Positions 1 to 64,000 are shown, numbered from the stretch's first letter. The stretch is DNA of 64,000 nt from Trypanosoma brucei (GCA_000002445.1 CP000066.1:192001-256000), one strand, 5' to 3'. Made by a program: numbers and translations. Notes: a model not told the origin generated them from the sequence alone.

Positions 1-588
1 CAGTGTTAATGGAATGCGGGAGGGATGTCGGCGCTGATTAAACCGAAGTATCGCATGTGTCGCGCGCAGCTGAGATCTCACCTGCGTTTCGAAATCCTTC
101 AGATACGCCCGCCGTACCGGCTCATCCGCCACACCCGCTAACGCATCCGAAATGGCGGGATAACCACCAACATACGCCTCAACAAACGGGGAAGGCAGCT
201 TTGGCAACAACGAGGAGGAGAGAAGTGGGGCAAATCCAACCTCGTGGCCCTGAGCCACGAGCCGAGTAGCACACGCCAAGCAGCTCGCCAACCACAAAGC
301 CCGTGCAGTGGATATGTCAACACCACGACGCTGCAGGAACCTACACATTACGCGAATAGATGGCACTGCCACAGGTCGTAAGTCACCCCTCACCGTCTGT
401 GCATTAAGCGTTGACAGGTACGGGACGGAAAGCACCACATCTCCAGCGCCAATTGGCTGATCTGCATGAAGAGAAAGTAACGGCATCAAACCTTGCATGC
501 TTTGCCGAATGAACAATTTCTTGCTTACGATCCCATTTTGCGCGCACCACTCCCAGAAACCGGAAAAGGCTCCACCAGCATTCAACAT
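1..588 (-). CDS. Partial CDS, N-terminal part only, of a SET-domain-like protein (possible lysine methyltransferase). It is truncated by the left window edge.
   Basis: Hand translation of the minus strand gives an open frame from ATG at 586-588 to position 1, at least 196 codons with no stop. It is missing from the ORF track because it has no stop in the window. The sequence MLNAGGAFSGFWEW...QPIGAGDVVLSVPYLSTLNAQTV resembles the N-terminal strand of SET domains. In-frame ATGs at 498 and 486 are alternative starts. Confidence 0.4.
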   Translation of the reverse strand, partial: MLNAGGAFSGFWEWCAQNGIVSKKLFIRQSMQGLMPLLSLHADQPIGAGDVVLSVPYLSTLNAQTVRGDLRPVAVPSIRVMCRFLQRRGVDISTARALWLASCLACATRLVAQGHEVGFAPLLSSSLLPKLPSPFVEAYVGGYPAISDALAGVADEPVRRAYLKDFETQVRSQLRATHAILRFNQRRHPSRIPLTL

Positions 589-820
589 ACAAACTTACCC
601 TACCAAAGGATTTGCGGCGCTCGATACCTTTTCTTCAACGAGCCCTTCTTCGTGCGGGTAACCGCAGTAACCCCAACTGCTCCATTACAATGGAAACACA
701 AGGAAAAAATAAGAATGCAATGAAGGAAATTTGTGAACACCAGTCAAAGCAACCTGAAAAAAAATCAAAGAAAACAATTGCAATGGTAACAGATGGCCCC
801 AGTCCTTCAGCGATAATGAG

Positions 821-1387
821 CTAGTAGTCGCTCGCTTGTACAGCGAACGGATCCTCGACACGTGTTATTCCACCCAGTTCCCGGTGCCTACGCCACCGCG
901 GTTTTGGCACAACGTGGTTGACGCTAGGGTGCTGCCAGTAGTTTGGCCACGAGTTTGCCACATCCTGGTAACGGTGCGGAGCAAAATAGGCGTTGGAATC
1001 CGGAGTGGTGAAGCAAAGCATGGACGCCGCAGCCTTCTTACCATACTTGACCTCCATATTTTCGACTACTTTGGCATTGATTTCACGCTGCTGCTTGATC
1101 CGGTGCATCCAAATGGACCTACGGCGGATGGATTCCATGAGTTCTCGCATATGATAGTTCTCGCGCCGGTTTGGCACAAATTTAAATAAACCATTGGCGA
1201 GTGCATTCCCCGGGAACTTATTGTCAAATATCTTATCACGAACATAGAAGTGGCGAATTACCTCCCGATGCGCCTTGTGGAGCTGAATCAATTCATATGC
1301 AGAGGGATAAAACGTCATACGTCTAGGTACATTTTGCGTCCCAGCTACAACTGATCGGTACGAACCGCAACCGAACGCCCCCGACAT
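821..1387 (-). CDS. Conserved hypothetical protein of about 188 aa. Function unknown.
   Basis: Track ORF 821..1396, whose first codon is TTG. The first ATG is residue 4, at 1387. Basic and hydrophobic residues are well mixed and it sits head-to-tail in the minus-strand unit. No domain is confidently recognised. Confidence 0.45.
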   Translation of the reverse strand: MSGAFGCGSYRSVVAGTQNVPRRMTFYPSAYELIQLHKAHREVIRHFYVRDKIFDNKFPGNALANGLFKFVPNRRENYHMRELMESIRRRSIWMHRIKQQREINAKVVENMEVKYGKKAAASMLCFTTPDSNAYFAPHRYQDVANSWPNYWQHPSVNHVVPKPRWRRHRELGGITRVEDPFAVQASDY

Positions 1388-1728
1388 TACTAACAATGTG
1401 TGCTCGTTACACTCCTTTCCTTATCACTGCTTTTCACTGATATTCCTTTGGAATGGCACCTCCTTTGGCTACGAGGCACAGAATGAAGGAATAAACACAA
1501 ATTTGGCGAGGCACCTGTGCAGGAAGATACCGAAATACAAGAATCAGACGCGTCTCGCGAATTCATTTAAACGTTTTGTAAATAACCCCGTCTTCCTCCA
1601 TTCGTAGTGTCGCAAAAGAAATAGCCACACAAAAAGATTTGTCTCGATCCCCACAAAAACATCAGAGAAAACACGAAAGAGAGGGAAAGTTAGGCGTACA
1701 ATGCGCCCTCTGTGTGACACCCCAGATC

Positions 1729-2910
1729 CTACTTTTTGACAGCCTTTTTGTGTCCGGACGACGACTTCCGCTGCAATACGCCAGGCAACGCTACGGCACC
1801 GCGGTTCCTCTTCGTTCCCGCAGTAGATGCCTCCGAATTCACCTGCTTTTGTGGCTTCGTTATGGTAAAAAATTGGTCCAAGCGACCTTGGGTTTTCTTC
1901 GTAAGTGCGTCACGAAGCCGCTGAATACCCTTCAAAACGCGTTCCTTACTGAACAACTTTTCGTCGACAAGAAACTTTATCAGTCCCTCTTCGTCCGGCT
2001 CACGGAACTGGATATCGATCTCCTCACCCGGTGTTACCTCTGGTTCCAAGAAGAAGTTCCGCGCATCCTTGTAGTTGAACTCCTCTGGGACAACGTACCT
2101 CGTTCCGTCAAGTGACTCGATAAATGCCTCTAAACTCCCATACTTCTTGATACCCTCCCAGGCTTTATGGGGTCCAATTCCTGAAATTCTGGGGACGTAA
2201 TCACAACCAAGAAGAATACATAAATCTATGAACTGCTGCATTGAAAAACCGGAGGCTTCCAATATCTCATCGAGATGATACTCGGCAATGGGCCGCTTCT
2301 TCGCTTCACCATACGTTAAATGCCGCAACATCACCCGGGACCCAAACGCCAGGGCATCCATATCCTCTGTTCCTACCGCCCATGCCTTATTCTTTTTCAC
2401 CAGCTCAGCGCACTGGGCTTCTGCCTCAGAGGGTGCTTGAACAACAGGAATGCCCATTAAACGAAGTAGTGTCTTCACCTCCTCCATCTGATCCCTTCCC
2501 ACACGAACCATTCGCTTGCTCATCTTTTCCATGGCCTCATCATCTCCCTCCTCCTTTGCCTTTTCAAACTCATGCTTTGCATCCTCTGCCCTCTGACGCC
2601 GACTCTCAAGTTCAGAAGCCTTAAGGGTGGGCGGCTTACCATCAAACACGTATATAGGACGAAGTCCTTCATCTATCATTCTTAATGTACGAAAAAAAAT
2701 TCCACTTAAATGAGACGTAACATCCCCAGCTTCATTGGTCAACTCAACGCTCTGACCCTCTTGAAAGCCTTTCATGGCGATGACGAACTGATATACGGCC
2801 ATGGAGGCATCGATTGCGATGCGTCGACCGAAATAAACTTTCAGCTCTTGTTCCTTAATGGCGCCAGGAGTTCTGTCGTACAGAAGCTTCGAAAGGCCAA
2901 GAACACCCAT
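1729..2910 (-). CDS. FEN1: Flap endonuclease 1
   Basis: The 393-aa ORF with an ATG start aligns along its whole length to eukaryotic FEN1. Shared blocks include N-terminal MGVLGLSKLL, GRRIAIDASMAVYQF, TSHLSGIFFRTLRM, PIYVFDGKPPTLK, GIPVVQAPSEAEAQCA, TEDMDALAFG, FIDLCILLGCDY and a C-terminal basic tail. Confidence 0.95.
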   Translation of the reverse strand: MGVLGLSKLLYDRTPGAIKEQELKVYFGRRIAIDASMAVYQFVIAMKGFQEGQSVELTNEAGDVTSHLSGIFFRTLRMIDEGLRPIYVFDGKPPTLKASELESRRQRAEDAKHEFEKAKEEGDDEAMEKMSKRMVRVGRDQMEEVKTLLRLMGIPVVQAPSEAEAQCAELVKKNKAWAVGTEDMDALAFGSRVMLRHLTYGEAKKRPIAEYHLDEILEASGFSMQQFIDLCILLGCDYVPRISGIGPHKAWEGIKKYGSLEAFIESLDGTRYVVPEEFNYKDARNFFLEPEVTPGEEIDIQFREPDEEGLIKFLVDEKLFSKERVLKGIQRLRDALTKKTQGRLDQFFTITKPQKQVNSEASTAGTKRNRGAVALPGVLQRKSSSGHKKAVKK

Positions 2911-3484
2911 TATCCTCGCCGGACTCGAGAATCAACGAAACACTTTCCGGAAAGAATTGTGAGGAAAGGCAGTAGCAAAAAGTGTGACATTTACTATGCA
3001 CAGCAGTAGAACGAGTTCGGGTTGAAAATACAAATAAATGCACAGACAAAAAAAATAATAAACAAACAAATGTATATTTAGTTAAGCAAAGAAGGTGCAG
3101 ATACTGGATAATTTTGCAACTCCTGTAGAATACAGTCTCCACTCCACTCATCACTACAAGGGGAGAAAAAAAATGGAGAAGAAAACACGCACTCGCATGC
3201 CGAATGACTCACAACATACACACATACTTTGCAACCCAATGTCTACTGGCCTTAATAAGCACATTCACATCAGAAATATATCGGCACATCAGGAGGCAAC
3301 AAATGTTTTGGATGGTGTAAAAGAAATATTTCCTCATGTTTGTCTAGTGGAATCATCCTCTTGTCAGCTCAGTCATATTATAAGTTTATTATTGCGTGTA
3401 ACTTCTTCACACATTCATATTTTTCCCCCTTTCCTTTTGGAAGTGCTTTAGAGTTGACCGATGCTGCGTCGTCTCCTCTCTTCC

Positions 3485-4651
3485 TTAAGGGGTTTGCAAC
3501 AACCAAGATAGCACTCCTATCGCGCATGAAATCAAAACCAATACGGCTACGTGAAGCGAATAGTCACCCTTATTCCTCCGTCCGTCACCGTCAGTGACGT
3601 TTCCAGGGCCAGCAGCTGCTAGCAGCTGTTGCTCACCGCTAGTTTTATCCACCGACATTTTCGTTGAGGTGAAATGAGGCTCTAGAAGAACTCGAGACGA
3701 TGATAGTCTCTCCCCTGCACCGTCCTCAATCAACTCCCTCACTTGTCTCCACTGCTCCCGAGTGTGACCGGTCGCATCGCCAGTAGTGTGAATATATGCC
3801 CATTGGTAAATCAATGCAGGATTCCTCAGAGAACAAACACGAAGAATCCTTACCTGTGGTTGCTCACCAATTTTATCAATAAAACTAACGATGCTACGGT
3901 AAATATCTAACCCACAGGTATGCTGTGGGGCGAATGTTACATGTACGCAAATCAGCTCATCGTCCAAGTCTCTCTTTGCACCCAACTGCACAGCGTAAAT
4001 ATCCTTATATAGGTTCCAAATGTCACAATCCGCAAGCAAACGGCTACTGCGCAAGTCAACTATAGGGGAACTCGTCGTCGCACGGCCCCTTGCCCTTAGA
4101 ACAAGTGGCAATTTATCTAGTGGAGACACCAAATAACAGGGTAACGACACGAACGTTATTTCCGCTGTTGTAACCTTAAGTTCTACCCTACCACCAGGTT
4201 GAAGCAACTCGCATTTCTTCACCGCGCTATCTCCCCATATCACTGCGAAGAGTAAATTCACGCGAGGATTTTCTTTCAACAAACTTCGCAACTGAATAGT
4301 TGAGTATCCGCCGGTGTCTGAAAGCATAACGCCTAAAAAAAGAACACCACAGGGTAAAATCTGTTCAAGACAGTCTACCTGTTCAGAGATGACCTCAAGA
4401 TCCAGGCAAGGAATAGCGTCAAAGACGGTGCATACAGCATGAGCGTTGCTCGAGCCGTTCCTACAGACGCTACGCTGTCCCACCAAAATGGAGGGATTAA
4501 ACGACTCGCCAGTGGGAAGGGCACTCGGTGGAAGCACCACAGAAACATTCATGCCCCCAACAAACACCCTAGTAAAGACTTCTTTTGCTTCGTTGGTTTG
4601 GACAGGTAGAGAAGTGAGAAATTCAGTGGCGCCAACTAACCAGGCAAACAT
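3485..4651 (-). CDS. Hypothetical protein of about 388 aa with a predicted C-terminal transmembrane (tail-anchor) helix.
   Basis: Track ORF 3485..4657 has GTG as first codon. The first ATG is residue 3, at 4651. Coding-like composition across 390 codons. The C-terminal hydrophobic stretch LHVAVLVLISCAIGVLSWLL is followed by only 4 residues. No family recognised. Confidence 0.55.
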   Translation of the reverse strand: MFAWLVGATEFLTSLPVQTNEAKEVFTRVFVGGMNVSVVLPPSALPTGESFNPSILVGQRSVCRNGSSNAHAVCTVFDAIPCLDLEVISEQVDCLEQILPCGVLFLGVMLSDTGGYSTIQLRSLLKENPRVNLLFAVIWGDSAVKKCELLQPGGRVELKVTTAEITFVSLPCYLVSPLDKLPLVLRARGRATTSSPIVDLRSSRLLADCDIWNLYKDIYAVQLGAKRDLDDELICVHVTFAPQHTCGLDIYRSIVSFIDKIGEQPQVRILRVCSLRNPALIYQWAYIHTTGDATGHTREQWRQVRELIEDGAGERLSSSRVLLEPHFTSTKMSVDKTSGEQQLLAAAGPGNVTDGDGRRNKGDYSLHVAVLVLISCAIGVLSWLLQTP

Positions 4652-6107
4652 GCACACTACCTTGTGATCGTCAGCAATGCGGTGACTTCCATGGGGTTAA
4701 AGTTGGTTACAGTTGCACCACAAGCTATTAAGGCAACGAGCGGTAGCCTTTAAATGAATAAAAACAATGATCTCAACACACAGCCGAAGTACTTGGCAGC
4801 ACTCCAGGTAGAATGGTTACTTCGCCACAACTTCATTCGATGCACATATTTCTAAGTGTATAGACAGTTCTTTCCTCTCTTTTCCCCTCCCAGAGTGGGT
4901 GGAGTGTGCTGTTACAGCTCCAGCCACTTTCCTACACCCGCCATTATACAGTGGCCATACAAGCCATTCGCTGAAGCGGGTCGCTTTCAAAATGTGGACC
5001 GCGGGAGAATGCAATGACGGTCCGTCACAAATAATGAAGGTCGCAACAAATGATAATAATAAAAATAATAGACGGGTACTGCGGAAGAATACAAAAATAG
5101 CACTAAAAGAACAGAGGGTTGCACACAGAGGCTAAAGTAACGACCAAGGCGGGTCAAACAAATGGGAAGAGTAACGGGTGAACGAGCAACTTACATACAT
5201 TTGCCACCTGACTAATATGAAGGACTAATGTAAGTAGATTCACTTTCTGTGGAAAGTACTTGCGATCTTCGGTGCCCTTTAACTCCTGTCCTACTACTGG
5301 AGTTTGGTACAAACTTGGGGTTATTTACTTCTTTGTTTGTTCTTTTTTTTTTTAATATGATCACTAACACAAAAGCAGGAAACGGCATGGATATCGAACA
5401 TCGTACATTTACAAGATGATTTTTACTATTAGCATACGGGTCGTTCTGTGTTACCCAATGCAACAACTTTTCTCGTTGCATGACCCAATTTCCCCAACTT
5501 ACCCATTCCTCTTTCGCACCCTAGGCATCGTGTCCGTGACACACAGCAATAACCACCACCTTTTCTCCGGACTGAGTTAAAGCAAAAAATAATTATGACA
5601 GCAAAACCCATTTTTTTTTTTTACAAATAATCACATATGATGCAGGGGATAGAATTAGCTAAACCCCCTTTAAAAAAAAAAATAGCATTAAAAAAAACTG
5701 TCGGCCAACACCTGGAAACATGAAGAACATGGGAATACAGTGCCCATACGTATTTAGAAAAGTTATTGAAGAACAACCTTCTGTTGCTTAACGATACCAA
5801 TATCATGTACAAAAAATAAAATAAGCAAATACAATTGCTGAGTATAGGGATAACACTTACGTTGACAATGTGCGCTAATGCCGCCTTTCCGAATTTAAGA
5901 GATTGCTGTGATTACATCGCCTATACGTTGGCTGTCGCCTCGCACGTCCGAACAAGCTTCAGCAAGAAAAGAAAGTTCTCCTGTACTCCACCTTGCAATC
6001 AACCTCCCCATCAGTCATTCACAGCGATAAGTGAATTACAGTTTTTTCCCCCGTGTCTTGACTTTTTCCATATTGAATCGACGACAGTCGAAGGGAACCA
6101 ACAATGG

Positions 6108-8372
6108 TCACGCACGTTCCCCTACGCTTTTTGTTGTATCCACACCATCCACTACGGTGTCTGGGAGCTCGCTACCTACCACTTCAGGCAGTCTTGTTAG
6201 ATTAATCGATCGATTTAGCACGCGCCTCGGCTCCACACAATGCTTGCTGCGACCGGTGGAAGATATTTCAGGTAGTACGAGGGAGCCGGAGCGATTCATC
6301 AGCCGACGGCCACTACTTGCGCTACCTTCATAAATTACTCCGCCTTTTGCTGAAGGAGTAGCGTCTTCCCCAACTAACCCTGATTCGCTATCCAACTCAA
6401 ATATTTCAATCATTGCTTCATCCGGCACAAACGAGTACTTCAACTGACGCGACATACGAAGTCCATCAGGGCGGTGTCGTCTTCTCTTTTTCTCTGAAGA
6501 GGCAACCGCAGAATGATTGAGTGAAGTACTATAATACTTGTCCCCAATTTCCATCGAACCACCGAGAACGCCAACATACACAGAATCTTTTGATGCATCT
6601 CCATGTCCTTTGCACGGTGTTGTTCTAGTCGGATATACCTTGTAGACGATGTCCCTCTTTTCAATCTCCCCAGCGAACTCGCCAGGAACTTCCAGCAACG
6701 AAAAACTTGAGCGAGACACTCCTTTCTTTGAGCGACGGCTTTGTCCTTGTCTGTCTTTTCGTGGGGTTTTGGTGGCGTTTCTTGTGCCTAATGAAGGTAT
6801 GATCTTTATGTCTTCTGCCGTTTCGGGAATTTCACAACCTTCATTAACTTCAAGATCTGAGAATGTAATCGAACGCTCGTTGACTTTGTGTGCGCGACGC
6901 CTTTTGGAAGGATAGAGAGTCTTCTTGTCACACGATTCATGTCGAATCACGGACAGGCTGAGCGAATCCAACTCACTTGCCACAACATCATCAAGAAGTG
7001 ATATATTACGGTTCGGTGGATGCTTCCGCCGTTTTTTCCTCGAACACTTCTCAGCAGGTTGGTTGGGGTGTTCATTCAATGCGACGCCACCGCTTCGGTG
7101 GCGCCGCATTTCGGACGTCTCTTCCTCCACAATCTCACCTGCAAAGTCATCAAAAATAACATCCACAAGTTGTGAAACATGGTTTTTATTCACACGCTTC
7201 CTACGGATGTGTCTTGGAGACTCTGCCAGCGTTGTTACCATTACCGATGCATAGCTCCTATTTTCTGATGGCAAAACCTTTGTGCGGCTTTCCACCATCC
7301 TGATCTGCGGCATAGTCAACACCGACTCTTTAACGTCGCCGGGACAGCCTTCCCTACAAAACAAGTCACCAGCTGGCTTACTGACAACAGTACAGGTGCC
7401 CCCGATCCACTCATTTACAGCAATTGGTATAGTGATTCCTCTCATTACGCAATGCTTCCTCACGACAGTCCCTGCGTCCCCATCGTGTTTCGACACCGCG
7501 TTTGATATTGTTATCTCTGGAATCTTATTGACAGCCTCTTTGATTTGTTTATCGATACACTCCAGAGCCTCCATCTCGTCATTCCCAGCTGTTTTCAGCT
7601 TCATTTCCCTCGCTTCAATATAAGCTGCCACCTGTTTTAGATGATATAACTGCTCCTTAAAGCTAGGGTTATCCCAATCAACATCTTCAAACTCCTCCGG
7701 AGTAACCTCCACATCGGGATCCCGCAAACGCTTTATCAATTTTTTTATGCATGTGGTTTGAAGTGGATCTTCCGGCGGCGTGGTACCGGGGATTCGCTCC
7801 CCTGACTCAACAGCTTCATATACCTTCTCTTGAAAACAGCCTTGGGCGGGGTGAGCACGACCACGGCATATGCTAATATTAAAGTAATCGTCAGATACGC
7901 TTGTCCCTTCGTAGCTGTCACCATCTTCGTCAGTATGATAAACTACTGCTTCCGGTTGAGCTGATACAGCGCGACCGGTTCTCACCACAAGTGAAAAATG
8001 AAGTGGCTGAAAGTCTGCGCTATTATCTGATGAGTAGTATGAGCTGGTTTCCTCCTCTTCTTCCTCACCGATCGTAGCTGAGTAGATTCTCTCTGGAATA
8101 TAGCCGATGCCCCTATTATCCCTCCCCCGAAATTGACTAGCACGAAGCGGGGAGACATCGCTTTCTCCAAAAGAACCCGAGTCAGTACTGTCAACAGATG
8201 AAGTCTCGAAGTCAGCCCCGCCCCGTCGAGATATACTGGACAACGAGTAGCGCGAAAACTTTGCTTCACAATGATCTTTTACAGAACGCTGTTTACAAAT
8301 TCCGCTACATGGTAACCCGTCCCACTCGGACTTCAGGATTCCAGATAAGCTAGCTTCGCTCGCCAACGTCAT
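6108..8372 (-). CDS. Hypothetical 754-aa Ser-rich protein with several basic NLS-like clusters.
   Basis: Long ORF with an ATG start. Basic clusters KKRRRH, RKKRRKH and KRRRAHK suggest nuclear localisation. An acidic stretch EEEEEETSSYYSSD is also present. No conserved domain recognised. Confidence 0.55.
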   Translation of the reverse strand: MTLASEASLSGILKSEWDGLPCSGICKQRSVKDHCEAKFSRYSLSSISRRGGADFETSSVDSTDSGSFGESDVSPLRASQFRGRDNRGIGYIPERIYSATIGEEEEEETSSYYSSDNSADFQPLHFSLVVRTGRAVSAQPEAVVYHTDEDGDSYEGTSVSDDYFNISICRGRAHPAQGCFQEKVYEAVESGERIPGTTPPEDPLQTTCIKKLIKRLRDPDVEVTPEEFEDVDWDNPSFKEQLYHLKQVAAYIEAREMKLKTAGNDEMEALECIDKQIKEAVNKIPEITISNAVSKHDGDAGTVVRKHCVMRGITIPIAVNEWIGGTCTVVSKPAGDLFCREGCPGDVKESVLTMPQIRMVESRTKVLPSENRSYASVMVTTLAESPRHIRRKRVNKNHVSQLVDVIFDDFAGEIVEEETSEMRRHRSGGVALNEHPNQPAEKCSRKKRRKHPPNRNISLLDDVVASELDSLSLSVIRHESCDKKTLYPSKRRRAHKVNERSITFSDLEVNEGCEIPETAEDIKIIPSLGTRNATKTPRKDRQGQSRRSKKGVSRSSFSLLEVPGEFAGEIEKRDIVYKVYPTRTTPCKGHGDASKDSVYVGVLGGSMEIGDKYYSTSLNHSAVASSEKKRRRHRPDGLRMSRQLKYSFVPDEAMIEIFELDSESGLVGEDATPSAKGGVIYEGSASSGRRLMNRSGSLVLPEISSTGRSKHCVEPRRVLNRSINLTRLPEVVGSELPDTVVDGVDTTKSVGERA

Positions 8373-8696
8373 GACGAAAAAGTCCCAATGTGCAAAAAAA
8401 AAGGTTATATATGTACAGATATATACTTTTCCCTACTGTGAACCTGACTCGCTAAACCTTGGTGCAAGAAAAGAAGGAACACGACTGTGTGAGCCACTTC
8501 GGTCAACGGGTAAGAGAATTGAGTATTTTTTTTCCATCATTTTCTTCGAGGAGCAAAGTTACGGTAGGGTGCCAACGCCAAAACAACCATCCTTCACAAA
8601 ATGCTAACGGTAAACGCCTGCTAACTACAGTTGGCTGATGCTGCAAAAATGTCTTCTCGCCCTTCATGAAATGTTGGAGTTTCACTGACGCGCGAA

Positions 8697-8708
8697 CCCC
8701 CCCCCCCC
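8697..8708. repeat. C12 homopolymer, which is G12 on the minus (sense) strand of the left unit.
   Basis: Read directly from the sequence. It lies between the 754-aa gene and ACP. Confidence 0.9.
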
Positions 8709-9448
8709 TCCTCCTCAGGCATGTAGAACTTGGCAACTACCATCAGCCAGTGGTGACCTCCCAAACAATATAACCAATATCGTGCGCAGCACTACAATCA
8801 CAAAGAAAACTTCTCCAAACATCCGGAATGCATAAAGCATGGTAAGATCTGCAGCTCTGATAGCTAACTCTCAACCAGGTTTCCCCCAGGAGCTGCCCGT
8901 AACAGTTGTTTTGCTCAGCGAAGAAAAAGGTGCTCAAACAATTCACACGCAAAAAACATAATAACACTCATCGATGTGATCAATCACCATAGCATATGTC
9001 TGTGGAGTTCTTATGGGGAACAAACACACCTTCACACATTTGATTTTTTCGCTAAGGAAGGAGCACTAAGAGAATAGCGATACGACGGTAAATATTTCTA
9101 GGGAATGAGCCCACAAGAAAGTATTGGTGGAACTCCTCCAAGAACATCGTACAGTTTCTCAAGAAATAGATAACCCGAACACCAGGGGGGAAAACGTTCA
9201 CAAAAAAAAAGACCTCTTCACCCAACGTACGACGTTTGCATGATCCTACCCCCTTCATTTCCTTAAGTTAGTGATGTGCACGGTAATATTTACTGCCGAA
9301 GTGATAATCATTCATCCACCATAAATTACTTTCTGCAATCACTCACAACCAACGTTTACACCCTTCATTACAACCTTTTCCTCCATGTTGTTATGGGCGC
9401 GCGTTTAGCGCCTATTACGACATCCCTAACTAGTATCATGAACAGCTC

Positions 9449-9895
9449 TTACTTGGCCATTGGGTTCTGAGAAATGTACTCCACTGCATCGGTAATAGAC
9501 TGAATTTTCTCGGCATCATGATCTGGGATGTCTAAAATAAACTCTTGCTCGATAGCAAAAACAACTTCAACAACGTCCAGTGAGTTCAATCCAAGATCAT
9601 TGACGAAGTGTGACTGCGGTGTTACCTTTGAGGCATCGACTTTCTCAAAGTTTTTGACGACTTCAAGTACACGTGTCAGAACGTCATCTTTGTTTAGGAG
9701 GTACTGCCCAGTTCGACCGGCTTCCTCCCCCGCTGCGTGACCTTCAGAGTGAAACCGAACAGGAAGGTACATCGGAATAGTAACAGCTTGAGTAGCCATA
9801 ACCTTCCATGTCGACACTGCGTGGCACCGGCCACGGAGTAGAGAATAAGCGCCAACCTGTGTGGCAAACTTCCTTGCAAGTTGAGACCGCTGCAT
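9449..9895 (-). CDS. ACP: Mitochondrial acyl carrier protein: a phosphopantetheine-binding ACP domain preceded by a long N-terminal presequence.
   Basis: The C-terminal 80 aa carry the ACP signature DLGLNSLDVVEVVFAIEQEF around the Ser attachment site, followed by IPDHDAEKIQSITDAVEYI. Track ORF 9449..9961 starts with GTG. The first ATG is residue 23 (MQRSQLARKF...), at about 9895. The basic and hydroxylated N-terminus fits a mitochondrial targeting sequence. Confidence 0.85.
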   Translation of the reverse strand: MQRSQLARKFATQVGAYSLLRGRCHAVSTWKVMATQAVTIPMYLPVRFHSEGHAAGEEAGRTGQYLLNKDDVLTRVLEVVKNFEKVDASKVTPQSHFVNDLGLNSLDVVEVVFAIEQEFILDIPDHDAEKIQSITDAVEYISQNPMAK

Positions 9896-12195
9896 CGTCG
9901 AGCACCTTCTTACAAAAACGATTTTGTAAACAATAAAAAAGCAGGAAAAGTGTAACAACACAGAAGCAATCGCTATAGCAGAGAAAGTTCACTCATCACA
10001 CAACCACGCTGAATGAGGGGATCAATTACAACTTACAAACAAAAGATGGAATCCGAAACGACAGTCGTCAAAATGTCTTGCAACAAACCGTACAGTACGG
10101 TTATCATAGGACTTTCGTTAATGTAGTGGTGTGCAGACATGTTCGAAAACAAAGAAGTAACCGAGTGACAGGTGGACGATAAAACAAAAAGTACTTAACA
10201 TTCATATGTTTAATTTTTCAACGTACTAGACACCCGATCCTCCTTTTCCCTGACACGGAAATACGCCCCACCTCCAACTCCTACGCATAGCCGAGCAACA
10301 CAACTCATTACAATACGAGAACCGAAGATCAGACGTTAACACAACGTATAGGTAAACGCTGCATAAAAATTTAACCTCACAATTGCCTTCCACCATTGGG
10401 AAGATAGGGAAGATGAGAGGGTAAACTTGAGAAAAGAGAGAAAGTTTTCAGAACCATACAGCGAGGAGCACATTTAGAACAAGCTGCAGAAACAGAATTA
10501 TTATCATCAGCACGCGGAACAGTGGCTAGAATTCCCCTTTGTTCATTTCCAAATAAACTGTAATGACAAAAATGAACCACGTATATCACGTTTCCATTAG
10601 AAGTATCACGGTGTTGAATAGTCGACCGCAACACCAAAATAATAACGATATTGATAAGAAGTGTTATAAAATCGAGCAAAGGATAAAAGAACACCCCAAG
10701 TGATTCACTCAGGGACAATTCGCCAAAGCAGCCGCGCTGCAAACCAAAGCCCTTCGCCGGCACCTGATATTCATCCTATCATGTACCACACCTACCCCCA
10801 AAAAGGTAAAGAAGCAAACTCTAGTAAAGAAGCAGGCAGCTATCCACCAAAACAGATTAAAGCCAACCGCGGCAATCAATTCAACGAAGTGACGGCAAAA
10901 ATACCACCCTCAGGTTCCATAATGCGCTCACCCCAAAACCTGATAACACCTCAAATGTAATTTAACAATTGCCACAGCACAACAACAATGCTCTTTCAAC
11001 ATACGTTCCGAAGACTCCTCCCTTCGGTTTCAACTGACAGGCACTGAAGGACATTCACAACTCTGCTTGTGTTGTGCATATTATCGGCGAAAACATAATT
11101 GTTTACATCAACGCTAACAAGAAGAGAATATGAGAACAAAAGTCAGCCAATACAACACGGTTAATAAGAAGAACATAACATGTTATAGCTTCATTACGGC
11201 ATATCCCCTTACTAATCACTACAATAGCAGAGAGCTCGGTAGCTGTGACAGAGTGGAAACGAAAATGAAAAAGAAAATCAATTTGAAAACAAACAAAATT
11301 CCAAAGTGTGCCCCGACGAGGAATCGTATGAAACGCATCCGCCCCATGCTGAGGGGGATATCTCTCTTTGCACGAAAAAAGGTTAATACTGATCCGGTTT
11401 CGGAGAAGGACAACAAGGCATTTGTGTGGCACGTGACAGCAATATGGAAAAAAGAGAACGGATAACATCAAATACAAACGGTGTTCTGTTGTGAGCATTG
11501 ACAGCCCTCTTCAAAAGTTTTTGTTGCAGTGGACGGGCGACCGGTCCGCACATGAAGTGGCAAAACGTTGGAACACGATTACCTGGTCGTGATGCAGTGT
11601 TGTACTTCGTGACGGAACCGCAGCGGCTGGTTGCGCGACGGAAAATCTTCAATCTTGGAGGGAATGCGCCAAATCATTTTGCGTAAGGAACTCCATCCAA
11701 GGATCGCGGACATACAAGAAACCCCACACACCCCAGCTGTCACATGCCCCGCAAAATATTTGGGGAGGTGGAGCACTGTCGGGTCGCAAACTTTCGCATC
11801 GACCGGAGCGACCGCCGCCCGTTCGTTTACTCTTCAAGGAAACCGGAGCAGCATTTGCAGGGAAACGGGGTGATATTCAAACCCCTTTTACCCAGAGCGT
11901 AATAACAAGTTGGGCGGCTCGGGTAAAGCACGGAGGCACACCGATAGAAAAGACACCCTGCGACAAACAGTAGTGCATCAAAGCACAAGAGAATTAAAAT
12001 GTAAAACGGGATCCGAATAGCTCAAGCGAATGGGTTGCCGGCATGGCATGGCCGCCAACAGCTGGGGATACTCGAAATTGGAGACCACGCACCGACGGCT
12101 GCGGTCTCGAAACTTTACCGTCCTGGTGCTTTACGGGCCGTAGCCTCCTTTGGATGATTTCGGAACCACAAAGGAAACAAATTGCCCCAGTGGTC

Positions 12196-12208
12196 AAAAA
12201 AAAAAAAA
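12196..12208. repeat. A13 homopolymer inside the strand-switch region.
   Basis: Read directly from the sequence. Confidence 0.9.
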
Positions 12209-12654
12209 GTAGTACTTGACAAGCTGTGGAGCGCACTAGGGGAGCGACGGAGCTTCGCCTTCCCCCCGTATCAAAATGTTTGAAGGGAGGAAGCGGACAG
12301 GAGGGGTACAGGAATCGTAAGAGCCGTATGCCCCAACAGGTAGTAAGTGTTTTTGCAACAGTGTATTACGGAATGGGTTTTAATATAATTGCGGCTGGGG
12401 CGGTTGAATGTATACTCATTTTGCTGAGAGGAAAGCTTCACAGTGAGGTAGGTGTAGGGAGAAGGGCGTGCCAAAGGCAGCTGGTTATTGTAGAGCGCTT
12501 CTGGTAGCGGAGCTGGTTCCAGAGCCTATCTATTGCCAACGCCGCCTCAGGAAACCTGAGGAGTAAATAGCGTCTCCAAAAATGCAAAAAGGGGGAAATG
12601 TTTGCAAAACAGGAATGTGAGATGGCACACCAAGTGCCATGTACGGGGTCCTTC

Positions 12655-12680
12655 TTTTTTTTTTTTTGGGGGGGGGGGGG
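12655..12680. repeat. T13 followed by G13 (C13A13 on the minus strand), at the centre of the strand-switch region.
   Basis: Read directly from the sequence: cttc(t)13(g)13cagcgc. Confidence 0.9.
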
Positions 12681-13731
12681 CAGCGCTACTTTTCTGAACT
12701 GAAAGATCTACGGACACCGTGTGTGGCAATGTTAGGGTGCGGCGGCTCCCCGGTAAGGTTGACGCTCCCCAAAATGAGAGGCGTGGTTGCTGCTCCAGCT
12801 CCTAACATGGGGAAGAAGGAATTTGACATGTAAATTTCTGACCTACCGCAGTTTGTTGTATGCTTCAGGTGTGGGGAGTTAAGTAAGCACTGGTGCAAAC
12901 TTGTGCCTTACCGGTGTTGCTGCTGCATCGACGCTAGTAGTGGTAGTGGACTGTGGAGCATTCGAGCAACCGGGTGGGGGGTAGCGGTGGTAGGAGTTTT
13001 GTTTCTTCTGTGGTTCGGACCCGACGGTGTGTCGTTGCCTCGTTCAAATGTGTGGCGGGTTGTGGTTCATAATAGGAATATGCGGGCTGAGTGGGCGGCG
13101 GAACTGGATGCAGCGGTGGCCGCCGCATTGGCCGTGGTGCGTGCAGTTGTGGTAGTTCAGTGGGCTGTGTATCAGATTTGGTGTTTTAGTGGACAGGGTA
13201 TGTTGCGCCAGTGGTACCGGACGGTGGAGGCGTTTTTTTTTTGTCACTCTGCAATTGTTTTGCAGTACAGCTGGAAATGGCACTCTCGCATCTGCGCTTT
13301 TGTATTTTATTTCTGGACTTTTTTTGATGCATCAACTCTGCGCGAAGGGAGGTTTGTGGAATTGCGTTTTTTTGTGTGTGTATTCTTTCTTGCTTGTGCC
13401 ACTGTTTGCTTTATTGGGCTGATATAGAAAATACGAATATACGTAGTGTTGGTCGGTGCCGCATTGACCAACGTTCCTTTGATGATATTATCACTCTGCC
13501 GCTGCCTCCTGAAAGCGTGCTACCATGCAACTGTGCGATTGCTTTTATATTCAAGGGCGGAAAAGGCTTTAATGATAAAACAAATCAGTGATGCTGAGCA
13601 GCGTTGTTTTTAGAAGCGAGATGAAACATGGTGTATATGTGTAAGTGACTATGAGAAGGGAGAAGTTGGTGCGTACCAAATTTTATTATATTACTCTCAC
13701 TTCGACCCGATATATTTTGTCTATTTGTTTA

Positions 13732-13748
13732 ATATATATATATATATA
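13732..13748. repeat. (AT)n microsatellite.
   Basis: Read directly from the sequence. Confidence 0.9.
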
Positions 13749-14218
13749 ATGCTCTCACAGTTCGATACATTTGTCGCACCTCCTAAATGGTTTCTAAGAG
13801 GCGGTGCTTCCGAGGGGTCAAGGCTGATGTCGATTACCTAGCAGCTGGTGTTATTGATGGTGATTTCTTTGTATGTGTCGAGCACTTACTTAAAGCTGCG
13901 CCTCAGTTATCAACTTCAGTAAATAAATGTTATAAAGCAGTGATCATTTTAAAGGTGCTCCTGTCTTTGGTGGACGAAATTTGTGTGGGTTTTATTTTGG
14001 GAGTTGCAAGTTGGGTATATGTGGTTATTTCGTGTCATATTTTTTTTTTAAAACTTAAGGAATAGTTAGTTTTTTTGTTTCCCTTTCGTCTCGTGGTTTC
14101 GATACGTCGCAGTACATATCTCTACTCCTTTTATCATCTTTTGTTTCTCCTAAGAATTAAGAAAGAACCTTTTTTCACTGCGTGTGTGTTCACATTTCCC
14201 CTCTAAGAAGCACAAGAC

Positions 14219-15517
14219 ATGCAAACTCCGCTACGTCCAACAATTTTCCCGGAGGGCATAGAAGGGTCTCAGACCGCGGATTCCAGTATAAAGGTAGCAT
14301 GCGGCCGCGATTCAAGCGGTAGAGCAAGCGGATCACCCCCTGATCGTGAGCGCCGGCTTCATCAACGGGAGAAGCAATTGTCTTTTGGGTATGCGACCGA
14401 AGGGTACAACAATATGATTAAGTTGGTGGAGCACGATCCCTTATTAAAAAGTGGTGGAATTATCCCCCTCTCACCCCCTGACGTCAACAAGGGAAGTAAA
14501 AGAGTTTGGGATGTTTCGTTACGGAAGTGGCGTCGGGCGCTGCATATGTTTGATTGCGTATTTATTGAGGGGGAGGATGAAAACAAGAAGACACTTGAGA
14601 GTGTAATAGAAGATCAACGATTGCAGTGGGTGAGTACCGCATATTCCGGCAGGCGGAAAGAAGATCGCGTAAAGGTTTCTGCCAGTACGATCACAAATGC
14701 TCAGAATTCTCCTCACGTTTGCAAGAAGCTGCATGTTGAGGAGTGCCTGAAAGTAATTCTTCGTGAGGAAAGTTGCTATGAACCTGTTGGCAACGTCGTT
14801 CCAGTATCTGCTTCATCATTACTTAAAGGTGCTGATATATCCCCTGCAGATGCAGGCATCAAGATTTTTGTCGCGCCGTCTCCACAGAATCAGTGCAAAC
14901 AAACTCCTGTTCGATCCGGTGCAGTTTGTTCGCGTGTGGCTCCTCGGTGTCTCAATTTTGACTCATCTACGCCTATGCAGAGTAAAGTGCCCCTGAATGG
15001 TGTACAGGAAGTTAAACACCTTCAAAGTTGTGTTCCGCCGCAGCCGAAAGAAAATAAAAACATATGGGTAACGCCAACGATGTGGGTGGACGATGGCGCG
15101 CGCACTTCACCTTTTACATCAATTTACCAACCACCAGTGTTGGAGCAAGTGAGTGAGGTTCAGCAAACTCCTCTAAACTGGAATCTTTTTATTCCTCCTC
15201 AGACATATGTGTGTACGCCCCAACCAGCAACTGCACCGGGAATCGTTTTCGACAAATTTACTCCGAACACTGCTCCGAGGCGGCTTACGATCCTCAGGGA
15301 TAGTAATACAAAGTCACGAGGTGGCGAAGTGGACGTGCTGAAGAGAAATCTTTTCCCTAACAGTGTAATGTCACCATCCCACACTGATTCACTGGAAAAG
15401 GTATTTCACCCCAACACACCGTTAACCCGTTCGTGTGTACGTGGCGAAGTGCCTGAAATAGAAGCAAACAAACCAACGGGTGCTGATTGTGCCCAACAGA
15501 TATTATTCACAGAGTAA
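14219..15517 (+). CDS. SLBP: Histone mRNA stem-loop-binding protein (SLBP)-like RNA-binding protein.
   Basis: The 432-aa ORF with an ATG start carries an N-terminal SLBP RNA-binding domain. RERRLHQREKQLSFGYATEGYNNMIKLV matches RRQKQINYGKNTIAYDRYI. KGSKRVWDVSLRKWRRALHMFD matches [22 protein letters not shown] of metazoan SLBP. It is the first gene of the plus-strand unit. Confidence 0.8.
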   Translation: MQTPLRPTIFPEGIEGSQTADSSIKVACGRDSSGRASGSPPDRERRLHQREKQLSFGYATEGYNNMIKLVEHDPLLKSGGIIPLSPPDVNKGSKRVWDVSLRKWRRALHMFDCVFIEGEDENKKTLESVIEDQRLQWVSTAYSGRRKEDRVKVSASTITNAQNSPHVCKKLHVEECLKVILREESCYEPVGNVVPVSASSLLKGADISPADAGIKIFVAPSPQNQCKQTPVRSGAVCSRVAPRCLNFDSSTPMQSKVPLNGVQEVKHLQSCVPPQPKENKNIWVTPTMWVDDGARTSPFTSIYQPPVLEQVSEVQQTPLNWNLFIPPQTYVCTPQPATAPGIVFDKFTPNTAPRRLTILRDSNTKSRGGEVDVLKRNLFPNSVMSPSHTDSLEKVFHPNTPLTRSCVRGEVPEIEANKPTGADCAQQILFTE

Positions 15518-15828
15518 TATCGGATATAGAAAAAAAAAGAAATGATATTCCTGGAACGCAGGATCCACATATTTTTTCTTTTCGGTTTAAAGGAAAAAAA
15601 ACATAGATCTCCTTTGTCTTTGGTTTAGGTGGGGGAGAAAGAAGATGATTCATAATTACTTCTTTAATTAGGATAGTTTCCTGAAGTCGCATTGGTTGCT
15701 AAATGTGTGCGTTAATAAGTATGATGAAACAAACTGTATATATTTTGGTTACTAGTTTTATCTTGGACAGTTCATGATTTTTTTGTTTTCCTGCCTCCCA
15801 AAGAGTGCTGAAGGACAATCGTTAAAAA

Positions 15829-16563
15829 ATGTTAGGGTTGACAATCAGTCGGTTTGATGAACTCCAGTCTGCGGTTTCGAACGGTGATGTTGTGGCTGTT
15901 GGAAGGTTGCTAACGTCGTACAATGTAAATATGGCGGATAACGAGAGGCGGATGACGTTACTAATGTGGGCGGTGTGCTTTCAACAACACGAGGTAGCAG
16001 AGATGTTAATTCGGCTTGGTGCGTCACTTTATCCTCGGGATATGTTCTCCTATAATGTTATTCACCACGCAGCGTGGCAAGGGGATGTAAGGATGATGAA
16101 GATTTTACTTTGTTCTATGAGCACTTCTTCTTCAAGTGAGGATGAAACTTCCGAGTCCACATCATCGCGAACTGACACATTTCGCTTTAGACCAGGGGTA
16201 CGATCGTTGGTTGACCTACCGCATCCTTACAACGGAAGAACACCGCTAATGTTTGCTGCCCTTAAGGGGAACGTAGAGATGGTAAATTTTCTTATTACGC
16301 AAGCTGGTGCCGCCATTGGTGCAAAAGACCTTGAAGGGAATTCGGTCATGGATATAGCTGCTCGCATTGGACAAAAGGCTGTTGTGACTCTACTACTTTC
16401 GAAGTGCAATGACGACGAGGATATGTGTTTCAACAAGGCTAGACGAAGTGCTGAGGATAACTGTGAAAATGCGTCGACTTTACAACAGTTGAATGAGTTT
16501 AATGACCTTAAAACCACCCTATGCCAGGATTGGCTTCCTCAATCGTTGGTTTCTTTATCATGA
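15829..16563 (+). CDS. Ankyrin-repeat protein.
   Basis: The 244-aa ORF has repeated ankyrin consensus: TLLMWAVCFQQHEVAEMLIRLGAS, NVIHHAAWQGDVRMMKILL, GRTPLMFAALKGNVEMVNFLI and GNSVMDIAARIGQKAVVTLLL. Confidence 0.8.
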   Translation: MLGLTISRFDELQSAVSNGDVVAVGRLLTSYNVNMADNERRMTLLMWAVCFQQHEVAEMLIRLGASLYPRDMFSYNVIHHAAWQGDVRMMKILLCSMSTSSSSEDETSESTSSRTDTFRFRPGVRSLVDLPHPYNGRTPLMFAALKGNVEMVNFLITQAGAAIGAKDLEGNSVMDIAARIGQKAVVTLLLSKCNDDEDMCFNKARRSAEDNCENASTLQQLNEFNDLKTTLCQDWLPQSLVSLS

Positions 16564-16790
16564 TACCTATATACATAAACTTTTGTTTTTATGTGTCGAA
16601 GAGAAATTAGCGGAACACAAATACAGTGTTAGAGTCCTCATGGTGATAGATCCCTGTTGCTGTGCGTTTCCTGATTGTTGCCGAAACTGTATGTACATAT
16701 TTTTTTTTTTGAAAAAAGCAAGTCTTTACAGTGCTTTTCTCCTTCCCGATGCTTGGTATTTTCAGTATGTACGGGTATTTAAAGTTGTAG

Positions 16791-17708
16791 ATGAGCGATG
16801 ATGGAGAGGAAAATAATAGGGGTAAGCGTGAAAACGTTAGTTTTCCACATGCCCAATCAAATGTGGTTTCTAATTTGGATGGCAACACCCTGCTCAACGA
16901 TTCCTTGGTTCAGCAGAGTTGTTCGCCCACTGAGAGTAAGGAGGATGTGAAAACTGAGTACGATAGTTTTGTGGATGCCCCCGTGATTCCTCTGACAGAA
17001 AAGTTTGACGATAACTATTCCCAACCGGTTAGTACAGTAAACCCGCGTGATGATAGTATAAAGTGTGAAATGGATGTGTTGCCTGCGTCTTCCCTCACCT
17101 CTGTTTGTAACAGGAAGGTGATACACGGTGAAAAAGTCGATAACGATCGAGTCAAAATAGTGCGAGACTGGCTTTTAATGCCAGTTTTATCCCAAGATTC
17201 CGACTTCGAAGGCGATGGTGACGATTTTATTGATACTCTTTTACATATTGCTGAGGACAAGATGTACCTTTATGGCTTCTACGAACGTTTGGGGCAAACC
17301 GAGTTAGTAACGACTAGGCGGATAAATAATAGAAAACGTTCTAGGGGATCCAACGGCATTTCTCACGCTACGGGGAACCAAGGCGCTCAAGCACCCGTCA
17401 TGGCAACATCACCCCCGCAAGTTTTGCCTTTCTCTTTCGTCAATTGGTTGCCAAACAGTGGCAAAGGGCGTTGTGATCCCGAAAGAGTGCATCAACAAAC
17501 CATCTCATCGGACGCTATTTTGTGTTCTGGGGAGAAGTACACGCTCTGTAGGTACGCGCTAAGCAGTGGGAAATTGCGAAAGGAATGTGCTGATCCTTAT
17601 CAGTTTCTTACTGCGAAGTTGCAAGAGATACGACATTGCATGGAAGAGGAGTTGATGGGCGATGCTAAAAATTCCAATGAGAAAAAAACAGGGGTCACCG
17701 ACTATTGA
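16791..17708 (+). CDS. Hypothetical acidic 305-aa protein.
   Basis: Long ORF with an ATG start, in head-to-tail position within the unit. No domain recognised. Confidence 0.5.
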   Translation: MSDDGEENNRGKRENVSFPHAQSNVVSNLDGNTLLNDSLVQQSCSPTESKEDVKTEYDSFVDAPVIPLTEKFDDNYSQPVSTVNPRDDSIKCEMDVLPASSLTSVCNRKVIHGEKVDNDRVKIVRDWLLMPVLSQDSDFEGDGDDFIDTLLHIAEDKMYLYGFYERLGQTELVTTRRINNRKRSRGSNGISHATGNQGAQAPVMATSPPQVLPFSFVNWLPNSGKGRCDPERVHQQTISSDAILCSGEKYTLCRYALSSGKLRKECADPYQFLTAKLQEIRHCMEEELMGDAKNSNEKKTGVTDY

Positions 17709-17897
17709 GGGACGCTACCAGCCTTTGGTGAGTAAAATCCGTATTAATGCAACTTTCATCACCCTGCAATATTATTTCATTAGGTTTATCATCAATGTGT
17801 GAGTTATGCCATTACCACTTCCATTCTTGTCTTTGGACCGGTTCTGTTTTGCTGGAGGGGGCTCTCGCTTGAGTTACAGACGGGAGGACACTGAACT

Positions 17898-18968
17898 ATG
17901 AAAACCTTACACCTGTTGCTTGGACTCATGCATTGCGACGCTCCGCTTAATCACCGCGTAAAAGGCCTCACTATACTCAAAAGAATGCTTAGTAATGTTG
18001 TCAACTACCCCACGGAGTGCAAGTACAGGAGTATCAATATCGCATCTTCGACGTGGATAAATTCTATTACTCCAGCATTTCATGTATTTCAGTTGATTGA
18101 ATGGCTTTTGGGATTGGGATTTGAGCAGTCCGTCGGCGACTCTTTCCTCATTTTTAAAGGATCTTCCCTTGATTGTATGGCTAACGCATGCCGTGATGTT
18201 TCACTATTGCTTTATGCTTGTGAGGTTGATGCACCAAGCAACACTAGTGGGAGTAAACGGTGTGTGGATGATTTAGTGCCACTTCTTCGGGTTGTGTCCG
18301 GTCACAATGATCAGTGCGGATCAAATACCGTTGACACGTCCCAAGCGATTTATACTGCTCTTCAACCAAGCGTCTCTGACGAAACATGGAAAGTGTTGAA
18401 GAACCGCTTACGTTTGATCGTCTTGGAGTGCGAGTGTGAGCGCCAGAATCAACCTCGTCTCAAAGAAAAACTTTGTCCACCAACCCTGGCAGCGCGTAAC
18501 TTGGAGGCATGGACCTCATTGTGCGAGTTAGTGCGCTTCATCAACCTTCGGCATCTGGAAGAAGGTTTAGCTGCGGTGAACATGGAGAGGTTTGAGAGCC
18601 GTGGGGTGCGTAAGGTGGATACCCGAGGCGGAGAAAAGGGTAATATAAACAATCTAAGTAATCTTGTTGCGGCAAGGCAAAAAGACAAGTTGAGTCTCCA
18701 GAACAGCGGACGTGCAAGTATTGACCAGGAAGTGCAAGCCGTAGGCACTCGGTTAATAGTAGACATAGCTTCCTGTATAGAGCAAATATCTGTCCTTGAG
18801 GGAGATCAGGGGTTAGTGCGGAAGGATCGGCTTGAAGCCAAGAGACTCCTCGAAAAATTCGGTGAAGATGGCGATGTGAGGTATTTACACTTGCTGAGGG
18901 AAGAGTGGTCGCAACGGCTTGAAGAAAAGAAAAAAATTCAAGGGAATAGCTTTGTTTATTTTAAGTGA
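17898..18968 (+). CDS. PUB (PNGase/UBA-UBX) domain-containing protein.
   Basis: The 356-aa ORF has N-terminal LTILKRMLSNVVNYPTECKYRSINIASSTW, which resembles the p97/VCP-binding PUB/PUG domain consensus (ILxNIxxxPxexKYRxIrxxN). The C-terminal part is coiled-coil-like. Confidence 0.55.
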   Translation: MKTLHLLLGLMHCDAPLNHRVKGLTILKRMLSNVVNYPTECKYRSINIASSTWINSITPAFHVFQLIEWLLGLGFEQSVGDSFLIFKGSSLDCMANACRDVSLLLYACEVDAPSNTSGSKRCVDDLVPLLRVVSGHNDQCGSNTVDTSQAIYTALQPSVSDETWKVLKNRLRLIVLECECERQNQPRLKEKLCPPTLAARNLEAWTSLCELVRFINLRHLEEGLAAVNMERFESRGVRKVDTRGGEKGNINNLSNLVAARQKDKLSLQNSGRASIDQEVQAVGTRLIVDIASCIEQISVLEGDQGLVRKDRLEAKRLLEKFGEDGDVRYLHLLREEWSQRLEEKKKIQGNSFVYFK

Positions 18969-19081
18969 CCCCCGCCTTGCCACACTTATTCACTTAATTC
19001 TGTTGTAAACACTGCAGATGTTTTTAAAAAAGTTGTATTTCATTTTCTTGCATCATTGTTTGTTTGCTGATGCTTTATCAC

Positions 19082-19130
19082 GTTTTTTTTTTTACTGGAT
19101 ATCTTCTTTACTTTTGTTTTTGTTCTTTTT
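19082..19130 (+). promoter_or_regulatory. Polypyrimidine tract upstream of gamma-tubulin. It is a candidate trans-splicing and polyadenylation signal, with AG dinucleotides at 19149 and 19157.
   Basis: A run of about 50 nt of T/C immediately 5' of the CDS, as expected for kinetoplastid splice-acceptor regions. Confidence 0.45.
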
Positions 19131-19339
19131 AACCTGTGGGGTGCTGTTAGGAACGCCAGAGTACTTGCCAGGAGGCGAAAGGCAGGTTGTTTCTACCATA
19201 AGAAAAGAGGGGGATTAGGATTCTAGCGGAGCATCCGCTGTTGTGGAGTGAACTAAAGTCGTAACTTTGTTGCGGCATTATCGCGGGAAGGAGGGAACAT
19301 CGAATTCGAAGGAGAATCGGTGGGCAAAAAAGAGGAAGT

Positions 19340-20683
19340 ATGCCACGGGAAATCATCACACTGCAGGTTGGTCAGTGCGGCAACCAAGTTGGATCTGAAT
19401 TTTGGAGGCAACTTTGCGCAGAGCATGGTATCCGTCACGATGGTGTAGTAGAATCGTTTGCTAGTGGCGGGGATGACCGCAAAGATGTTTTTTTCTACCA
19501 GGCTGACGACGACCACTACATTCCCCGGGCGTTGTTAGTTGATTTGGAGCCGCGAGTCATCAACGCTATTCAACGTGGCAGCATGCAAAGGCTTTTTAAC
19601 CCTGAAAATGTGTACATTCATTCCGAAGGTGGTGGAGCAGGCAACAACTGGGCACACGGCTACGAGATGGGGGACACAGTCCAGGAAACGCTGTTTGATA
19701 TGATAGAGCGAGAGGCGGAGAACAGCGACAGTCTGGAGGGGTTCGTGCTTACGCACAGTATCGCTGGAGGAACGGGAAGTGGAATGGGGAGCTACCTTCT
19801 CGAGAATCTGAATGATCGCTTTCCAAAGAAACTTATTCAAACTTATAGCGTCTTCCCCAATCAGTCCCGTGGTGGTGACAGTGACGTCATTGTGCAACCC
19901 TATAACAGTCTTTTGGCTATTAAGCGCTTGACGCTGCACGCAGATTGCGTTGTTGTACTGGACAACACGGCGTTGAACCGCATTGCCACAGACAACCTTC
20001 ACATATCTTCACCAACTGTCGAACAAATGAATGGTCTTGTGAGCACCGTCATGGCAGCCTCAACAGCGACGCTGCGTTATCCGGGGTACATGAATAACGA
20101 CCTCATGAGCATGCTCGCGTCGTTGATCCCTACGCCACGATGTCATTTTGTCTGTACAGGTTACACACCCACGACACTTGATACATCAAATATACAGTCT
20201 TCTGTGCAGAAAACTTCAGTTCACGATGTGATGCGGCGGCTTCTGATGCCAAAAAACATGATGGTTTCAACGTCCATGAAGAGTGGTTGTTATATTTCCT
20301 TGCTGAACCTTATTCAAGGTGATGTGGACCCCGCACAGGTGCATCGGTCACTTGAACGTATTCGGGAGCGCTCACCGAACTTTATCCCGTGGGGCCCTGC
20401 ATCCATTCAAGTTATATTGTCCAAGAAATCACCGTATTTGGACACAAGGCACCGTGTAAGTGGGCTCGTAATGGCCAACCACACAAGCATCAGCTCCCTC
20501 TTTCAGCGAACACTCAAACAGTTTGACCTACTGTTCAACCGTGGTGTTTTCCTTGAGCAATATAAAAGATATGGCCCCATTAAGGACAACTTGGATGAGT
20601 TCAAACATTCTAGGGATGTGGTGGAGAGCTTAGTTTCTGAGTACAAGGCATGTGAGAGCTCCGATTATATACGAAACTTTTGA
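19340..20683 (+). CDS. TUBG: Gamma-tubulin.
   Basis: The 447-aa ORF starts [31 protein letters not shown]. It has the tubulin GTP-binding GGTGSGMGS motif. Gamma-tubulin identity extends over its full length. Confidence 0.95.
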
Positions 20684-20944
20684 TGGGAGGTAGAGAAACA
20701 CAACACGTGGGACCTCAGGGAAATTTTATGTCTGTGTCAAATTTTCCTATGCATGAACACATAGAATAACCACTAACTTAAGGATTACCGTCGTTTTGTT
20801 GGGAAAAGGACCTTGTATAATCCTCAGTTCTATTGTCCTTTTTCCCCCCAGTGAGCTGTGTATCCCCCGGGTGTAGCGACTTTGAGGGTAGGCGCAGAGC
20901 AGCGCGGTGGAGGGGAACGTGAGTGACATTTCTCTCTTTGTAAG

Positions 20945-23900
20945 ATGTTACTTCCACTTAGCTTGCTACAGAGCCACAGCCACGCCACCCGCAACTGTAC
21001 ATACGAAAGGCAGAATGTGGAGGGTGTTGTGGACACGAACCTCCTGCGTGACGTTGGTGGTTGTGTGGTGAATGGTGTGGCGTTTTGTGAAGCACCTAAT
21101 TCTGTGCAACTTCCTACCCTCTTTTTCCCTCGACTGTGTGCAAAGGGGAGTAATAGAATGAGGCGTAAGTTAAAGTTGCGGATCATCTCCACCTTCGAAT
21201 TTGGTTTCTGTCGCCCATCTTTGCGCTATCTTTCTTGTGTTTGGAACATTATTGCTGTAGTATTTCCCCGCAGGTTGTATGTCTTGATGATTCACCGAGA
21301 GTTAGCAGATTCTATTGCACAACTAGAAAGGGATCTACGCATAGCCGATGTTAACGGATCTGGTTTCGTGTCAAATGCCGGTTTTGAGAAGGCACTGTTG
21401 CTTAACGGTGGTTCGATAGGACATATTGAGGCTCTAATAAAACAGTACGGGTCCGAGGAACACGGCGAAGTTCACTATGCGCGATTTCTCAAAAATATGA
21501 AATGCCTTGCCAGTGGCTCTGCAGGGCCTTCGTCAATTACTTGTGGTGGGGGTGATATGCCCAACTCTGTTGCTAGTCAGCAGTGTCAGGAAACAGGGCT
21601 GGCATCGCCATGTGCGGGGCAAGCGGTGCCTCCACTAAAGCGCTGCCCGACTCCGCATCGATGCCCAATGGATATGGTTTGTTGTCGTGAGAGGATTTGT
21701 GATAGATGCGATGAAAATATCCTTACTAGTACCCCCAGTGGTCAAAATGTTTGCATAGAAACTCATAAAGGTGCTGTGTGCACATATGAACTTTGCCCGA
21801 ATTGTGCGCATCCCCTTCCAGTCGAGATGCGCGAGATAGTGGCGGATAGAAAATGCTGCGTTGCGAAGCCAACGATTACGGACACGCCCAACACTTTCAC
21901 GACGAGCACGTGGTCATGTTCTGTTATGGAAGGGAAAGGGGACAAAGCGAAACCGATGTCATTTTTTTCCACCACTACAGCTGGCTGCACAGATGCTGTG
22001 GTTGTGGAACCGGTGCAAAACAATAGAGCCTCACTAAATCAGGGCGAACGTCAGAAGTCGTTGGTAGAATACGGGAAGACATCATGTGCTGTGGGTGCGG
22101 TGGAGGTTGTGGTTTCTCCTGATGCATGGTCAGCTGGATCGGACAGACTTATCCCCCTCCGCGAAGTGTTTCTCGTTATCAGTCACGAGTATTGTGGTGA
22201 AGTTACACTTCAAAGTGTGTGGGAAGCATTTAAGTGCCGCGGAATCGACGTCCCATTTGTAGAATTAGAAATACTCGCGGATTCACTGGGCTTACGTGCT
22301 TCGCGTACTGAGGTTGAGTGTTGCACCTCAGGCACATGCGTTAGCGGTGCTAGAACACTTGGTGTTGTAGATTTCTGTCTTCTGGTTGCGCGGATGCGCT
22401 CTACCCTGATCGAGCGTATTCGCCGGTCCTCCCTGTGGGGATCGGTGAGAACAAAGCTGCTATCGAATCAAATCCCTCGGATAGGAGTGGCGAATGCCAG
22501 CGTTGCGGCGCAAAAACAAATAGGGAACGATGACCGTGACCCCAATACTGCTGGAAGGACAGACGGAATGCATATGGAGCAGCCGGTGGCACTCGATGCT
22601 TGTTCCTCTTCATTACCTGCGCCATCCCGTTCGTCGCCGGCGAGTGAGGCACCAGGGGACTGCAAGCAAGATGGGTTTCCGCCCGCGTGCTTGTCGACAA
22701 TGGCGGTTGAAAGCAAAGCGACTTTTGAGAGGACCCTGGGTGGATCCCAAAAGGCGAAAGACGGCTGTGGCACTTCAGTGGCTGTGGCATCATCGGTAGC
22801 AGAGGGTGTCGAACCGACGGCGTGTGCCAATGGTGAATCCATCGCAACGCAAGGGTGCTGGCCGTCGTCTTCCAACTTGAAATTTGCGCCACCGCGCCCC
22901 GAGAGCAACGGATACGTCTACACGAATGTTCAACAGATGCACCTGCAGCCAACAGAAGGCCATTTCATGACACCTGTCAAACAAACAAGCGGCTCGTATA
23001 GTTTATATTGTTGCCACAGCCGCTGTGGCTGCCCAAATCTAGCCTGCCATAATCTTCCGCAATCCGAATTGGATTTGGTGGCGGGGGGAAATCAATCCAA
23101 GGAGTGTACGGACATTTTGGGGAATCTGGTCGCCGGTGGCCGGGGGCTCTACAACCGGTGTGGGAGCCAGCCCACGGTAGGAATTCGTAAGTACACGTCA
23201 CCCGACGGCAATGGGCAATGCGATGGCGCAGCTTTAGGATGTTTGGCCAGCGAAGGCACCCCATATACGTCATGTAGGTCGGTGCCAGAGGCAGCATCAA
23301 TGCAGCTGTATGTGCCAACAAACCCCTTAAGGCCTCCCTGTGAGTGTGACGACCATGAAGGGCAGCAAGGCGCCGCTGGACCGAGGGGGGACCCCGAAGT
23401 AGCAGCCTCAGCATGCGCTGCTGAAGAAGGTACCAGAATATCGAACCATTCGGCTGTGTGCCCAACACCGGATCATTGTGTTCACCACACAGGCGGAGAA
23501 AATGACGAGGTTGCAAGTGTGGCTGCTCCCCCAGCCGTTGTTCCTCCGGTGGTAGCCCCTACTGTTGAGACTAGGGTAGGGCCGTCCACCTCGTCACAAC
23601 CTAACGGTAACCGGAAGGAGCAAAGAGAGCTTGTGTCCGCTACCTCCGGTACTCGGACTTGTCCAGTATCTCGCGATGAAGGTGTGGGGCAGAAGAGTGC
23701 GAAGGGGCCTAGGTCAGCATCGGCGGACAAAAAAATTTCACCCTATTCGTACCTTTACAAGGCCTGCTCTGACTCGGGGACCAGGGGTAGGTCCTGTGCA
23801 GCATGCGATGCGCGGCATGTTCCGGGTCCGTCGACGCAGTCATCCGCTCCTAAGGGTCTTCGAGAGCGGAAAAGGGCGACGTCAATTGGCCCGGTGCAAC

Positions 23901-24754
23901 AACCCGTTACACAGCCAAAGTTGTTCAAGGAGGGAGACCAGCGGGTTGGCAAAGCGTCGCCCGAACCGATATCGAAAGATGCCTTACCAAAGCTCCGGGG
24001 GAGGTATCCTAACCTGCTTTCGCATTGCAGCCGCTTAGACCCGACACATAGCGGGTGCGTTTCGCGGGAGCAGCTCAGAGAGGCACTTCACCTGGCCGTT
24101 CCAAGCCTGGCAGCAGAGGAAGTCGAGGCGCTCGTACGTGCAAGTGCGGAAGGAGGAGAATGCGAAGAGAGGTGCAACTATGTTTCGCTCACCAACCGCC
24201 TTCTCGACATGGAGCAAACTGCCCAACAAAATGGGCAGGGCTGCAGTTCAGACAAGCGCTGTGACGGGATGCAGGGATCGATCGAATCGTCTGCAGGCGT
24301 TGGTGGCGGCACGGACAAATTGACTACAGGAAATGTCGCGAATGGGGGCCGGTCAAGGATACATCGACTGCTACAGAACGAGTTAGTCAATGCTTCTGGT
24401 GGGGACCGGCAGCATCTTCTGAATATATTCTTTGCCCAAGATGATACCCGCACGGGGTACTTGGAGGAAAGTGTCTTCCGCAAATGCCTTGTACAGCTAT
24501 TTCAGAGAGGTCGGCGGGAGCTCTCCACATGTTTACTGGATCAATACGTGCGACTCTGCCGTACCCCTTTTGAACGGAAAACCGTCAGAGTTCAAACTGC
24601 TCCAGCGTGTGGGAAGCAAGCGACTCACGAAATAGTCTCGCCTCCGAGTTCTTCTGAAGAGAGGGCTGCTCGACAACGGGTGCGTAGCATTCCCAAACCA
24701 CTCTGGGCTGTTCTTTGTGATTACCGATATATGATTGAAGAGTTGAAAGTATAG
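20945..24754 (+). CDS. Large hypothetical protein of up to 1,269 aa. It is Cys-rich and has degenerate EF-hand-like helix-loop-helix segments.
   Basis: A single uninterrupted ORF. The ATG at 20945 is the most upstream option and the true start may be an internal Met, for example MIHRELADS at about 21290. Cys-rich blocks include CPTPHRCPMDMVCCRERICDRCDEN and YSLYCCHSRCGCPNLACHN. EF-hand-like loops, not canonical, include IADVNGSGFVSNAGFEKALL and LDPTHSGCVSREQLREAL. The central third is GC-rich, with long spurious ORFs in other frames. Confidence 0.55.
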   Translation: MLLPLSLLQSHSHATRNCTYERQNVEGVVDTNLLRDVGGCVVNGVAFCEAPNSVQLPTLFFPRLCAKGSNRMRRKLKLRIISTFEFGFCRPSLRYLSCVWNIIAVVFPRRLYVLMIHRELADSIAQLERDLRIADVNGSGFVSNAGFEKALLLNGGSIGHIEALIKQYGSEEHGEVHYARFLKNMKCLASGSAGPSSITCGGGDMPNSVASQQCQETGLASPCAGQAVPPLKRCPTPHRCPMDMVCCRERICDRCDENILTSTPSGQNVCIETHKGAVCTYELCPNCAHPLPVEMREIVADRKCCVAKPTITDTPNTFTTSTWSCSVMEGKGDKAKPMSFFSTTTAGCTDAVVVEPVQNNRASLNQGERQKSLVEYGKTSCAVGAVEVVVSPDAWSAGSDRLIPLREVFLVISHEYCGEVTLQSVWEAFKCRGIDVPFVELEILADSLGLRASRTEVECCTSGTCVSGARTLGVVDFCLLVARMRSTLIERIRRSSLWGSVRTKLLSNQIPRIGVANASVAAQKQIGNDDRDPNTAGRTDGMHMEQPVALDACSSSLPAPSRSSPASEAPGDCKQDGFPPACLSTMAVESKATFERTLGGSQKAKDGCGTSVAVASSVAEGVEPTACANGESIATQGCWPSSSNLKFAPPRPESNGYVYTNVQQMHLQPTEGHFMTPVKQTSGSYSLYCCHSRCGCPNLACHNLPQSELDLVAGGNQSKECTDILGNLVAGGRGLYNRCGSQPTVGIRKYTSPDGNGQCDGAALGCLASEGTPYTSCRSVPEAASMQLYVPTNPLRPPCECDDHEGQQGAAGPRGDPEVAASACAAEEGTRISNHSAVCPTPDHCVHHTGGENDEVASVAAPPAVVPPVVAPTVETRVGPSTSSQPNGNRKEQRELVSATSGTRTCPVSRDEGVGQKSAKGPRSASADKKISPYSYLYKACSDSGTRGRSCAACDARHVPGPSTQSSAPKGLRERKRATSIGPVQQPVTQPKLFKEGDQRVGKASPEPISKDALPKLRGRYPNLLSHCSRLDPTHSGCVSREQLREALHLAVPSLAAEEVEALVRASAEGGECEERCNYVSLTNRLLDMEQTAQQNGQGCSSDKRCDGMQGSIESSAGVGGGTDKLTTGNVANGGRSRIHRLLQNELVNASGGDRQHLLNIFFAQDDTRTGYLEESVFRKCLVQLFQRGRRELSTCLLDQYVRLCRTPFERKTVRVQTAPACGKQATHEIVSPPSSSEERAARQRVRSIPKPLWAVLCDYRYMIEELKV

Positions 24755-25141
24755 AGGTGTTGCGGTCGCCGCTCAAATGACCGGTGAACAAGTGTGGGGT
24801 TTGCCACTTTTTTTTTCTCATTTAGTAAGCTTGCTTTTGTCCGTTATGGCTAAGGTCATTGCCCTGATATCTAACGGGCCGCTGGAATACTCCAAACTTG
24901 TGCCGTTTTCGGCGATGTTTACGACCAATAGTTGGTTTGCACTGAGCGAGACCGATTTTATAACTGCAATGACAATGACTCTTTCCTGCTTCTACTGCTG
25001 AACTGTCATTCTTACCGCGTTTGCTCACCGCACCTTCTTTTTCCTCGAATGTAATCTTAGAAAAATACAAAGCGGAGAGCGCTACAGCATATTTGCGTAA
25101 ATAGGTGTAAGAAGGAATTAGACACACAACACTCTGCCCCT

Positions 25142-25200
25142 GCTTGTTTTTTTTATTTTTCCATTTCATATTTATCTTGTGTATTATTTCCTACGCGTTT
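25142..25200 (+). promoter_or_regulatory. Polypyrimidine tract upstream of the dynein heavy chain. It is a candidate splice-acceptor and polyadenylation signal, with a second short tract at 25305-25330.
   Basis: Long T/C run followed by AG. Typical kinetoplastid intergenic processing signal. Confidence 0.4.
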
Positions 25201-25341
25201 GTTAAGGTTGTTTGTGACTCAAATTGTTCGTAAGCCCAGTTGTGCTTTGACAGTTTCCCGCTGGTTGTTCGAGCTGACTTGGATTAGGGGCACCCGCAGC
25301 TTGGAGTGTTCCTGTTTTTTTGATTTTGTTAGCCTGCTGCT

Positions 25342-28300
25342 ATGAAGGCAGTTCAGAGGGTGTGCTCTGATGCGCGGCACTTGTACGTGTTTGGACGCGT
25401 TAAAGACTTTTTTGCCTGCGGTGATGCTGAGGTCACGGAACGTCTGACTATTCAACTCGATCAAAATTTCTCTGATGGCTCCCCCAACTTTATGGTTGTG
25501 CACGACATGCTCGAGGGGTGCGGGGCTAACACGCTGCTCTTCACCTTTCAGCCAAATCCTGACGACCCGGGGATTCCCGATGATGTCCTTTGTGTTGTGA
25601 ATCCGCAGAAAGGGAAGTTGCCGTACCTCACCGGCCGTGTGGTGTATTTGGTGCGGCCAGACAATGGCAAACCTATCAACGCAAAGGAGGCATCTCAGGT
25701 TGTTCAGGATATCACGATGGGTTCTCTCGATGGCAACCTATTGCAAAGCTTCGAACACCTCCTGATGGAAGTGTATACACCTATGTTCAACAAGCTGAGC
25801 AAATGGGGGAAGAATACTTTGGCGGAGCGGAATAGGTTTATTGTGCACCTCCTCCGATATGCGGATCGCATTTCAGAGTTACAACAACTACAGGGTGAGC
25901 GTTATGAACTGCGACCTGTTAATGCGGAGACGTGGAGGCTGCTACAAACAGGGGGCCTGAACAAGCGCGGTGGAATCAACGACCCTGGTGTTGTGCACTG
26001 CCTGACGACAACCGTGGAGGAATGGATTAAGGCTGTCTATGACGTGGTGCAGGAGGTGCCAAACTATGAAAATGAACTGAGTGAAGAGAAGGCAGGTCCA
26101 AAGACGGAGATTCAGCTTTGGAAAAGCCGCCTGGCGAAGTTGCGCCTGGTAGAAGAACAACTTGAAGCTGTTGAGGCGCCGCGAGCCGTGCAATACCTGC
26201 GTGAGGTTAAGAGCCCACTGCTACAACGATGGGTGGAGGTGGATGCCGCGCTTAATGATGCATTGTCGGAAGCTCAGGAGAACGTGAAGTACCTGCGTTC
26301 CCTCAGCAAATACTTTGATGTATTATACTCATCGGACATTGCCCAGATCATTAACATGCTTCCTTCGCTCATCAGCAACATACGGATGATGCACACGATA
26401 GCACGCTATTACTCGCGGCGGGAATGCATGACAGCACTCTTTTTTAAGGTCACCAACGCCATGGTTCTTTCTTGTAAATCAGCCATCAACCCATCGGGTG
26501 TGCGCAGTCGTATCTGGGAGTGCGGGCAGAGCCCCGAGTCCCTCAAAGAGTTGTTACACCAACTACACCTCAGTGCCGAGTGTAATAAGGCCTACAACAA
26601 AGAGTACAAGAAGGCGCAGGAAATCCTCGCAAGCAAGGATGGAAAACAGTTTGACTTTGATGAGTTGAAGTTTATGGGGCACTTCAATCTTTTCACAAAG
26701 CGTGTGGACAAACTGATCAGCGTGTTTAGTACAGTGCAGCAATTTGTAGAGCTCAAGGCATACAATATTGAACAAATGGAGGGCCTTATCCCACGGTTTG
26801 AAGAATACCTTGGCCATCTCCGCGGAAAGACTACCGACATCCTTGACATCCACGACAACAACAAGTTCGACGTGGAGTTTAAAATATTCGAAACACGAAT
26901 TGCCGAACTAGAGACATCGATGCAGGTGGCAATCAACTCCTCATTTGAGAACATCACCTCGACCGACAACGCTCTGCAGTTACTGGCCAAGTATCAGCGT
27001 ATTCTCAAGAATGAAGCTTTCGCCGCCGATTTGGAGTCCAAGTACCTCGTCATTTTCCACAGCTACGGTATGGAACTTGAGAATGACCAAAAGACCTATG
27101 AGCGATACAAGACCGACCCACCAGTCGCACGAAACATGACACCAGTTGCTGGAGCCATCAGTTGGGCACGGCAACTACTCCACCACATCAAGTCGCCTAT
27201 GGACAAATTTAAGACCAATCGCACAATCATGGCGAACACGAAAGATAGCAAGAAGGTGATTCGCACATACAATAGAGTTTCGGTTGCGCTGATTGAATTC
27301 GAGGCTATTTGGGTGGATGCTTGGAAGCGATCGATTGAATCGAGTAAAGCCGGACTTAATGCGACGTTGTTGGTGAGACACGAGGGGCGTTTGTACGTAA
27401 ACTTTGATTTGGAGATAATGCAGCTCATTAAGGAGACAAGAGAGTTGATGTTACTCGGTGGTATAGAAGTACCTGCGGCAGCGAGGATGGTGCTAATGCA
27501 GGAGCAGCGACTGAAGACATTTTACAATGAGTTAACTCACCTTGTTAAAGAGTACGAACGTGTTGTTGGTCGCGCTGGAAGTACGCGCAGCAAGATCGTT
27601 GGTGTCACTCGCCCGTTGCTTCAACCAAACCTCGACGCGCTTGATGCAGTGTTTCTTCCTGGTGAAACCACTCTCACGTGGTCTTCGTTAAATGTTGATA
27701 CGTACCTGGAACGAGTCCAAAAGGCAATTGAAGATCTTGACATTCTCGTCACGAAGGTGAATGACATCATTCAGCACCGAATCCAAGTTAACCTCAAGCT
27801 TATTGCTTCTACGCTGCTTGTTAACCTCTTTGACGACCATTTCTCACTTGATCAGTTCGTGCAAGTGCAGGAAAAGCATATTCGGCAGCAATGCGAAGTG
27901 ATGGATGTAAAGAACCGGGAGGTTGAGGGTGCGGTCGAGGATGTCGTGATATGCATTCTCGCTAGTCAGGGCGTTACTTACAGTACCGATAAGCTTGACA
28001 ATGTCCAGCGTGATCGCATTGCGACGCTCAAAGGGCACTTCAATCGTCTAATGTTCAAAGCGATCCTCACGAGCACCACCCGATCGTTGAACTTACTCAA
28101 GAAACGTGTGGGCACACGTAATCGTGTGTCCTTCCTTTTTGTTGAAAAGCCCTTCTTCGACGTTGATGTGCAACTTATTAATGCGGAGCCGTACGTGTTT
28201 TTAAGCCCTTCCCTTGATGAGGTGCAAAAGGCTATCAACCAGTGTGCAACGGCGGTACTTTCGTGCAGCAAATACATGACCCTTTGGGAGGGACTGGGCG

Positions 28301-31300
28301 ATGATGCGCTTTCGTTCTTTGAGGAGATTGCGAAAAACAAAGAGATTGTGAAGGTTGTTCTACTGCTTACTGGTGGCATCCACGGCTTAAAGAAGCAGGT
28401 AATGGAGTACCTTAACCACTTCCACAAGTACGAGTATCTGTGGAAGTTGGACATGAACGAAGCTTATGATGAATTCAACTCAAACGACCCAACACTTGAC
28501 GACTACGAGCAACGTTTACAAGGTTACGTGGCGTTGCATGATGAAATTGAGGGGCTCACGTCTGTGTTCAACATCGGCAGTCTGGCACTGCACAACAAGC
28601 CCCTTAAGGCCGATCTTCTTCGGAAAGTCATCGAGTGGAAGGAGCTCTTTTCCAACAAGTTGCACGCCAAAGCACAATTGGAACTAGACAGCTTAACACA
28701 CAAAATGGATGAGGAGGCGCATCAGCTCTCGTTACCCATCCCTGATCAGGAGAAGCTGGAGGACTTGCGCGTTCTGATGAACACTCTGCAGGACATCCGT
28801 GATAGGGAGTCACTGGTGGAGTTCCAGTTTTACCCCGTGCAACAGGCATATGCATTGTTGCAGCGCTTCAACGTTCCTATTTTCAAGGAGGAAATCGACC
28901 GTGTGGAGGATATTCGGTTCAAGTGGCGCAAACTACATGCGCTGGCAGAGCGACGCTCAGACGAGATCAACAATCTTCAGTACGGTTTTAAGAAAGGTCT
29001 TACGCAGGAGGTGCAGAAATTTGGTGCCGAAGTCATTGCTTTCCGTAACGATTATGACTCCCATGGACCGATGGTAGAGGGTTTGAAACCTCAAGAAGCT
29101 ATGGAGCGTCTAAAGCGTTACCAACGCCAGTTTGATGACAAGTACCGTAAGTGGATTACCCTTATGGCAGGTGAGGAACTCTTCGGTCTTCCCCTGCACA
29201 AATACCCGGAATTAGTTAAAACAAAGAAGGAGCTTGAGCTCCTCGACAAGTTATACACGTTGTACATTAATGTGCTTCATAAGGTTGACGGGTACAATGA
29301 TATTTTGTGGTGTGAGTTAGATTTCGATGCCATCGCGGAGGAAGTGAGTGTATTTGTGAGCCAGTGTAAGCGTTTGCCCAAGTCGTTGCGGGATTGGGAC
29401 GCGTATGTCGAACTTAAGAAAATTCTTGACGACTTCATGGAACTCCAGCCTGTGATTCAGGAGTTGAAGAATCCCGCAGTGGTTGAGCGGCACTGGCAGG
29501 AGATCATGCGTGTAACGGGACATAAGTGGCGAACCGATCCTGATCTGTTTAAACTTCAGAACCTTGTGGACGCGAACTTACTTCGCGTGGTGGATGAAGT
29601 CGTTGATATTGCGAGTTCATCCGTACGCGAGTCTGAAGTCGAGGCGAAATTTCGGGCGCAAGAGGTGTTGTGGAAGGATCAGGAACTGAAGTTCTCAGAG
29701 TTTAAGCATCGTGGACCTATCATATTAAAGGGTGATGATACAACGTCTAAGCGCGAGGCCTTGGATGAGTCATCGCTGGCCATTAACTCCATGCTATCGT
29801 CTCGTTATTGTGCTTTCATGCGCGATACCATACAAGGTTTCCTTCAAAAGTTAGTGAAGGTGAGTGAGATCATAGCCCTGTGGGTTGAGGTGCAGTTTAC
29901 ATGGCAGTACCTTGAAGCGGTGTTTGCAGGTGGTGACATCATGAAGCAGTTGCCCCAGGAGGCCAAACGGTTTGCGATGATCGATAAGGCATGGCAGAAA
30001 ATTATGAACAAGGCCAATGAGACACCCAATGTTCTTGAGTTCTGCTACGAAAACGAGCTACTCCAGAACCTTCCAAACCTGAAGGAGCAGTTGGATGAGT
30101 GTCAGCGGAAACTCTCTCTGTATCTGGAGCAGAAGCGTAATTTGTTTCCACGATTCTACTTTGTTTCTGATACGGTGCTGTTGGAAATCCTGTCTCAGGC
30201 GAGCGACCCGCAATCCATTCAGCCACATTTGGCATCGATCTTTGACGGTCTCTCATCTGTGCGGTTCGAGCGTGTGAAACCCAAGGAAGCAGGGGCGCAG
30301 CCGTACTTCCAAATTGTTGAGATGATTTCTGGTGAGGGAGAGTCACTCATGATGCGAGAACCTACACCGTGCGTAGGTAATGTGGAGGATTGGCTAAACC
30401 GTCTGTGTAGTGGTATGACTGACACTGTGAGAGAAGTGGTGAAGGCGAGTGTTATGGAGTTGGGTACACTGTTGGGAAATACGAATTACTTGGGAAGCAT
30501 TATCGAGCGTTACCCGGCACAGGTTTCCCTTCTCATGCTGCAGTTTTTCTGGACGGCCGACGTGACGGAGTGTATTACAAAGGGTATTATGAGATCCCGT
30601 GGGCGCGAAGCAGCAACATCACGAGCTAAGTGCGATGCAGTGAAGAACTTTCTTGTTAGTCTAACGACGTCACCTGAACTTGAGCGGCAGCCTAAGCGTA
30701 TGCGTACCAATGTGGAGACTCTCATTACGATTCAAGTGCATCAGCAGGAGGTGTTTATTGATTTGCAGAAGGCCTCCATTAAGGAGCTCACACATTTCGA
30801 TTGGCTGAAACAAGCCCGTTTCTACTACAAGCCAGAGCGTGACCTTACCATTATTTCAATTGCTGATTCTGACACAGAGTACTGCAACGAGTACTTGGGA
30901 GTTAAGGAGCGTTTGGTCATCACCCCGCTGACAGATCGCTGCTACATCACGTTGTCGCAGGCGCTCGCTATGTACATGGGCGGTGCCCCGGCTGGACCTG
31001 CAGGTACAGGTAAAACCGAAACTACAAAGGATCTCGCCCGTACATATGGCAAGTTTTGCGTCGTCTTCAATTGCTCAGATCAGCTGGACAGGCATGCGAT
31101 GGGGAAAATTATACGCGGTCTTTCCCAGGCTAATGCGTGGGGTTGTTTTGATGAGTTCAACCGTATCGACCTTCCCGTCCTCTCCGTCGTTGCGCAGCAA
31201 GTTTCTTGTGTGCTTCAGGCACTTAAGCAGCACAAAGACAAGTTCATCTTTATCGATGGGCAGGTCACCGACCTGATGCCCGGGGTTGGATTCTTCATTA

Positions 31301-34300
31301 CCATGAACCCTGGTTACGCAGGACGACAGGAGCTGCCGGAGAACCTGAAAATTCTTTTCCGTGGTGTTACGATGATGATCCCTGACCGTCAGACCATTAT
31401 GAAGGTCAAGTTGGCCTCACAAGGGTACAGTCTCGATGACCTGTTGAGTAAAAAGTTTTTCACATTGTATAAGCTCTGCGAAGAGCAGTTGTCGAAACAG
31501 CGGCACTACGACTTTGGTCTCCGTAACATTTTATCTGTGCTGCGTACAGCCGGTGCGGTGCTGCGTCGCAATCCAGGTAAGGATGAGGAGGATCTTTTCA
31601 TGCGCACGCTGCGCGACATGAACCTCTCCAAATTGGTGTTTGAAGATATAGAGTTGTTTGACTCGTTATTACGCGATATGTTCCCTGGACGACAGTTTGT
31701 TAAGGGCTCGCATCCTGAGATTGAGGGAGAGTTAGCGAAGGTGATCGAGGGAAAAGGTTTGCAGCTATGGGGACCATGGATAAGCAAGGTGTTGCAGTTG
31801 TACGAAACAAAGTTGGTGCGTCACGGTATTATGGTAGTTGGGCCTGCTATGTGTGGCAAAACACAGTGTTACGACGTCATGACGGAAACGCTTAGTCGCA
31901 CGACGGTGCCTCATCAGCAGTTGCGTATGAATCCGAAGGCCATTACGGCACCGCAGATGTTTGGTCGCATCGATGTCTCGGGAGACTGGCATGATGGCGT
32001 TTTCTCATCTCTCTGGCGCGCTGCCGTTCGCCACGCAAAGAAGCGTAACGTGTGGATTGTGTGCGATGGACCAGTCGATGCAATTTGGATTGAGAATCTT
32101 AACACAGTTCTTGACGATAACAAGTTGCTTACGTTAGCTAACGGGGATCGTATTCAAATGACTGACACGATGAAGTGCTGCTTCGAAGTTGAGAACTTGG
32201 CAAATGCCTCCCCTGCTACTGTATCCCGAGCCGGTATTATTTTTATCTCTGATGTTATTCTGGGGTGGAAGCCGGTGCTCAAGTCACGTTTCTGCGCCAC
32301 TGTGAATGAGGAGGGGCAGATCCTACCAGTTGATGTTGTGAAGAGGTGCAACACACTCCTTGCAGAAAAATTGCTTGCCTTGTTCCTCCCCACGGAGGGA
32401 GAAGGCGGCGAGCCAAGTTTGACAGAACGGGTAGCGACATTCTACGAAAAGGAGTGCAGCATCGTTATGAAGACATCTATTGCTCACCTTGTAATTAATG
32501 CCTTCCATCTCACAGTTGCTCTTGGAGAAGAGGTGGGCGACGGTGTGCCCGTTAGTGACGCGCTGGCACTGAAGATATTCTGGTTCAGTCTGTCATGGGC
32601 ATTCGGTGGTGTCCTTGAGTCGAAGGACCGGTTGAAATTTGATGCCCTGGTGCGTGAGCTCTACGACGGCTTACCTCCATCGACAGAAGGCACGGTATTC
32701 GACTTTTCGCTGAACTGCAAGAGTGGTCAGTGGGAGCACTGGGATGGGTTCTTAGAGAAGTGGAAGTACCCTGGCGATGACAGACTGGACTTCGCCACTT
32801 TGTTCATTCCCACAGCTGATTCTGTGCGACTGCACTTCCTTATGAACTGCAACTTTATACAGCACCGACCAGCTTTGTTGATTGGTGTGAGTGGTACGGC
32901 TAAAACGGTAACAGTTGAGAAGTTATTACTGAAGATCAAAGCTGAGTCTGAAACGTCGAACTTCCGTAAGCTCAACTTTTCGTCCATGACGACTCCCCAA
33001 AACTTCTACAATGCCCTTGAGGACATGACGGAGAAGCGTATGGGTTCTACCTTCGGTCCGAAGAACTGCGAGCAACTGACGGTCTTCATTGATGACATCA
33101 ACATGCCGGAGATCAATGAGTGGGGCGACCAGATTACAAATGAGATTGTGCGCCAGGTGGTGGAGTCTAGCATGGTTTATGATCTAAGTCATGCTGGTCG
33201 GCGGAAGGAGTTGCGCGGCCTTGTTTATATGGCTGCCATGTCGCACCCATCTGGTGGCAAGAACGATATCCCCAATCGTTTGAAGCGCCACTTCTCGATC
33301 TTCAACGTGCCACTTCCAGAGGAGAGTTCTGTACAGCAGATTTTCGGTGTCATTTTTGAAGGTCGATTCTGCAATGACAACTATGCGCGCAGTGTGCAGG
33401 ACATCGCTAAGATGCTCACACAAATGTCGATCGATTTCTGGCGCGCGATAGCGAAAAAGATGTTACCAACACCCGACAAGTTCCACTACTTCTTCAACTT
33501 GCGCGATTTGTCGCGTATTACACAGGGTATTATGATGGCTGGTATGAACGATGACCCCGAGAAACCCGAGAGAAGGTCCACAAGCAAACCGTGGGAAGTC
33601 GTAACGGACGCTGTAACGCTTATCAGGATTTGGAAGCATGAATGCTCTCGTGTTTTCAGCGACAAGCTCAATAGCGTGGCGGACAAGCGGTGGTTCGATG
33701 ACAACGTGCAAGACTGTGTCGTGCAGCACCTCACGCCAACACAATACCGAGATGTCATCGAGCAAGTGCGTGAGCCCATTTATATGGCAAATTACCTGCG
33801 GGACCCCATTATTGATCCTGAAACTGGTGAGATTGCAGAGACTGCTCCTCGCATTTACGAGCCAGCACCATCGATGGAGGTCCTCCAGGATCGCTTGCTA
33901 CGTGCTATGAAGGCTCACGACGAGCAGCCCCGTGTGAAGCAGCTGAAGCTCGTCTTGTTCGAAGCTGCTGTGAAGAATGTTTCCCGTATTTCTCGTGTCC
34001 TGTCGATGCCGCGAGGTAACTTATTGCTGGTTGGTGTTGGTGGTAGTGGCAAACAGTCGCTGACCCGTCTTGCTGCACATGTGAATTCCCATGACTACGC
34101 CACGTTGGTTTTGTCCAAGGGGTTTGGTGTCAACCAACTCTTCGATGCCATTCGTGAGCAATACGTTATGGCAGCGACGAAACGCCCAGTGACTATGCTA
34201 TTCACTGATAATGACATCAAGCATGAGATATTCTTGGAGTATATCAACTCCTTCTTGTCAAATGGTGAAATTCCCGGTCTGTTTGCATCCGATCAGCGCG

Positions 34301-37300
34301 ATTCAGCGATTAACGACATTCGCCCCGTCATGAAAAAAGACCCTTTCGTCAAGTTTGAAGATATGAACGAGACCTTGTGGAAGTACTTCATTAACCGTGT
34401 TCGTGAAAGATTGCACTTTGTGTTATGCTTCTCGCCGGTGGGAGATAAGTTCCGTACACGTGCGCGCAAGTTCCCGGCCCTTGTGTCTTCGTGTATCATC
34501 AACTGGTTCTTCCCGTGGCCAAAGCAGGCCTTACTCGATGTCTCATTCCGAACGCTGAAAAATTTTGAAATGGCGACCGAAGATAAGAATAAAAAAGCGT
34601 TGGTGGAGCTTATGGCAGAGATCCATTCCCTCATGCTTGAGAAATCTGAGGAATACCTTGCGCGGTACCGACGGTCGGTATACAGCACACCGAAGTCCTA
34701 CCTTGGCTTTATTGAGTCTTACACGAATGTTTACACAAAGAAGTTTAATGAACTCAATGAGGATGCCAGCAAAATTAACAAGGGTTTGCAGAAGTTACAC
34801 CAAGCAGGTGAGGATGTGCGAGTGATGAGGAAGCAACTTCAGGAGAAGGAAGGTTTGCTGCAGAGCAAACGAAAGGAGACGGACGCGCTGGTCAAGGAAA
34901 TTGAAATTCGTACCGCTGAGGCTGAGAAGAAACGGATGGAGGTGGAGGTCGTGAAGGAGAGTGTTGCACGGGACGCTGCCGTTGTCGCACAGGGTGAGGC
35001 TGAAGCTAAGAAGGACCTTGAGGCGGCTGAACCAGCCCTGCTGGAGGCCATAGAATCACTTAATTCTATCACATCCAATGATTTCACCACATTGAAGAAG
35101 TTGGCGAACCCTCCGGCGCTGATTAAACGTATTTTTGATGCTGTCTCAGTGTTGCTTCATAGGCCATTGATGGTCCCAGGTGCGGAGGAGGTGAAGGGTG
35201 CACTGTGGATTACAGACTCATGGGAGTTTAGCGGAAGACAACTTGCGTCTGATTCGTCCACGCTTGACGTTCTACGGTCATTTGGTGAAAATCAGAAGGA
35301 TTTCATTAATGAGGAGACATGCGAGTTGCTGTTACCGTATTTATGGATGGATGACTTCACGCAGGAGCGTGCGCGTAAGGCCTCCGGTAACATTGCTGGT
35401 CTCTGTACATGGGTGCGCAGTATGTACAAGTACATCAACATCGCCAAGATTGTTGCGCCGAAGAGGGAGAAATTGCGTATTGCGACAATTAAACTGCGTG
35501 TGGCAAACAAAAAGAAGGAAGAGCAAGAGGAAGAACTTGCCCGTGTGACTGCTGAAGTTGATCGCTACAACCAGCAACTTTCAGAGGAGAACGCAAAGAA
35601 GCAGGCCCTTGAGGACGATGCTACACGCACAAAACAGCGTATGGATAGCGCTAACGGTCTCATCGATGCTCTCTCCGGTGAACGTGAAAGGTGGACGCAG
35701 CAAAGCAATGACTTCAAGTCACTGATCGAGCGTCTTGTTGGTGATGTTGCCCTCAGCTGCGCTTTTATTTCTTACTGTGGTCCCTTCAACTCAGAGTTCA
35801 GGCACCAGTTGCTATATAAGAATTTCTACGTCAAGTGTAAAGATCTGAAGATCCCCGTGACATCCGACATCAACGTTGTGAAGTTTCTTGTAGACGAGAC
35901 AACTATTGCAGACTGGCAGCTTGAAGGACTACCAGCAGATGATCACTCTGTGCAGAATGCCATCATGATCACAACGAGTGCCAAGTTCCCCCTGATGATT
36001 GACCCCCAGGGACAGGCGCTGAATTGGATCCGCAAGCGTACCGAGCGTATGCAAGGAAAACTCTGCCAGTTGAGTGATCGTACGTTCGCAATGCACCTGC
36101 AGGAACAGCTTGATCTGGGTTTGCCACTCATTGCAGAGAACGTCCCCGAAGAAATTGACCCGATGATTGATCCCGTGCTGGAGAAGCAGGTCGTACGAAG
36201 TGGCAAGTCTTTAATCATCCGTGTCAACGGTGAGGAAATGAGCTACAATGAAAACTTCAGCTTCTTTCTTACGACGAAGTTGCCCAATCCCAGTTTTACG
36301 CCAGAAATGTTTGCCAAGAGTCTTGTCATTGACTTCACAGTGACGATGGAGGGTTTGGAACAGCAGCTGCTGTCGCATGTGATTGGCCGCGAAAAGGGAG
36401 AACTGAACGAGGAGAGTGCCAAACTTTCCGAAGACATCAACAGCAATGAGAAGCGCCGTAAGAATCTTGAGGATCGTCTTTTGAAGCAGTTGAGTGAGTC
36501 CCAGGGTAACCTTATCGATGACGTTGTGCTCATCCAGACCCTCCAGGAGACGAAGGATGCAACAGCAGAGATTGCAGAAAAACTTGCCACAGCACTTGAG
36601 ACACGGAAGCGTATTGCCGGGGCGTGCGAGGAGTACAGACCGGTTGCAACACGCGGTGCGGTGCTGTACTTCCTCGTCGTTGAGATGTCGTTGGTCAACC
36701 ACATGTATCAGACGTCTCTCGTACAGTTCGACGGCATTTTCGACGGTTCCATCCAGCGCTCAGAGCCGCACCCCGTCACAGCGAAGCGTATTCAATGTAT
36801 CATTGACTACCTTACCATGGCTGTGTTCAAATACATTATTCGTATGCTCTTTTCGTCGCACAAGCTGCTTTTCGTACTGCTCATGGCATGTAAAATTCAA
36901 ATGAAGGTTGGGCAGTTGGACGCCACCTCGTTTGACGTCTTCCTCAAGGGCGGGGGTGCCATGCAAGTGGACCGCTCAAAGCCATTTGCTTGGATTAAAG
37001 ATAAGATGTGGGCGAATATCCTTGCCATGTCGGAACAATTACCGCGGTCGTTCAAGCAGCTTCCCGATCTCATAACCCGCAGTGAACAGGTGTGGCGGCA
37101 GTACATAGAGTCAGACAACATTGAGAACTTACCAGTGCCTGATATAAACGAAAAGCTCGACAGCTTTGAGCGACTTCTCATTGTGCGTGCCCTTCGTGAG
37201 GATCGTGCTATGCTTGCTGCTAATCTTTACGTGGCCCGTACGCTCGGCAAGGAGTTCTCTGAAGCGCAGCAGCTCGATCTACAGGGCGTGGTAGAGGAAA

Positions 37301-39261
37301 CAAGCGGCCTGACACCTATTGTCTTCCTTCTCTCTCAGGGTTCTGATCCGACGACTCTTATTGAGGCAACCGCAAAGTCGCTTAAGAAGAAGATATTTCC
37401 TATTTCAATGGGACAAGGTCAGGAAGAGGCGGCGATGAATATTGTGTCTGGCGCGTGGCACAACGGTGACTGGGCCCTACTGCAGAACTGCCACCTTGGT
37501 CTACCCTTCCTCCTGCAGCTCGAAGAAAGACTTCGTCAACAACATTTGCCCGGGGAAAAGAAGGCTGATATCCACGAGGAAGCGCGCCTGTGGGTGACAT
37601 CGGAACCACACAAGTTATTCCCCATTGGACTGCTGCAGATGTCGATAAAGCTGACGAACGAGCCACCGCAGGGTATTAAAGCAGGTCTTGTCCGTACATA
37701 CTCATGGATGTCGCAGGATTATCTTGAGATGTTCCGCCGCCCCGAGTGGCGTCCGATGCTTTTCACCCAGTGTTTCCTGCATTCCGTTGTGGTGGAGCGG
37801 CGTAAGTTTGGACCCATTGGTTTCAGTGTGCCATATGAATTCAACCAAGGTGACTGGAACGCTTCCGTGCAGTTCCTCATCAATCACATGACGACCATCG
37901 GTGAAGCCCTGAAGAATCCGGTTAATCGTGACACCGTGTGCTATATGGTTTCGGATATTCAGTACGGTGGACGTATTACAGACAATAACGATCGTGCTCT
38001 CTTCAAGGCCATCACTGAGTTCTTGTACGACTTACGCATTACAAACCCGGAGAGGTCGCGCGATATGAAAATAGCCAACGACACTAAGGTCCCTCTCAAT
38101 GTCATGACCTCTACAGGGGGTCTTCACAACCCATACCCGTGCGAGATCACGGAGTTCGCACCTGGGTACGGTATACCTCTGTTCGATGACATTAACAAGC
38201 ACAGGGAATTCATTCGCGACACGTACCCCGATGTGGACACGACAGAAGTGTTCCAGATGCATTCCAATGCTGATATCACGTACCGTACACGGCAAGCGCA
38301 GGAGGCGCTGAAGACGATTTTGGATATTCAACCAAGAGACGCCGTAGCCAGAGGTGGTGTCACCCGTGAAGAGAAGGTTTTGTCGATGGCGGATAATTTC
38401 CTGCGGCAGCTTCCAGCCAACTGGGTTGTAGACCGCAAGCTTCATTTGGCTGATAAGCAACCACTATCCATCTTTGCAGGACAAGAAATTGATCGCTTGA
38501 GCGTCACCGTTCGTACAATCCGGCAAACGTGCACGAACCTCAAGCTTGCTGTTGCCGGAACCATTATTCTCACTCCTGCGCTTCAGGACGCATTGGATTA
38601 TTTGTATGCCGCACGTGTGCCACCGTCATGGGTTGCTGTGGGATGGCCATCACCTAACATTTCGCTCTGGTTCGCTGAGGTACTCCGCCGTTACGAACAG
38701 CTTGATGGTTGGGCCCGCAACGGTCGGCCACCCGTCTACTGGCTGCCAGGATTCTTCAACCCACAAGGTTTCCTCACCTCCGTGCGGCAAGAAATTACAC
38801 GTAGCCACGCAAACGAAGCGGTGCCATGGGCACTCGATAAGGTGGAAACACGGACGGAGGTTCGCTCGTCCGAGTACCGACCTGGTCAGGAACCGAAGGC
38901 GGAAGATCTGAAGACGGAGCGAGGTGAAGTTGTCATTCATGGACTCTTCCTCGAGGGGGCTATGTGGGATAAAGCGAATAAGCGGCTGAAGGATCCACCG
39001 CCAGGTGATCTGTTCCGTGAATTGCCCATGTTGCTCATTTCCGCTATCAATAAAGATGCACCGCCGCCGCACATGAATGCACCGATGAAACCTGGACAGT
39101 TGAAGGAGAGGCAGAAGAAGCAGGAATATTACCGTTGCCCCGTTTATAAGTATCCCACACGGTCTGATTTACACTGGATATTTGACGTGAACCTCCCCGT
39201 GGCTGAGGACGACGCTTATTGGCGTATGCGTGGCGTGTCACTGTTGGGGTGCACCGACTAA
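25342..39261 (+). CDS. Dynein heavy chain. Its size and architecture fit an axonemal or cytoplasmic-type DHC. The class is not resolved from sequence alone.
   Basis: A 4,639-aa ORF with an ATG start. Four AAA+ Walker-A loops are present: [10 protein letters not shown] (AAA1, nt about 30994, aa about 1885), GPAMCGKTQ (AAA2), GVSGTAKTV (AAA3) and GVGGSGKQS (AAA4). The coiled-coil stalk region is K/E-rich (around nt 34.8–35.7 kb). A conserved C-terminal domain is present. Confidence 0.97.
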
Positions 39262-40250
39262 GGGGAAGGTAGTGAATGGTACCGTGAATGTTCACTGTGT
39301 GTTACTTAAGTGTGACCAAACAATCATGTGACAAAAGTTGTGGGAGAAAGAAAGAAAGAAGATACGAGAGGTAGTGAGTCGGGAAAGAAGGGAATAGATT
39401 TTTCGTTTCTGATTCGCAGGGACTCACCACAATGTATAAAATCACACCTTACTGCGAGAGAGGATTACATAAAGGTATATGTATAAAATGTTAAAGAGAA
39501 ATATGAAGAGTTTTGAAGATGTGAAGGTGTGAGACAGACAATAGATTGTGATATGATGTATGCTTAATACGTGTATAACTGAAAGATGTTTAGATTATCT
39601 TTCCAGTTAATCTCGTGGAACTCATGCAGAGGATATGGGGGTGGTCTGACTGCGCCTCAGGAGGCCTCTACCACGTTTTCTTTCTTGATTGTTTCTAACA
39701 ACACTTTCTAAAGTGTGCCAGTGGCAACGTTGAGCCCGTTTATCTCGCCTTTCCTCCTTAGTTGTCGCTACCGATACATATTTGCATGCATGAACTCTTC
39801 TTTTTTTTTTTCATTCCTTTCTTTGAACGCCTTGGTAAGGCGAGGAAATAAAAGGCTACATACAAGGGATAAGTTCTCACTACACATCCGTTAGTCGTAC
39901 AGACGATCACTTGATTTCGTTGGGGGTTATCCGCTCCTTTAAGGAGTGTGAAGGGAGCAGAAGGGTATACGCGTAGTTGAATACGAGTTGGTGCACCAGC
40001 TTGCCCGGCTCGTATACTTCGTGCTGTTTCCGCCTCGCATCGAGTTGTGGCACATTCCCATTTATTTTTTTTTCCATAGTTCACACTTAACGGTGAAAGG
40101 AAAGAAGGAGAGGGGAGGGGGAGGTACTTAACACTTATCGTATTTTACAGATTTTTTTCTAGTGTGTGTTGTTTTATCGATATTAGTGGTTTGGGTGGGG
40201 AAGGGAGATTTGCCTTGTGAACACGCTTCATTCGACCACTTCCTGTGTAA

Positions 40251-40715
40251 ATGAGGATCAGTTGCTCATGCCTGAACAAATCGCTCGTGTCGACTGCTAT
40301 CCCGTCTGATATCATCGAGCGTGCTGGAACCAATCTGCCCGGCATCCCGCATAAATACCGTGTTTGCCGTGCGTATCGCCAATGGCTCAAACTAGCTGTT
40401 TTGTGTCCTCATTCTCTCCTTTGTGAGCTTAATGAACATGCGCAAATGAATGAACGGTTTGTCATAATCGTCCGGCAGAAGTTTCGCGAGGGTGAAGAGC
40501 TACGAGACCCGGAGGAAATAGCCGTTGCCGTCCAAAGCTGTGAGAGAAGCCTCGCAATGTTTCGCTTTTTGGCAGCGGATGGCGCTCGCCGCCGGTTCCC
40601 GGAGGCAAAGCCGAGGTTGAACTTGCACAAGATGGGATTCATGGAGATGGCGAAAATTAATTACACGCAGATGGCGAAAGAGTATTGGAACACCTACATT
40701 ATGCGGCGATGGTAG
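40251..40715 (+). CDS. Small protein of 154 aa or fewer with a Complex1_LYR-like (LYRM) signature.
   Basis: The segment FVIIVRQKFREGEELRDPEEIAVAVQSCERSLAMFRFL matches the LYR-family pattern (iReeFr...dpeei...eae.eL..l.r). An upstream KYRVCRAYRQWLKL is present. Start choice is uncertain. Confidence 0.4.
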   Translation: MRISCSCLNKSLVSTAIPSDIIERAGTNLPGIPHKYRVCRAYRQWLKLAVLCPHSLLCELNEHAQMNERFVIIVRQKFREGEELRDPEEIAVAVQSCERSLAMFRFLAADGARRRFPEAKPRLNLHKMGFMEMAKINYTQMAKEYWNTYIMRRW

Positions 40716-41059
40716 CGGAGGGAGCACGTGGTGGAGAAAAGAGAAGCGGGTGCTTCACGTGGGGAAAACTCAGACACTCATCAGGAAACCAGAGAGCGGT
40801 CACTGTTGGGTGAAGGGTTGGCGGTATCATCGGGAAAATGACTTTTCCGTTAGGTCTTGGTTGTCGCCGTGCTTTTCGAGGGTTTGTGTGCACGGATTCT
40901 CCTTTGTGGTGTGCGCTCCATCTCTGGCCTGATTCGTGTTGCTACTCTCACGTGTTTTATTCTTTCTGTTGGCATATTTTTCCCTCTTAGGGGACAGTTT
41001 ACCCAAAGAGGGGCGGGGGAAGGCTCTGTCATTCCTGAAATAGTTGAAGGAATAGGGCG

Positions 41060-41434
41060 ATGATGAGGCCATCGACGGGCTCCGGTACACCTAGGAGTGA
41101 TGCGGGGATCAAAAGAAGTGTTACCCTCGGCATCGACATAATGAATGAAGACAGTTTTTGGGAAATTTCGGGGATACCGCTGAAAAGCAGGATGCGCTCT
41201 TTCATCTCGAGGGAGAGATTAACTCCGAAGAACGTCGGCAGCCCTTGCGACCTGTACCTCTTTCCCAGATACGATGAACAGCCACTGTGTCAAAGTTTCA
41301 AGGACCTCCTAAACCGGCACAGGTCTCAGCTGCGAGAAACGGCGAAGTCGTACGAAAGATATACAAGCGAAGTGACAAATATCCGTAAGAAAACTGCATG
41401 GTTTGAACCACAGAAGCCACCCAAATTCCTCTAG
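41060..41434 (+). CDS. Hypothetical 124-aa basic protein.
   Basis: ORF with an ATG start. No recognised domain. Supported mainly by position in the unit. Confidence 0.3.
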   Translation: MMRPSTGSGTPRSDAGIKRSVTLGIDIMNEDSFWEISGIPLKSRMRSFISRERLTPKNVGSPCDLYLFPRYDEQPLCQSFKDLLNRHRSQLRETAKSYERYTSEVTNIRKKTAWFEPQKPPKFL

Positions 41435-43134
41435 TGACGTTTGAGGCGTATTTGCCTCCTACCGTAAAGAATGATTGCGGATGGACGAGGAACTCGGGTG
41501 CAGCCGCAGTGGCTGGGGCAATGAGCTCCTATATATGGAAAAAGGATTCCGCCATCGCTGCGTTTGCGGTTCCACACGGCATTTAGCTGGGGGCTTATAC
41601 TCAACTCCCTCCCCAAAAAAATAAAGGATGGTTAGCTGCCTTTCTGGTGGGTCGAATTCTGCGGTCGTCGGAATGTGTTTACTTGACACAACGATGCCAC
41701 ATGTCGGTTGTAGGCTTTGAAATGATTCCCTTCACTTGTTGGCAAGAAAGCACCACGTATCCAAGAGGGCCGCAGTGATGGCGTTGGTGTGATATGATGG
41801 TGCATTAATCGTCGTGAAAACGGTAATAATGCCACTGATGTGTTAGAATGGGAACGCATGCCTCGTCGTGCAATAGGTGGCAAATTTTTTAAAAAATCTT
41901 TTTTCCCCTTTTCTCCCTTTATTTTGGAGTTTCTATTGATTTGATGTACACAACCTATGGCGGTTGGAAAGCGGGCTGTCGAAAAACTGTCAGCGATCCT
42001 CTGTTGTTTTTTTAATTGTTTAGACCCCTCCCGTTACCTTTATGATATTTTTATGTGTACGAGTTGCGAACCCAACCATTTTATTCTATTGATGAGTTTC
42101 ACTCCATCACTACCACCGGCGCTAACAACAAAAGGTCGCGTCCCCTTGCAGTTCCTGTCGGTTGATGCGAGCTTTATTATCCCTTTCCGTCACGTGTTCC
42201 TTCGGATTAAATGCACAAAAAAGTTTTTTTTTCTTTTTTACTTAACCCTTTTATTACCCTTCTTCGCCCTTGTCTTCATTCCTTTTCCCCATCGTATCCT
42301 GTAGCGGCACAAACGTTGAGTACGTGTGTATCGCTTCCGGTAGATGATGTACAAATATGTGATTTTGTAATAAAAGAAAAATCCTTCTGTGAACCTAATA
42401 GTATGTGACCCCTCCCGTTGGGTCTCTAACGTGTATAGTCAATGACTTTTTGTTTAATTTTTTTTTATCCGTTGCTTTTACTCCCTTCTGCAGGTCTATT
42501 TACACAATGGCAAACTACGCGCGTTAGCTTCGTCGCATGTGGTGGTGGAGAACCAGTGTTAAATTCATCCCTGCGACTTCTTTTTCTTTTTTCTATTATT
42601 ATTATTATTCCATTTAAGGAGGAAATGAAACATCAAGCGCAATCAAAATATCTTAAGTTGAACAGGTGGGTGATCGGAGCGAAGGTCCTGTGTGTGGATC
42701 AAGGTACCTGGAGGGGTCAGTTAAGTTTTATTAAAAATTTTTTTTTACGTTTATACATAATTAGTGTGCCCTCTACTGATTGAATTGACTGCCACTTTCT
42801 TCTTTTCATTCTTTTCATTCTTTTCTTTTCTTTTTTTCGTTTCTTCTTCCCTTTTTCCCCACTGTATCAAACAAAGCGGATTAAGTGTTGAAGTTGGGGA
42901 GGGTTTGGCATCACAAGAGTGGATTGAACTCTCAAGGAGAGAGGAGGGCCACGGGCGCAGTCGGTGCCTCTGAAAGGAGAGCACAGTTATTACATAAGGG
43001 CGTACGGAAGGGTAATAAACACCACCAGACATATCATTGCCCCAGCACGCCGTGGTTTAGTACGTGTGAACTTACAAGACGGACATATTTGTACGACGCT
43101 CATACACACAGATCAGGTAAACTGTAGGGAAAGC

Positions 43135-44397
43135 ATGCGTCGTACTTTTTCGCTTTTCACAACTCTCGTTAGACTAGGTCGCGGGCCGGAGAATGTGACG
43201 GAGGAGGCAAGCAACTCGCTCTTGGAAGCCCTGCAAAAGCACGGTTACTGCTACGTGCAGCATCCGTTTATACAGTGGGAGATATTAGATCAAGTTCACC
43301 GCGATAGTCGCATCTTTTTTGAGCGTTATTTGTTGGACCTCCCGGAGGAAAAGCAGAGAACGAGGAAAGAGAAGTTCTCCAAGAAACTAATAGCCCCCCG
43401 TAAGCCAATCAGGGCAATGACCCCATACGAATTAGAAAGCATTAAAACATCCTCGGGTTTCCGGGGGTATTACCGTTACATTGGCGCAGGCGGCGTGGAT
43501 GATGCGATCGAGTGCTTTTCCGTTGGCCGCGAGGTGCAGAGCCCCGTGGAATTACGGGAACCGTACTACAGATTGAGCGGTTGGCAACGCGATGAGTATT
43601 TGCCACTGATTAGCCGGAGAAATGCGTGGGATTCACTTCTAACTCACCCTAAGGATGGTAGTGGAGACCCCAATGGTGTGCACGCCTTCATGGCAGATTA
43701 TCGTGAGATGATACTGGCGTATTATGACCTTTGCAGCGAGGTCGCCCTCGATGTGCTGCGGCATATAAGTTGTGGTTTGGGCGTCAGACCCAGCATTCCA
43801 CAGGGTGGTCCTGATCCTGATAGCGGATACGATCTCGAATACTTCACACAGTTCCACAACAAACTTGACTTCGACTTACAAGCAAAGTATTATCCGAGGT
43901 TCGGACAAGGGGCTCGGACACGTGGTGGTGTAGAGGTTAAGGGAGTGCAGAGCGCCTCGAACCCCAAGGGTGTAAAAGTTCTACGTCGCAAGACAGCTCG
44001 AGGACAACCGTTGGTTAATGAAGATGAAGAAAACGCCGTGTTGCGGCTGGATTCGCACAAGGACCTCAGTACTGTCACACTCCTCGCACAGGACGCTCTC
44101 GGTGGATTGGAGGTTTGGGACAATGAGTCGGAACAGTTCAATCCGGTCCCTGTGCTGAATGATGCATTGCTTGTAAACGCGGGGTTGTTCCTTGAGAAGT
44201 GGACTGGCGGGTTGTTAGAGGCGACACCGCATCGAGTGCGGAACGTGAGAGGCGGAAGTAGTCGATGTAGTGTTGTCTTCTTCTGCTTACCTAACCATGA
44301 CGCCCGGATAGAGCCCCTACTGCAGCGAGATGAAAATCCTTCTCTTGACGCGGAAGAAGGTTTCTACGCGGGTGATCTAATGCCAGCAGCACCTTAA
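43135..44397 (+). CDS. 2-oxoglutarate/Fe(II)-dependent oxygenase of the isopenicillin-N-synthase-like or flavonol-synthase-like clade.
   Basis: Track ORF 42964..44397 begins with GTG. The first ATG is residue 58, at 43135 (MRRTFSLF...). A DIOX_N-like N-terminus is present: YCYVQHPFIQWEILDQVHRDSRIFFERYLLDLPEEKQ. The 2OG-FeII_Oxy core has the HxD...H triad and an RxS motif: HKDLSTVTLL...GLEVWDN...ATPHRVRNVRGGSSRCSVVFF. Confidence 0.75.
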   Translation: MRRTFSLFTTLVRLGRGPENVTEEASNSLLEALQKHGYCYVQHPFIQWEILDQVHRDSRIFFERYLLDLPEEKQRTRKEKFSKKLIAPRKPIRAMTPYELESIKTSSGFRGYYRYIGAGGVDDAIECFSVGREVQSPVELREPYYRLSGWQRDEYLPLISRRNAWDSLLTHPKDGSGDPNGVHAFMADYREMILAYYDLCSEVALDVLRHISCGLGVRPSIPQGGPDPDSGYDLEYFTQFHNKLDFDLQAKYYPRFGQGARTRGGVEVKGVQSASNPKGVKVLRRKTARGQPLVNEDEENAVLRLDSHKDLSTVTLLAQDALGGLEVWDNESEQFNPVPVLNDALLVNAGLFLEKWTGGLLEATPHRVRNVRGGSSRCSVVFFCLPNHDARIEPLLQRDENPSLDAEEGFYAGDLMPAAP

Positions 44398-45486
44398 GTA
44401 GAGGTATTGGAAGAAGGATTCCCCACTCACTTGCACATGTGAGCGCAACCTCGGGAATGAGTAGACACAACCAATCACATGCATAGATAAACAGTCGCAT
44501 GTACGTTGTGTACGTATGGCCGATTTGCCACCACACAGTTTTGACAACGGGAGTATTAACCGTGTGCCGCAGAAGGAGCGATAAAAACACACGATTCAAG
44601 AAACGAGTGGCGGAGTGATACGAAGTCACATGTGGTCCCTCGTCTTGTAGAAGGCACACAAACAAAACGGAAGAGAGAAAAAGAAAAAGGGATAGAGGCC
44701 TCTCAGCAGGTGCAGCGTTTAGATTCCAAAGTAGAAGCCAAGTAAATAAAAATAACCGAAGTAAAAAAGAGAGAAGGTAAATAAACGGAGGAGGCATAGC
44801 GGCTTCCTCGAAGTAGGTGACGTTTACACATAAATGCATATATACGTATATTGCTTCACTCACATACGTGCACATACATATGGATATATAAGCGCACACG
44901 CGTGGACATCTATTTCCTCTCGTTTCTTCTGACCACGCCCACTTCACCTTCACGCGGTTGATGCCAAACGGTGTGCAGATGACATAGACATTGGTGGACG
45001 CTGCTACCTCGTTTCTTCACTGCGAAGAGATGAGTGAAGGATGCAAAGAGGGAGTTCTATAACTCATTTAGCGGGATAATTTTGCATTATGTTTCCAACA
45101 TTCACACACACACACGCGCACGCAAACACATTTTCTTGTTTTCTCCCGTTACACTCATATATTCATTTATATCTTTATTGATATTACCGTCCACTCTTTA
45201 CAACTTTATTTCCTCCCCCTCCCCCTTCTGCGTGTTAATGTTTGTTTGACGTTGTCATACGACTTGACCCGCGTGTGACGAGTTGTTATTATTGATATTG
45301 TTATCAGTAAATGGTGGAGGTGGGGAACACTGCATGCGGGCATAATAAAGGGCGAGTGCGGCGGATTTTTTGTTTCCTTCCTTTTCACAGTTATAGAGTT
45401 TTCCTTATCCCCCTTTATTTCATCAACATCATCACCACACTTTTGGGCAGTGTAACATTCGGTGAGTAGCGGCCGTACGCGTGCCA

Positions 45487-45650
45487 ACGTTTCACTTCCT
45501 TCCTTCCTCCCTTCCATTTCTTTTCTTTTTCCCTTTCCCCCTTTTTTTTCTTGTTCTCTTTGCTACTGTTGTCATTTCTCCTTTCCCCTATTTCATTTGC
45601 TGTTTCTTTCGGTTTTTTTTTCCAATTTCATATCTTTTTTATTTGCAATT
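45487..45650 (+). promoter_or_regulatory. Extended polypyrimidine-rich region upstream of Sec61-gamma, with candidate splice-acceptor and polyadenylation signals.
   Basis: About 160 nt of almost pure C/T (ttccttccttcctcccttccatttcttttctttttccctttccccctttttttt...). Confidence 0.45.
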
Positions 45651-45828
45651 GTAAGGAAGTTTTCAGCAAAGCAGACTAAACCACAGCCGAGGAGCCCAAC
45701 CATAGTCACCTCAGCTTACCATTTTTTTTTTGTTTACTTCTTGGTTACTACTGTTTCAACTGTGCGTCCACCGCCACCCAAGTTTCAGGAAGTGATATCA
45801 CGCCGAGGATAATAATAATAAGGTGGCA

Positions 45829-46038
45829 ATGGATTTCCTGGATGAAACCGTGATCCACCCCATGACTGCCTTTGCGCGCAACAGCCGCATGCTTGTGCGT
45901 AAATGCCAGAAGCCAAATTACAGCGAGTTCAACGCCTCAGCCATGGCCACACTCGTGGGGTTTGTGGTGATGGGCCTTTTAGGCTTCTTCGTTAAGGTTG
46001 TTTTCATTCCAATTAATAATGTTGTACTCGGCGCTTGA
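45829..46038 (+). CDS. SEC61G: Sec61 translocon gamma subunit (Sss1/SecE family).
   Basis: The track ORF starts with GTG at 45823 and the real ATG is at 45829 (MDFLDE...). The 69-aa protein aligns to Sec61-gamma: RNSRMLVRKCQKPNYSEF matches KDSIRLVKRCTKPDRKEF, and AMATLVGFVVMGLLGFFVKVVFIPINNVVLG matches [31 protein letters not shown]. Confidence 0.9.
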   Translation: MDFLDETVIHPMTAFARNSRMLVRKCQKPNYSEFNASAMATLVGFVVMGLLGFFVKVVFIPINNVVLGA

Positions 46039-46984
46039 GCAGCATCTGGCGGGTCAAATTACAGAAACACCGCAGGCGGACGGACATATTTTGTTATGGC
46101 GTTACCTGTCAGGTACCATCACCTTATGGAGTAACTCCACCAGATGCACCCTTCCTCTTTCTTCATTTGATTGGTTGTTGTTTTTCTTTTTTTTTCATAT
46201 TTAAATATATTGTCGTTTTATTGTTTCATTTTGAAGGGTGCTGTCATTAAGGAATTGCTGCTGGGAAAGAAGTAGAAAAAGACAAAAAAATGAACAGAAG
46301 GGATGTGCCGAATAAAAGCTGTAGAATGGAGAAGTGATACTATGAGGTTTCTCGTTGTTTTTTTTTCTAAATTCCGTCATATGAAATAAGAGATTGCGGC
46401 AATGCGTGTCGCGGGTTGCTCCAGCACACACTTGAAGGTGCGTTAGCATGTGCACCCCCTCCCCCTCTATACGGAAACAGTAAGCAATTAAGCAACAAAA
46501 AAAAGAAGAAAAGATGAAACACATCTGAGGAAAAGCAGCAGAAAAAGGGGAAAAATATTAGCTGCAAGTTAACTCCACGTTGCTGGTGCCCGGTTTACCT
46601 TGTCTCATTTTTCAGAGTTACGACTGCGTGCTGCAGTTTAAAATATCCCGTTATTCACTCAGTGATTATCCCCTCCCACACACACCCTGGAGGCACTGCT
46701 CATTTCTATTTGTCTCCTTGATGTTATTTTCATCTCTCATTCATTTACATCACTTCACTTCACTTTTCTTTTCTTTTTTTCTTTTTCCTTCGAAATATAA
46801 TTGGCGACAAAGGGAGGGTGCGAAGCAGCCGCACACACACGCAGAAGCACAAGGTGAGGGGTGGGGAAGGGAATCATTTGGAGGTTTGTTGTTTCCTCTG
46901 CTACCCGGGTCTTATTGCCCCAATTGTGCCAAGAACAACAGTAGCAGTTTCAGAAACCTGCGCCGTTAACACGAAGTGTGAAAC

Positions 46985-48097
46985 ATGTCGGCCATTAAAC
47001 GCTCCCTTAACGTTGGTGTAGTGGGCATGGGTAACATGGGAGTTCCCATTGCACGCAATCTTGGCTTCAAAGCACGCAGTGCCATGTATTTACAGATCCA
47101 TAGCAGGGCACTCAGTAAAGCGAAGCGAGTGTGCGACGATCTTTCGGTTGATGGGGCAACTTGTGCTATGCGCATCCACGACCGCTATTCCACGATGACA
47201 AAATGGTGTGACGTGATTGTGCTTGCCCTAGCTGATGTTAAGGCATCGCGACACGCACTACTAGAAGATAATGAGTCACTTATCATGAACGCGCGCAAAG
47301 GTCAAATCATTGTGGATCACACCACTGTGGATGCCGAAACCTCGCGTGAATGCGCGCACGAAGCGGCTCGCCGGGGTGCTTACTTTCTCGATGCACCAAT
47401 GAGTGGGAGCCCACGTGCTTGCTTCAATGGACAACTGCTGCTGATGGTTGGTGGTGACGCAGAGACCTTTCAGAAGATGCTGCCGATATTTCACATGTAC
47501 GCTGATAACGTGTTTCATATGGGCGAGAGTGGTAGCGGGACCGCGGCGAAGATGATATCGCAAGCCCTCGTGGCCTCGCACAACGCAGCAGCAGCCGAGG
47601 CTCTTTCAATGGCCCATGCCCTCGGCATCGAAGACCAAAGCAAACTTGTGCAGGTTCTTGATGCCTCATGGGGAAGCAGCACAATGCTGCGCCGAAACGC
47701 CCCACTATTGCAGGACCTCATACGTAACCCAGATAAAACCCCCCCTACGTCTGCCGTTAGTGTTGATCGGCTGTTGTCTGACCTCGCCCATTTGGATGCC
47801 TCGCTGCCTAAGCGCGGTGGGGAGGATGAACCGTTTCCGGTTTTCGATGCCGCGCTCCGCTCGCTGGCCGCTGCATCCGATGCAGGTATGGGTGACCGGG
47901 ACCTTGCTTCAGTTGTGCATTACATCGAGGCGGGAGAGGCGGAATTGCGAAACCGAACGCGTGTACCGTTGGGTGGTGAGCATTTGACAGGTCGAACTGC
48001 GGCGACTGAGGCCAACTCAAGCGTCAATGAAACCCCTTCGACCGTCAATGGTTCTTCTGAAGTCCCCAATGAATTTGGGGTGGAGGACTTTTACTAG
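46985..48097 (+). CDS. 3-hydroxyisobutyrate-dehydrogenase-family NAD(P)-dependent oxidoreductase (HIBADH or 2-hydroxy-3-oxopropionate reductase-like).
   Basis: The 370-aa ORF has the N-terminal Rossmann motif VGVVGMGNMGVPIARNLG and the family catalytic block LDAPMSGSPRACFNGQLLLMVGGD (DAPVSGG...G.L..MVGG). An unusual Ser/Thr-rich C-terminal tail is present. Substrate is not assignable. The printed ATG appears at 46984-46986, so track coordinates may be off by 1. Confidence 0.85.
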   Translation: MSAIKRSLNVGVVGMGNMGVPIARNLGFKARSAMYLQIHSRALSKAKRVCDDLSVDGATCAMRIHDRYSTMTKWCDVIVLALADVKASRHALLEDNESLIMNARKGQIIVDHTTVDAETSRECAHEAARRGAYFLDAPMSGSPRACFNGQLLLMVGGDAETFQKMLPIFHMYADNVFHMGESGSGTAAKMISQALVASHNAAAAEALSMAHALGIEDQSKLVQVLDASWGSSTMLRRNAPLLQDLIRNPDKTPPTSAVSVDRLLSDLAHLDASLPKRGGEDEPFPVFDAALRSLAAASDAGMGDRDLASVVHYIEAGEAELRNRTRVPLGGEHLTGRTAATEANSSVNETPSTVNGSSEVPNEFGVEDFY

Positions 48098-48543
48098 TAA
48101 TACCCACATCAGGGAGATGCAGTCTTTCTCACTTCCTTGGAGGGTACTAAAAGTTACGGTTGTTCACAGTTTTTCGTAGGTTGTTGTTTTTGTGTAACGT
48201 GCTGCCGCAGCGTGCTTTACCTGTTGAATTTTTTTAACACCGACTTGTGTGACCCCTCCCCCGTTCCCAATCTATTCACTGCTTTTCACTGGGTGCCCCA
48301 CTTCTCGAACTGCCCCCTTTTCTTCTTTTGACGGTATCACATTCTGGTGGTCTGAAGGCAGAAAGGTATATAAAAACTAATTGAAGGAAAAGAACAAAAC
48401 GAAGTGAAGAAGAACTTTAATAGTTGTAGTACCAGGTTAGGTTAGTATATAGGCTGCGACACAGTCGTTCTATAGAGGTTTATCTTCTTGAAGGTTCTTT
48501 CCTGTTCCGTCCAGCAGCTCACGCACCTAACAACCACTTACTG

Positions 48544-50646
48544 ATGAATAGCGAAGAAGGCCGGCACCACACCCTCTCCTCGTTCCTTGCGAGTACCCTC
48601 GAGTCACATGTTCGCTCCATACGACAGGAGGCGCTGACTGTTTGCATCAACCATGCACAGTGTGAGCTGTTGTCTCGTCGGCTTCAGCAGGTGTATAACA
48701 CTTTACGTAAGTTACCTAATGGGGCGCCCACACCTCAGCTACTAACGGTTTTTGCATCAGCTGACATGCTTGTGCAGCGCATGCGGCATGGTGGCTGGTT
48801 GCTCCTTTTGGAGCGGCACCTCACATGTCGGGCGCTGTTTGCGGCATTGTTTGAACGGATTCCGTGTGTGTGGCAGTTGCAGATGACAGATTCATGGCTT
48901 GGGGAGGATCTGTTGGCTGTGCGTGCGGATGAGCAAGTGGATGCACGTGTGTACCTTGAAAAGTTGGGTGGATGGGCGGATGTGGAATCAAGGATGGACA
49001 GGGCACGTGGATCTTTCGATTCCTCGTCGGGTGAGGAAAGTGATACAGGGGAGACTAGAGGAGGTGCCCCTCCCGACGCCTTGACAGAGCAAGATGTTAT
49101 CGATATGTTTCGGAGGCAAACGCTTAGCAGGTGGCGAGTACCACTGGAGGACCTCACACCCCCTGGGGAGGATGTGCCGCCGCCGCCTTATGCCGATTCG
49201 GAGCTTCATGTGTTTTCTCTCTATAATGGGTATCGCTATGGAAAAACACCAGTTTTGCTTTACCAGTTGGAACAGACGGCGAAACGCACCATTCCACCGA
49301 CAACAGTGACGAACTTCGTGCAGGACATGGTTGCACGAGCACGCTGGTGCCATCCGAATCTTGTCCCCTTCACCGGTGCCTTCACGGAAAAGGTGCCATT
49401 TTTGTGCCAACCGGACGATGACAACGACTGTGATCCAGATGTTGATACTAGCAGCCAGTTCAGTGGCGAAAACAGTAGTCGATCTCAGTCAGCCAATGGT
49501 TGTGGTGCTACTGAGGAAGACGTGACTGCAGCCGATGATGGTGGTGTTGACCCTTCCTCAGCCCCTGTTTTGGACCTCGGATACATGATAGAGGACATGA
49601 AATATCTTAAGGCTGAGTTATTGAATGAGGAAAGCCCCTACCTAACCTCGTACGTTGTCCGAGAAGTGGACAACTATATTGGCAACGAAACGTTTAAAAC
49701 TCTTCACGAAGTTCTTTTCGTGGAGCGGAGGCCCTTTACGGTCAGGGAAGCCATTGCTATTACACTGCAGGTTGCCGATGCTCTTCAATATATACTGATG
49801 GAAGAGGGGAATATGCCTGAAGAAGTACTTGATGCATGGACAGTGGTGTCACCCTCAAATATTTATGTGTGCCCCATAACGGTGCCAAGAAGAAGCCAAC
49901 ATGAATGTTGCCACGAACCCGGAGAATTTGGGGGGAGCGCATGGCCAACATGTGACGACGGCTACGGAGATATTCAAGAGGAATATGACCACGACATGGT
50001 AGCACCACCATTTTGTGGTAGTAGTGTGCAGCAACGCCGTTGCGTTGAGCTCTTTGCTCCTGGTGGCTGGGCGGCGATGTATAACCCTCCGGTGTATGTG
50101 GACGGAGGGCCATATAGCAGGTGGCGACCTCACCCACATGCAAGCTGTCGCCCAACTTACGCGATGGCACAACTTTTGTTAGCTTTAGTGAATAATGAAC
50201 CACCTTATCGCTTGCTCACAAAGCAGGAAGAACTTGCGAGGCATGTCTTCGAGGCAGATAACATGAATGACGACGACAACGTCTCGGTTTCGGTTAGAGT
50301 AAGCATACCGGTTGGTAGCATTGTGCCACGGAGGTTGCCCGTCGCCTTGAGGAAACTTTGCAGCCATGCAATGCATTTGCGGGACCCCCACCGACGTGGA
50401 GAGGCTTGGGATGGATTGTCACTCTCCGACTTCAGGAATCAGTTATGGGAATCATATATTAGTCTCTCTAATTCAATGGATACCGCTGGCATGCTTCCAG
50501 GCATGGACGATGATGCTCAAGCGACCGTAGTTCCAGTTGGCGAGCGCGTGGAAATGGGTTTCAGTAGGGAATCTTCGGTAACACGGGAGAGAGCTCCGGG
50601 CCCCACTCTGGATGATTACGGTGAGTTCCCTAGTAGGGAGTCATAA
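48544..50646 (+). CDS. Hypothetical 700-aa protein with a degenerate protein-kinase-like (pseudokinase?) segment.
   Basis: ORF with an ATG start. The region HEVLFVERRPFTVREAIAITLQVADALQYILMEEG...VVSPSNIYVCP resembles kinase subdomains VIa/VIb but lacks the HRD and DFG catalytic motifs. Asp/Glu-rich inserts are present. Confidence 0.5.
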   Translation: MNSEEGRHHTLSSFLASTLESHVRSIRQEALTVCINHAQCELLSRRLQQVYNTLRKLPNGAPTPQLLTVFASADMLVQRMRHGGWLLLLERHLTCRALFAALFERIPCVWQLQMTDSWLGEDLLAVRADEQVDARVYLEKLGGWADVESRMDRARGSFDSSSGEESDTGETRGGAPPDALTEQDVIDMFRRQTLSRWRVPLEDLTPPGEDVPPPPYADSELHVFSLYNGYRYGKTPVLLYQLEQTAKRTIPPTTVTNFVQDMVARARWCHPNLVPFTGAFTEKVPFLCQPDDDNDCDPDVDTSSQFSGENSSRSQSANGCGATEEDVTAADDGGVDPSSAPVLDLGYMIEDMKYLKAELLNEESPYLTSYVVREVDNYIGNETFKTLHEVLFVERRPFTVREAIAITLQVADALQYILMEEGNMPEEVLDAWTVVSPSNIYVCPITVPRRSQHECCHEPGEFGGSAWPTCDDGYGDIQEEYDHDMVAPPFCGSSVQQRRCVELFAPGGWAAMYNPPVYVDGGPYSRWRPHPHASCRPTYAMAQLLLALVNNEPPYRLLTKQEELARHVFEADNMNDDDNVSVSVRVSIPVGSIVPRRLPVALRKLCSHAMHLRDPHRRGEAWDGLSLSDFRNQLWESYISLSNSMDTAGMLPGMDDDAQATVVPVGERVEMGFSRESSVTRERAPGPTLDDYGEFPSRES

Positions 50647-50691
50647 TGATTTTGTTGCCACCAAGGTTGGTGTACATAAACGTATATACAT

Positions 50692-50711
50692 TATATATAT
50701 ATATATATATA
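50692..50711. repeat. (TA)10 microsatellite just after the stop codon of the kinase-like gene.
   Basis: Read directly from the sequence. Confidence 0.9.
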
Positions 50712-51246
50712 ACAAAACGGAAAGGAAAGGAATGTTGAATCTCCTGTAGCTCAGGGGAATGGAGAGAGAGTAAAATTCAAAAAAAAAGTACTAATAGAGA
50801 AAGACGCGAGTTCCCACCACGTGAGAAAAGGGGGCATTTTTGTTTTCTTGCTCTTCACCTCCTTTACTTTTCCCACAGATGCTCGTTCTTTTTATTTGTG
50901 CCATTATAATTGCATCTGCTGAGTTACCGGCTCATTGCTCTTTCATGTTCCTTCTTTTCCTTTAGTGGCACACCACGCACTTGATTTGCTATCGGATACG
51001 CATGCTTATTTTGTTTTGCTACTTCCCCCTCCCATCCCACTCCGAGAAGCGCGTGTTCATTTCTTTTTTTTTTTTGAGACTTACTTCACTATTTACCTTT
51101 TCGCAGGGACTATTTCTTTGTTATTCCCTTCTTAATTTAATCATTAACTTCTTGCTTCTTTTTCTTTTTTTTCCTTTCATGTGTTCCTTGCGTTTCCTTT
51201 TTGTAGTTTTGTATGCTTTTTTGAAGGGTCAGGAAGGAGGGGGGAA

Positions 51247-52818
51247 ATGGATCGATCACCTTCGCAACGGACAACGACGGACCGACCGGATCGTATTTCC
51301 TCTTCAAGCGATTCATCAGCTTTTGGTAGTGATGTTGATGAAATAATAAATAGATTTTCCGACCATAGTAGAGAATATATGGGCGATGCCTTCACAAAAT
51401 ATGCAACTGGATCAAATAGTTGCATTTCCCCGAGGACGGCAGGAGGGGACTCAAATTATGGAAGTCCCCCTCCGAACAGTAAAGCACCCGCCATGCCTTC
51501 GTATCGTACAGAAACTGCGGTGATACCTCCAAGCACGCCAAGGGTCAAGGGGGCATGTCATGACAATGATGTAAAGGAGGTTGAACCACCGACAGCAACC
51601 CAACAACTTCAGAAAGTGCGTCAAATGTTTCGTCGTCTCGATTCTCATAACGATGGTATGGAGGAGGCCCTTATTGGTTTGCGCTCACGTATAGATACAT
51701 TTCGGTCACTTTTGGCAACGTGCCTTAACGGGACTGTGAAGGAGCTGCGCGGTGAGTTGCGCATTCTTCGGGAGTCAACGCAGTTCCTTGTGCAAGATTT
51801 TGCCGGGGATTTGGAACAGTGCAGGAGGATTATAATGAGGCGCCTTCAAGGGGAGGCAAATAGACGTGGGTATGATCCTCCAGCTACGAGATCGTTCAAA
51901 AAGGATTATTCCATGGAAGGCGGCTTATCAAAGCGCGAGTCGTCATGGGAACTGCAGCAGCAGTGCGGTGCTGGGAGAGGCGAACAATCCGTTTTTCCCG
52001 GATGGAGGGAGTTAGAGGTTCGAGAAGACTTGTTGGAGGCTCAGCAGCGATGCACTGCTCTGGAGAAGAAGTTGAAGCAGCAGCGTGAGGCTCATGAAAA
52101 TCATTTGAGTGCCATGAAGGATATGTATGAGTCGAAGGAGTACACATTAAAACGGCGAGTGGAACTACTGGAACGACTTGTAGAACGTGATAGCGAAAAG
52201 CTTCGTTATATTCTCAGCGATGATAGTAAAGATGGCCATGGGAAATGGGGGAAGAGGGGCCATTTTAAGGAGGAACAGGACAACTATTATAGCAGTGGGG
52301 ATGATGACTGTGATGAAGTTCGGGAGTCCAGCAGGTTGCACACAAGAAGTAAACAATCGCTCAAAGCTCCAGCTCAAAAGTTGTTGAAAAAGCGCCGTGG
52401 TGGATTAGTAAAGGAACACGAGTCGCACCAAAGTCAGCACCCTCGTCAGGGGCCATCGGATTCGTGGACACCGATGCTTTACGATGACGTGGAGCGCCGA
52501 GTTCGTGCGCAGCTTTTGTATGGTCGACAAAACTCACCCAATCGCCCCAAAGGAGGGGGAAGCGGCCGTGACGTCGGAGGTCCTCAAAAGGGTGGGGAAT
52601 GCAGAAACCGTTTGGAGGAGCGCAGGCTGGAAAATGTGGCGCGGCGTCTTCTCAATGCGGTGGGTGAAGCAAAAGCAAAACAGAAGTGGCCTCAAGCTGA
52701 TGATGAGGCGGACCACCGGCGTGTGGGCCCATGGCGCACTTCAAACGATGTGTCAACGGTGGCGCGTGGTTTGTGGGCTGAAAATGTACTGCAAAAGAGG
52801 GCGGCGCGTCAACTTTGA
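51247..52818 (+). CDS. Hypothetical coiled-coil protein of about 523 aa.
   Basis: Track ORF 51181..52818 starts with GTG. The first ATG is residue 23, at 51247 (MDRSPSQRTT...). The central region has heptad-like E/K/L/R-rich segments (LLEAQQRCTALEKKLKQQREAHENHL...). The C-terminal region is basic. Confidence 0.5.
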   Translation: MDRSPSQRTTTDRPDRISSSSDSSAFGSDVDEIINRFSDHSREYMGDAFTKYATGSNSCISPRTAGGDSNYGSPPPNSKAPAMPSYRTETAVIPPSTPRVKGACHDNDVKEVEPPTATQQLQKVRQMFRRLDSHNDGMEEALIGLRSRIDTFRSLLATCLNGTVKELRGELRILRESTQFLVQDFAGDLEQCRRIIMRRLQGEANRRGYDPPATRSFKKDYSMEGGLSKRESSWELQQQCGAGRGEQSVFPGWRELEVREDLLEAQQRCTALEKKLKQQREAHENHLSAMKDMYESKEYTLKRRVELLERLVERDSEKLRYILSDDSKDGHGKWGKRGHFKEEQDNYYSSGDDDCDEVRESSRLHTRSKQSLKAPAQKLLKKRRGGLVKEHESHQSQHPRQGPSDSWTPMLYDDVERRVRAQLLYGRQNSPNRPKGGGSGRDVGGPQKGGECRNRLEERRLENVARRLLNAVGEAKAKQKWPQADDEADHRRVGPWRTSNDVSTVARGLWAENVLQKRAARQL

Positions 52819-53174
52819 GGGGCGACAAAAATGGATGCGGTTTGCGGGTGAAGTTAACCATTGTGGGATGTAACGGATTTGATACATCCATAGAGGGATC
52901 GTAAATGTGCATTTTCGTAGGTGAGCGCAAAGGAATGCGTGTTTTGTGAATTTGAGATGACTAGTCTAATATTTATCGTCATGCTTCGTGTGCACTGAGC
53001 CGGTACAGTGCACACTTCAAAGGAACTAGATTTAATGATCAACCATTAGAATAAGAGTTGCAGTTGGTGCACAAAAAAAAAAAAAGAGTTCCCTACTCAA
53101 TGGGAAACAGGTATTAAGTACTCATAAATGAACTAGGGGGATCAGTGCGTCCACTGGTCAGTGCTGCAATACAC

Positions 53175-53198
53175 ATATATATATATAGAGAGAGAGAA
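53175..53198. repeat. Compound (AT)n(GA)n microsatellite.
   Basis: Read directly from the sequence: atatatatatatata gagagagagag. Confidence 0.9.
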
Positions 53199-53605
53199 AA
53201 AACACTTTTCTTTGGGTTGGGTAACGTATACGTGCATTACTCTCTTTTTTTTTTATTGCCTCATTTCTATACTTATCACTTTTGGTCTATTATATTTATT
53301 TTGCGTCTCTGTCGTTAATTTCACATGTGTTGACCTGCCAAGCCCTAGAGATGGGTATGAGTGTCTTCTCGGGCCTCATGGCGACGTCCCACTATGCTAC
53401 CCAATCGCTTCTCACTCCTTTTTGTTGCCTCCTCCTTTTTTTTCATATTGTTTACATATACGTGCAAAAAAAAAAAAAAAGAGAAAAAAAGCGAGCATTG
53501 ACACGGACAGTGTGGTGATAGTGGGTGTAATCATAAACTGGTGTGTGTTTGTTCACACCAGCATCTGTACATCAGCAACTGAGTGGAGCTTTTTTGTAAC
53601 AGCGG

Positions 53606-54148
53606 ATGCGGCGCACATGTTGCGCCACCACCAGTGCAGTGCTACGGTCGTTAGTTTACCTCCGTCCTCATGGACGCGCAAAACCAACCACATCAGGAAG
53701 TGGAAGGAAAGAAAGACAATTTAGCACCACGACAGCGAGATGCGAGTCCAAAGGGTGGCACCCCGCGAAGTTAGGAATGGATGGATTCACCGACGTCGCT
53801 TACAACACCGCAGCTGACACTTTTCTTGAGCGAGTTGAGAGCGCTCTGGAGACAATTGGCGACACGGACACGTTGGAGGATGTGAACCTCGCCGGTGGAG
53901 TGCTTGTGATCGAAACGACATCGAGGGGGACATTTGTACTTAATAAACAGGCACCCAATGTTCAGTTATGGCTTTCTTCGCCGCTATCGGGCCCGCATCA
54001 TTACGACATGACAACATCTGCCACCGGCAGTGTGGAATGGCGCGCAGATGCTGACGGGCATTCATTGGAAGAGAGACTTGAAAAGGAACTCAGTGACGTG
54101 GTGGGAACTGAAGTGAGTTTGAGTTCAGGGGCTGGAGAAACCGAATAG
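53606..54148 (+). CDS. FXN: Frataxin, a mitochondrial iron-sulfur cluster assembly protein.
   Basis: The 180-aa ORF with an ATG start has a basic N-terminal presequence, MRRTCCATTSAVLRSLVYLRPHG. The C-terminal domain matches the frataxin core: GGVLVIETTSRGTFVLNKQAPNVQLWLSSPLSGPHHYD matches [40 protein letters not shown], followed by a W-containing C-terminus. Confidence 0.9.
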   Translation: MRRTCCATTSAVLRSLVYLRPHGRAKPTTSGSGRKERQFSTTTARCESKGWHPAKLGMDGFTDVAYNTAADTFLERVESALETIGDTDTLEDVNLAGGVLVIETTSRGTFVLNKQAPNVQLWLSSPLSGPHHYDMTTSATGSVEWRADADGHSLEERLEKELSDVVGTEVSLSSGAGETE

Positions 54149-54908
54149 TGTTGAACCGTTTGCGTGTGCATACGCGTGTATTGGGGCGTATGGCTGACCT
54201 GAGCGTCGGGAGCAACCCAACGTAACGTGTGGACGCGTGGGTTCGTTTTAAAGATGGGTGTCGTTCCCTCACGTACCGGGGCGAATGTGTGACAAGGGGA
54301 AAGGGAGAAAAAGTGATGTTGAACATTACATTTTGAGTGTTCGTTGATATGAGAGCGGATAGCGTGGCGTGGCGTGAATGGGTGGATGAACTGAACATCC
54401 ATGTGTGAACAGTCGCCTCGGGAGAATGACGAGGAAAATTGTTGTTGAATTCAAGACATAGTCCTGCGACAGCTTTGGTATCTGTTGAGTGTGTGTGAAG
54501 GTGGTTTCAATTCATTTGCGTGAGCATGTATCGCGTCCTTGTTGTAGTTAATGTGTGATTGTTTGTTTAATGGGAACGACAAGAAGAGGAAAAGGTGTCG
54601 TGACAATTAACTCCCATGCACCGCATGGTTGCAGCGGGGCGCCATTGTTTCCTTTCATGATTCTAACAAACCAACTTGAGCATCTTTTCTCACATTTCGC
54701 CTAATTGGTACCGAAGGGAAATAAAAAGTATATATACTTGTGATTAATATCGCCATTGATACTTAGGAAAGAAAAAAAAAAGGAAGGACGTACTGAGCAC
54801 GGTAGTAGCAAGTAGGAGGAAAACAAAGGAATACGGGGAGGAAAGGATAGAGTAAAGACGGAAATACAATAAAATCCAGTACAACAACTCTTTCGTGACT
54901 GCAAGAAT

Positions 54909-56711
54909 ATGTTGGTCGAGGAACAGACTGGTAGTGTGGTGGATACGGTCGATAGGACTAACCCACCAGCGGAGGAACCAACCCCGCAGGAGGCTCTGCA
55001 GGAACAACGCAGTGCAAACGCACTTCAATCCGACGGAGATGAGCCTGAAGCGGAAGCGGAGGCGCCTGTACAGCACCAACGAAGCGATTCCGACGAAATT
55101 CAAAACAGAAACGGGGTGGAGAGTGAGGAGGCGGAGGCAAGAGGACATGATGACTCCGCTGCCGTTACATTGTATCAAAAGATTATTGAGGGTGGCGAGT
55201 GGTCAGAGCTTCTTTCCGTCTCCTACGATGCTGTCCAGAAAACGCTCCATAGGGAGGCGGTGGAAGCAACAAATCTGCCGGATACTTGCATCCGCGTATC
55301 CAGCTTGCGCGCAGACGGCAATAAACTTTTTGTGCAGTTAGTGCTGTCGCTGGAAGAGAACGCCACACCGGATAAGGTGCAGAGTATTCTGGATGACCAC
55401 CCTTTTGACGAGACAAGGGCTCTCAGAGCGCGTCATGAGAACGGACCAGGTGAAGAAGACGAGGTTGCGGCTGCAGCCCGTGACGAGTGCGATGTTGGAG
55501 ATATAAATGGAAATACATCAAAGAAAGAAAAGAAATCTGCAAAGAAGAAGGTTAAGAAGTTACCGAAGGCCGTGGCTTCTCTAGTCACGGATGAGGCTTC
55601 GGAACAGGCAGCAGCTGCGCCCCAGAACAGGAGGAGGACGAACTACAAGGAGGCACCAACACCTTATTATAAGGCAATCTCAGGAGCTGCCGCAAGAGCT
55701 GCGAAAGACTCGAGGTCGACGTCGAAGACTCGGAGGACGCGAGGTGCCGCCGATGTAAATGAAAACCCCACTTCAAGTGCCACGCCTCGAAACATGACGG
55801 TTCCGCCTCTGTCGCGGTCTGCCATCGCACACTCCGTTAGTGCAACACGCGCCCTGAGCCTCGGGGACCGAATTTCCGCGGGTCGCGGGCCTCGTACTCC
55901 CCGGACGGGTCGCGCGCCGTCCATCCATACTCCTCGAGTCGGTACTAATAACCTGATCCACCGATCTACAGTACAACGCCGGTGCTTTGGATCAGCAGTG
56001 GTGCCCACCATTCCAACTGGGCCAATTGCTGCGCGACCCAGTACTGCGTCAGGAACCGCCGTGCCATTGGCGGCCGGGAGAGCCGAAAACAAAGAGGCCC
56101 CAATGCGCGCGGGGCGTAGGCGTAACCGCCGCAGTGTTCCTCCTCAACACGTTGTGTTCGTCGAAATGTCATATCGCAAGCGCACTGAGTTGCAAGCAAT
56201 GAATGCGGCGGCTGTCGTTACTGATGAAGAGATTAATGAGGAGAGCATTGTTCCGGCTGACGCAGCGGGGCGAATGGCAAGTGGGTCAACTTCTCCTTCG
56301 CGGAGACCGTTCAATAAAGGGGGTTCGGTTGAGTCCGCTGCGACGCGGCCGTCTGGAAGGGGAGCTGCTCTCACGCAAGATGCCGTTGATGCTGAAGGAA
56401 GTGCCGCTGACTCAAACGCCAGGCGTCTAACAGGACGAAATGTGACCGATACTAAAGGGGAACTCCCGACAGAAGTAAAGGAGGATGCTGAACCTGACAA
56501 CCGACGGCGAGTGGGGGATGAAGCTTCTGCGCCCGTGGAAAGGGATTCCGAGCAGGAGCCCGAGCCCAGAGCCGACAGCGCCGTCGCACCACCAACTGTT
56601 GACGGATCCAATAGGGCCTCTCCGCACGCGAGTGTGAACCGTAGCGAAACAGTGGAAGAAAAGGAAGAAGTGAGGGAGGAACAAGCTTCAGAGAAGGAAT
56701 CGACTGCTTAA
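54909..56711 (+). CDS. Hypothetical 600-aa low-complexity (Ala/Arg/Ser/Glu-rich) protein.
   Basis: Long ORF with an ATG start. No recognisable domain. The high-GC codon composition also produces long antisense ORFs. Confidence 0.45.
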   Translation: MLVEEQTGSVVDTVDRTNPPAEEPTPQEALQEQRSANALQSDGDEPEAEAEAPVQHQRSDSDEIQNRNGVESEEAEARGHDDSAAVTLYQKIIEGGEWSELLSVSYDAVQKTLHREAVEATNLPDTCIRVSSLRADGNKLFVQLVLSLEENATPDKVQSILDDHPFDETRALRARHENGPGEEDEVAAAARDECDVGDINGNTSKKEKKSAKKKVKKLPKAVASLVTDEASEQAAAAPQNRRRTNYKEAPTPYYKAISGAAARAAKDSRSTSKTRRTRGAADVNENPTSSATPRNMTVPPLSRSAIAHSVSATRALSLGDRISAGRGPRTPRTGRAPSIHTPRVGTNNLIHRSTVQRRCFGSAVVPTIPTGPIAARPSTASGTAVPLAAGRAENKEAPMRAGRRRNRRSVPPQHVVFVEMSYRKRTELQAMNAAAVVTDEEINEESIVPADAAGRMASGSTSPSRRPFNKGGSVESAATRPSGRGAALTQDAVDAEGSAADSNARRLTGRNVTDTKGELPTEVKEDAEPDNRRRVGDEASAPVERDSEQEPEPRADSAVAPPTVDGSNRASPHASVNRSETVEEKEEVREEQASEKESTA

Positions 56712-56906
56712 AATGGTTCTGTGAAAATTGCCTGAGCGACTTCGCGGGTGTTGCCGGTGCCCGTGACGAAAAGAGGGGCATCAGGAGTCGAAGTCGACGG
56801 TAGCATTGACATGCTGGAGATCCGAAGCGAATGTGAGTTATGATACGAAAAGGGAATTAAAAGGCTCACAAAGGGGGAAAAAATATTTATATATCTATAT
56901 CTATAC

Positions 56907-56924
56907 ATATATATATATATATAT
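56907..56924. repeat. (AT)9 microsatellite within a broader AT-rich block (about 56884–56940).
   Basis: Read directly from the sequence. Confidence 0.9.
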
Positions 56925-58933
56925 TTATATTTTTTTAAAAAATGAAATGTGTGAATAGTTTGTGTGAATAAAATAGGAGGAAATGAACTTGGTTTGTAAG
57001 CCAAGGAAAAGTAATAAGTCGAAGCGCGTATATGTCTGTGTGCACATTTGCGAAGGCAATGACATCCGATGATTGGTTGGAGTGTGAGGAATAAATTAGC
57101 AAGTCTTTACCACTTCCCAGAAGGGAATTCTTGCGGCGTCGAATCGAGTGGCATGCTAGCAACAAACTTTTCTAACCAGGTGTGGTGGCTTGCAACCGAA
57201 TTTTCCTTGCTACTCAATGTTCTACAGAGTGTTGGCCATTTCGCTTTTGGTTGTTTTCGCCTTCACTTACCCACTGCACACACAGATAAAATGGGATATA
57301 AAGACGGAATATCTAAGCTAAACCCAACAGTAATAAACGGGCGAAAGCGGGGAATGAAAGATATCTATTCGTTCCCTCTAGAAACAAAAAAAAATGAAAA
57401 TGAAAGTGAAAAACAGCTGCTGTGCCATCGGGTCACTCGCAATCCCATCTGCTGACATGAGAGTATAGTTGGCACGTGCCTGAGTGGGGCCTTTTTTTAC
57501 CACGGATTGTTTATTTGTTTTCTTTTTCCTTTTCCTTTTACTTCACCACTCCACTCTATTCTGCTTTGCTCCCTTTCCCCTTTTTGATTAGTTTTCGTCA
57601 TTTTTGATGTTTGTTTCTTTTATTTGTTCGGACATACAGTTTGAGAGGGAGAAGTAGCGGCGGAGGAAGGAGATGAGATGAAAAGGACGCCACACAGTTA
57701 AGCACATTATTGTTGAGAGCTTTTGTTGGTTTGTCAATATAAGTGCTCAACATAACACGAGAGAGGAGAGGGGAAAGGAACAGCAGCAACAACAACGAAT
57801 GATAATAATAAAACAAAACCGAAAAGAAAGGAGGGAAAAGGAAAAGGAAAAGAAACTTACGAAGCAATTACAATGTATATATGTGAATGTAGAAGTGTAG
57901 TTTCGGATGCTGAAGGTATTTGGTTGCTTCTCTGGTGTGTTGGGCATCATGTAATTAGGTAATCATTGCTCTACGCTTCTTGGTGTGCAAATGTGTGTGC
58001 CCACTGAGGGTGTTTCTGCGCTGTGTACGTTTATCTTTGTGTTTGCATGATGGGTTTTGTGTGTAGTGTAGCGGCAAAACATTAACCAAACTCGGTACTC
58101 ACCATCGGAATGCAAAGCAAGACAAAACAAAACAAAACAAGAAAAGAAAAAGAAAAGCAATATGACCCTCCTTCTCTATTTTTATAATCATTATGATCAT
58201 TTTTTTTTTATCTTTTTTCTTTCTTTTATGTGTTGTTGGTCGTTTTCGTCAAAACTTCATCCGCGATGTGCAGGACGATCAACGGAGTGTAAAAGATGGG
58301 TGGACGGAAGGAGATGAAAGGGGCCCATACAAGCGCACGCATAAGTGGTTGTGTTGGCAAGCTAAAAATTCCATATGAAACCGTGTGAGCATGCGCAATC
58401 CGTGCGGCTATTATGTCTCCATCGTTATTTCCTTTTTTTTTCTTCCTTCTCCCCTTGACTGTTTGATTGATTGGTTTATTCACTCATTCACTCATCCATT
58501 CTCTTTGTTTGGTCACCTTCCGTTGTCGGTTCTCAGTTTGAAAGTGTACATGAAAGGCAAAACTTGGAGACTTTCACTTCGTACATCAGTTGATGACGTG
58601 CCCGCCCCGATGGGTTTCCTCCCAAGTCCGTCAAGTATTTTCCTTTTAATTGGGGCGGGGATTTGACACGTGTGTGCTGCGCCATGCGCTCTTTCACGTT
58701 CGTATCTCTGTTTTCTTTTGTTTCACAATTTTTCTTTGTCACTTCCACACAAACACAACCACACCCACGCACGCACGCTGCGGCCTCTTTCTCTTCCTTC
58801 TTTTCGTTTTTTTTTGCCTTTTGTCTCTGTATCGCCTGGGCTGTCCTTTATTTCGTTTGAAGCGTAGTAATAGAAGTAAGTGGTGGGCGCTAAGGCACAA
58901 GCAAAAAGAGGGTGTAAGAGCGCATATAAATAA

Positions 58934-58940
<7 letters not shown>

Positions 58941-58964
<24 letters not shown>
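58941..58964. repeat. (TA)12 microsatellite.
   Basis: Read directly from the sequence. Confidence 0.9.
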
Positions 58965-58967
<3 letters not shown>

Positions 58968-59010
58968 ATATATATTGGAAGGGGGAATAAATATCACAAA
59001 TACATCGCTG

Positions 59011-60492
59011 ATGTTTTCGGGTTCTGAAGGCAGCGTTCGAACGGATGACACCAACGTTGAACCACCGCCAATACCGAAAACTCGCGGCCCGTTACTTTTT
59101 GAAGGTGTGAGGTTGGCGGGCGGCCCCCCGCGCAGAACACCCAAAAGATCGTGCTCTCGTTACTTTTCTGTAACCAGGAAAACGACTTCTGCGGGGACAG
59201 ATGAGTGTGAACATGCGCCACCAGGGTTTTCATTAGTTAATACACCAAGCACACAAGATGTTTCCCCCTCAGCGAAAATGGAACTGCCGTGCAGTGCTGC
59301 TGCCCATTATGATGATGACGATGATGATGATGATATTATACCATCGACTGCCCCACTTCCGACACCACACCCGGTGATGCACAGAGTTTTAGCAACAGGA
59401 CAACCCAATGGAGTGTCGCGGTTGTTGCCATTTGATGAATATGTTGTTGAGGAAGTGACACCGAGAAAATGTAGCAGCATTTCAGCAGATACAAGTGGTG
59501 CCGCGCCCTCCACCCCGCAAGGCACTGAACTAAGAGAAGTTACACAGGTGGAAGAACAATCACCGCTTCCCGCGGTTCCAGAGATGTGTGAGTCGCCAAC
59601 ACGATTTACGCTTGGTCCACGACTACCGGTAAATGGGGAAAAGGTCCGTATGGATTTTTATTTTCTCCAACAGGAAGTTGATGCGTGGGCAAAACCTATC
59701 GAAACGACAGCCGACGTCGAGTGGCACAAACAGCACCTACAAGAAACGAGGGTCGCAATGCGTTCCCTGCTGCATGAGTTGGAAGTACTTATAGCGAGAG
59801 AAGCCGCAGAACATGAGCGGTTGTGCATTGCGAGGGGGTTCAGTGCAATGGAATCCACCAGTGATGGCAAATGCACTTATGCGGGTGAAACCGATGTTGT
59901 GAGTAAAACTAGAGGCAAGGAATGGAAACAAGAGGAATTAGAAACGCTGGAGGCGTGGCGGGTGGAAAAGGGGGCACTTTTGGCACAAAAGTCAAAATTG
60001 CTTCGCGAGCACCAGGAGTTGCAATACCGTTTGCGCTCTCATTTAAGTGGTAGCGCTACTGGAAGAGTGACACCATCACCAAATACTAGCGTTAGCAGAA
60101 GTAACAAAAGTAGGGGAGATGAGGGAAATATCGGTGGGATGTCGACTCCACTCGACAACGGCGTGGCGCAATTACGGCTTGAAATCAGTGAGATGAATGC
60201 CAAGTTAAAGAAACTTGAAGATGCATACAAAGTTCTTCATGACAACCAACAATGGCGTCAGGGAGAGTTTGATGATGAATATGGCGCGTTATGTCGTGCG
60301 CTCGCCACAGCAACGGCTGGAGAAATAAACAACCGCACGGCTTTGCAAGATACCATTAGGGAGGCGGAAGGTGTGCGGGCAAATTGTCTCAGGCAAGGTG
60401 ATGCATCGCTTGTATCTCTAATGGAGCGTGGTTTGAGCGAGGCTAAAGCAGCTCTTAAATGCCACGACACCGAGCAATACGAAACTAAGTGA
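59011..60492 (+). CDS. Hypothetical coiled-coil protein of about 493 aa with a poly-Asp tract.
   Basis: Track ORF 58975..60492 begins with TTG. The first ATG is residue 13, at 59011 (MFSGSEGS...). It has HYDDDDDDDDII and a C-terminal coiled-coil (LEISEMNAKLKKLEDAYKVLHDNQQWRQ). Confidence 0.5.
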   Translation: MFSGSEGSVRTDDTNVEPPPIPKTRGPLLFEGVRLAGGPPRRTPKRSCSRYFSVTRKTTSAGTDECEHAPPGFSLVNTPSTQDVSPSAKMELPCSAAAHYDDDDDDDDIIPSTAPLPTPHPVMHRVLATGQPNGVSRLLPFDEYVVEEVTPRKCSSISADTSGAAPSTPQGTELREVTQVEEQSPLPAVPEMCESPTRFTLGPRLPVNGEKVRMDFYFLQQEVDAWAKPIETTADVEWHKQHLQETRVAMRSLLHELEVLIAREAAEHERLCIARGFSAMESTSDGKCTYAGETDVVSKTRGKEWKQEELETLEAWRVEKGALLAQKSKLLREHQELQYRLRSHLSGSATGRVTPSPNTSVSRSNKSRGDEGNIGGMSTPLDNGVAQLRLEISEMNAKLKKLEDAYKVLHDNQQWRQGEFDDEYGALCRALATATAGEINNRTALQDTIREAEGVRANCLRQGDASLVSLMERGLSEAKAALKCHDTEQYETK

Positions 60493-60826
60493 AGTTTCAC
60501 ATACAAATTCGGTAGACGTTCTTGCGGGGAAACGGTGTGTTTCCTTCAAAAGAGACGAAAAGGGGGAAAAATAATAAAGAACAACAACAACGACAACAAA
60601 ACAAAACAAAAAAAGAAGGTGGTGTCATGACAGGCCGGATCCTCTCCTTCTAACACCCGAGTAGTTGCCCGCAAGACGTGTTTCTCAAGCAGGAGGAGAT
60701 TCGGAGGGGAAAGCCTCTTGGTGTTATATGTACCTTAGTTTCCCTTCCATTCCTTTCTTGTTATTTTATTGTAATTTTTTTTTCTTCTGTGCACCGAGGA
60801 GCTCACTTTTTCCTTTTTTCCCCCCC

Positions 60827-60855
60827 CTCTCTCTCTCTCTATATATATATATATA
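60827..60855. repeat. Compound (CT)7(AT)7 microsatellite. This is the reverse-complement arrangement of the compound repeat at 53175.
   Basis: Read directly from the sequence: cccccccctctctctctctctatatatatatatata. Confidence 0.9.
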
Positions 60856-61217
60856 AGGGAAAAGTTGATGCTTTTATGCCTGTGAAGATTCGGTGCTCGT
60901 CTACTTGGGTAGTGTTTTGCCTGTCCGCCTTTGTTTTGTTTTTGTTTTTGTTTTTGTTCTTTTTCTTTTTTCGAATTTCATTTACATTCATACCATTAGT
61001 TGGTCCTGTCAAATACTTTCATTATACTAAATCTTTTATCGGTGCCTTTCTGTCTAATGACTGGAATTTTTTACAAAAAAAACTTTTTTCCCCTATATTT
61101 GTGTAATCAGAGTGCGCGTGTACCATACGAGCAGTGGCTAATTAAAGGGGAAAACAAACGATATATAATTATATAACCGAAAAAAAAATAATTATAATAA
61201 ATAAGTAAACAAAAAAT

Positions 61218-62291
61218 ATGCCGGCAAAAAAGAAAGGAGGGCGTGGAAAGACGCTTAATATTGTGGACTTCAATGTTGACTACATCCCGGAGGACAATTT
61301 AGACTGGGCAGTTGTGGTGCCTCAGGAAAAAACGCAGGAGCAGGTGTTGGAAGAGAAACTTGCCAAGAGGGATTACAGTCGTACAGCCAACAATGTTCTA
61401 GTTGAAAGCGGTGGTTTCCGCGAGGCCCCATCGGAGCAAGTCACACGGCGAAGGGGAATAGAAGACCTGGAGCCACCATATGTAGCGCATTTTGGAAACC
61501 TCCGCAACGGAACAACCGAGGAGGAGTTTCTGCGTAACTTTCACGAAGATGTTGTTGTGACATCACGGCTTATTAATCAGGATGGTAAAAGTTTCGCATT
61601 TGTAGAGTTTAAAACGCCTCAGGCCCTTCTTATTGCCCTCGCGATGGACCAATCACTTGTTAAAGGGCGTAAGTTATACGTAGATTTAGCCACGCCCAAG
61701 CAGGTGGAACGGTTACGCGGCCATAGTGGTGGACTTTCTCGCCAAAATGCGGGACAACCCCAACAAAACCCTGCACTTCAGAACGTTAACTTAACTCGTG
61801 ATGCGTTTGGATCTACGCAACCGAATGAGAGGGAAAAGGATTTGGGCAGCCGTTCCGGGTTTGGAAGCCGAAACGACTTGCATGTACTATCCGACCTCTC
61901 CCGTGATACGCTAGGAACTGCTACACGACCAAATGAAGGTCTGCTCAGTCCTGTTGGTCCACCGGATTTTTCCAGTTGGCGCACGGAGGCCCCAACGGCC
62001 CAACCGGAGTTTCAACCGACGCTGCGGGAAAACCGCCGAAGTGAAACCGATTTGGACCGTCGCCGTGGACGTGGTGGTGGTGGTGGTGGTGGAGTTAAGG
62101 GACAAAGTTTTGGAAGTCTTGCGAATTGGCGCGATGAACCGATGGTGCAGGCACCTCCAATGGTGACAGCAGCTGCTGGTGAGGGAAATGCGCCACCTGA
62201 AGAAGGCGGTGCGGGTCGTAGGAATCGCGGGCCCCCGAGGTCTTCCGCAGCACCGGCGGAACCCTGCAAGTGGGAGGAACTGCGGAGATGA
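61218..62291 (+). CDS. RRM-type RNA-binding protein with a C-terminal Gly/Arg-rich (RGG-like) region.
   Basis: The 357-aa ORF with an ATG start has an RRM with RNP-like blocks, YVAHFGNL (RNP2-like) and KSFAFVEFKT (RNP1-like), followed by LYVDLA. The downstream region RRRGRGGGGGGGVKGQSFG is Gly-rich. The N-terminus is Lys-rich. Confidence 0.7.
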   Translation: MPAKKKGGRGKTLNIVDFNVDYIPEDNLDWAVVVPQEKTQEQVLEEKLAKRDYSRTANNVLVESGGFREAPSEQVTRRRGIEDLEPPYVAHFGNLRNGTTEEEFLRNFHEDVVVTSRLINQDGKSFAFVEFKTPQALLIALAMDQSLVKGRKLYVDLATPKQVERLRGHSGGLSRQNAGQPQQNPALQNVNLTRDAFGSTQPNEREKDLGSRSGFGSRNDLHVLSDLSRDTLGTATRPNEGLLSPVGPPDFSSWRTEAPTAQPEFQPTLRENRRSETDLDRRRGRGGGGGGGVKGQSFGSLANWRDEPMVQAPPMVTAAAGEGNAPPEEGGAGRRNRGPPRSSAAPAEPCKWEELRR

Positions 62292-62952
62292 GGAGACTTT
62301 CCGTTGATGTTTTTCTTCTTTTTTTTCTTTTTTTAACGGAGGAAACACGACCGCATGGAGAGGGAAGGGGCGGGTTTTTCACCCAAAAGTGGATGATGGG
62401 GTGCCAAAAGATGTTTAATGCTGAGGGATTATAAATGGAAGCAAACACACAACCTTCGACAAACCGGAGGTCACCTTCAAGAGTGGCTTGAGGAGGGGTG
62501 GGCGATGGAAAAGCAGGATAAAAAAAAAGTTATGAAAGAGAGAAAAAGGAAAATTTTTTTTAAAAGTTTATTAATGGAGGAATGAAGAAAGAAAGAAAGA
62601 AAGGAAAAAAAAATCAAAGAATGAAGAATGCCGTTTAACTCGTTCGATACGATCGCTGCGCACCCTCCGTCATATAAATCATTTGTTCGCCCTCCCCATG
62701 CCGCAACGAAGGGAAGTTAAGGAAAGTGTAATACCTTCATTGAAAAGAAGAGGGTTCCCGAAGCAACTGTCCAGCGTGAAAGGATCATTTTAAATGTGAA
62801 ATATTTCCGCTAACAGTAAAGCGGAAGAATAATACGAAGCAACCATTCAAAAGAGGTTGCAAATGCACAGTGAACATCAAGAAATAAGTGAAAACAAAAA
62901 GGGGAGATAAAAGTAACGACCGTGGAAATATCACATCATAAACAGTGCGTTA

Positions 62953-62963
62953 GGGGGGGGGGG
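62953..62963. repeat. G11 homopolymer on the plus (sense) strand.
   Basis: Read directly from the sequence. Confidence 0.9.
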
Positions 62964-63815
62964 AAGGTGATTAGAGCGTTACTTGACGTGGGGAGGAGTA
63001 ATATGCGGACTAAAAATAATATAGGCATTTGTGTTCGGAAGTGATTTAAGGTATAATGAACGCGTTATGACTATCTAAGGAAGGATATGCTTGCATTGCA
63101 ACATGTTTTCACACAGAAGAAGCGATTATAAGAGGAGGGGGACCACTCTTCAAGGCGCATTAGTTTCTTTGTTTTCAACAGAGAACTTTGCAAAATCATT
63201 TTTTTTGTTAACCTCTTTTCATTCTTGTCACTCTAATTTTTCTTTCCCTCTTTCTAAGGCCACATAACACCCCATCTATTTAGCTAACAGTAAAGCAAAT
63301 AAAAAAATTATAGATATTGGAGGCCATGAGTTTCATATGCTGCAAGGAAATCGAGGCAGTAATGGCATTCCCAGGGAAAGCGAAGAAGGAAAATATTTCT
63401 CCCAGCTTGTGGACAGATCCCAGTCGCTACGATTTCCTGCCATGATGCGGTGTTGGCGCCACCACCGCTACCACAAATGAAACCACTGATGACTATAACG
63501 TTTCACTCTTGTCGTAGGAAATGTCTTGACGAAACTTATACTTCGTTTGATTCTGAATTATTTATTACTTCCTTCACACCCTATCATTCGTCGCCCCTTA
63601 TTTACTCTTTCCGTTGGAACAATGATGTGAATCTATCTGTGCAAATGACACCTCTAGTCTGAAACACAACATGACGCGAGCACAAATACAAGTTATCCCT
63701 GGCTGAGTAATCCAACTCCATTCTCTGTCCCTTCCCTAAGCAATTCATATCGAGTTCTCTACTGAGAGAATTCGCATATATATTTTTTTTTCTTTTTTTC
63801 TTTACTTGTGTATTT

Positions 63816-63827
63816 GGGGGGGGGGGG
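63816..63827. repeat. G12 homopolymer on the plus (sense) strand, preceded by a T-rich tract.
   Basis: Read directly from the sequence. Confidence 0.9.
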
Positions 63828-64000
63828 ATTCGCGTTCGGTCCGCGCGACCATTTGGGATGATCTTAACACGGTATCGTATACTATTTTGCCATCTTTTTT
63901 TTTTTTCTGAGATGAGGCTGAAACACTTGCCCCATCACTTGGAAACTGAAATAGCAATGGCGAACGACATGCGACGTGAATGCCCACTGTATTGTAGCGG

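What the first reader, a model, noticed from the sequence alone, without database searches (positions are those of the whole stretch)
9962..14218. A 4.2-kb divergent strand-switch region that is a candidate bidirectional Pol II start zone with GT-rich promoter-like sequence
All credible genes left of about 9.96 kb are minus-strand and all genes right of 14.2 kb are plus-strand. Between them there is no ORF with coding-like character. The plus strand changes from markedly A/C-rich (about 10.0–11.5 kb, which is GT-rich on the minus sense strand) to markedly G/T-rich (about 12.7–13.5 kb, for example gtgtggcgggttgtggttc...ggtggtagttcagtgggctgtgtatcag). The sense strand is therefore GT-rich in both transcription directions. 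In T. brucei, divergent strand-switch regions are Pol II transcription-start regions, and GT-rich elements have been reported to act as promoters and to direct H2A.Z deposition. This interval is therefore the most likely regulatory hub of the window. No conserved TATA or Inr-like element is visible.
Basis: partly seen in the sequence, partly recalled or inferred. Interest (0 to 1): 0.6.

Follow-up and report, generated by a model that had tools for sequence, protein, structure and literature searches.

The report
Known trypanosome divergent transcription start region

Summary
The window is T. brucei TREU927 chromosome 3, v4 positions 192001-256000 (offset 192000). The interval lies between ACP/NDUFAB1 (Tb927.3.860, minus) and SLBP2 (Tb927.3.870, plus). 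The strand switch, the lack of a credible gene and the composition flip are all real. Sense-strand GT skew is about twice that of other intergenic DNA. The cumulative GT-skew minimum of the whole 64 kb falls at 12276. Kolev et al. 2010 (Table S14) already list Tb927.3.860->3.600 and Tb927.3.870->3.1030 as 'Divergent' Pol II transcription units.

Refinements:
- About 40% of the interval is covered by two published low-abundance trans-spliced, polyadenylated transcripts: Tb3.NT.13 (11113->10053, minus) and Tb3.NT.14 (13428-14090, plus). Initiation must therefore occur in the 2.3-kb core, 11114-13427.
- The plus side carries T13G13 and a 750-bp GT-rich tract that match the published promoter 10-mers. 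The minus side matches only weakly.
- The divergent ACP/SLBP2 arrangement and the A-rich / GC-rich / T-rich layout recur in five other Trypanosoma species in 0.8-1.4 kb, without sequence conservation.
- No tRNA, Rfam family, Pfam domain, repeat or conserved ORF was found.

Verdict: interpretation supported, already known, low interest.

The parts
9449..9895 (-). CDS of mitochondrial acyl carrier protein / NDUFAB1, Tb927.3.860. First annotated gene of the minus PTU (left flank).
   Evidence: 148-aa product identical in T. b. gambiense and T. equiperdum, PF00550. Gene ID. v4 coordinates 201449-201895.
9896..9908 (-). 13-nt 5'UTR of ACP. Major spliced-leader acceptor site at 9908.
   Evidence: Kolev Table S12: SAS at v4 201908, 5'UTR 13 nt. 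AG (ct on + strand) at 9909-9910.
9909..10052 (-). Spacer and pyrimidine tract between the poly(A) site of Tb3.NT.13 and the ACP acceptor site.
   Evidence: Coordinates. Function is inferred from the known coupling of polyadenylation to downstream trans-splicing.
10053..11113 (-). Tb3.NT.13, a published trans-spliced and polyadenylated transcript of 1060 nt at 0.31 RNA/cell.
   Evidence: Kolev Table S7: v4 203113->202053. AG at 11114-11115 on the minus strand. Sense GT skew 0.21. Its 128-aa ORF has no Pfam hit and shows no sign of constraint.
11114..12195 (-). Minus-side upstream zone. It holds the pyrimidine tract for the Tb3.NT.13 acceptor, then a GC ~0.5 stretch that is A-rich on the plus strand. 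Inferred location of the minus-direction start sites.
   Evidence: Must lie upstream of the acceptor at 11113. Sense T-A skew +0.24, sense G-C skew -0.06. Only 3-4 Wedel 10-mer hits.
12196..12208 (-). A13 on the plus strand, which is T13 on the minus sense strand.
   Evidence: inverted pair I2 with the T13 at 12655. One of only four A/T runs of 13 or more in 64 kb.
12209..12654 (.). 446-bp central spacer between the two divergently oriented T-tracts. This is the compositional switch point.
   Evidence: GC 0.50. Cumulative GT-skew minimum of the whole window at 12276, T-A minimum at 12633. No repeats or RNA families.
12655..12680 (+). T13 followed by G13 on the plus (sense) strand.
   Evidence: It yields 9 overlapping Wedel 10-mers including GGGGGGGGGG (132 coding vs 17 non-coding occurrences in TSR region 1). 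It reads T15AG10 in T. b. gambiense.
12681..13427 (+). GT-rich tract with G+T 0.65-0.69, GC ~0.51 and G-C skew +0.3. Inferred plus-direction initiation zone or dispersed promoter. Its last ~80 nt are the pyrimidine tract for the acceptor at 13428.
   Evidence: Top-ranked GT-skew windows of the 64 kb. Lies upstream of the first plus-strand acceptor. The 174-aa ORF here is frameshifted in T. b. gambiense and T. equiperdum.
13428..14090 (+). Tb3.NT.14, a published trans-spliced and polyadenylated transcript of 662 nt at 0.09 RNA/cell.
   Evidence: Kolev Table S7: v4 205428-206090. AG at 13426-13427. Its 92-aa ORF is disrupted in T. b. gambiense.
14091..14218 (+). Spacer and pyrimidine tract, SLBP2 acceptor site at 14155, and the 64-nt 5'UTR.
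   Evidence: Kolev Table S12: SAS at v4 206155, 5'UTR 64 nt. AG at 14153-14154.
14219..15517 (+). CDS of SLBP2 (Tb927.3.870, PF15247). First annotated gene of the plus PTU (right flank).
   Evidence: 100% identical to the TREU927 protein. Gene ID. Pfam.

Best explanation
The interval is the divergent strand-switch region between Tb927.3.860 (ACP) and Tb927.3.870 (SLBP2) on T. brucei chromosome 3. It holds two back-to-back, dispersed RNA polymerase II transcription start regions.

Shown:
- Two polycistronic units run outward from here.
- The first processed RNAs on each side are the weak transcripts Tb3.NT.13 and Tb3.NT.14, followed by ACP and SLBP2.
- Both initiation zones must therefore lie in the 2.3-kb core, 11114-13427.
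- Strand composition flips in that core.

Inferred from published work on other T. brucei start regions:
- Sense-strand G- and T-rich tracts disfavour stable nucleosomes. Here these are T13G13 plus the 750-bp GT-rich tract on the plus side, and T13 plus a T-rich but G-poor stretch on the minus side.
- Such tracts favour H2A.Z/H2B.V deposition, H4K10 acetylation and recruitment of factors such as BDF3 and SPARC.
- Pol II starts at many sites at the 5' edge of each region, with about 4:1 sense bias.
- The leader RNA is trans-spliced at the first usable acceptor. It is then polyadenylated by coupling to the next acceptor, which yields Tb3.NT.13 and Tb3.NT.14 as by-products.

The layout is conserved across Trypanosoma in composition but not in sequence. 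This fits a composition-based promoter rather than a motif-based one.
For: Identity and coordinates: the ACP CDS sits at v4 201449-201895, which is window 9449-9895. All four published acceptor sites land on AG dinucleotides with offset 192000. SLBP2 is 100% identical to the TREU927 protein.

Published start-site status: Kolev Table S14 lists both units as 'Divergent'. 5'-triphosphate reads were enriched at every divergent unit.

Composition.

Wedel 10-mers: 26 plus-strand hits in about 12 clusters at 12.66-14.2 kb, against one minus-strand cluster there. There are 6 minus-sense and 0 plus-strand hits at 9.9-12.25 kb. G-runs of 8 or more on the plus strand occur only here and at the published internal start near 63 kb.

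Mechanism in other loci: GT-rich elements drive directional transcription and H2A.Z deposition and are nucleosome-depleted.

Conservation: divergent ACP/SLBP2 occurs in T. cruzi, T. theileri, T. rangeli, T. melophagium and T. conorhini, with gaps of 0.8-1.4 kb. The three profiled (T. cruzi, T. theileri, T. rangeli) show an A-rich / GC-rich (0.66-0.81) / T-rich layout. ACP is also the first gene of a unit in L. major.

Nothing else present.
Against: - I could not view read-level 5'-triphosphate, H2A.Z, H4K10ac, BDF3, Pol II or SPARC data for this locus. The start-zone status rests on a published table and the authors' general statement.
- The causal role of the GT-rich tract is extrapolated from synthetic and translocated elements tested at other loci. 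Those gave much lower activity than endogenous promoters.
- The minus side has only weak Wedel-type signal. Its only G-run (C12 at 8697-8708) lies outside the interval, downstream of ACP.
- Positive sense GT skew is a general property of T. brucei intergenic DNA (mean 0.084). Part of the signal sits in transcript bodies and pyrimidine tracts.
- Substitution rates between T. brucei subspecies show no constraint.
Confidence: 0.85

Rival explanations
1. The GT skew is a passive by-product and not the promoter. It would reflect transcription-associated mutational asymmetry plus RNA-processing signals (pyrimidine tracts, U-rich UTR-like sequence). Initiation would be specified by chromatin factors or by small sequence-specific promoters of the kind reported by Cordon-Obras et al. 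2022. This overlaps with the best explanation on what the locus is and differs only on cause.
For: - All intergenic DNA in the window has positive sense GT skew.
- Several of the most skewed windows (10.7-11.0 kb, 13.9-14.1 kb) lie inside processed transcripts or pyrimidine tracts.
- There is no sequence constraint between subspecies and no conserved core motif between species.
- SPARC authors found promoters heterogeneous and without a shared motif.
- GT-rich synthetic elements reached only a fraction of endogenous activity.
Against: - The strongest skew (12.9-13.3 kb) and T13G13 lie upstream of the first acceptor, where no processing signal is needed.
- Synthetic GT-rich elements are sufficient for orientation-dependent transcription and H2A.Z deposition elsewhere.
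- G-runs in this window occur only at the two published plus-strand start regions.
Confidence: 0.3
2. The central, non-skewed part of the core (about 11.4-12.65 kb) mainly serves as an ORC1/CDC6 binding site or replication origin, or as a boundary between the two start regions. This would be in addition to flanking promoter function.
For: Tiengwe et al. 2012 report ORC1/CDC6 sites at 70% of divergent SSRs, positioned centrally between the twin H4K10ac peaks. The T. brucei gap is 3-5 times longer than in other Trypanosoma species, leaving about 1.2 kb with no evident role.
Against: No locus-specific ORC1/CDC6 or MFA-seq data could be consulted. The spacer evolves as fast as other non-coding DNA. 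No repeat or motif was found.
Confidence: 0.25
3. An unannotated protein-coding gene or pseudogene lies in the interval, so the strand switch sits elsewhere. T. b. gambiense annotates a 131-aa gene here.
For: ORFs of 174, 131, 128 and 92 aa exist. The T. b. gambiense annotation calls the 131-aa ORF. Two processed transcripts exist.
Against: - ORF174, ORF131 and ORF92 are frameshifted in a sister subspecies.
- There are no Pfam hits and no syntenic tblastn hits.
- The substitution rate is at least that of intergenic DNA.
- Neither transcript appears in Kolev's conserved-ORF or peptide tables.
- Both transcripts run in the same direction as their flanking unit, so the switch point would not move.
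Confidence: 0.03
4. A small RNA gene (tRNA, snRNA or snoRNA, as at the 'next to tRNA/snRNA' start sites) nucleates the start region.
For: Some T. brucei Pol II units start next to Pol III genes (Table S14).
Against: ARAGORN finds no tRNA in the 64 kb. There is no Rfam match at gathering threshold in the window, nor at E<=1 in 9800-14300. Kolev classes both units as 'Divergent', not 'next to tRNA'.
Confidence: 0.02

Closest known systems
T. brucei divergent transcription start regions (dTSRs) at strand-switch regions (Siegel 2009; Kolev 2010; Wedel 2017)
   Same: It is one of them. It has two outward-facing units, is listed as 'Divergent' in Kolev Table S14, has a sense-strand G/T bias that is strongest at the 5' edge, carries a poly-G run on the coding strand of the plus side, and has no TATA or Inr-like element.
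   Different: Nothing categorical. The minus side is T-rich but G-poor with few Wedel 10-mers, and its G12 run lies downstream of the first gene. The gap (4.3 kb) is 3-5 times longer than the orthologous gap in other Trypanosoma species.
Synthetic GT-rich promoters GT_210_nt and GT_416_nt (Wedel et al. 2017)
   Same: The tract 12655-13427 shares their building blocks (G-runs, T-runs, GTGTG-type 10-mers) in the sense orientation.
   Different: The natural tract is less extreme: G+T is 0.65-0.69 against 0.80 in GT_210_nt. It has not been tested in a reporter.
Mammalian CpG-island dispersed promoters with divergent transcription
   Same: Broad initiation without TATA, divergent transcripts, H2A.Z-marked and nucleosome-unstable chromatin, and positive GC skew downstream of the start on the plus side.
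   Different: There is no CpG enrichment (CpG o/e 0.68-1.05, window mean 0.94). The promoters drive polycistronic units of many genes. This is an analogy only.
Sequence-specific 75-bp Pol II promoters of Cordon-Obras et al. 2022
   Same: They sit in the same type of locus (a divergent SSR driving polycistronic units).
   Different: The paper and its motif were not available, so no comparison was made. SPARC authors could not find similar motifs at other promoters.

Membership tests
T. brucei divergent Pol II transcription start region (dSSR/dTSR) | Two polycistronic units on opposite strands pointing away from the gap | tested here: met
   ORF strands. Annotations of T. b. gambiense and T. equiperdum. 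Kolev Table S14.
T. brucei divergent Pol II transcription start region (dSSR/dTSR) | Enrichment of 5'-triphosphate primary transcripts (experimental start sites) | tested here: met
   This rests on the literature only. Both units are listed in Table S14, and the text says enrichment was seen at every divergent unit. The read profile of this locus was not seen.
T. brucei divergent Pol II transcription start region (dSSR/dTSR) | H2A.Z/H2B.V, H4K10ac, BDF3 and SPARC enrichment over about 5-10 kb on each side | not testable with these tools
   No ChIP-seq tracks are available. Siegel 2009 is not held.
T. brucei divergent Pol II transcription start region (dSSR/dTSR) | Coding-strand-biased G/T-rich 10-mers at the 5' end of the region, plus side | tested here: met
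   26 plus-strand hits in about 12 clusters against 1 minus-strand cluster in 12.25-14.2 kb, including G13.
T. brucei divergent Pol II transcription start region (dSSR/dTSR) | Coding-strand-biased G/T-rich 10-mers at the 5' end of the region, minus side | tested here: inconclusive
   6 minus-sense hits against 0 plus-strand hits in 9.9-12.25 kb, but at low density and with no G-run. G12 (C12 on the plus strand) sits at 8697-8708, outside the interval.
T. brucei divergent Pol II transcription start region (dSSR/dTSR) | Strand-composition (G>C, T>A on sense) switch inside the gap | tested here: met
   Cumulative GT minimum at 12276, G-C at 11222, T-A at 12633. The sense skew is higher than in other intergenic DNA.
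Pol II start sites next to Pol III genes (tRNA/snRNA-associated) | A tRNA, snRNA or similar gene at the unit boundary | tested here: not met
   No tRNA. No Rfam match.
Sequence-specific Pol II promoters (Cordon-Obras 2022) | Presence of the reported promoter sequence element | not tested
   The paper is not held, so the motif is unknown to me.
ORC1/CDC6-bound replication origin at an SSR | ORC1/CDC6 ChIP peak and/or MFA-seq peak | not testable with these tools
   Only genome-wide statistics are available: 70% of divergent SSRs are bound.

The most novel reading that the evidence does not exclude
The 2.3-kb core may contain a defined compositional module: two long T-tracts in divergent sense orientation (A13 at 12196 and T13G13 at 12655) bracketing a non-skewed, GC-richer spacer. 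The same order (A-run, GC-rich spike, T-run) appears at the orthologous ACP/SLBP2 gap in T. cruzi, T. theileri and T. rangeli, without sequence similarity. The ACP side has stayed a unit start as far out as Leishmania. If this module, rather than diffuse GT-richness, is what excludes nucleosomes and positions SPARC, ORC and Pol II, it would be a compact and testable 'bidirectional core' for trypanosomatid polycistronic promoters.
Probability: 0.2. Interest if true: 0.45.

Novelty: already known. Interest (0 to 1): 0.15.

Why it matters
Divergent strand-switch regions are where nearly all trypanosome protein-coding transcription begins, and how Pol II is recruited without canonical promoters is still only partly understood. 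This locus adds nothing new in kind, because it is already in the published catalogue of start regions.

Three results here are useful:
- A precise parts map that narrows the initiation zone to 2.3 kb.
- The observation that the two sides of the same SSR differ sharply in GT-promoter signature.
- The finding that the arrangement and compositional layout, but not the sequence, are conserved across Trypanosoma.

These make it a convenient, compactly defined locus for testing whether T/G tracts are causal.

Tried and rejected
- tRNA scan and Rfam at gathering threshold and at E<=1: nothing found.
- All ORFs of 40 aa or more: the three of 174, 131 and 92 aa are frameshifted in sister subspecies. 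No Pfam hits. Six-frame tblastn against five orthologous loci gave chance-level hits only and none syntenic.
- blastn of the SSR against orthologous SSRs of T. cruzi, T. theileri, T. rangeli, T. vivax and L. major: only homopolymer matches.
- MAFFT alignments of close species pairs: conservation only next to the start codons and acceptor sites, with no core motif.
- Direct, inverted and tandem repeats: only the A13/T13 pair and an (AT)8.
- Similarity of the SSR to the rest of the window: none. Canonical G-quadruplex motifs: none on either strand.
- CpG observed/expected: unremarkable.
- The look-up of encoding contigs with the window's SLBP2 or with P0001: not on record.
- The T. congolense locus is not available. 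The T. grayi contig ends 333 bp upstream of ACP. The T. vivax contig ends 2.5 kb upstream of ACP.
- Cordon-Obras 2022 and Siegel 2009 are not held, so their motif and ChIP data could not be used.
- The Wedel supplements contain no per-locus TSR coordinates for chromosome 3.
- The bacterial promoter/terminator scan was not used because it does not apply to a trypanosome.
Full report
**Identity of the window.** The ORF at 9449-9895 (minus) encodes a 148-aa acyl carrier protein. It is identical to the protein on T. b. gambiense DAL972 chromosome 3 and in T. equiperdum. The ORF at 14219-15517 (plus) encodes a 432-aa SLBP_RNA_bind protein that is 100% identical to a T. b. brucei TREU927 protein. 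Papers identify these genes as NDUFAB1/ACP = Tb927.3.860 and SLBP2 = Tb927.3.870. Kolev et al. 2010 give the ACP CDS as Tb927_03_v4 201449-201895, so window coordinate = v4 coordinate minus 192000. This offset is confirmed by four published spliced-leader acceptor sites: 201908, 203113, 205428 and 206155. Each falls immediately after an AG dinucleotide on the correct strand, at window 9908, 11113, 13428 and 14155.

**Check of the observation.** All long ORFs left of the gap are on the minus strand and all right of it on the plus strand. The only opposite-strand ORFs are nested in larger genes. The skew flip is real and strong:
- In 200-nt windows the plus-strand GT skew runs from -0.13 to -0.37 at 9.9-11.3 kb. 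It is near zero at 11.4-12.2 kb and reaches +0.24 to +0.38 at 12.8-13.5 and 13.8-14.2 kb.
- Oriented by sense strand, the gap averages 0.18, against 0.084 for the other intergenic windows and 0.028 for coding windows.
- Eight of the ten most skewed intergenic windows of the 64 kb lie in the gap.
- The global minimum of the cumulative GT-AC curve for the whole window is at 12276. The G-C component turns at 11222 and the T-A component at 12633.
- The quoted sequences are present at 13050-13068 and 13149-13175.
- The left edge of the finding (9962) is the end of a GTG-extended ORF. The real ACP start codon is at 9895.

**No gene in the gap.**
- The 174-aa ORF (12903-13427), the 131-aa ORF (11103-11498, minus, annotated as a gene in T. 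b. gambiense) and the 92-aa ORF (13787-14065) are each broken by frameshifts in T. b. gambiense or T. equiperdum.
- None of six ORFs has a Pfam match.
- Six-frame translations give only chance-level, non-syntenic tblastn matches to the orthologous loci of five other species.
- Between T. b. brucei and T. b. gambiense the gap has 1.83% substitutions. Other intergenic DNA has about 1.1% and coding regions 0.1-1.2%.
- There is no tRNA, no Rfam family even at E<=1, no dispersed or tandem repeat of note, no G-quadruplex motif and no CpG enrichment.

**What is published for this locus.**
- Their Table S7 places two novel trans-spliced, polyadenylated transcripts inside the interval. Tb3.NT.13 runs from window 11113 to 10053 on the minus strand (1060 nt, 0.31 RNA/cell). 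Tb3.NT.14 covers window 13428-14090 on the plus strand (662 nt, 0.09 RNA/cell). ACP mRNA is at about 25 per cell.
- Neither transcript appears in their tables of conserved ORFs or peptide-supported ORFs.
- The poly(A) sites lie 145 and 65 nt upstream of the ACP and SLBP2 acceptor sites. This is the distance expected if polyadenylation is coupled to the next trans-splicing event (established knowledge; inference here). I read them as processed pieces of the primary-transcript leaders.

**Consequences for the anatomy.** Both transcripts must be part of the primary transcripts. The minus-direction start sites must therefore lie to the right of 11113, and the plus-direction start sites to the left of 13428. 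Both initiation zones are thus confined to a 2.3-kb core (11114-13427).
- Within the core, an A13 run (12196-12208, which is T13 on the minus sense strand) and a T13G13 run (12655-12680) face away from each other across a 446-bp spacer. These are two of only four A/T runs of 13 or more in 64 kb.
- Right of T13G13 lies the 750-bp GT-rich tract, with G+T 0.65-0.69, GC 0.51 and G-C skew +0.3.

**Comparison with the published promoter signature.** Wedel et al. 2017 list 10-mers enriched at least six-fold on the coding strand of start regions, headed by G10 with 132 coding against 17 non-coding occurrences in the first fifth. I scanned 157 of them across the window.
- 26 plus-strand hits (about 12 clusters) fall at 12.66-14.2 kb, against one minus-strand cluster there.
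- No plus-strand hit occurs at 9-12 kb.
- The minus sense strand has only six scattered hits at 9.9-12.25 kb. Its only G-run (C12 on the plus strand, 8697-8708) lies downstream of ACP, outside the interval.
- Plus-strand G-runs of 8 or more occur only at 12668 and at 62953/63816. The latter pair marks the gap before Tb927.3.1040, which Kolev lists as an 'Internal' start.
- The plus side therefore fits the GT-rich promoter description well. The minus side fits only in T-richness.
- Wedel et al. showed at other loci that such elements drive orientation-dependent transcription and H2A.Z deposition and are nucleosome-depleted. Activity was far below endogenous levels, and initiation is concentrated at the 5' edge of H2A.Z domains with 4:1 sense bias.

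**Comparative evidence.**
- The divergent ACP/SLBP2 arrangement is conserved in five other species. The gaps between coding sequences are: T. cruzi 806 bp, T. rangeli 925 bp, T. conorhini about 1.1 kb, T. melophagium 1264 bp and T. theileri 1378 bp. T. brucei at 4323 bp is 3-5 times longer.
- The three profiled (T. cruzi, T. theileri, T. rangeli) show the same order in miniature: an A-rich half, a GC-rich spike (maximum 150-nt GC 0.66-0.81) and a T/GT-rich half. Long A-runs left of the spike are seen in T. cruzi and T. theileri (none of 9 or more in T. rangeli), and long T-runs right of it in all three.
- The cumulative GT-skew minimum of the fetched locus falls inside the gap in T. theileri, T. 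rangeli and L. major, and in the upstream DNA of T. vivax. In T. cruzi it does not, although the local profile still flips.
- In L. major, ACP is still the first gene of a unit at a 3.6-kb divergent gap. The partner unit is different (methylmalonyl-CoA mutase, TIP120).
- No sequence similarity beyond homopolymers links the T. brucei gap to any of these.
- Alignments of the closer species conserve only the segments next to the start codons and acceptor sites, not the core.

This fits a promoter defined by composition. It agrees with the report that SPARC-bound promoters lack a shared motif.

**Mechanism and rivals.** The best-supported account is two back-to-back dispersed Pol II promoters. The locus-level facts are shown. 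The chromatin steps are inferred from genome-wide studies.
- The main rival concerns cause, not identity. The skew may be a passive consequence of transcription and processing signals. Supporting this, all intergenic DNA is mildly skewed, some top windows lie in transcript bodies, and there is no constraint. Against it, the strongest skew and T13G13 lie upstream of the first acceptor, and GT-rich DNA is sufficient elsewhere.
- An added role for the central spacer as an ORC1/CDC6 site is plausible, since 70% of divergent SSRs are bound centrally. It is untestable here.
- Hidden coding or small-RNA genes are rejected.

**Limits.**
- I saw no read-level ChIP or start-site data for this locus.
- Siegel 2009 and Cordon-Obras 2022 are not held.
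- The T. congolense locus was unavailable.
- The window statistics use overlapping windows from a single 64-kb sample.

**Verdict.** The feature is already known, and interest is low.

Noticed in passing
window 62953-62963, 63816-63827 (and 60-64 kb generally): G11 and G12 runs on the plus strand, with a cluster of Wedel coding-strand 10-mers, sit just past Tb927.3.1030 and Tb3.NT.16. This is the start of the 8.5-kb gap before Tb927.3.1040, which Kolev Table S14 lists as an 'Internal' Pol II unit start. The window therefore holds a second start region, cut off by its right end.
   Followed up: partly
window 8697-8708: A C12 run (G12 on the minus sense strand) lies between Tb927.3.850 and Tb3.NT.12, about 0.75 kb downstream of the ACP coding sequence in the minus unit. 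It is the only minus-sense G-run near the SSR and may belong to the broad minus start region. The surrounding intergenic segment has the highest T. brucei/T. equiperdum substitution rate of those measured (1.67%).
   Followed up: partly
window 11103-11498 (minus); L001 8398-8793: The T. b. gambiense annotation calls a 131-aa gene here. It straddles the acceptor site of Tb3.NT.13, has no Pfam match and is frameshifted in T. equiperdum, so it is almost certainly spurious.
   Followed up: yes
L008 (L. major chr 27) 6366-10000: ACP is still the first gene of a polycistronic unit at a 3.6-kb divergent gap. The opposite unit starts with methylmalonyl-CoA mutase rather than SLBP2, so the synteny break between Trypanosoma and Leishmania falls exactly at the strand-switch region.
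   Followed up: partly
window 12655-12680 vs T. b. gambiense (L001): T13G13 reads T15AG10 in T. b. gambiense. A 13-bp G-rich deletion (12973-12985) and several T-run length changes also occur in the GT-rich tract. The homopolymer tracts are length-polymorphic between subspecies, but a G-run of 10 or more is kept.
   Followed up: partly
window 8561-9065 (minus): The published novel transcript Tb3.NT.12 (504 nt, 2.2 RNA/cell) lies between Tb927.3.850 and ACP. It shows that the nominally intergenic DNA on the minus side is also processed into small polyadenylated RNAs.
   Followed up: no
A1 columns 1340-1400; A2 columns 975-1010: The roughly 50 nt just upstream of the SLBP2 start codon are strongly conserved between T. 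theileri and T. melophagium, and partly among T. cruzi, T. rangeli and T. conorhini (for example CAACCGTAGAAG...ACTGCTTT). This is probably the 5'UTR and acceptor region of SLBP2 and not promoter sequence.
   Followed up: no

What the first reader, a model, noticed from the sequence alone, without database searches (positions are those of the whole stretch)
12196..12680. A T13G13 tract and an A13 tract lie exactly at the composition switch point
Within 500 nt there is an A13 run (12196-12208) and a contiguous T13G13 block (12655-12680, which reads C13A13 on the other strand). G-runs on the sense strand have been noted as the only recurrent motif at trypanosome divergent start regions. A contiguous 13-nt oligo(dG) next to an oligo(dT) is also a strong nucleosome-excluding and replication-slippage-prone structure. 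It may mark the boundary between the two divergent initiation zones.
Basis: partly seen in the sequence, partly recalled or inferred. Interest (0 to 1): 0.5.

Follow-up and report, generated by a model that had tools for sequence, protein, structure and literature searches.

The report
Known G/T tracts at trypanosome promoter
The A13 and T13G13 runs are real and lie in the centre of a divergent transcription start region on Trypanosoma brucei chromosome 3, but they are an ordinary example of the sense-strand G and T runs already described at the start of trypanosome gene arrays.

Summary
A13 is at 12196-12208 and T13G13 at 12655-12680. The window is T. brucei TREU927 chr3 192001-256000. The tracts lie in the 4.3-kb divergent strand-switch region between ACP (Tb927.3.860, minus) and an SLBP-domain gene (Tb927.3.870, plus), both listed as first genes of divergent pol II units.

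The composition switch is staggered. G-C flips near 11222, GT-AC near 12276 (between the tracts) and T-A near 12633 (22 nt before T13).

T13G13 matches a published rule. In Wedel 2017, GGGGGGGGGG is the top coding-strand 10mer at the 5' end of T. brucei start regions, and T-run/G-run junction 10mers are also listed. Synthetic GT-rich elements with such junctions drive directional transcription and are nucleosome-depleted. A13 reads as T13 on the minus sense strand.

The tracts are present but length-polymorphic in T. b. gambiense and T. equiperdum. That conservation says little, because the region differs by only 2%. The syntenic regions of T. cruzi, T. rangeli, T. theileri and T. vivax keep the layout of poly(dA), a GC-rich core, then poly(dT), but have no G run longer than 7. 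G/C runs elsewhere in the window change between strains.

Verdict: a member of a known motif class, not a specific boundary element. Interest is low.

The parts
12668..12680 (+). G13 on the coding strand of the plus-strand unit (Tb927.3.870 onward). It is the longest G/C run in the window. Chromosome position Tb927_03_v4:204668-204680.
   Evidence: G10 is the top coding-strand 10mer in the 5' fifth of T. brucei start regions. Length varies: G13 in TREU927, A+G10 in DAL972, G11 in OVI.
12655..12667 (+). T13 directly abutting G13 on the coding strand of the plus unit. The cumulative T-A skew minimum (12633) lies 22 nt upstream.
   Evidence: T-run/G-run junction 10mers are on the Wedel list of coding-strand-enriched 10mers. 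T13/T15/T13 in the three assemblies.
12196..12208 (-). A13 on the plus strand, which reads as T13 on the coding strand of the minus-strand unit (Tb927.3.860 onward). Chromosome position Tb927_03_v4:204196-204208.
   Evidence: A13/A15/A13 in the three assemblies. It forms a trivial 21-nt, 90% inverted repeat with the T13 region.
12209..12654 (.). 446-bp spacer between the tracts, GC about 0.49-0.50. It holds the GT-AC cumulative minimum (12276). It is no more conserved than the rest of the region: 11 variable sites, 2.5%.
12600..13400 (+). GT-rich block on the plus coding strand, up to about 70% G+T. T13G13 sits at its 5' edge. Inferred dispersed promoter zone of the plus unit.
   Evidence: Interpretation by analogy with Wedel 2017.
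10200..11400 (-). Block that is AC-rich on the plus strand, so GT-rich on the minus coding strand. Inferred dispersed promoter zone of the minus unit.
11400..12600 (.). Central zone with little skew and raised GC (0.47-0.54). It corresponds to the GC-rich cores seen in the orthologous regions of other trypanosomatids.
9896..14218 (.). Whole divergent strand-switch region between the ACP start codon (9895, minus) and the SLBP-domain gene start codon (14219, plus). Major splice acceptor sites are at 9908 and 14155.
   Evidence: Kolev 2010 supplement, offset +192000.
8697..8708 (-). C12, which reads as G12 on the minus coding strand. It lies inside the novel transcript Tb3.NT.12 (window 9064 to 8569), about 3.5 kb from the centre of the region.
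   Evidence: C10 in DAL972 and C11 in OVI.
62953..62963 (+). G11 in the 3' UTR of Tb927.3.1030, the last gene of the plus unit, about 105 nt before its poly(A) site.
   Evidence: G7 in Lister 427 and DAL972, G10 in OVI.
63816..63827 (+). G12 on the coding strand, in the intergenic region that Kolev 2010 lists as an internal start site (before Tb927.3.1040). A T12 run lies 68 nt downstream.
   Evidence: G11 in Lister 427, DAL972 and OVI.

Best explanation
T13G13 is one instance of the coding-strand oligo(dG)/oligo(dT) tracts that characterise the 5' end of RNA polymerase II transcription start regions in T. brucei, the 'GT-rich dispersed promoter'. A13 is the equivalent oligo(dT) on the coding strand of the opposite unit.

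Shown here: the tracts lie in an experimentally listed divergent start region. G and T are on the sense strand of the downstream unit. T13G13 sits at the 5' edge of an 800-bp GT-rich block, where the AT skew flips.

Inferred from published experiments at other loci: rigid homopolymer duplexes disfavour nucleosomes and keep the centre of the region open. GT-rich sequence on one strand favours initiation in that direction and deposition of H2A.Z downstream. The effect is additive and compositional, not that of a discrete, indispensable site.

The tracts arise and change length by replication slippage, against a background of transcription-linked strand asymmetry. Individual tracts therefore turn over while the overall architecture persists.
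For: Locus identity and start-region status.

Strand and position relative to skews.

Published rule (Wedel 2017 Dataset EV1): GGGGGGGGGG occurs 132 times on the coding strand in the 5' fifth of start regions, against 17 on the non-coding strand and 7-27 in the other fifths. TTTTTTTGGG is 7 vs 1, TTTTGGGGGG 6 vs 0 and TTTGGGGGGG 6 vs 0. The synthetic promoters contain T-run/G-run junctions.

Published experiments: synthetic GT-rich elements drive orientation-dependent transcription and H2A.Z deposition. [quoted passage not shown]

Oligo(dG.dC) runs longer than 7 bp are strikingly absent from T. brucei nucleosomes.

In this window all four G/C runs of 10 nt or more have G on the sense strand and lie within 4 kb of the two listed unit starts. 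This gives P about 0.015 on position and about 0.001 with strand, but the test is post hoc.

The layout of poly(dA), GC-rich core and poly(dT) recurs in the syntenic region of T. cruzi, T. theileri, T. rangeli and T. vivax. It also recurs in the L. major ACP region, which has a different neighbouring gene.
Against: No start-site, H2A.Z or MNase data were examined for this locus, so function here is by analogy.

The start-region limits, and so 'the 5' fifth', could not be defined.

No G run longer than 7 exists in the orthologous regions of four other Trypanosoma species.

The tracts are length-variable, and G13 is interrupted in DAL972.

Other G/C runs in the window vary between 7 and 11 nt or are gained or lost between strains. 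Lister 427 has a C10, which is an antisense G10, in a 3' UTR.

The minus-strand unit has no G run near the centre.

In L. major such tracts are peppered through the genome and are absent from about half of start sites.

Synthetic GT elements reach levels 11.6-fold below endogenous pol II expression.
Confidence: 0.7

Rival explanations
1. Neutral by-product. The tracts are microsatellite-like outcomes of replication slippage on strand-asymmetric, unconstrained DNA, and the particular runs have no function. Only the bulk skew matters, or nothing does.
For: Length polymorphism in every long run compared, and indels concentrated in homopolymers. G11/G7 and C3TC4/C10 differences between strains. 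No conservation of the G run beyond the T. brucei group. The spacer and flanks are no more conserved than the 2.1% average of the region. In L. major, G-tracts are peppered through the genome and judged not sufficient.
Against: Genome-wide, G10 is about 8-fold enriched on the coding over the non-coding strand, specifically in the 5' fifth of start regions. GT-rich elements containing such runs have promoter and chromatin activity. A mutational origin does not exclude an effect on chromatin.
Confidence: 0.22
2. Replication origin signature. The A13 ... T13 pair, 446 bp apart, marks an initiation site of DNA replication of the kind mapped by stranded SNS-seq, where replication starts between poly(dA)-rich and poly(dT)-rich sequence.
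For: In Stanojcic 2026, 37% of origins but only 9% of intergenic controls have 8 or more A upstream and 8 or more T downstream within 0.5 kb of the centre. Origin centres are nucleosome-poor. The geometry here fits.
Against: The same paper finds start, termination and head-to-tail regions not enriched in these origins; only 3.7% of origins lie there. It reports G with A upstream and C with T downstream, whereas here G13 follows T13 and G-C skew is positive on both sides. The A-then-T arrangement is also what two divergent units with sense-strand T bias produce, in every species examined.
Confidence: 0.06
3. Non-B DNA element. G13 on the non-template strand promotes an R-loop or a G-quadruplex during transcription, and that structure, not nucleosome exclusion, is what acts on initiation. 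For a G-quadruplex, G13 could act with the GGGG at 12645-12648, or intermolecularly, or as a DNA:RNA hybrid.
For: G4 ChIP-seq signal is reported as enriched at T. brucei start sites, with expression changes under a G4 ligand. R-loops are linked to transcription initiation in T. brucei (paper title and abstract, PMC6753483). The G run is on the sense strand, the orientation that favours R-loops; this last point is established knowledge, not tested here.
Against: G13 alone cannot supply four G3 tracts with loops, which needs at least 15 nt. The nearest extra G tract needs a 19-nt loop (sequence). No G4 or DRIP data were examined at this locus. This reading overlaps with the best explanation more than it excludes it.
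Confidence: 0.1
4. RNA-processing signal. T13 is a polypyrimidine tract that directs trans-splicing at the first downstream AG (12682-12683) of a short-lived or non-coding transcript.
For: The sequence T13G13CAG has the form of a polypyrimidine tract followed by AG. Novel spliced non-coding transcripts exist nearby, for example Tb3.NT.12.
Against: The Kolev 2010 splice-site table lists nothing between Tb927.3.860 (201908) and Tb927.3.870 (206155). A 13-nt G run between tract and AG is atypical. No conserved ORF or Rfam family lies downstream.
Confidence: 0.03

Closest known systems
GT-rich dispersed pol II promoters of T. brucei start regions (Wedel et al. 2017, EMBO J, PMC5579346)
   Same: G and T homopolymer stretches on the coding strand at the 5' end of a start region. 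The 10mers GGGGGGGGGG, TTTTTTTGGG, TTTTGGGGGG and TTTGGGGGGG, all contained in T13G13, are on their enriched list. The tract sits at the edge of a GT-rich block in a listed divergent start region.
   Different: Promoter activity, H2A.Z deposition and nucleosome depletion were shown for synthetic elements and one reporter context, not for this locus. The contiguous 13+13 junction is longer than those in the synthetic constructs.
G-tracts (C-tracts) at Leishmania major divergent strand-switch regions (Thomas et al. 2009, BMC Genomics, PMC2679053; from my own knowledge also the chr1 73-bp region of Martinez-Calvillo et al. 2003)
   Same: An uninterrupted G/C tract longer than 10 nt was the only motif recovered at TBP/SNAP50 sites upstream of acetyl-H3 peaks.
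   Different: A different genus. There the tracts were judged neither necessary nor sufficient. The L. major ACP region examined here has only a G7.
Sense-strand G runs at T. brucei strand-switch regions (Siegel et al. 2009, Genes Dev). Recalled from memory; the paper could not be read.
Poly(dA:dT) and poly(dG:dC) nucleosome-excluding promoter tracts of yeast and other eukaryotes (Segal and Widom 2009; Struhl and Segal 2013, as cited)
   Same: Rigid homopolymer duplex creating or widening a nucleosome-depleted region at a promoter without a sequence-specific factor.
   Different: In trypanosomes the tracts are strand-biased relative to transcription and serve polycistronic units. Start regions show only weak nucleosome depletion in one T. 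brucei study.
[quoted passage not shown] 2026, eLife, PMC13179062)
   Same: A run of 8 or more A upstream and 8 or more T downstream within 0.5 kb.
   Different: The G/C polarity is opposite on the T side, and such origins are not enriched at start regions.

Membership tests
Coding-strand G/T tracts of T. brucei pol II start regions (GT-rich promoter, Wedel 2017) | Lies in an experimentally defined pol II transcription start region | tested here: met
   The window maps to Tb927_03_v4 192001-256000. Kolev 2010 Table S14 lists Tb927.3.860 (minus) and Tb927.3.870 (plus) as first genes of divergent units. The tracts lie between their splice sites.
Coding-strand G/T tracts of T. brucei pol II start regions (GT-rich promoter, Wedel 2017) | G and T runs are on the coding strand of the unit they precede | tested here: met
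   T13G13 is on the plus strand upstream of the plus unit. A13 reads as T13 on the minus strand upstream of the minus unit.
Coding-strand G/T tracts of T. brucei pol II start regions (GT-rich promoter, Wedel 2017) | [quoted passage not shown] | tested here: met
   GGGGGGGGGG (132 vs 17 in region 1), TTTTTTTGGG, TTTTGGGGGG and TTTGGGGGGG are all listed and all occur within 12655-12680.
Coding-strand G/T tracts of T. brucei pol II start regions (GT-rich promoter, Wedel 2017) | Located in the 5'-most fifth of the H2A.Z-defined start region | tested here: inconclusive
   H2A.Z limits are not available. The tract is at the 5' edge of the GT-rich block and 22 nt past the T-A skew minimum, which is consistent but indirect.
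Coding-strand G/T tracts of T. brucei pol II start regions (GT-rich promoter, Wedel 2017) | Drives orientation-dependent transcription and H2A.Z deposition, and is nucleosome-depleted | not testable with these tools
   Needs reporter assays or the published TSS-seq, ChIP-seq and MNase-seq tracks at this locus. Only literature for other loci was available.
SNS-seq replication origin (Stanojcic 2026) | At least 8 A upstream and at least 8 T downstream within 0.5 kb of the centre | tested here: met
   A13 and T13 are 446 bp apart.
SNS-seq replication origin (Stanojcic 2026) | G enriched with A upstream, and C enriched with T downstream | tested here: not met
   G13 follows T13, and G-C is positive from 12200 to 13400.
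SNS-seq replication origin (Stanojcic 2026) | Short nascent strand peak at the site | not testable with these tools
   No origin coordinates were accessible. The supplement of Tiengwe 2012 holds none for this site.
Canonical intramolecular G-quadruplex motif (four G3+ tracts, loops 1-7) | Four tracts of at least three G separated by loops of 1-7 nt | tested here: not met
   G13 gives at most three G3 tracts with 1-nt G loops. The nearest further tract (GGGG, 12645-12648) is 19 nt away. Only a long-loop, two-tetrad or intermolecular form is possible.
Conserved cis-element of the ACP/SLBP strand-switch region | Homopolymer pair present at the orthologous position in other Trypanosoma species | tested here: not met
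   Present in T. b. gambiense and T. equiperdum, where the region differs by only 2.1%. T. cruzi, T. theileri, T. rangeli and T. vivax have no G run longer than 7, and nothing is alignable except low-complexity sequence. T. congolense could not be fetched.

The most novel reading that the evidence does not exclude
A13 and T13G13 are not merely part of a compositional background. Together they delimit a roughly 450-bp nucleosome-free core that is the actual shared entry site for pol II (and possibly ORC) of both divergent units. On this reading, slippage-driven changes in tract length (13/15/13 and 13/10/11 in three strains) tune the relative output of the two polycistronic units between strains. 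That would be a heritable, promoter-level control in an organism thought to lack one.
Probability: 0.05. Interest if true: 0.55.

Novelty: already known. Interest (0 to 1): 0.15.

Why it matters
How RNA polymerase II finds the starts of polycistronic units in trypanosomes is only partly understood, and G/T homopolymers are among the few sequence features linked to it. This locus adds a clean, textbook-like example. It has a sense-strand T13G13 at the skew switch, a mirror T13 for the opposite unit, and a composition layout kept across the genus at a syntenic region while the sequence itself is not. It does not add a new principle. Its practical value is as a well-defined site for a deletion or length-variation experiment, because both flanking units and their first splice sites are mapped.

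Tried and rejected
- **RNA genes:** the Rfam scan and the tRNA scan of the whole window found nothing, so no pol III or small-RNA gene explains the region.
- **Bacterial-type promoter and terminator scan:** nothing found, and it is irrelevant for a eukaryote.
- **Retroposon-tail idea:** I asked whether A13 is the poly(A) tail of an inserted element, which could also explain the 4.3-kb size. The region has no copy elsewhere in the window and no flanking direct repeats beyond a 25-nt, 76% chance pair. No T. brucei repeat library was available, so this is weakened but not excluded.
- **Cross-species alignment of the region:** only low-complexity hits.
- **Hidden gene in the region:** the 131-aa ORF annotated in DAL972 (window 11103-11498, minus) has about 4% variable sites against a 2.1% average and no Pfam hit on record. 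The 174-aa ORF at 12903-13427 also has no Pfam hit.
- **Fetching more genomes:** T. congolense proteins and the TREU927 SLBP-domain protein (P0001) are not on record. P0008 (L007) is not the syntenic orthologue (754 aa, matching only 42% of the query), so it gave no orthologous region. The Lister 427 long-read assembly was reached only for the Tb927.3.1030 region. It was not returned for the region studied here via the ankyrin or tubulin genes.
- **Papers not held:** Siegel 2009 and Cordon-Obras 2022.
- **Origin coordinates:** not present in the Tiengwe 2012 supplement.
- **One literature search** on 'poly-G' terms returned only irrelevant papers.

Full report
**Observation.**
The sequence contains A13 at 12196-12208 and a contiguous T13 (12655-12667) plus G13 (12668-12680), exactly as reported. 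Dinucleotide-preserving shuffles of the window expect 0.00 matches to T10G10, 0.05 to G10 and 0.04 to A13. Homopolymers are common in this genome, however. The window has 42 runs of 9 nt or more, four A/T runs of 13 nt or more, and four G/C runs of 10 nt or more. A13 is therefore ordinary. G13 is the longest G/C run, and the direct T-run/G-run junction is unique in the window.

**Where this is.**
Long ORFs run on the minus strand up to 9895 and on the plus strand from 14219.
- The flanking genes are a mitochondrial acyl carrier protein (PP-binding domain) and a protein with an SLBP RNA-binding domain.
- The SLBP-domain protein is 100% identical to a T. brucei brucei TREU927 protein.
- The ACP coding coordinates in the Kolev 2010 supplement (Tb927.3.860, 201895..201449) place the window at Tb927_03_v4 192001-256000.
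- The tracts are therefore at chr3 204196-204208 and 204655-204680.
- Kolev's Table S14, based on 5'-triphosphate RNA, lists three units: Tb927.3.860 to .600 (minus, divergent), Tb927.3.870 to .1030 (plus, divergent) and Tb927.3.1040 onward (plus, internal).
- The major splice acceptor sites of the two first genes map to window 9908 and 14155.
- The finding thus lies inside a 4.3-kb divergent strand-switch region that is an experimentally listed start region. No Rfam family or tRNA is present anywhere in the window.

**Composition switch.**
The switch is staggered.
- The cumulative G-C minimum is at 11222 (flat from 11000 to 11479).
- The GT-AC minimum is at 12276 (flat from 12025 to 12377), between the two tracts.
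- The T-A minimum is at 12633 (flat from 12314 to 12835), 22 nt before T13.
- The region has three parts. A block at about 10200-11400 is AC-rich on the plus strand, so GT-rich on the minus coding strand. A central zone at about 11400-12600 has little skew and raised GC (0.47-0.54). A strongly GT-rich block lies at about 12600-13400 on the plus strand.
- T13G13 sits at the 5' edge of the plus-strand block. A13 lies about 800 bp inside the central zone, not at the edge of the minus-strand block.

**What is known about such tracts.**
- Wedel et al. 2017 searched T. brucei start regions for 10mers at least sixfold more frequent on the coding strand. The 5' fifth held most of them, and most contained long stretches of G or T.
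- In their Dataset EV1, GGGGGGGGGG is the top entry: 132 coding-strand occurrences in region 1, 7-27 in regions 2-5, and 17 on the non-coding strand in region 1. TTTTTTTGGG (7 vs 1), TTTTGGGGGG (6 vs 0) and TTTGGGGGGG (6 vs 0) are also listed. The synthetic promoters contain T-run/G-run junctions.
- Those synthetic GT-rich elements drove orientation-dependent transcription and H2A.Z deposition. [quoted passage not shown] Expression was 11.6-fold below endogenous pol II expression.
- Maree et al. 2017 found oligo(dG.dC) runs longer than 7 bp strikingly absent from T. brucei nucleosomes, and oligo(dA.dT) runs of 7 bp or more at about 70% of expectation.
- For L. major, Thomas et al. 2009 recovered a G-tract longer than 10 nt as the only motif at TBP/SNAP50 sites upstream of acetyl-H3 peaks. 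They stressed that such tracts are peppered through the genome, are absent from almost half of the sites, and are unlikely to be sufficient.

**Evidence inside the window.**
All four G/C runs of 10 nt or more have G on the sense strand and lie near the two listed unit starts.
- G13 is in the divergent region.
- C12 (8697-8708) reads as G12 on the minus sense strand. It lies inside the novel transcript Tb3.NT.12, 3.5 kb from the centre.
- G11 (62953-62963) is in the 3' UTR of the last gene of the plus unit.
- G12 (63816-63827) is in the intergenic region listed as an internal start site.
- With runs placed uniformly in non-coding sequence, all four falling within 4 kb of a unit start has P of about 0.015, or about 0.001 with strand included. 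This is a post hoc test on four events.

**Comparison with other genomes.**
- The tracts are present at the same position in T. b. gambiense DAL972 (A15; T15-A-G10) and in T. equiperdum OVI (A13; T13G11).
- That positional conservation is uninformative. The whole 4.3-kb region shows only 89 variable substitution columns among the three (2.1%). The 446-bp spacer is no better conserved (2.5%). Indels concentrate in homopolymers and microsatellites.
- Synteny of ACP (minus) and the SLBP-domain gene (plus) is kept in T. cruzi (806-bp region), T. rangeli (925 bp) and T. theileri (1378 bp). T. vivax yields a partial region, and L. major a divergent region with a different neighbour.
- All of these show A runs on the left, a GC-rich core, and T runs on the right. 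None has a G run longer than 7, and nothing aligns to T. brucei except low-complexity sequence.
- The architecture is therefore conserved, but the particular homopolymer pair is not.
- G/C runs elsewhere also turn over between strains. G11 at 62953 is G7 in Lister 427 and DAL972. The C3TC4 at 62689-62696 is C10 in Lister 427 and C9 in DAL972, which makes it a sense-strand C run and a counterexample to a strict strand rule. G12 at 63816 is G11 in all three.

**Mechanism.**
- Best-supported reading: T13G13 is one element of the GT-rich dispersed promoter of the plus-strand unit, and A13 is a sense-strand T13 for the minus-strand unit.
- Shown: the location in a listed start region, the strand, the position at the skew switch, and the match to enriched 10mers.
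- Inferred from experiments at other loci: nucleosome exclusion by rigid homopolymers, and directional initiation and H2A.Z deposition favoured by coding-strand GT-richness.
- The tracts most likely arise and drift by slippage on strand-asymmetric DNA. That explains both their polymorphism and the persistence of the layout.
- The main rival is that this particular tract is a neutral by-product. It overlaps with this view, and only an editing experiment can separate the two.

**Other rivals.**
- Replication origin: the A13 ... T13 geometry matches the SNS-seq origin signature, seen in 37% of origins and 9% of controls. However, the G/C polarity is wrong on the T side, such origins are not enriched at start regions, and the same A-then-T arrangement follows from two divergent units.
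- G-quadruplex or R-loop: plausible in orientation, and in line with reports of G4 signal and R-loops at start sites. G13 alone does not meet the canonical four-tract motif. No data for this locus were available.
- Cryptic splice signal: unlikely, because Kolev's table lists no spliced transcript between the two first genes.

**Novelty and verdict.**
This is an instance of a motif class described in kinetoplastids since 2009, and quantified and tested in T. brucei in 2017, in the reference genome on which those analyses were made. It is filed as already known. The 'boundary marker' idea is only partly supported. The tract marks the 5' edge of one GT-rich block. It has no mirror G run, is not conserved beyond the T. 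brucei group, and belongs to a class shown elsewhere to be neither necessary nor sufficient. Interest is low (0.15). The locus would still be a convenient test site, because both flanking units are mapped.

Noticed in passing
window 62292-64000 (chr3 254292-256000); L010-L012: The right end of the window enters the long intergenic region that Kolev 2010 lists as an internal pol II start site (before Tb927.3.1040). It is about 5.5 kb in DAL972. It carries sense-strand G11, G12 and T12 runs. OVI also has a T-run/G11 junction further downstream (L012 14645-14655).
   Followed up: partly
window 62689-62696 and 62953-62963; L010 11475-11484 and 11740-11746: G/C runs are gained, lost or resized between T. 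brucei strains. C3TC4 in TREU927 and OVI is C10 in Lister 427 and C9 in DAL972. G11 in TREU927 is G7 in Lister 427 and DAL972.
   Followed up: yes
window 8569-9064, minus strand: The novel transcript Tb3.NT.12 of Kolev 2010 lies between the ACP gene and Tb927.3.850. It contains the G12 run (C12 on the plus strand, 8697-8708). No ORF of note and no Rfam match.
   Followed up: partly
window 9896-14218 versus L004 7195-8000, L006 7076-8000, L005 6623-8000: The T. brucei ACP/SLBP strand-switch region is 4.3 kb. It is 0.8-1.4 kb in T. cruzi, T. rangeli and T. theileri, although gene order is the same. The extra DNA has no copy elsewhere in the window and no alignable counterpart.
   Followed up: partly
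L004 7540-7690, L005 7380-7530, L006 7440-7520, L009 (reverse complement) around 2200-2600 of the extracted segment: Every orthologous or analogous divergent region has a short, very GC-rich core (up to 70% GC in L. major), flanked by A runs on one side and T runs on the other. The cores do not align with each other.
   Followed up: partly
window 11103-11498, minus strand (L001 8398-8793): The DAL972 annotation calls a 131-aa hypothetical gene inside the strand-switch region. It has no Pfam hit on record and about 4% variable sites among three strains, against 2.1% for the region. It is probably not a gene.
   Followed up: partly
L012 11714-12804 (T. equiperdum OVI); L002 near 5044-5068: The OVI assembly has runs of N directly abutting G/C homopolymers. 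It also has about 1.09 kb of extra sequence with a 211-aa CorA-like ORF downstream of the Tb927.3.1030 orthologue. That sequence is absent from TREU927, DAL972 and Lister 427. It is a possible misassembly or contaminant at a homopolymer break.
   Followed up: no
window 12973-12985 and 13732-13739: DAL972 lacks a 13-bp segment (GGTGGGGGGTAGC) that holds a G6 run inside the GT-rich block. It also lacks four AT repeat units further on. These are further small indels in low-complexity sequence.
   Followed up: no
window 25342-39261, plus strand: A single 4639-aa ORF with dynein heavy chain domains, according to the Pfam hits listed for the DAL972 and OVI orthologues. It is an ordinary gene and unrelated to the finding.
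   Followed up: no
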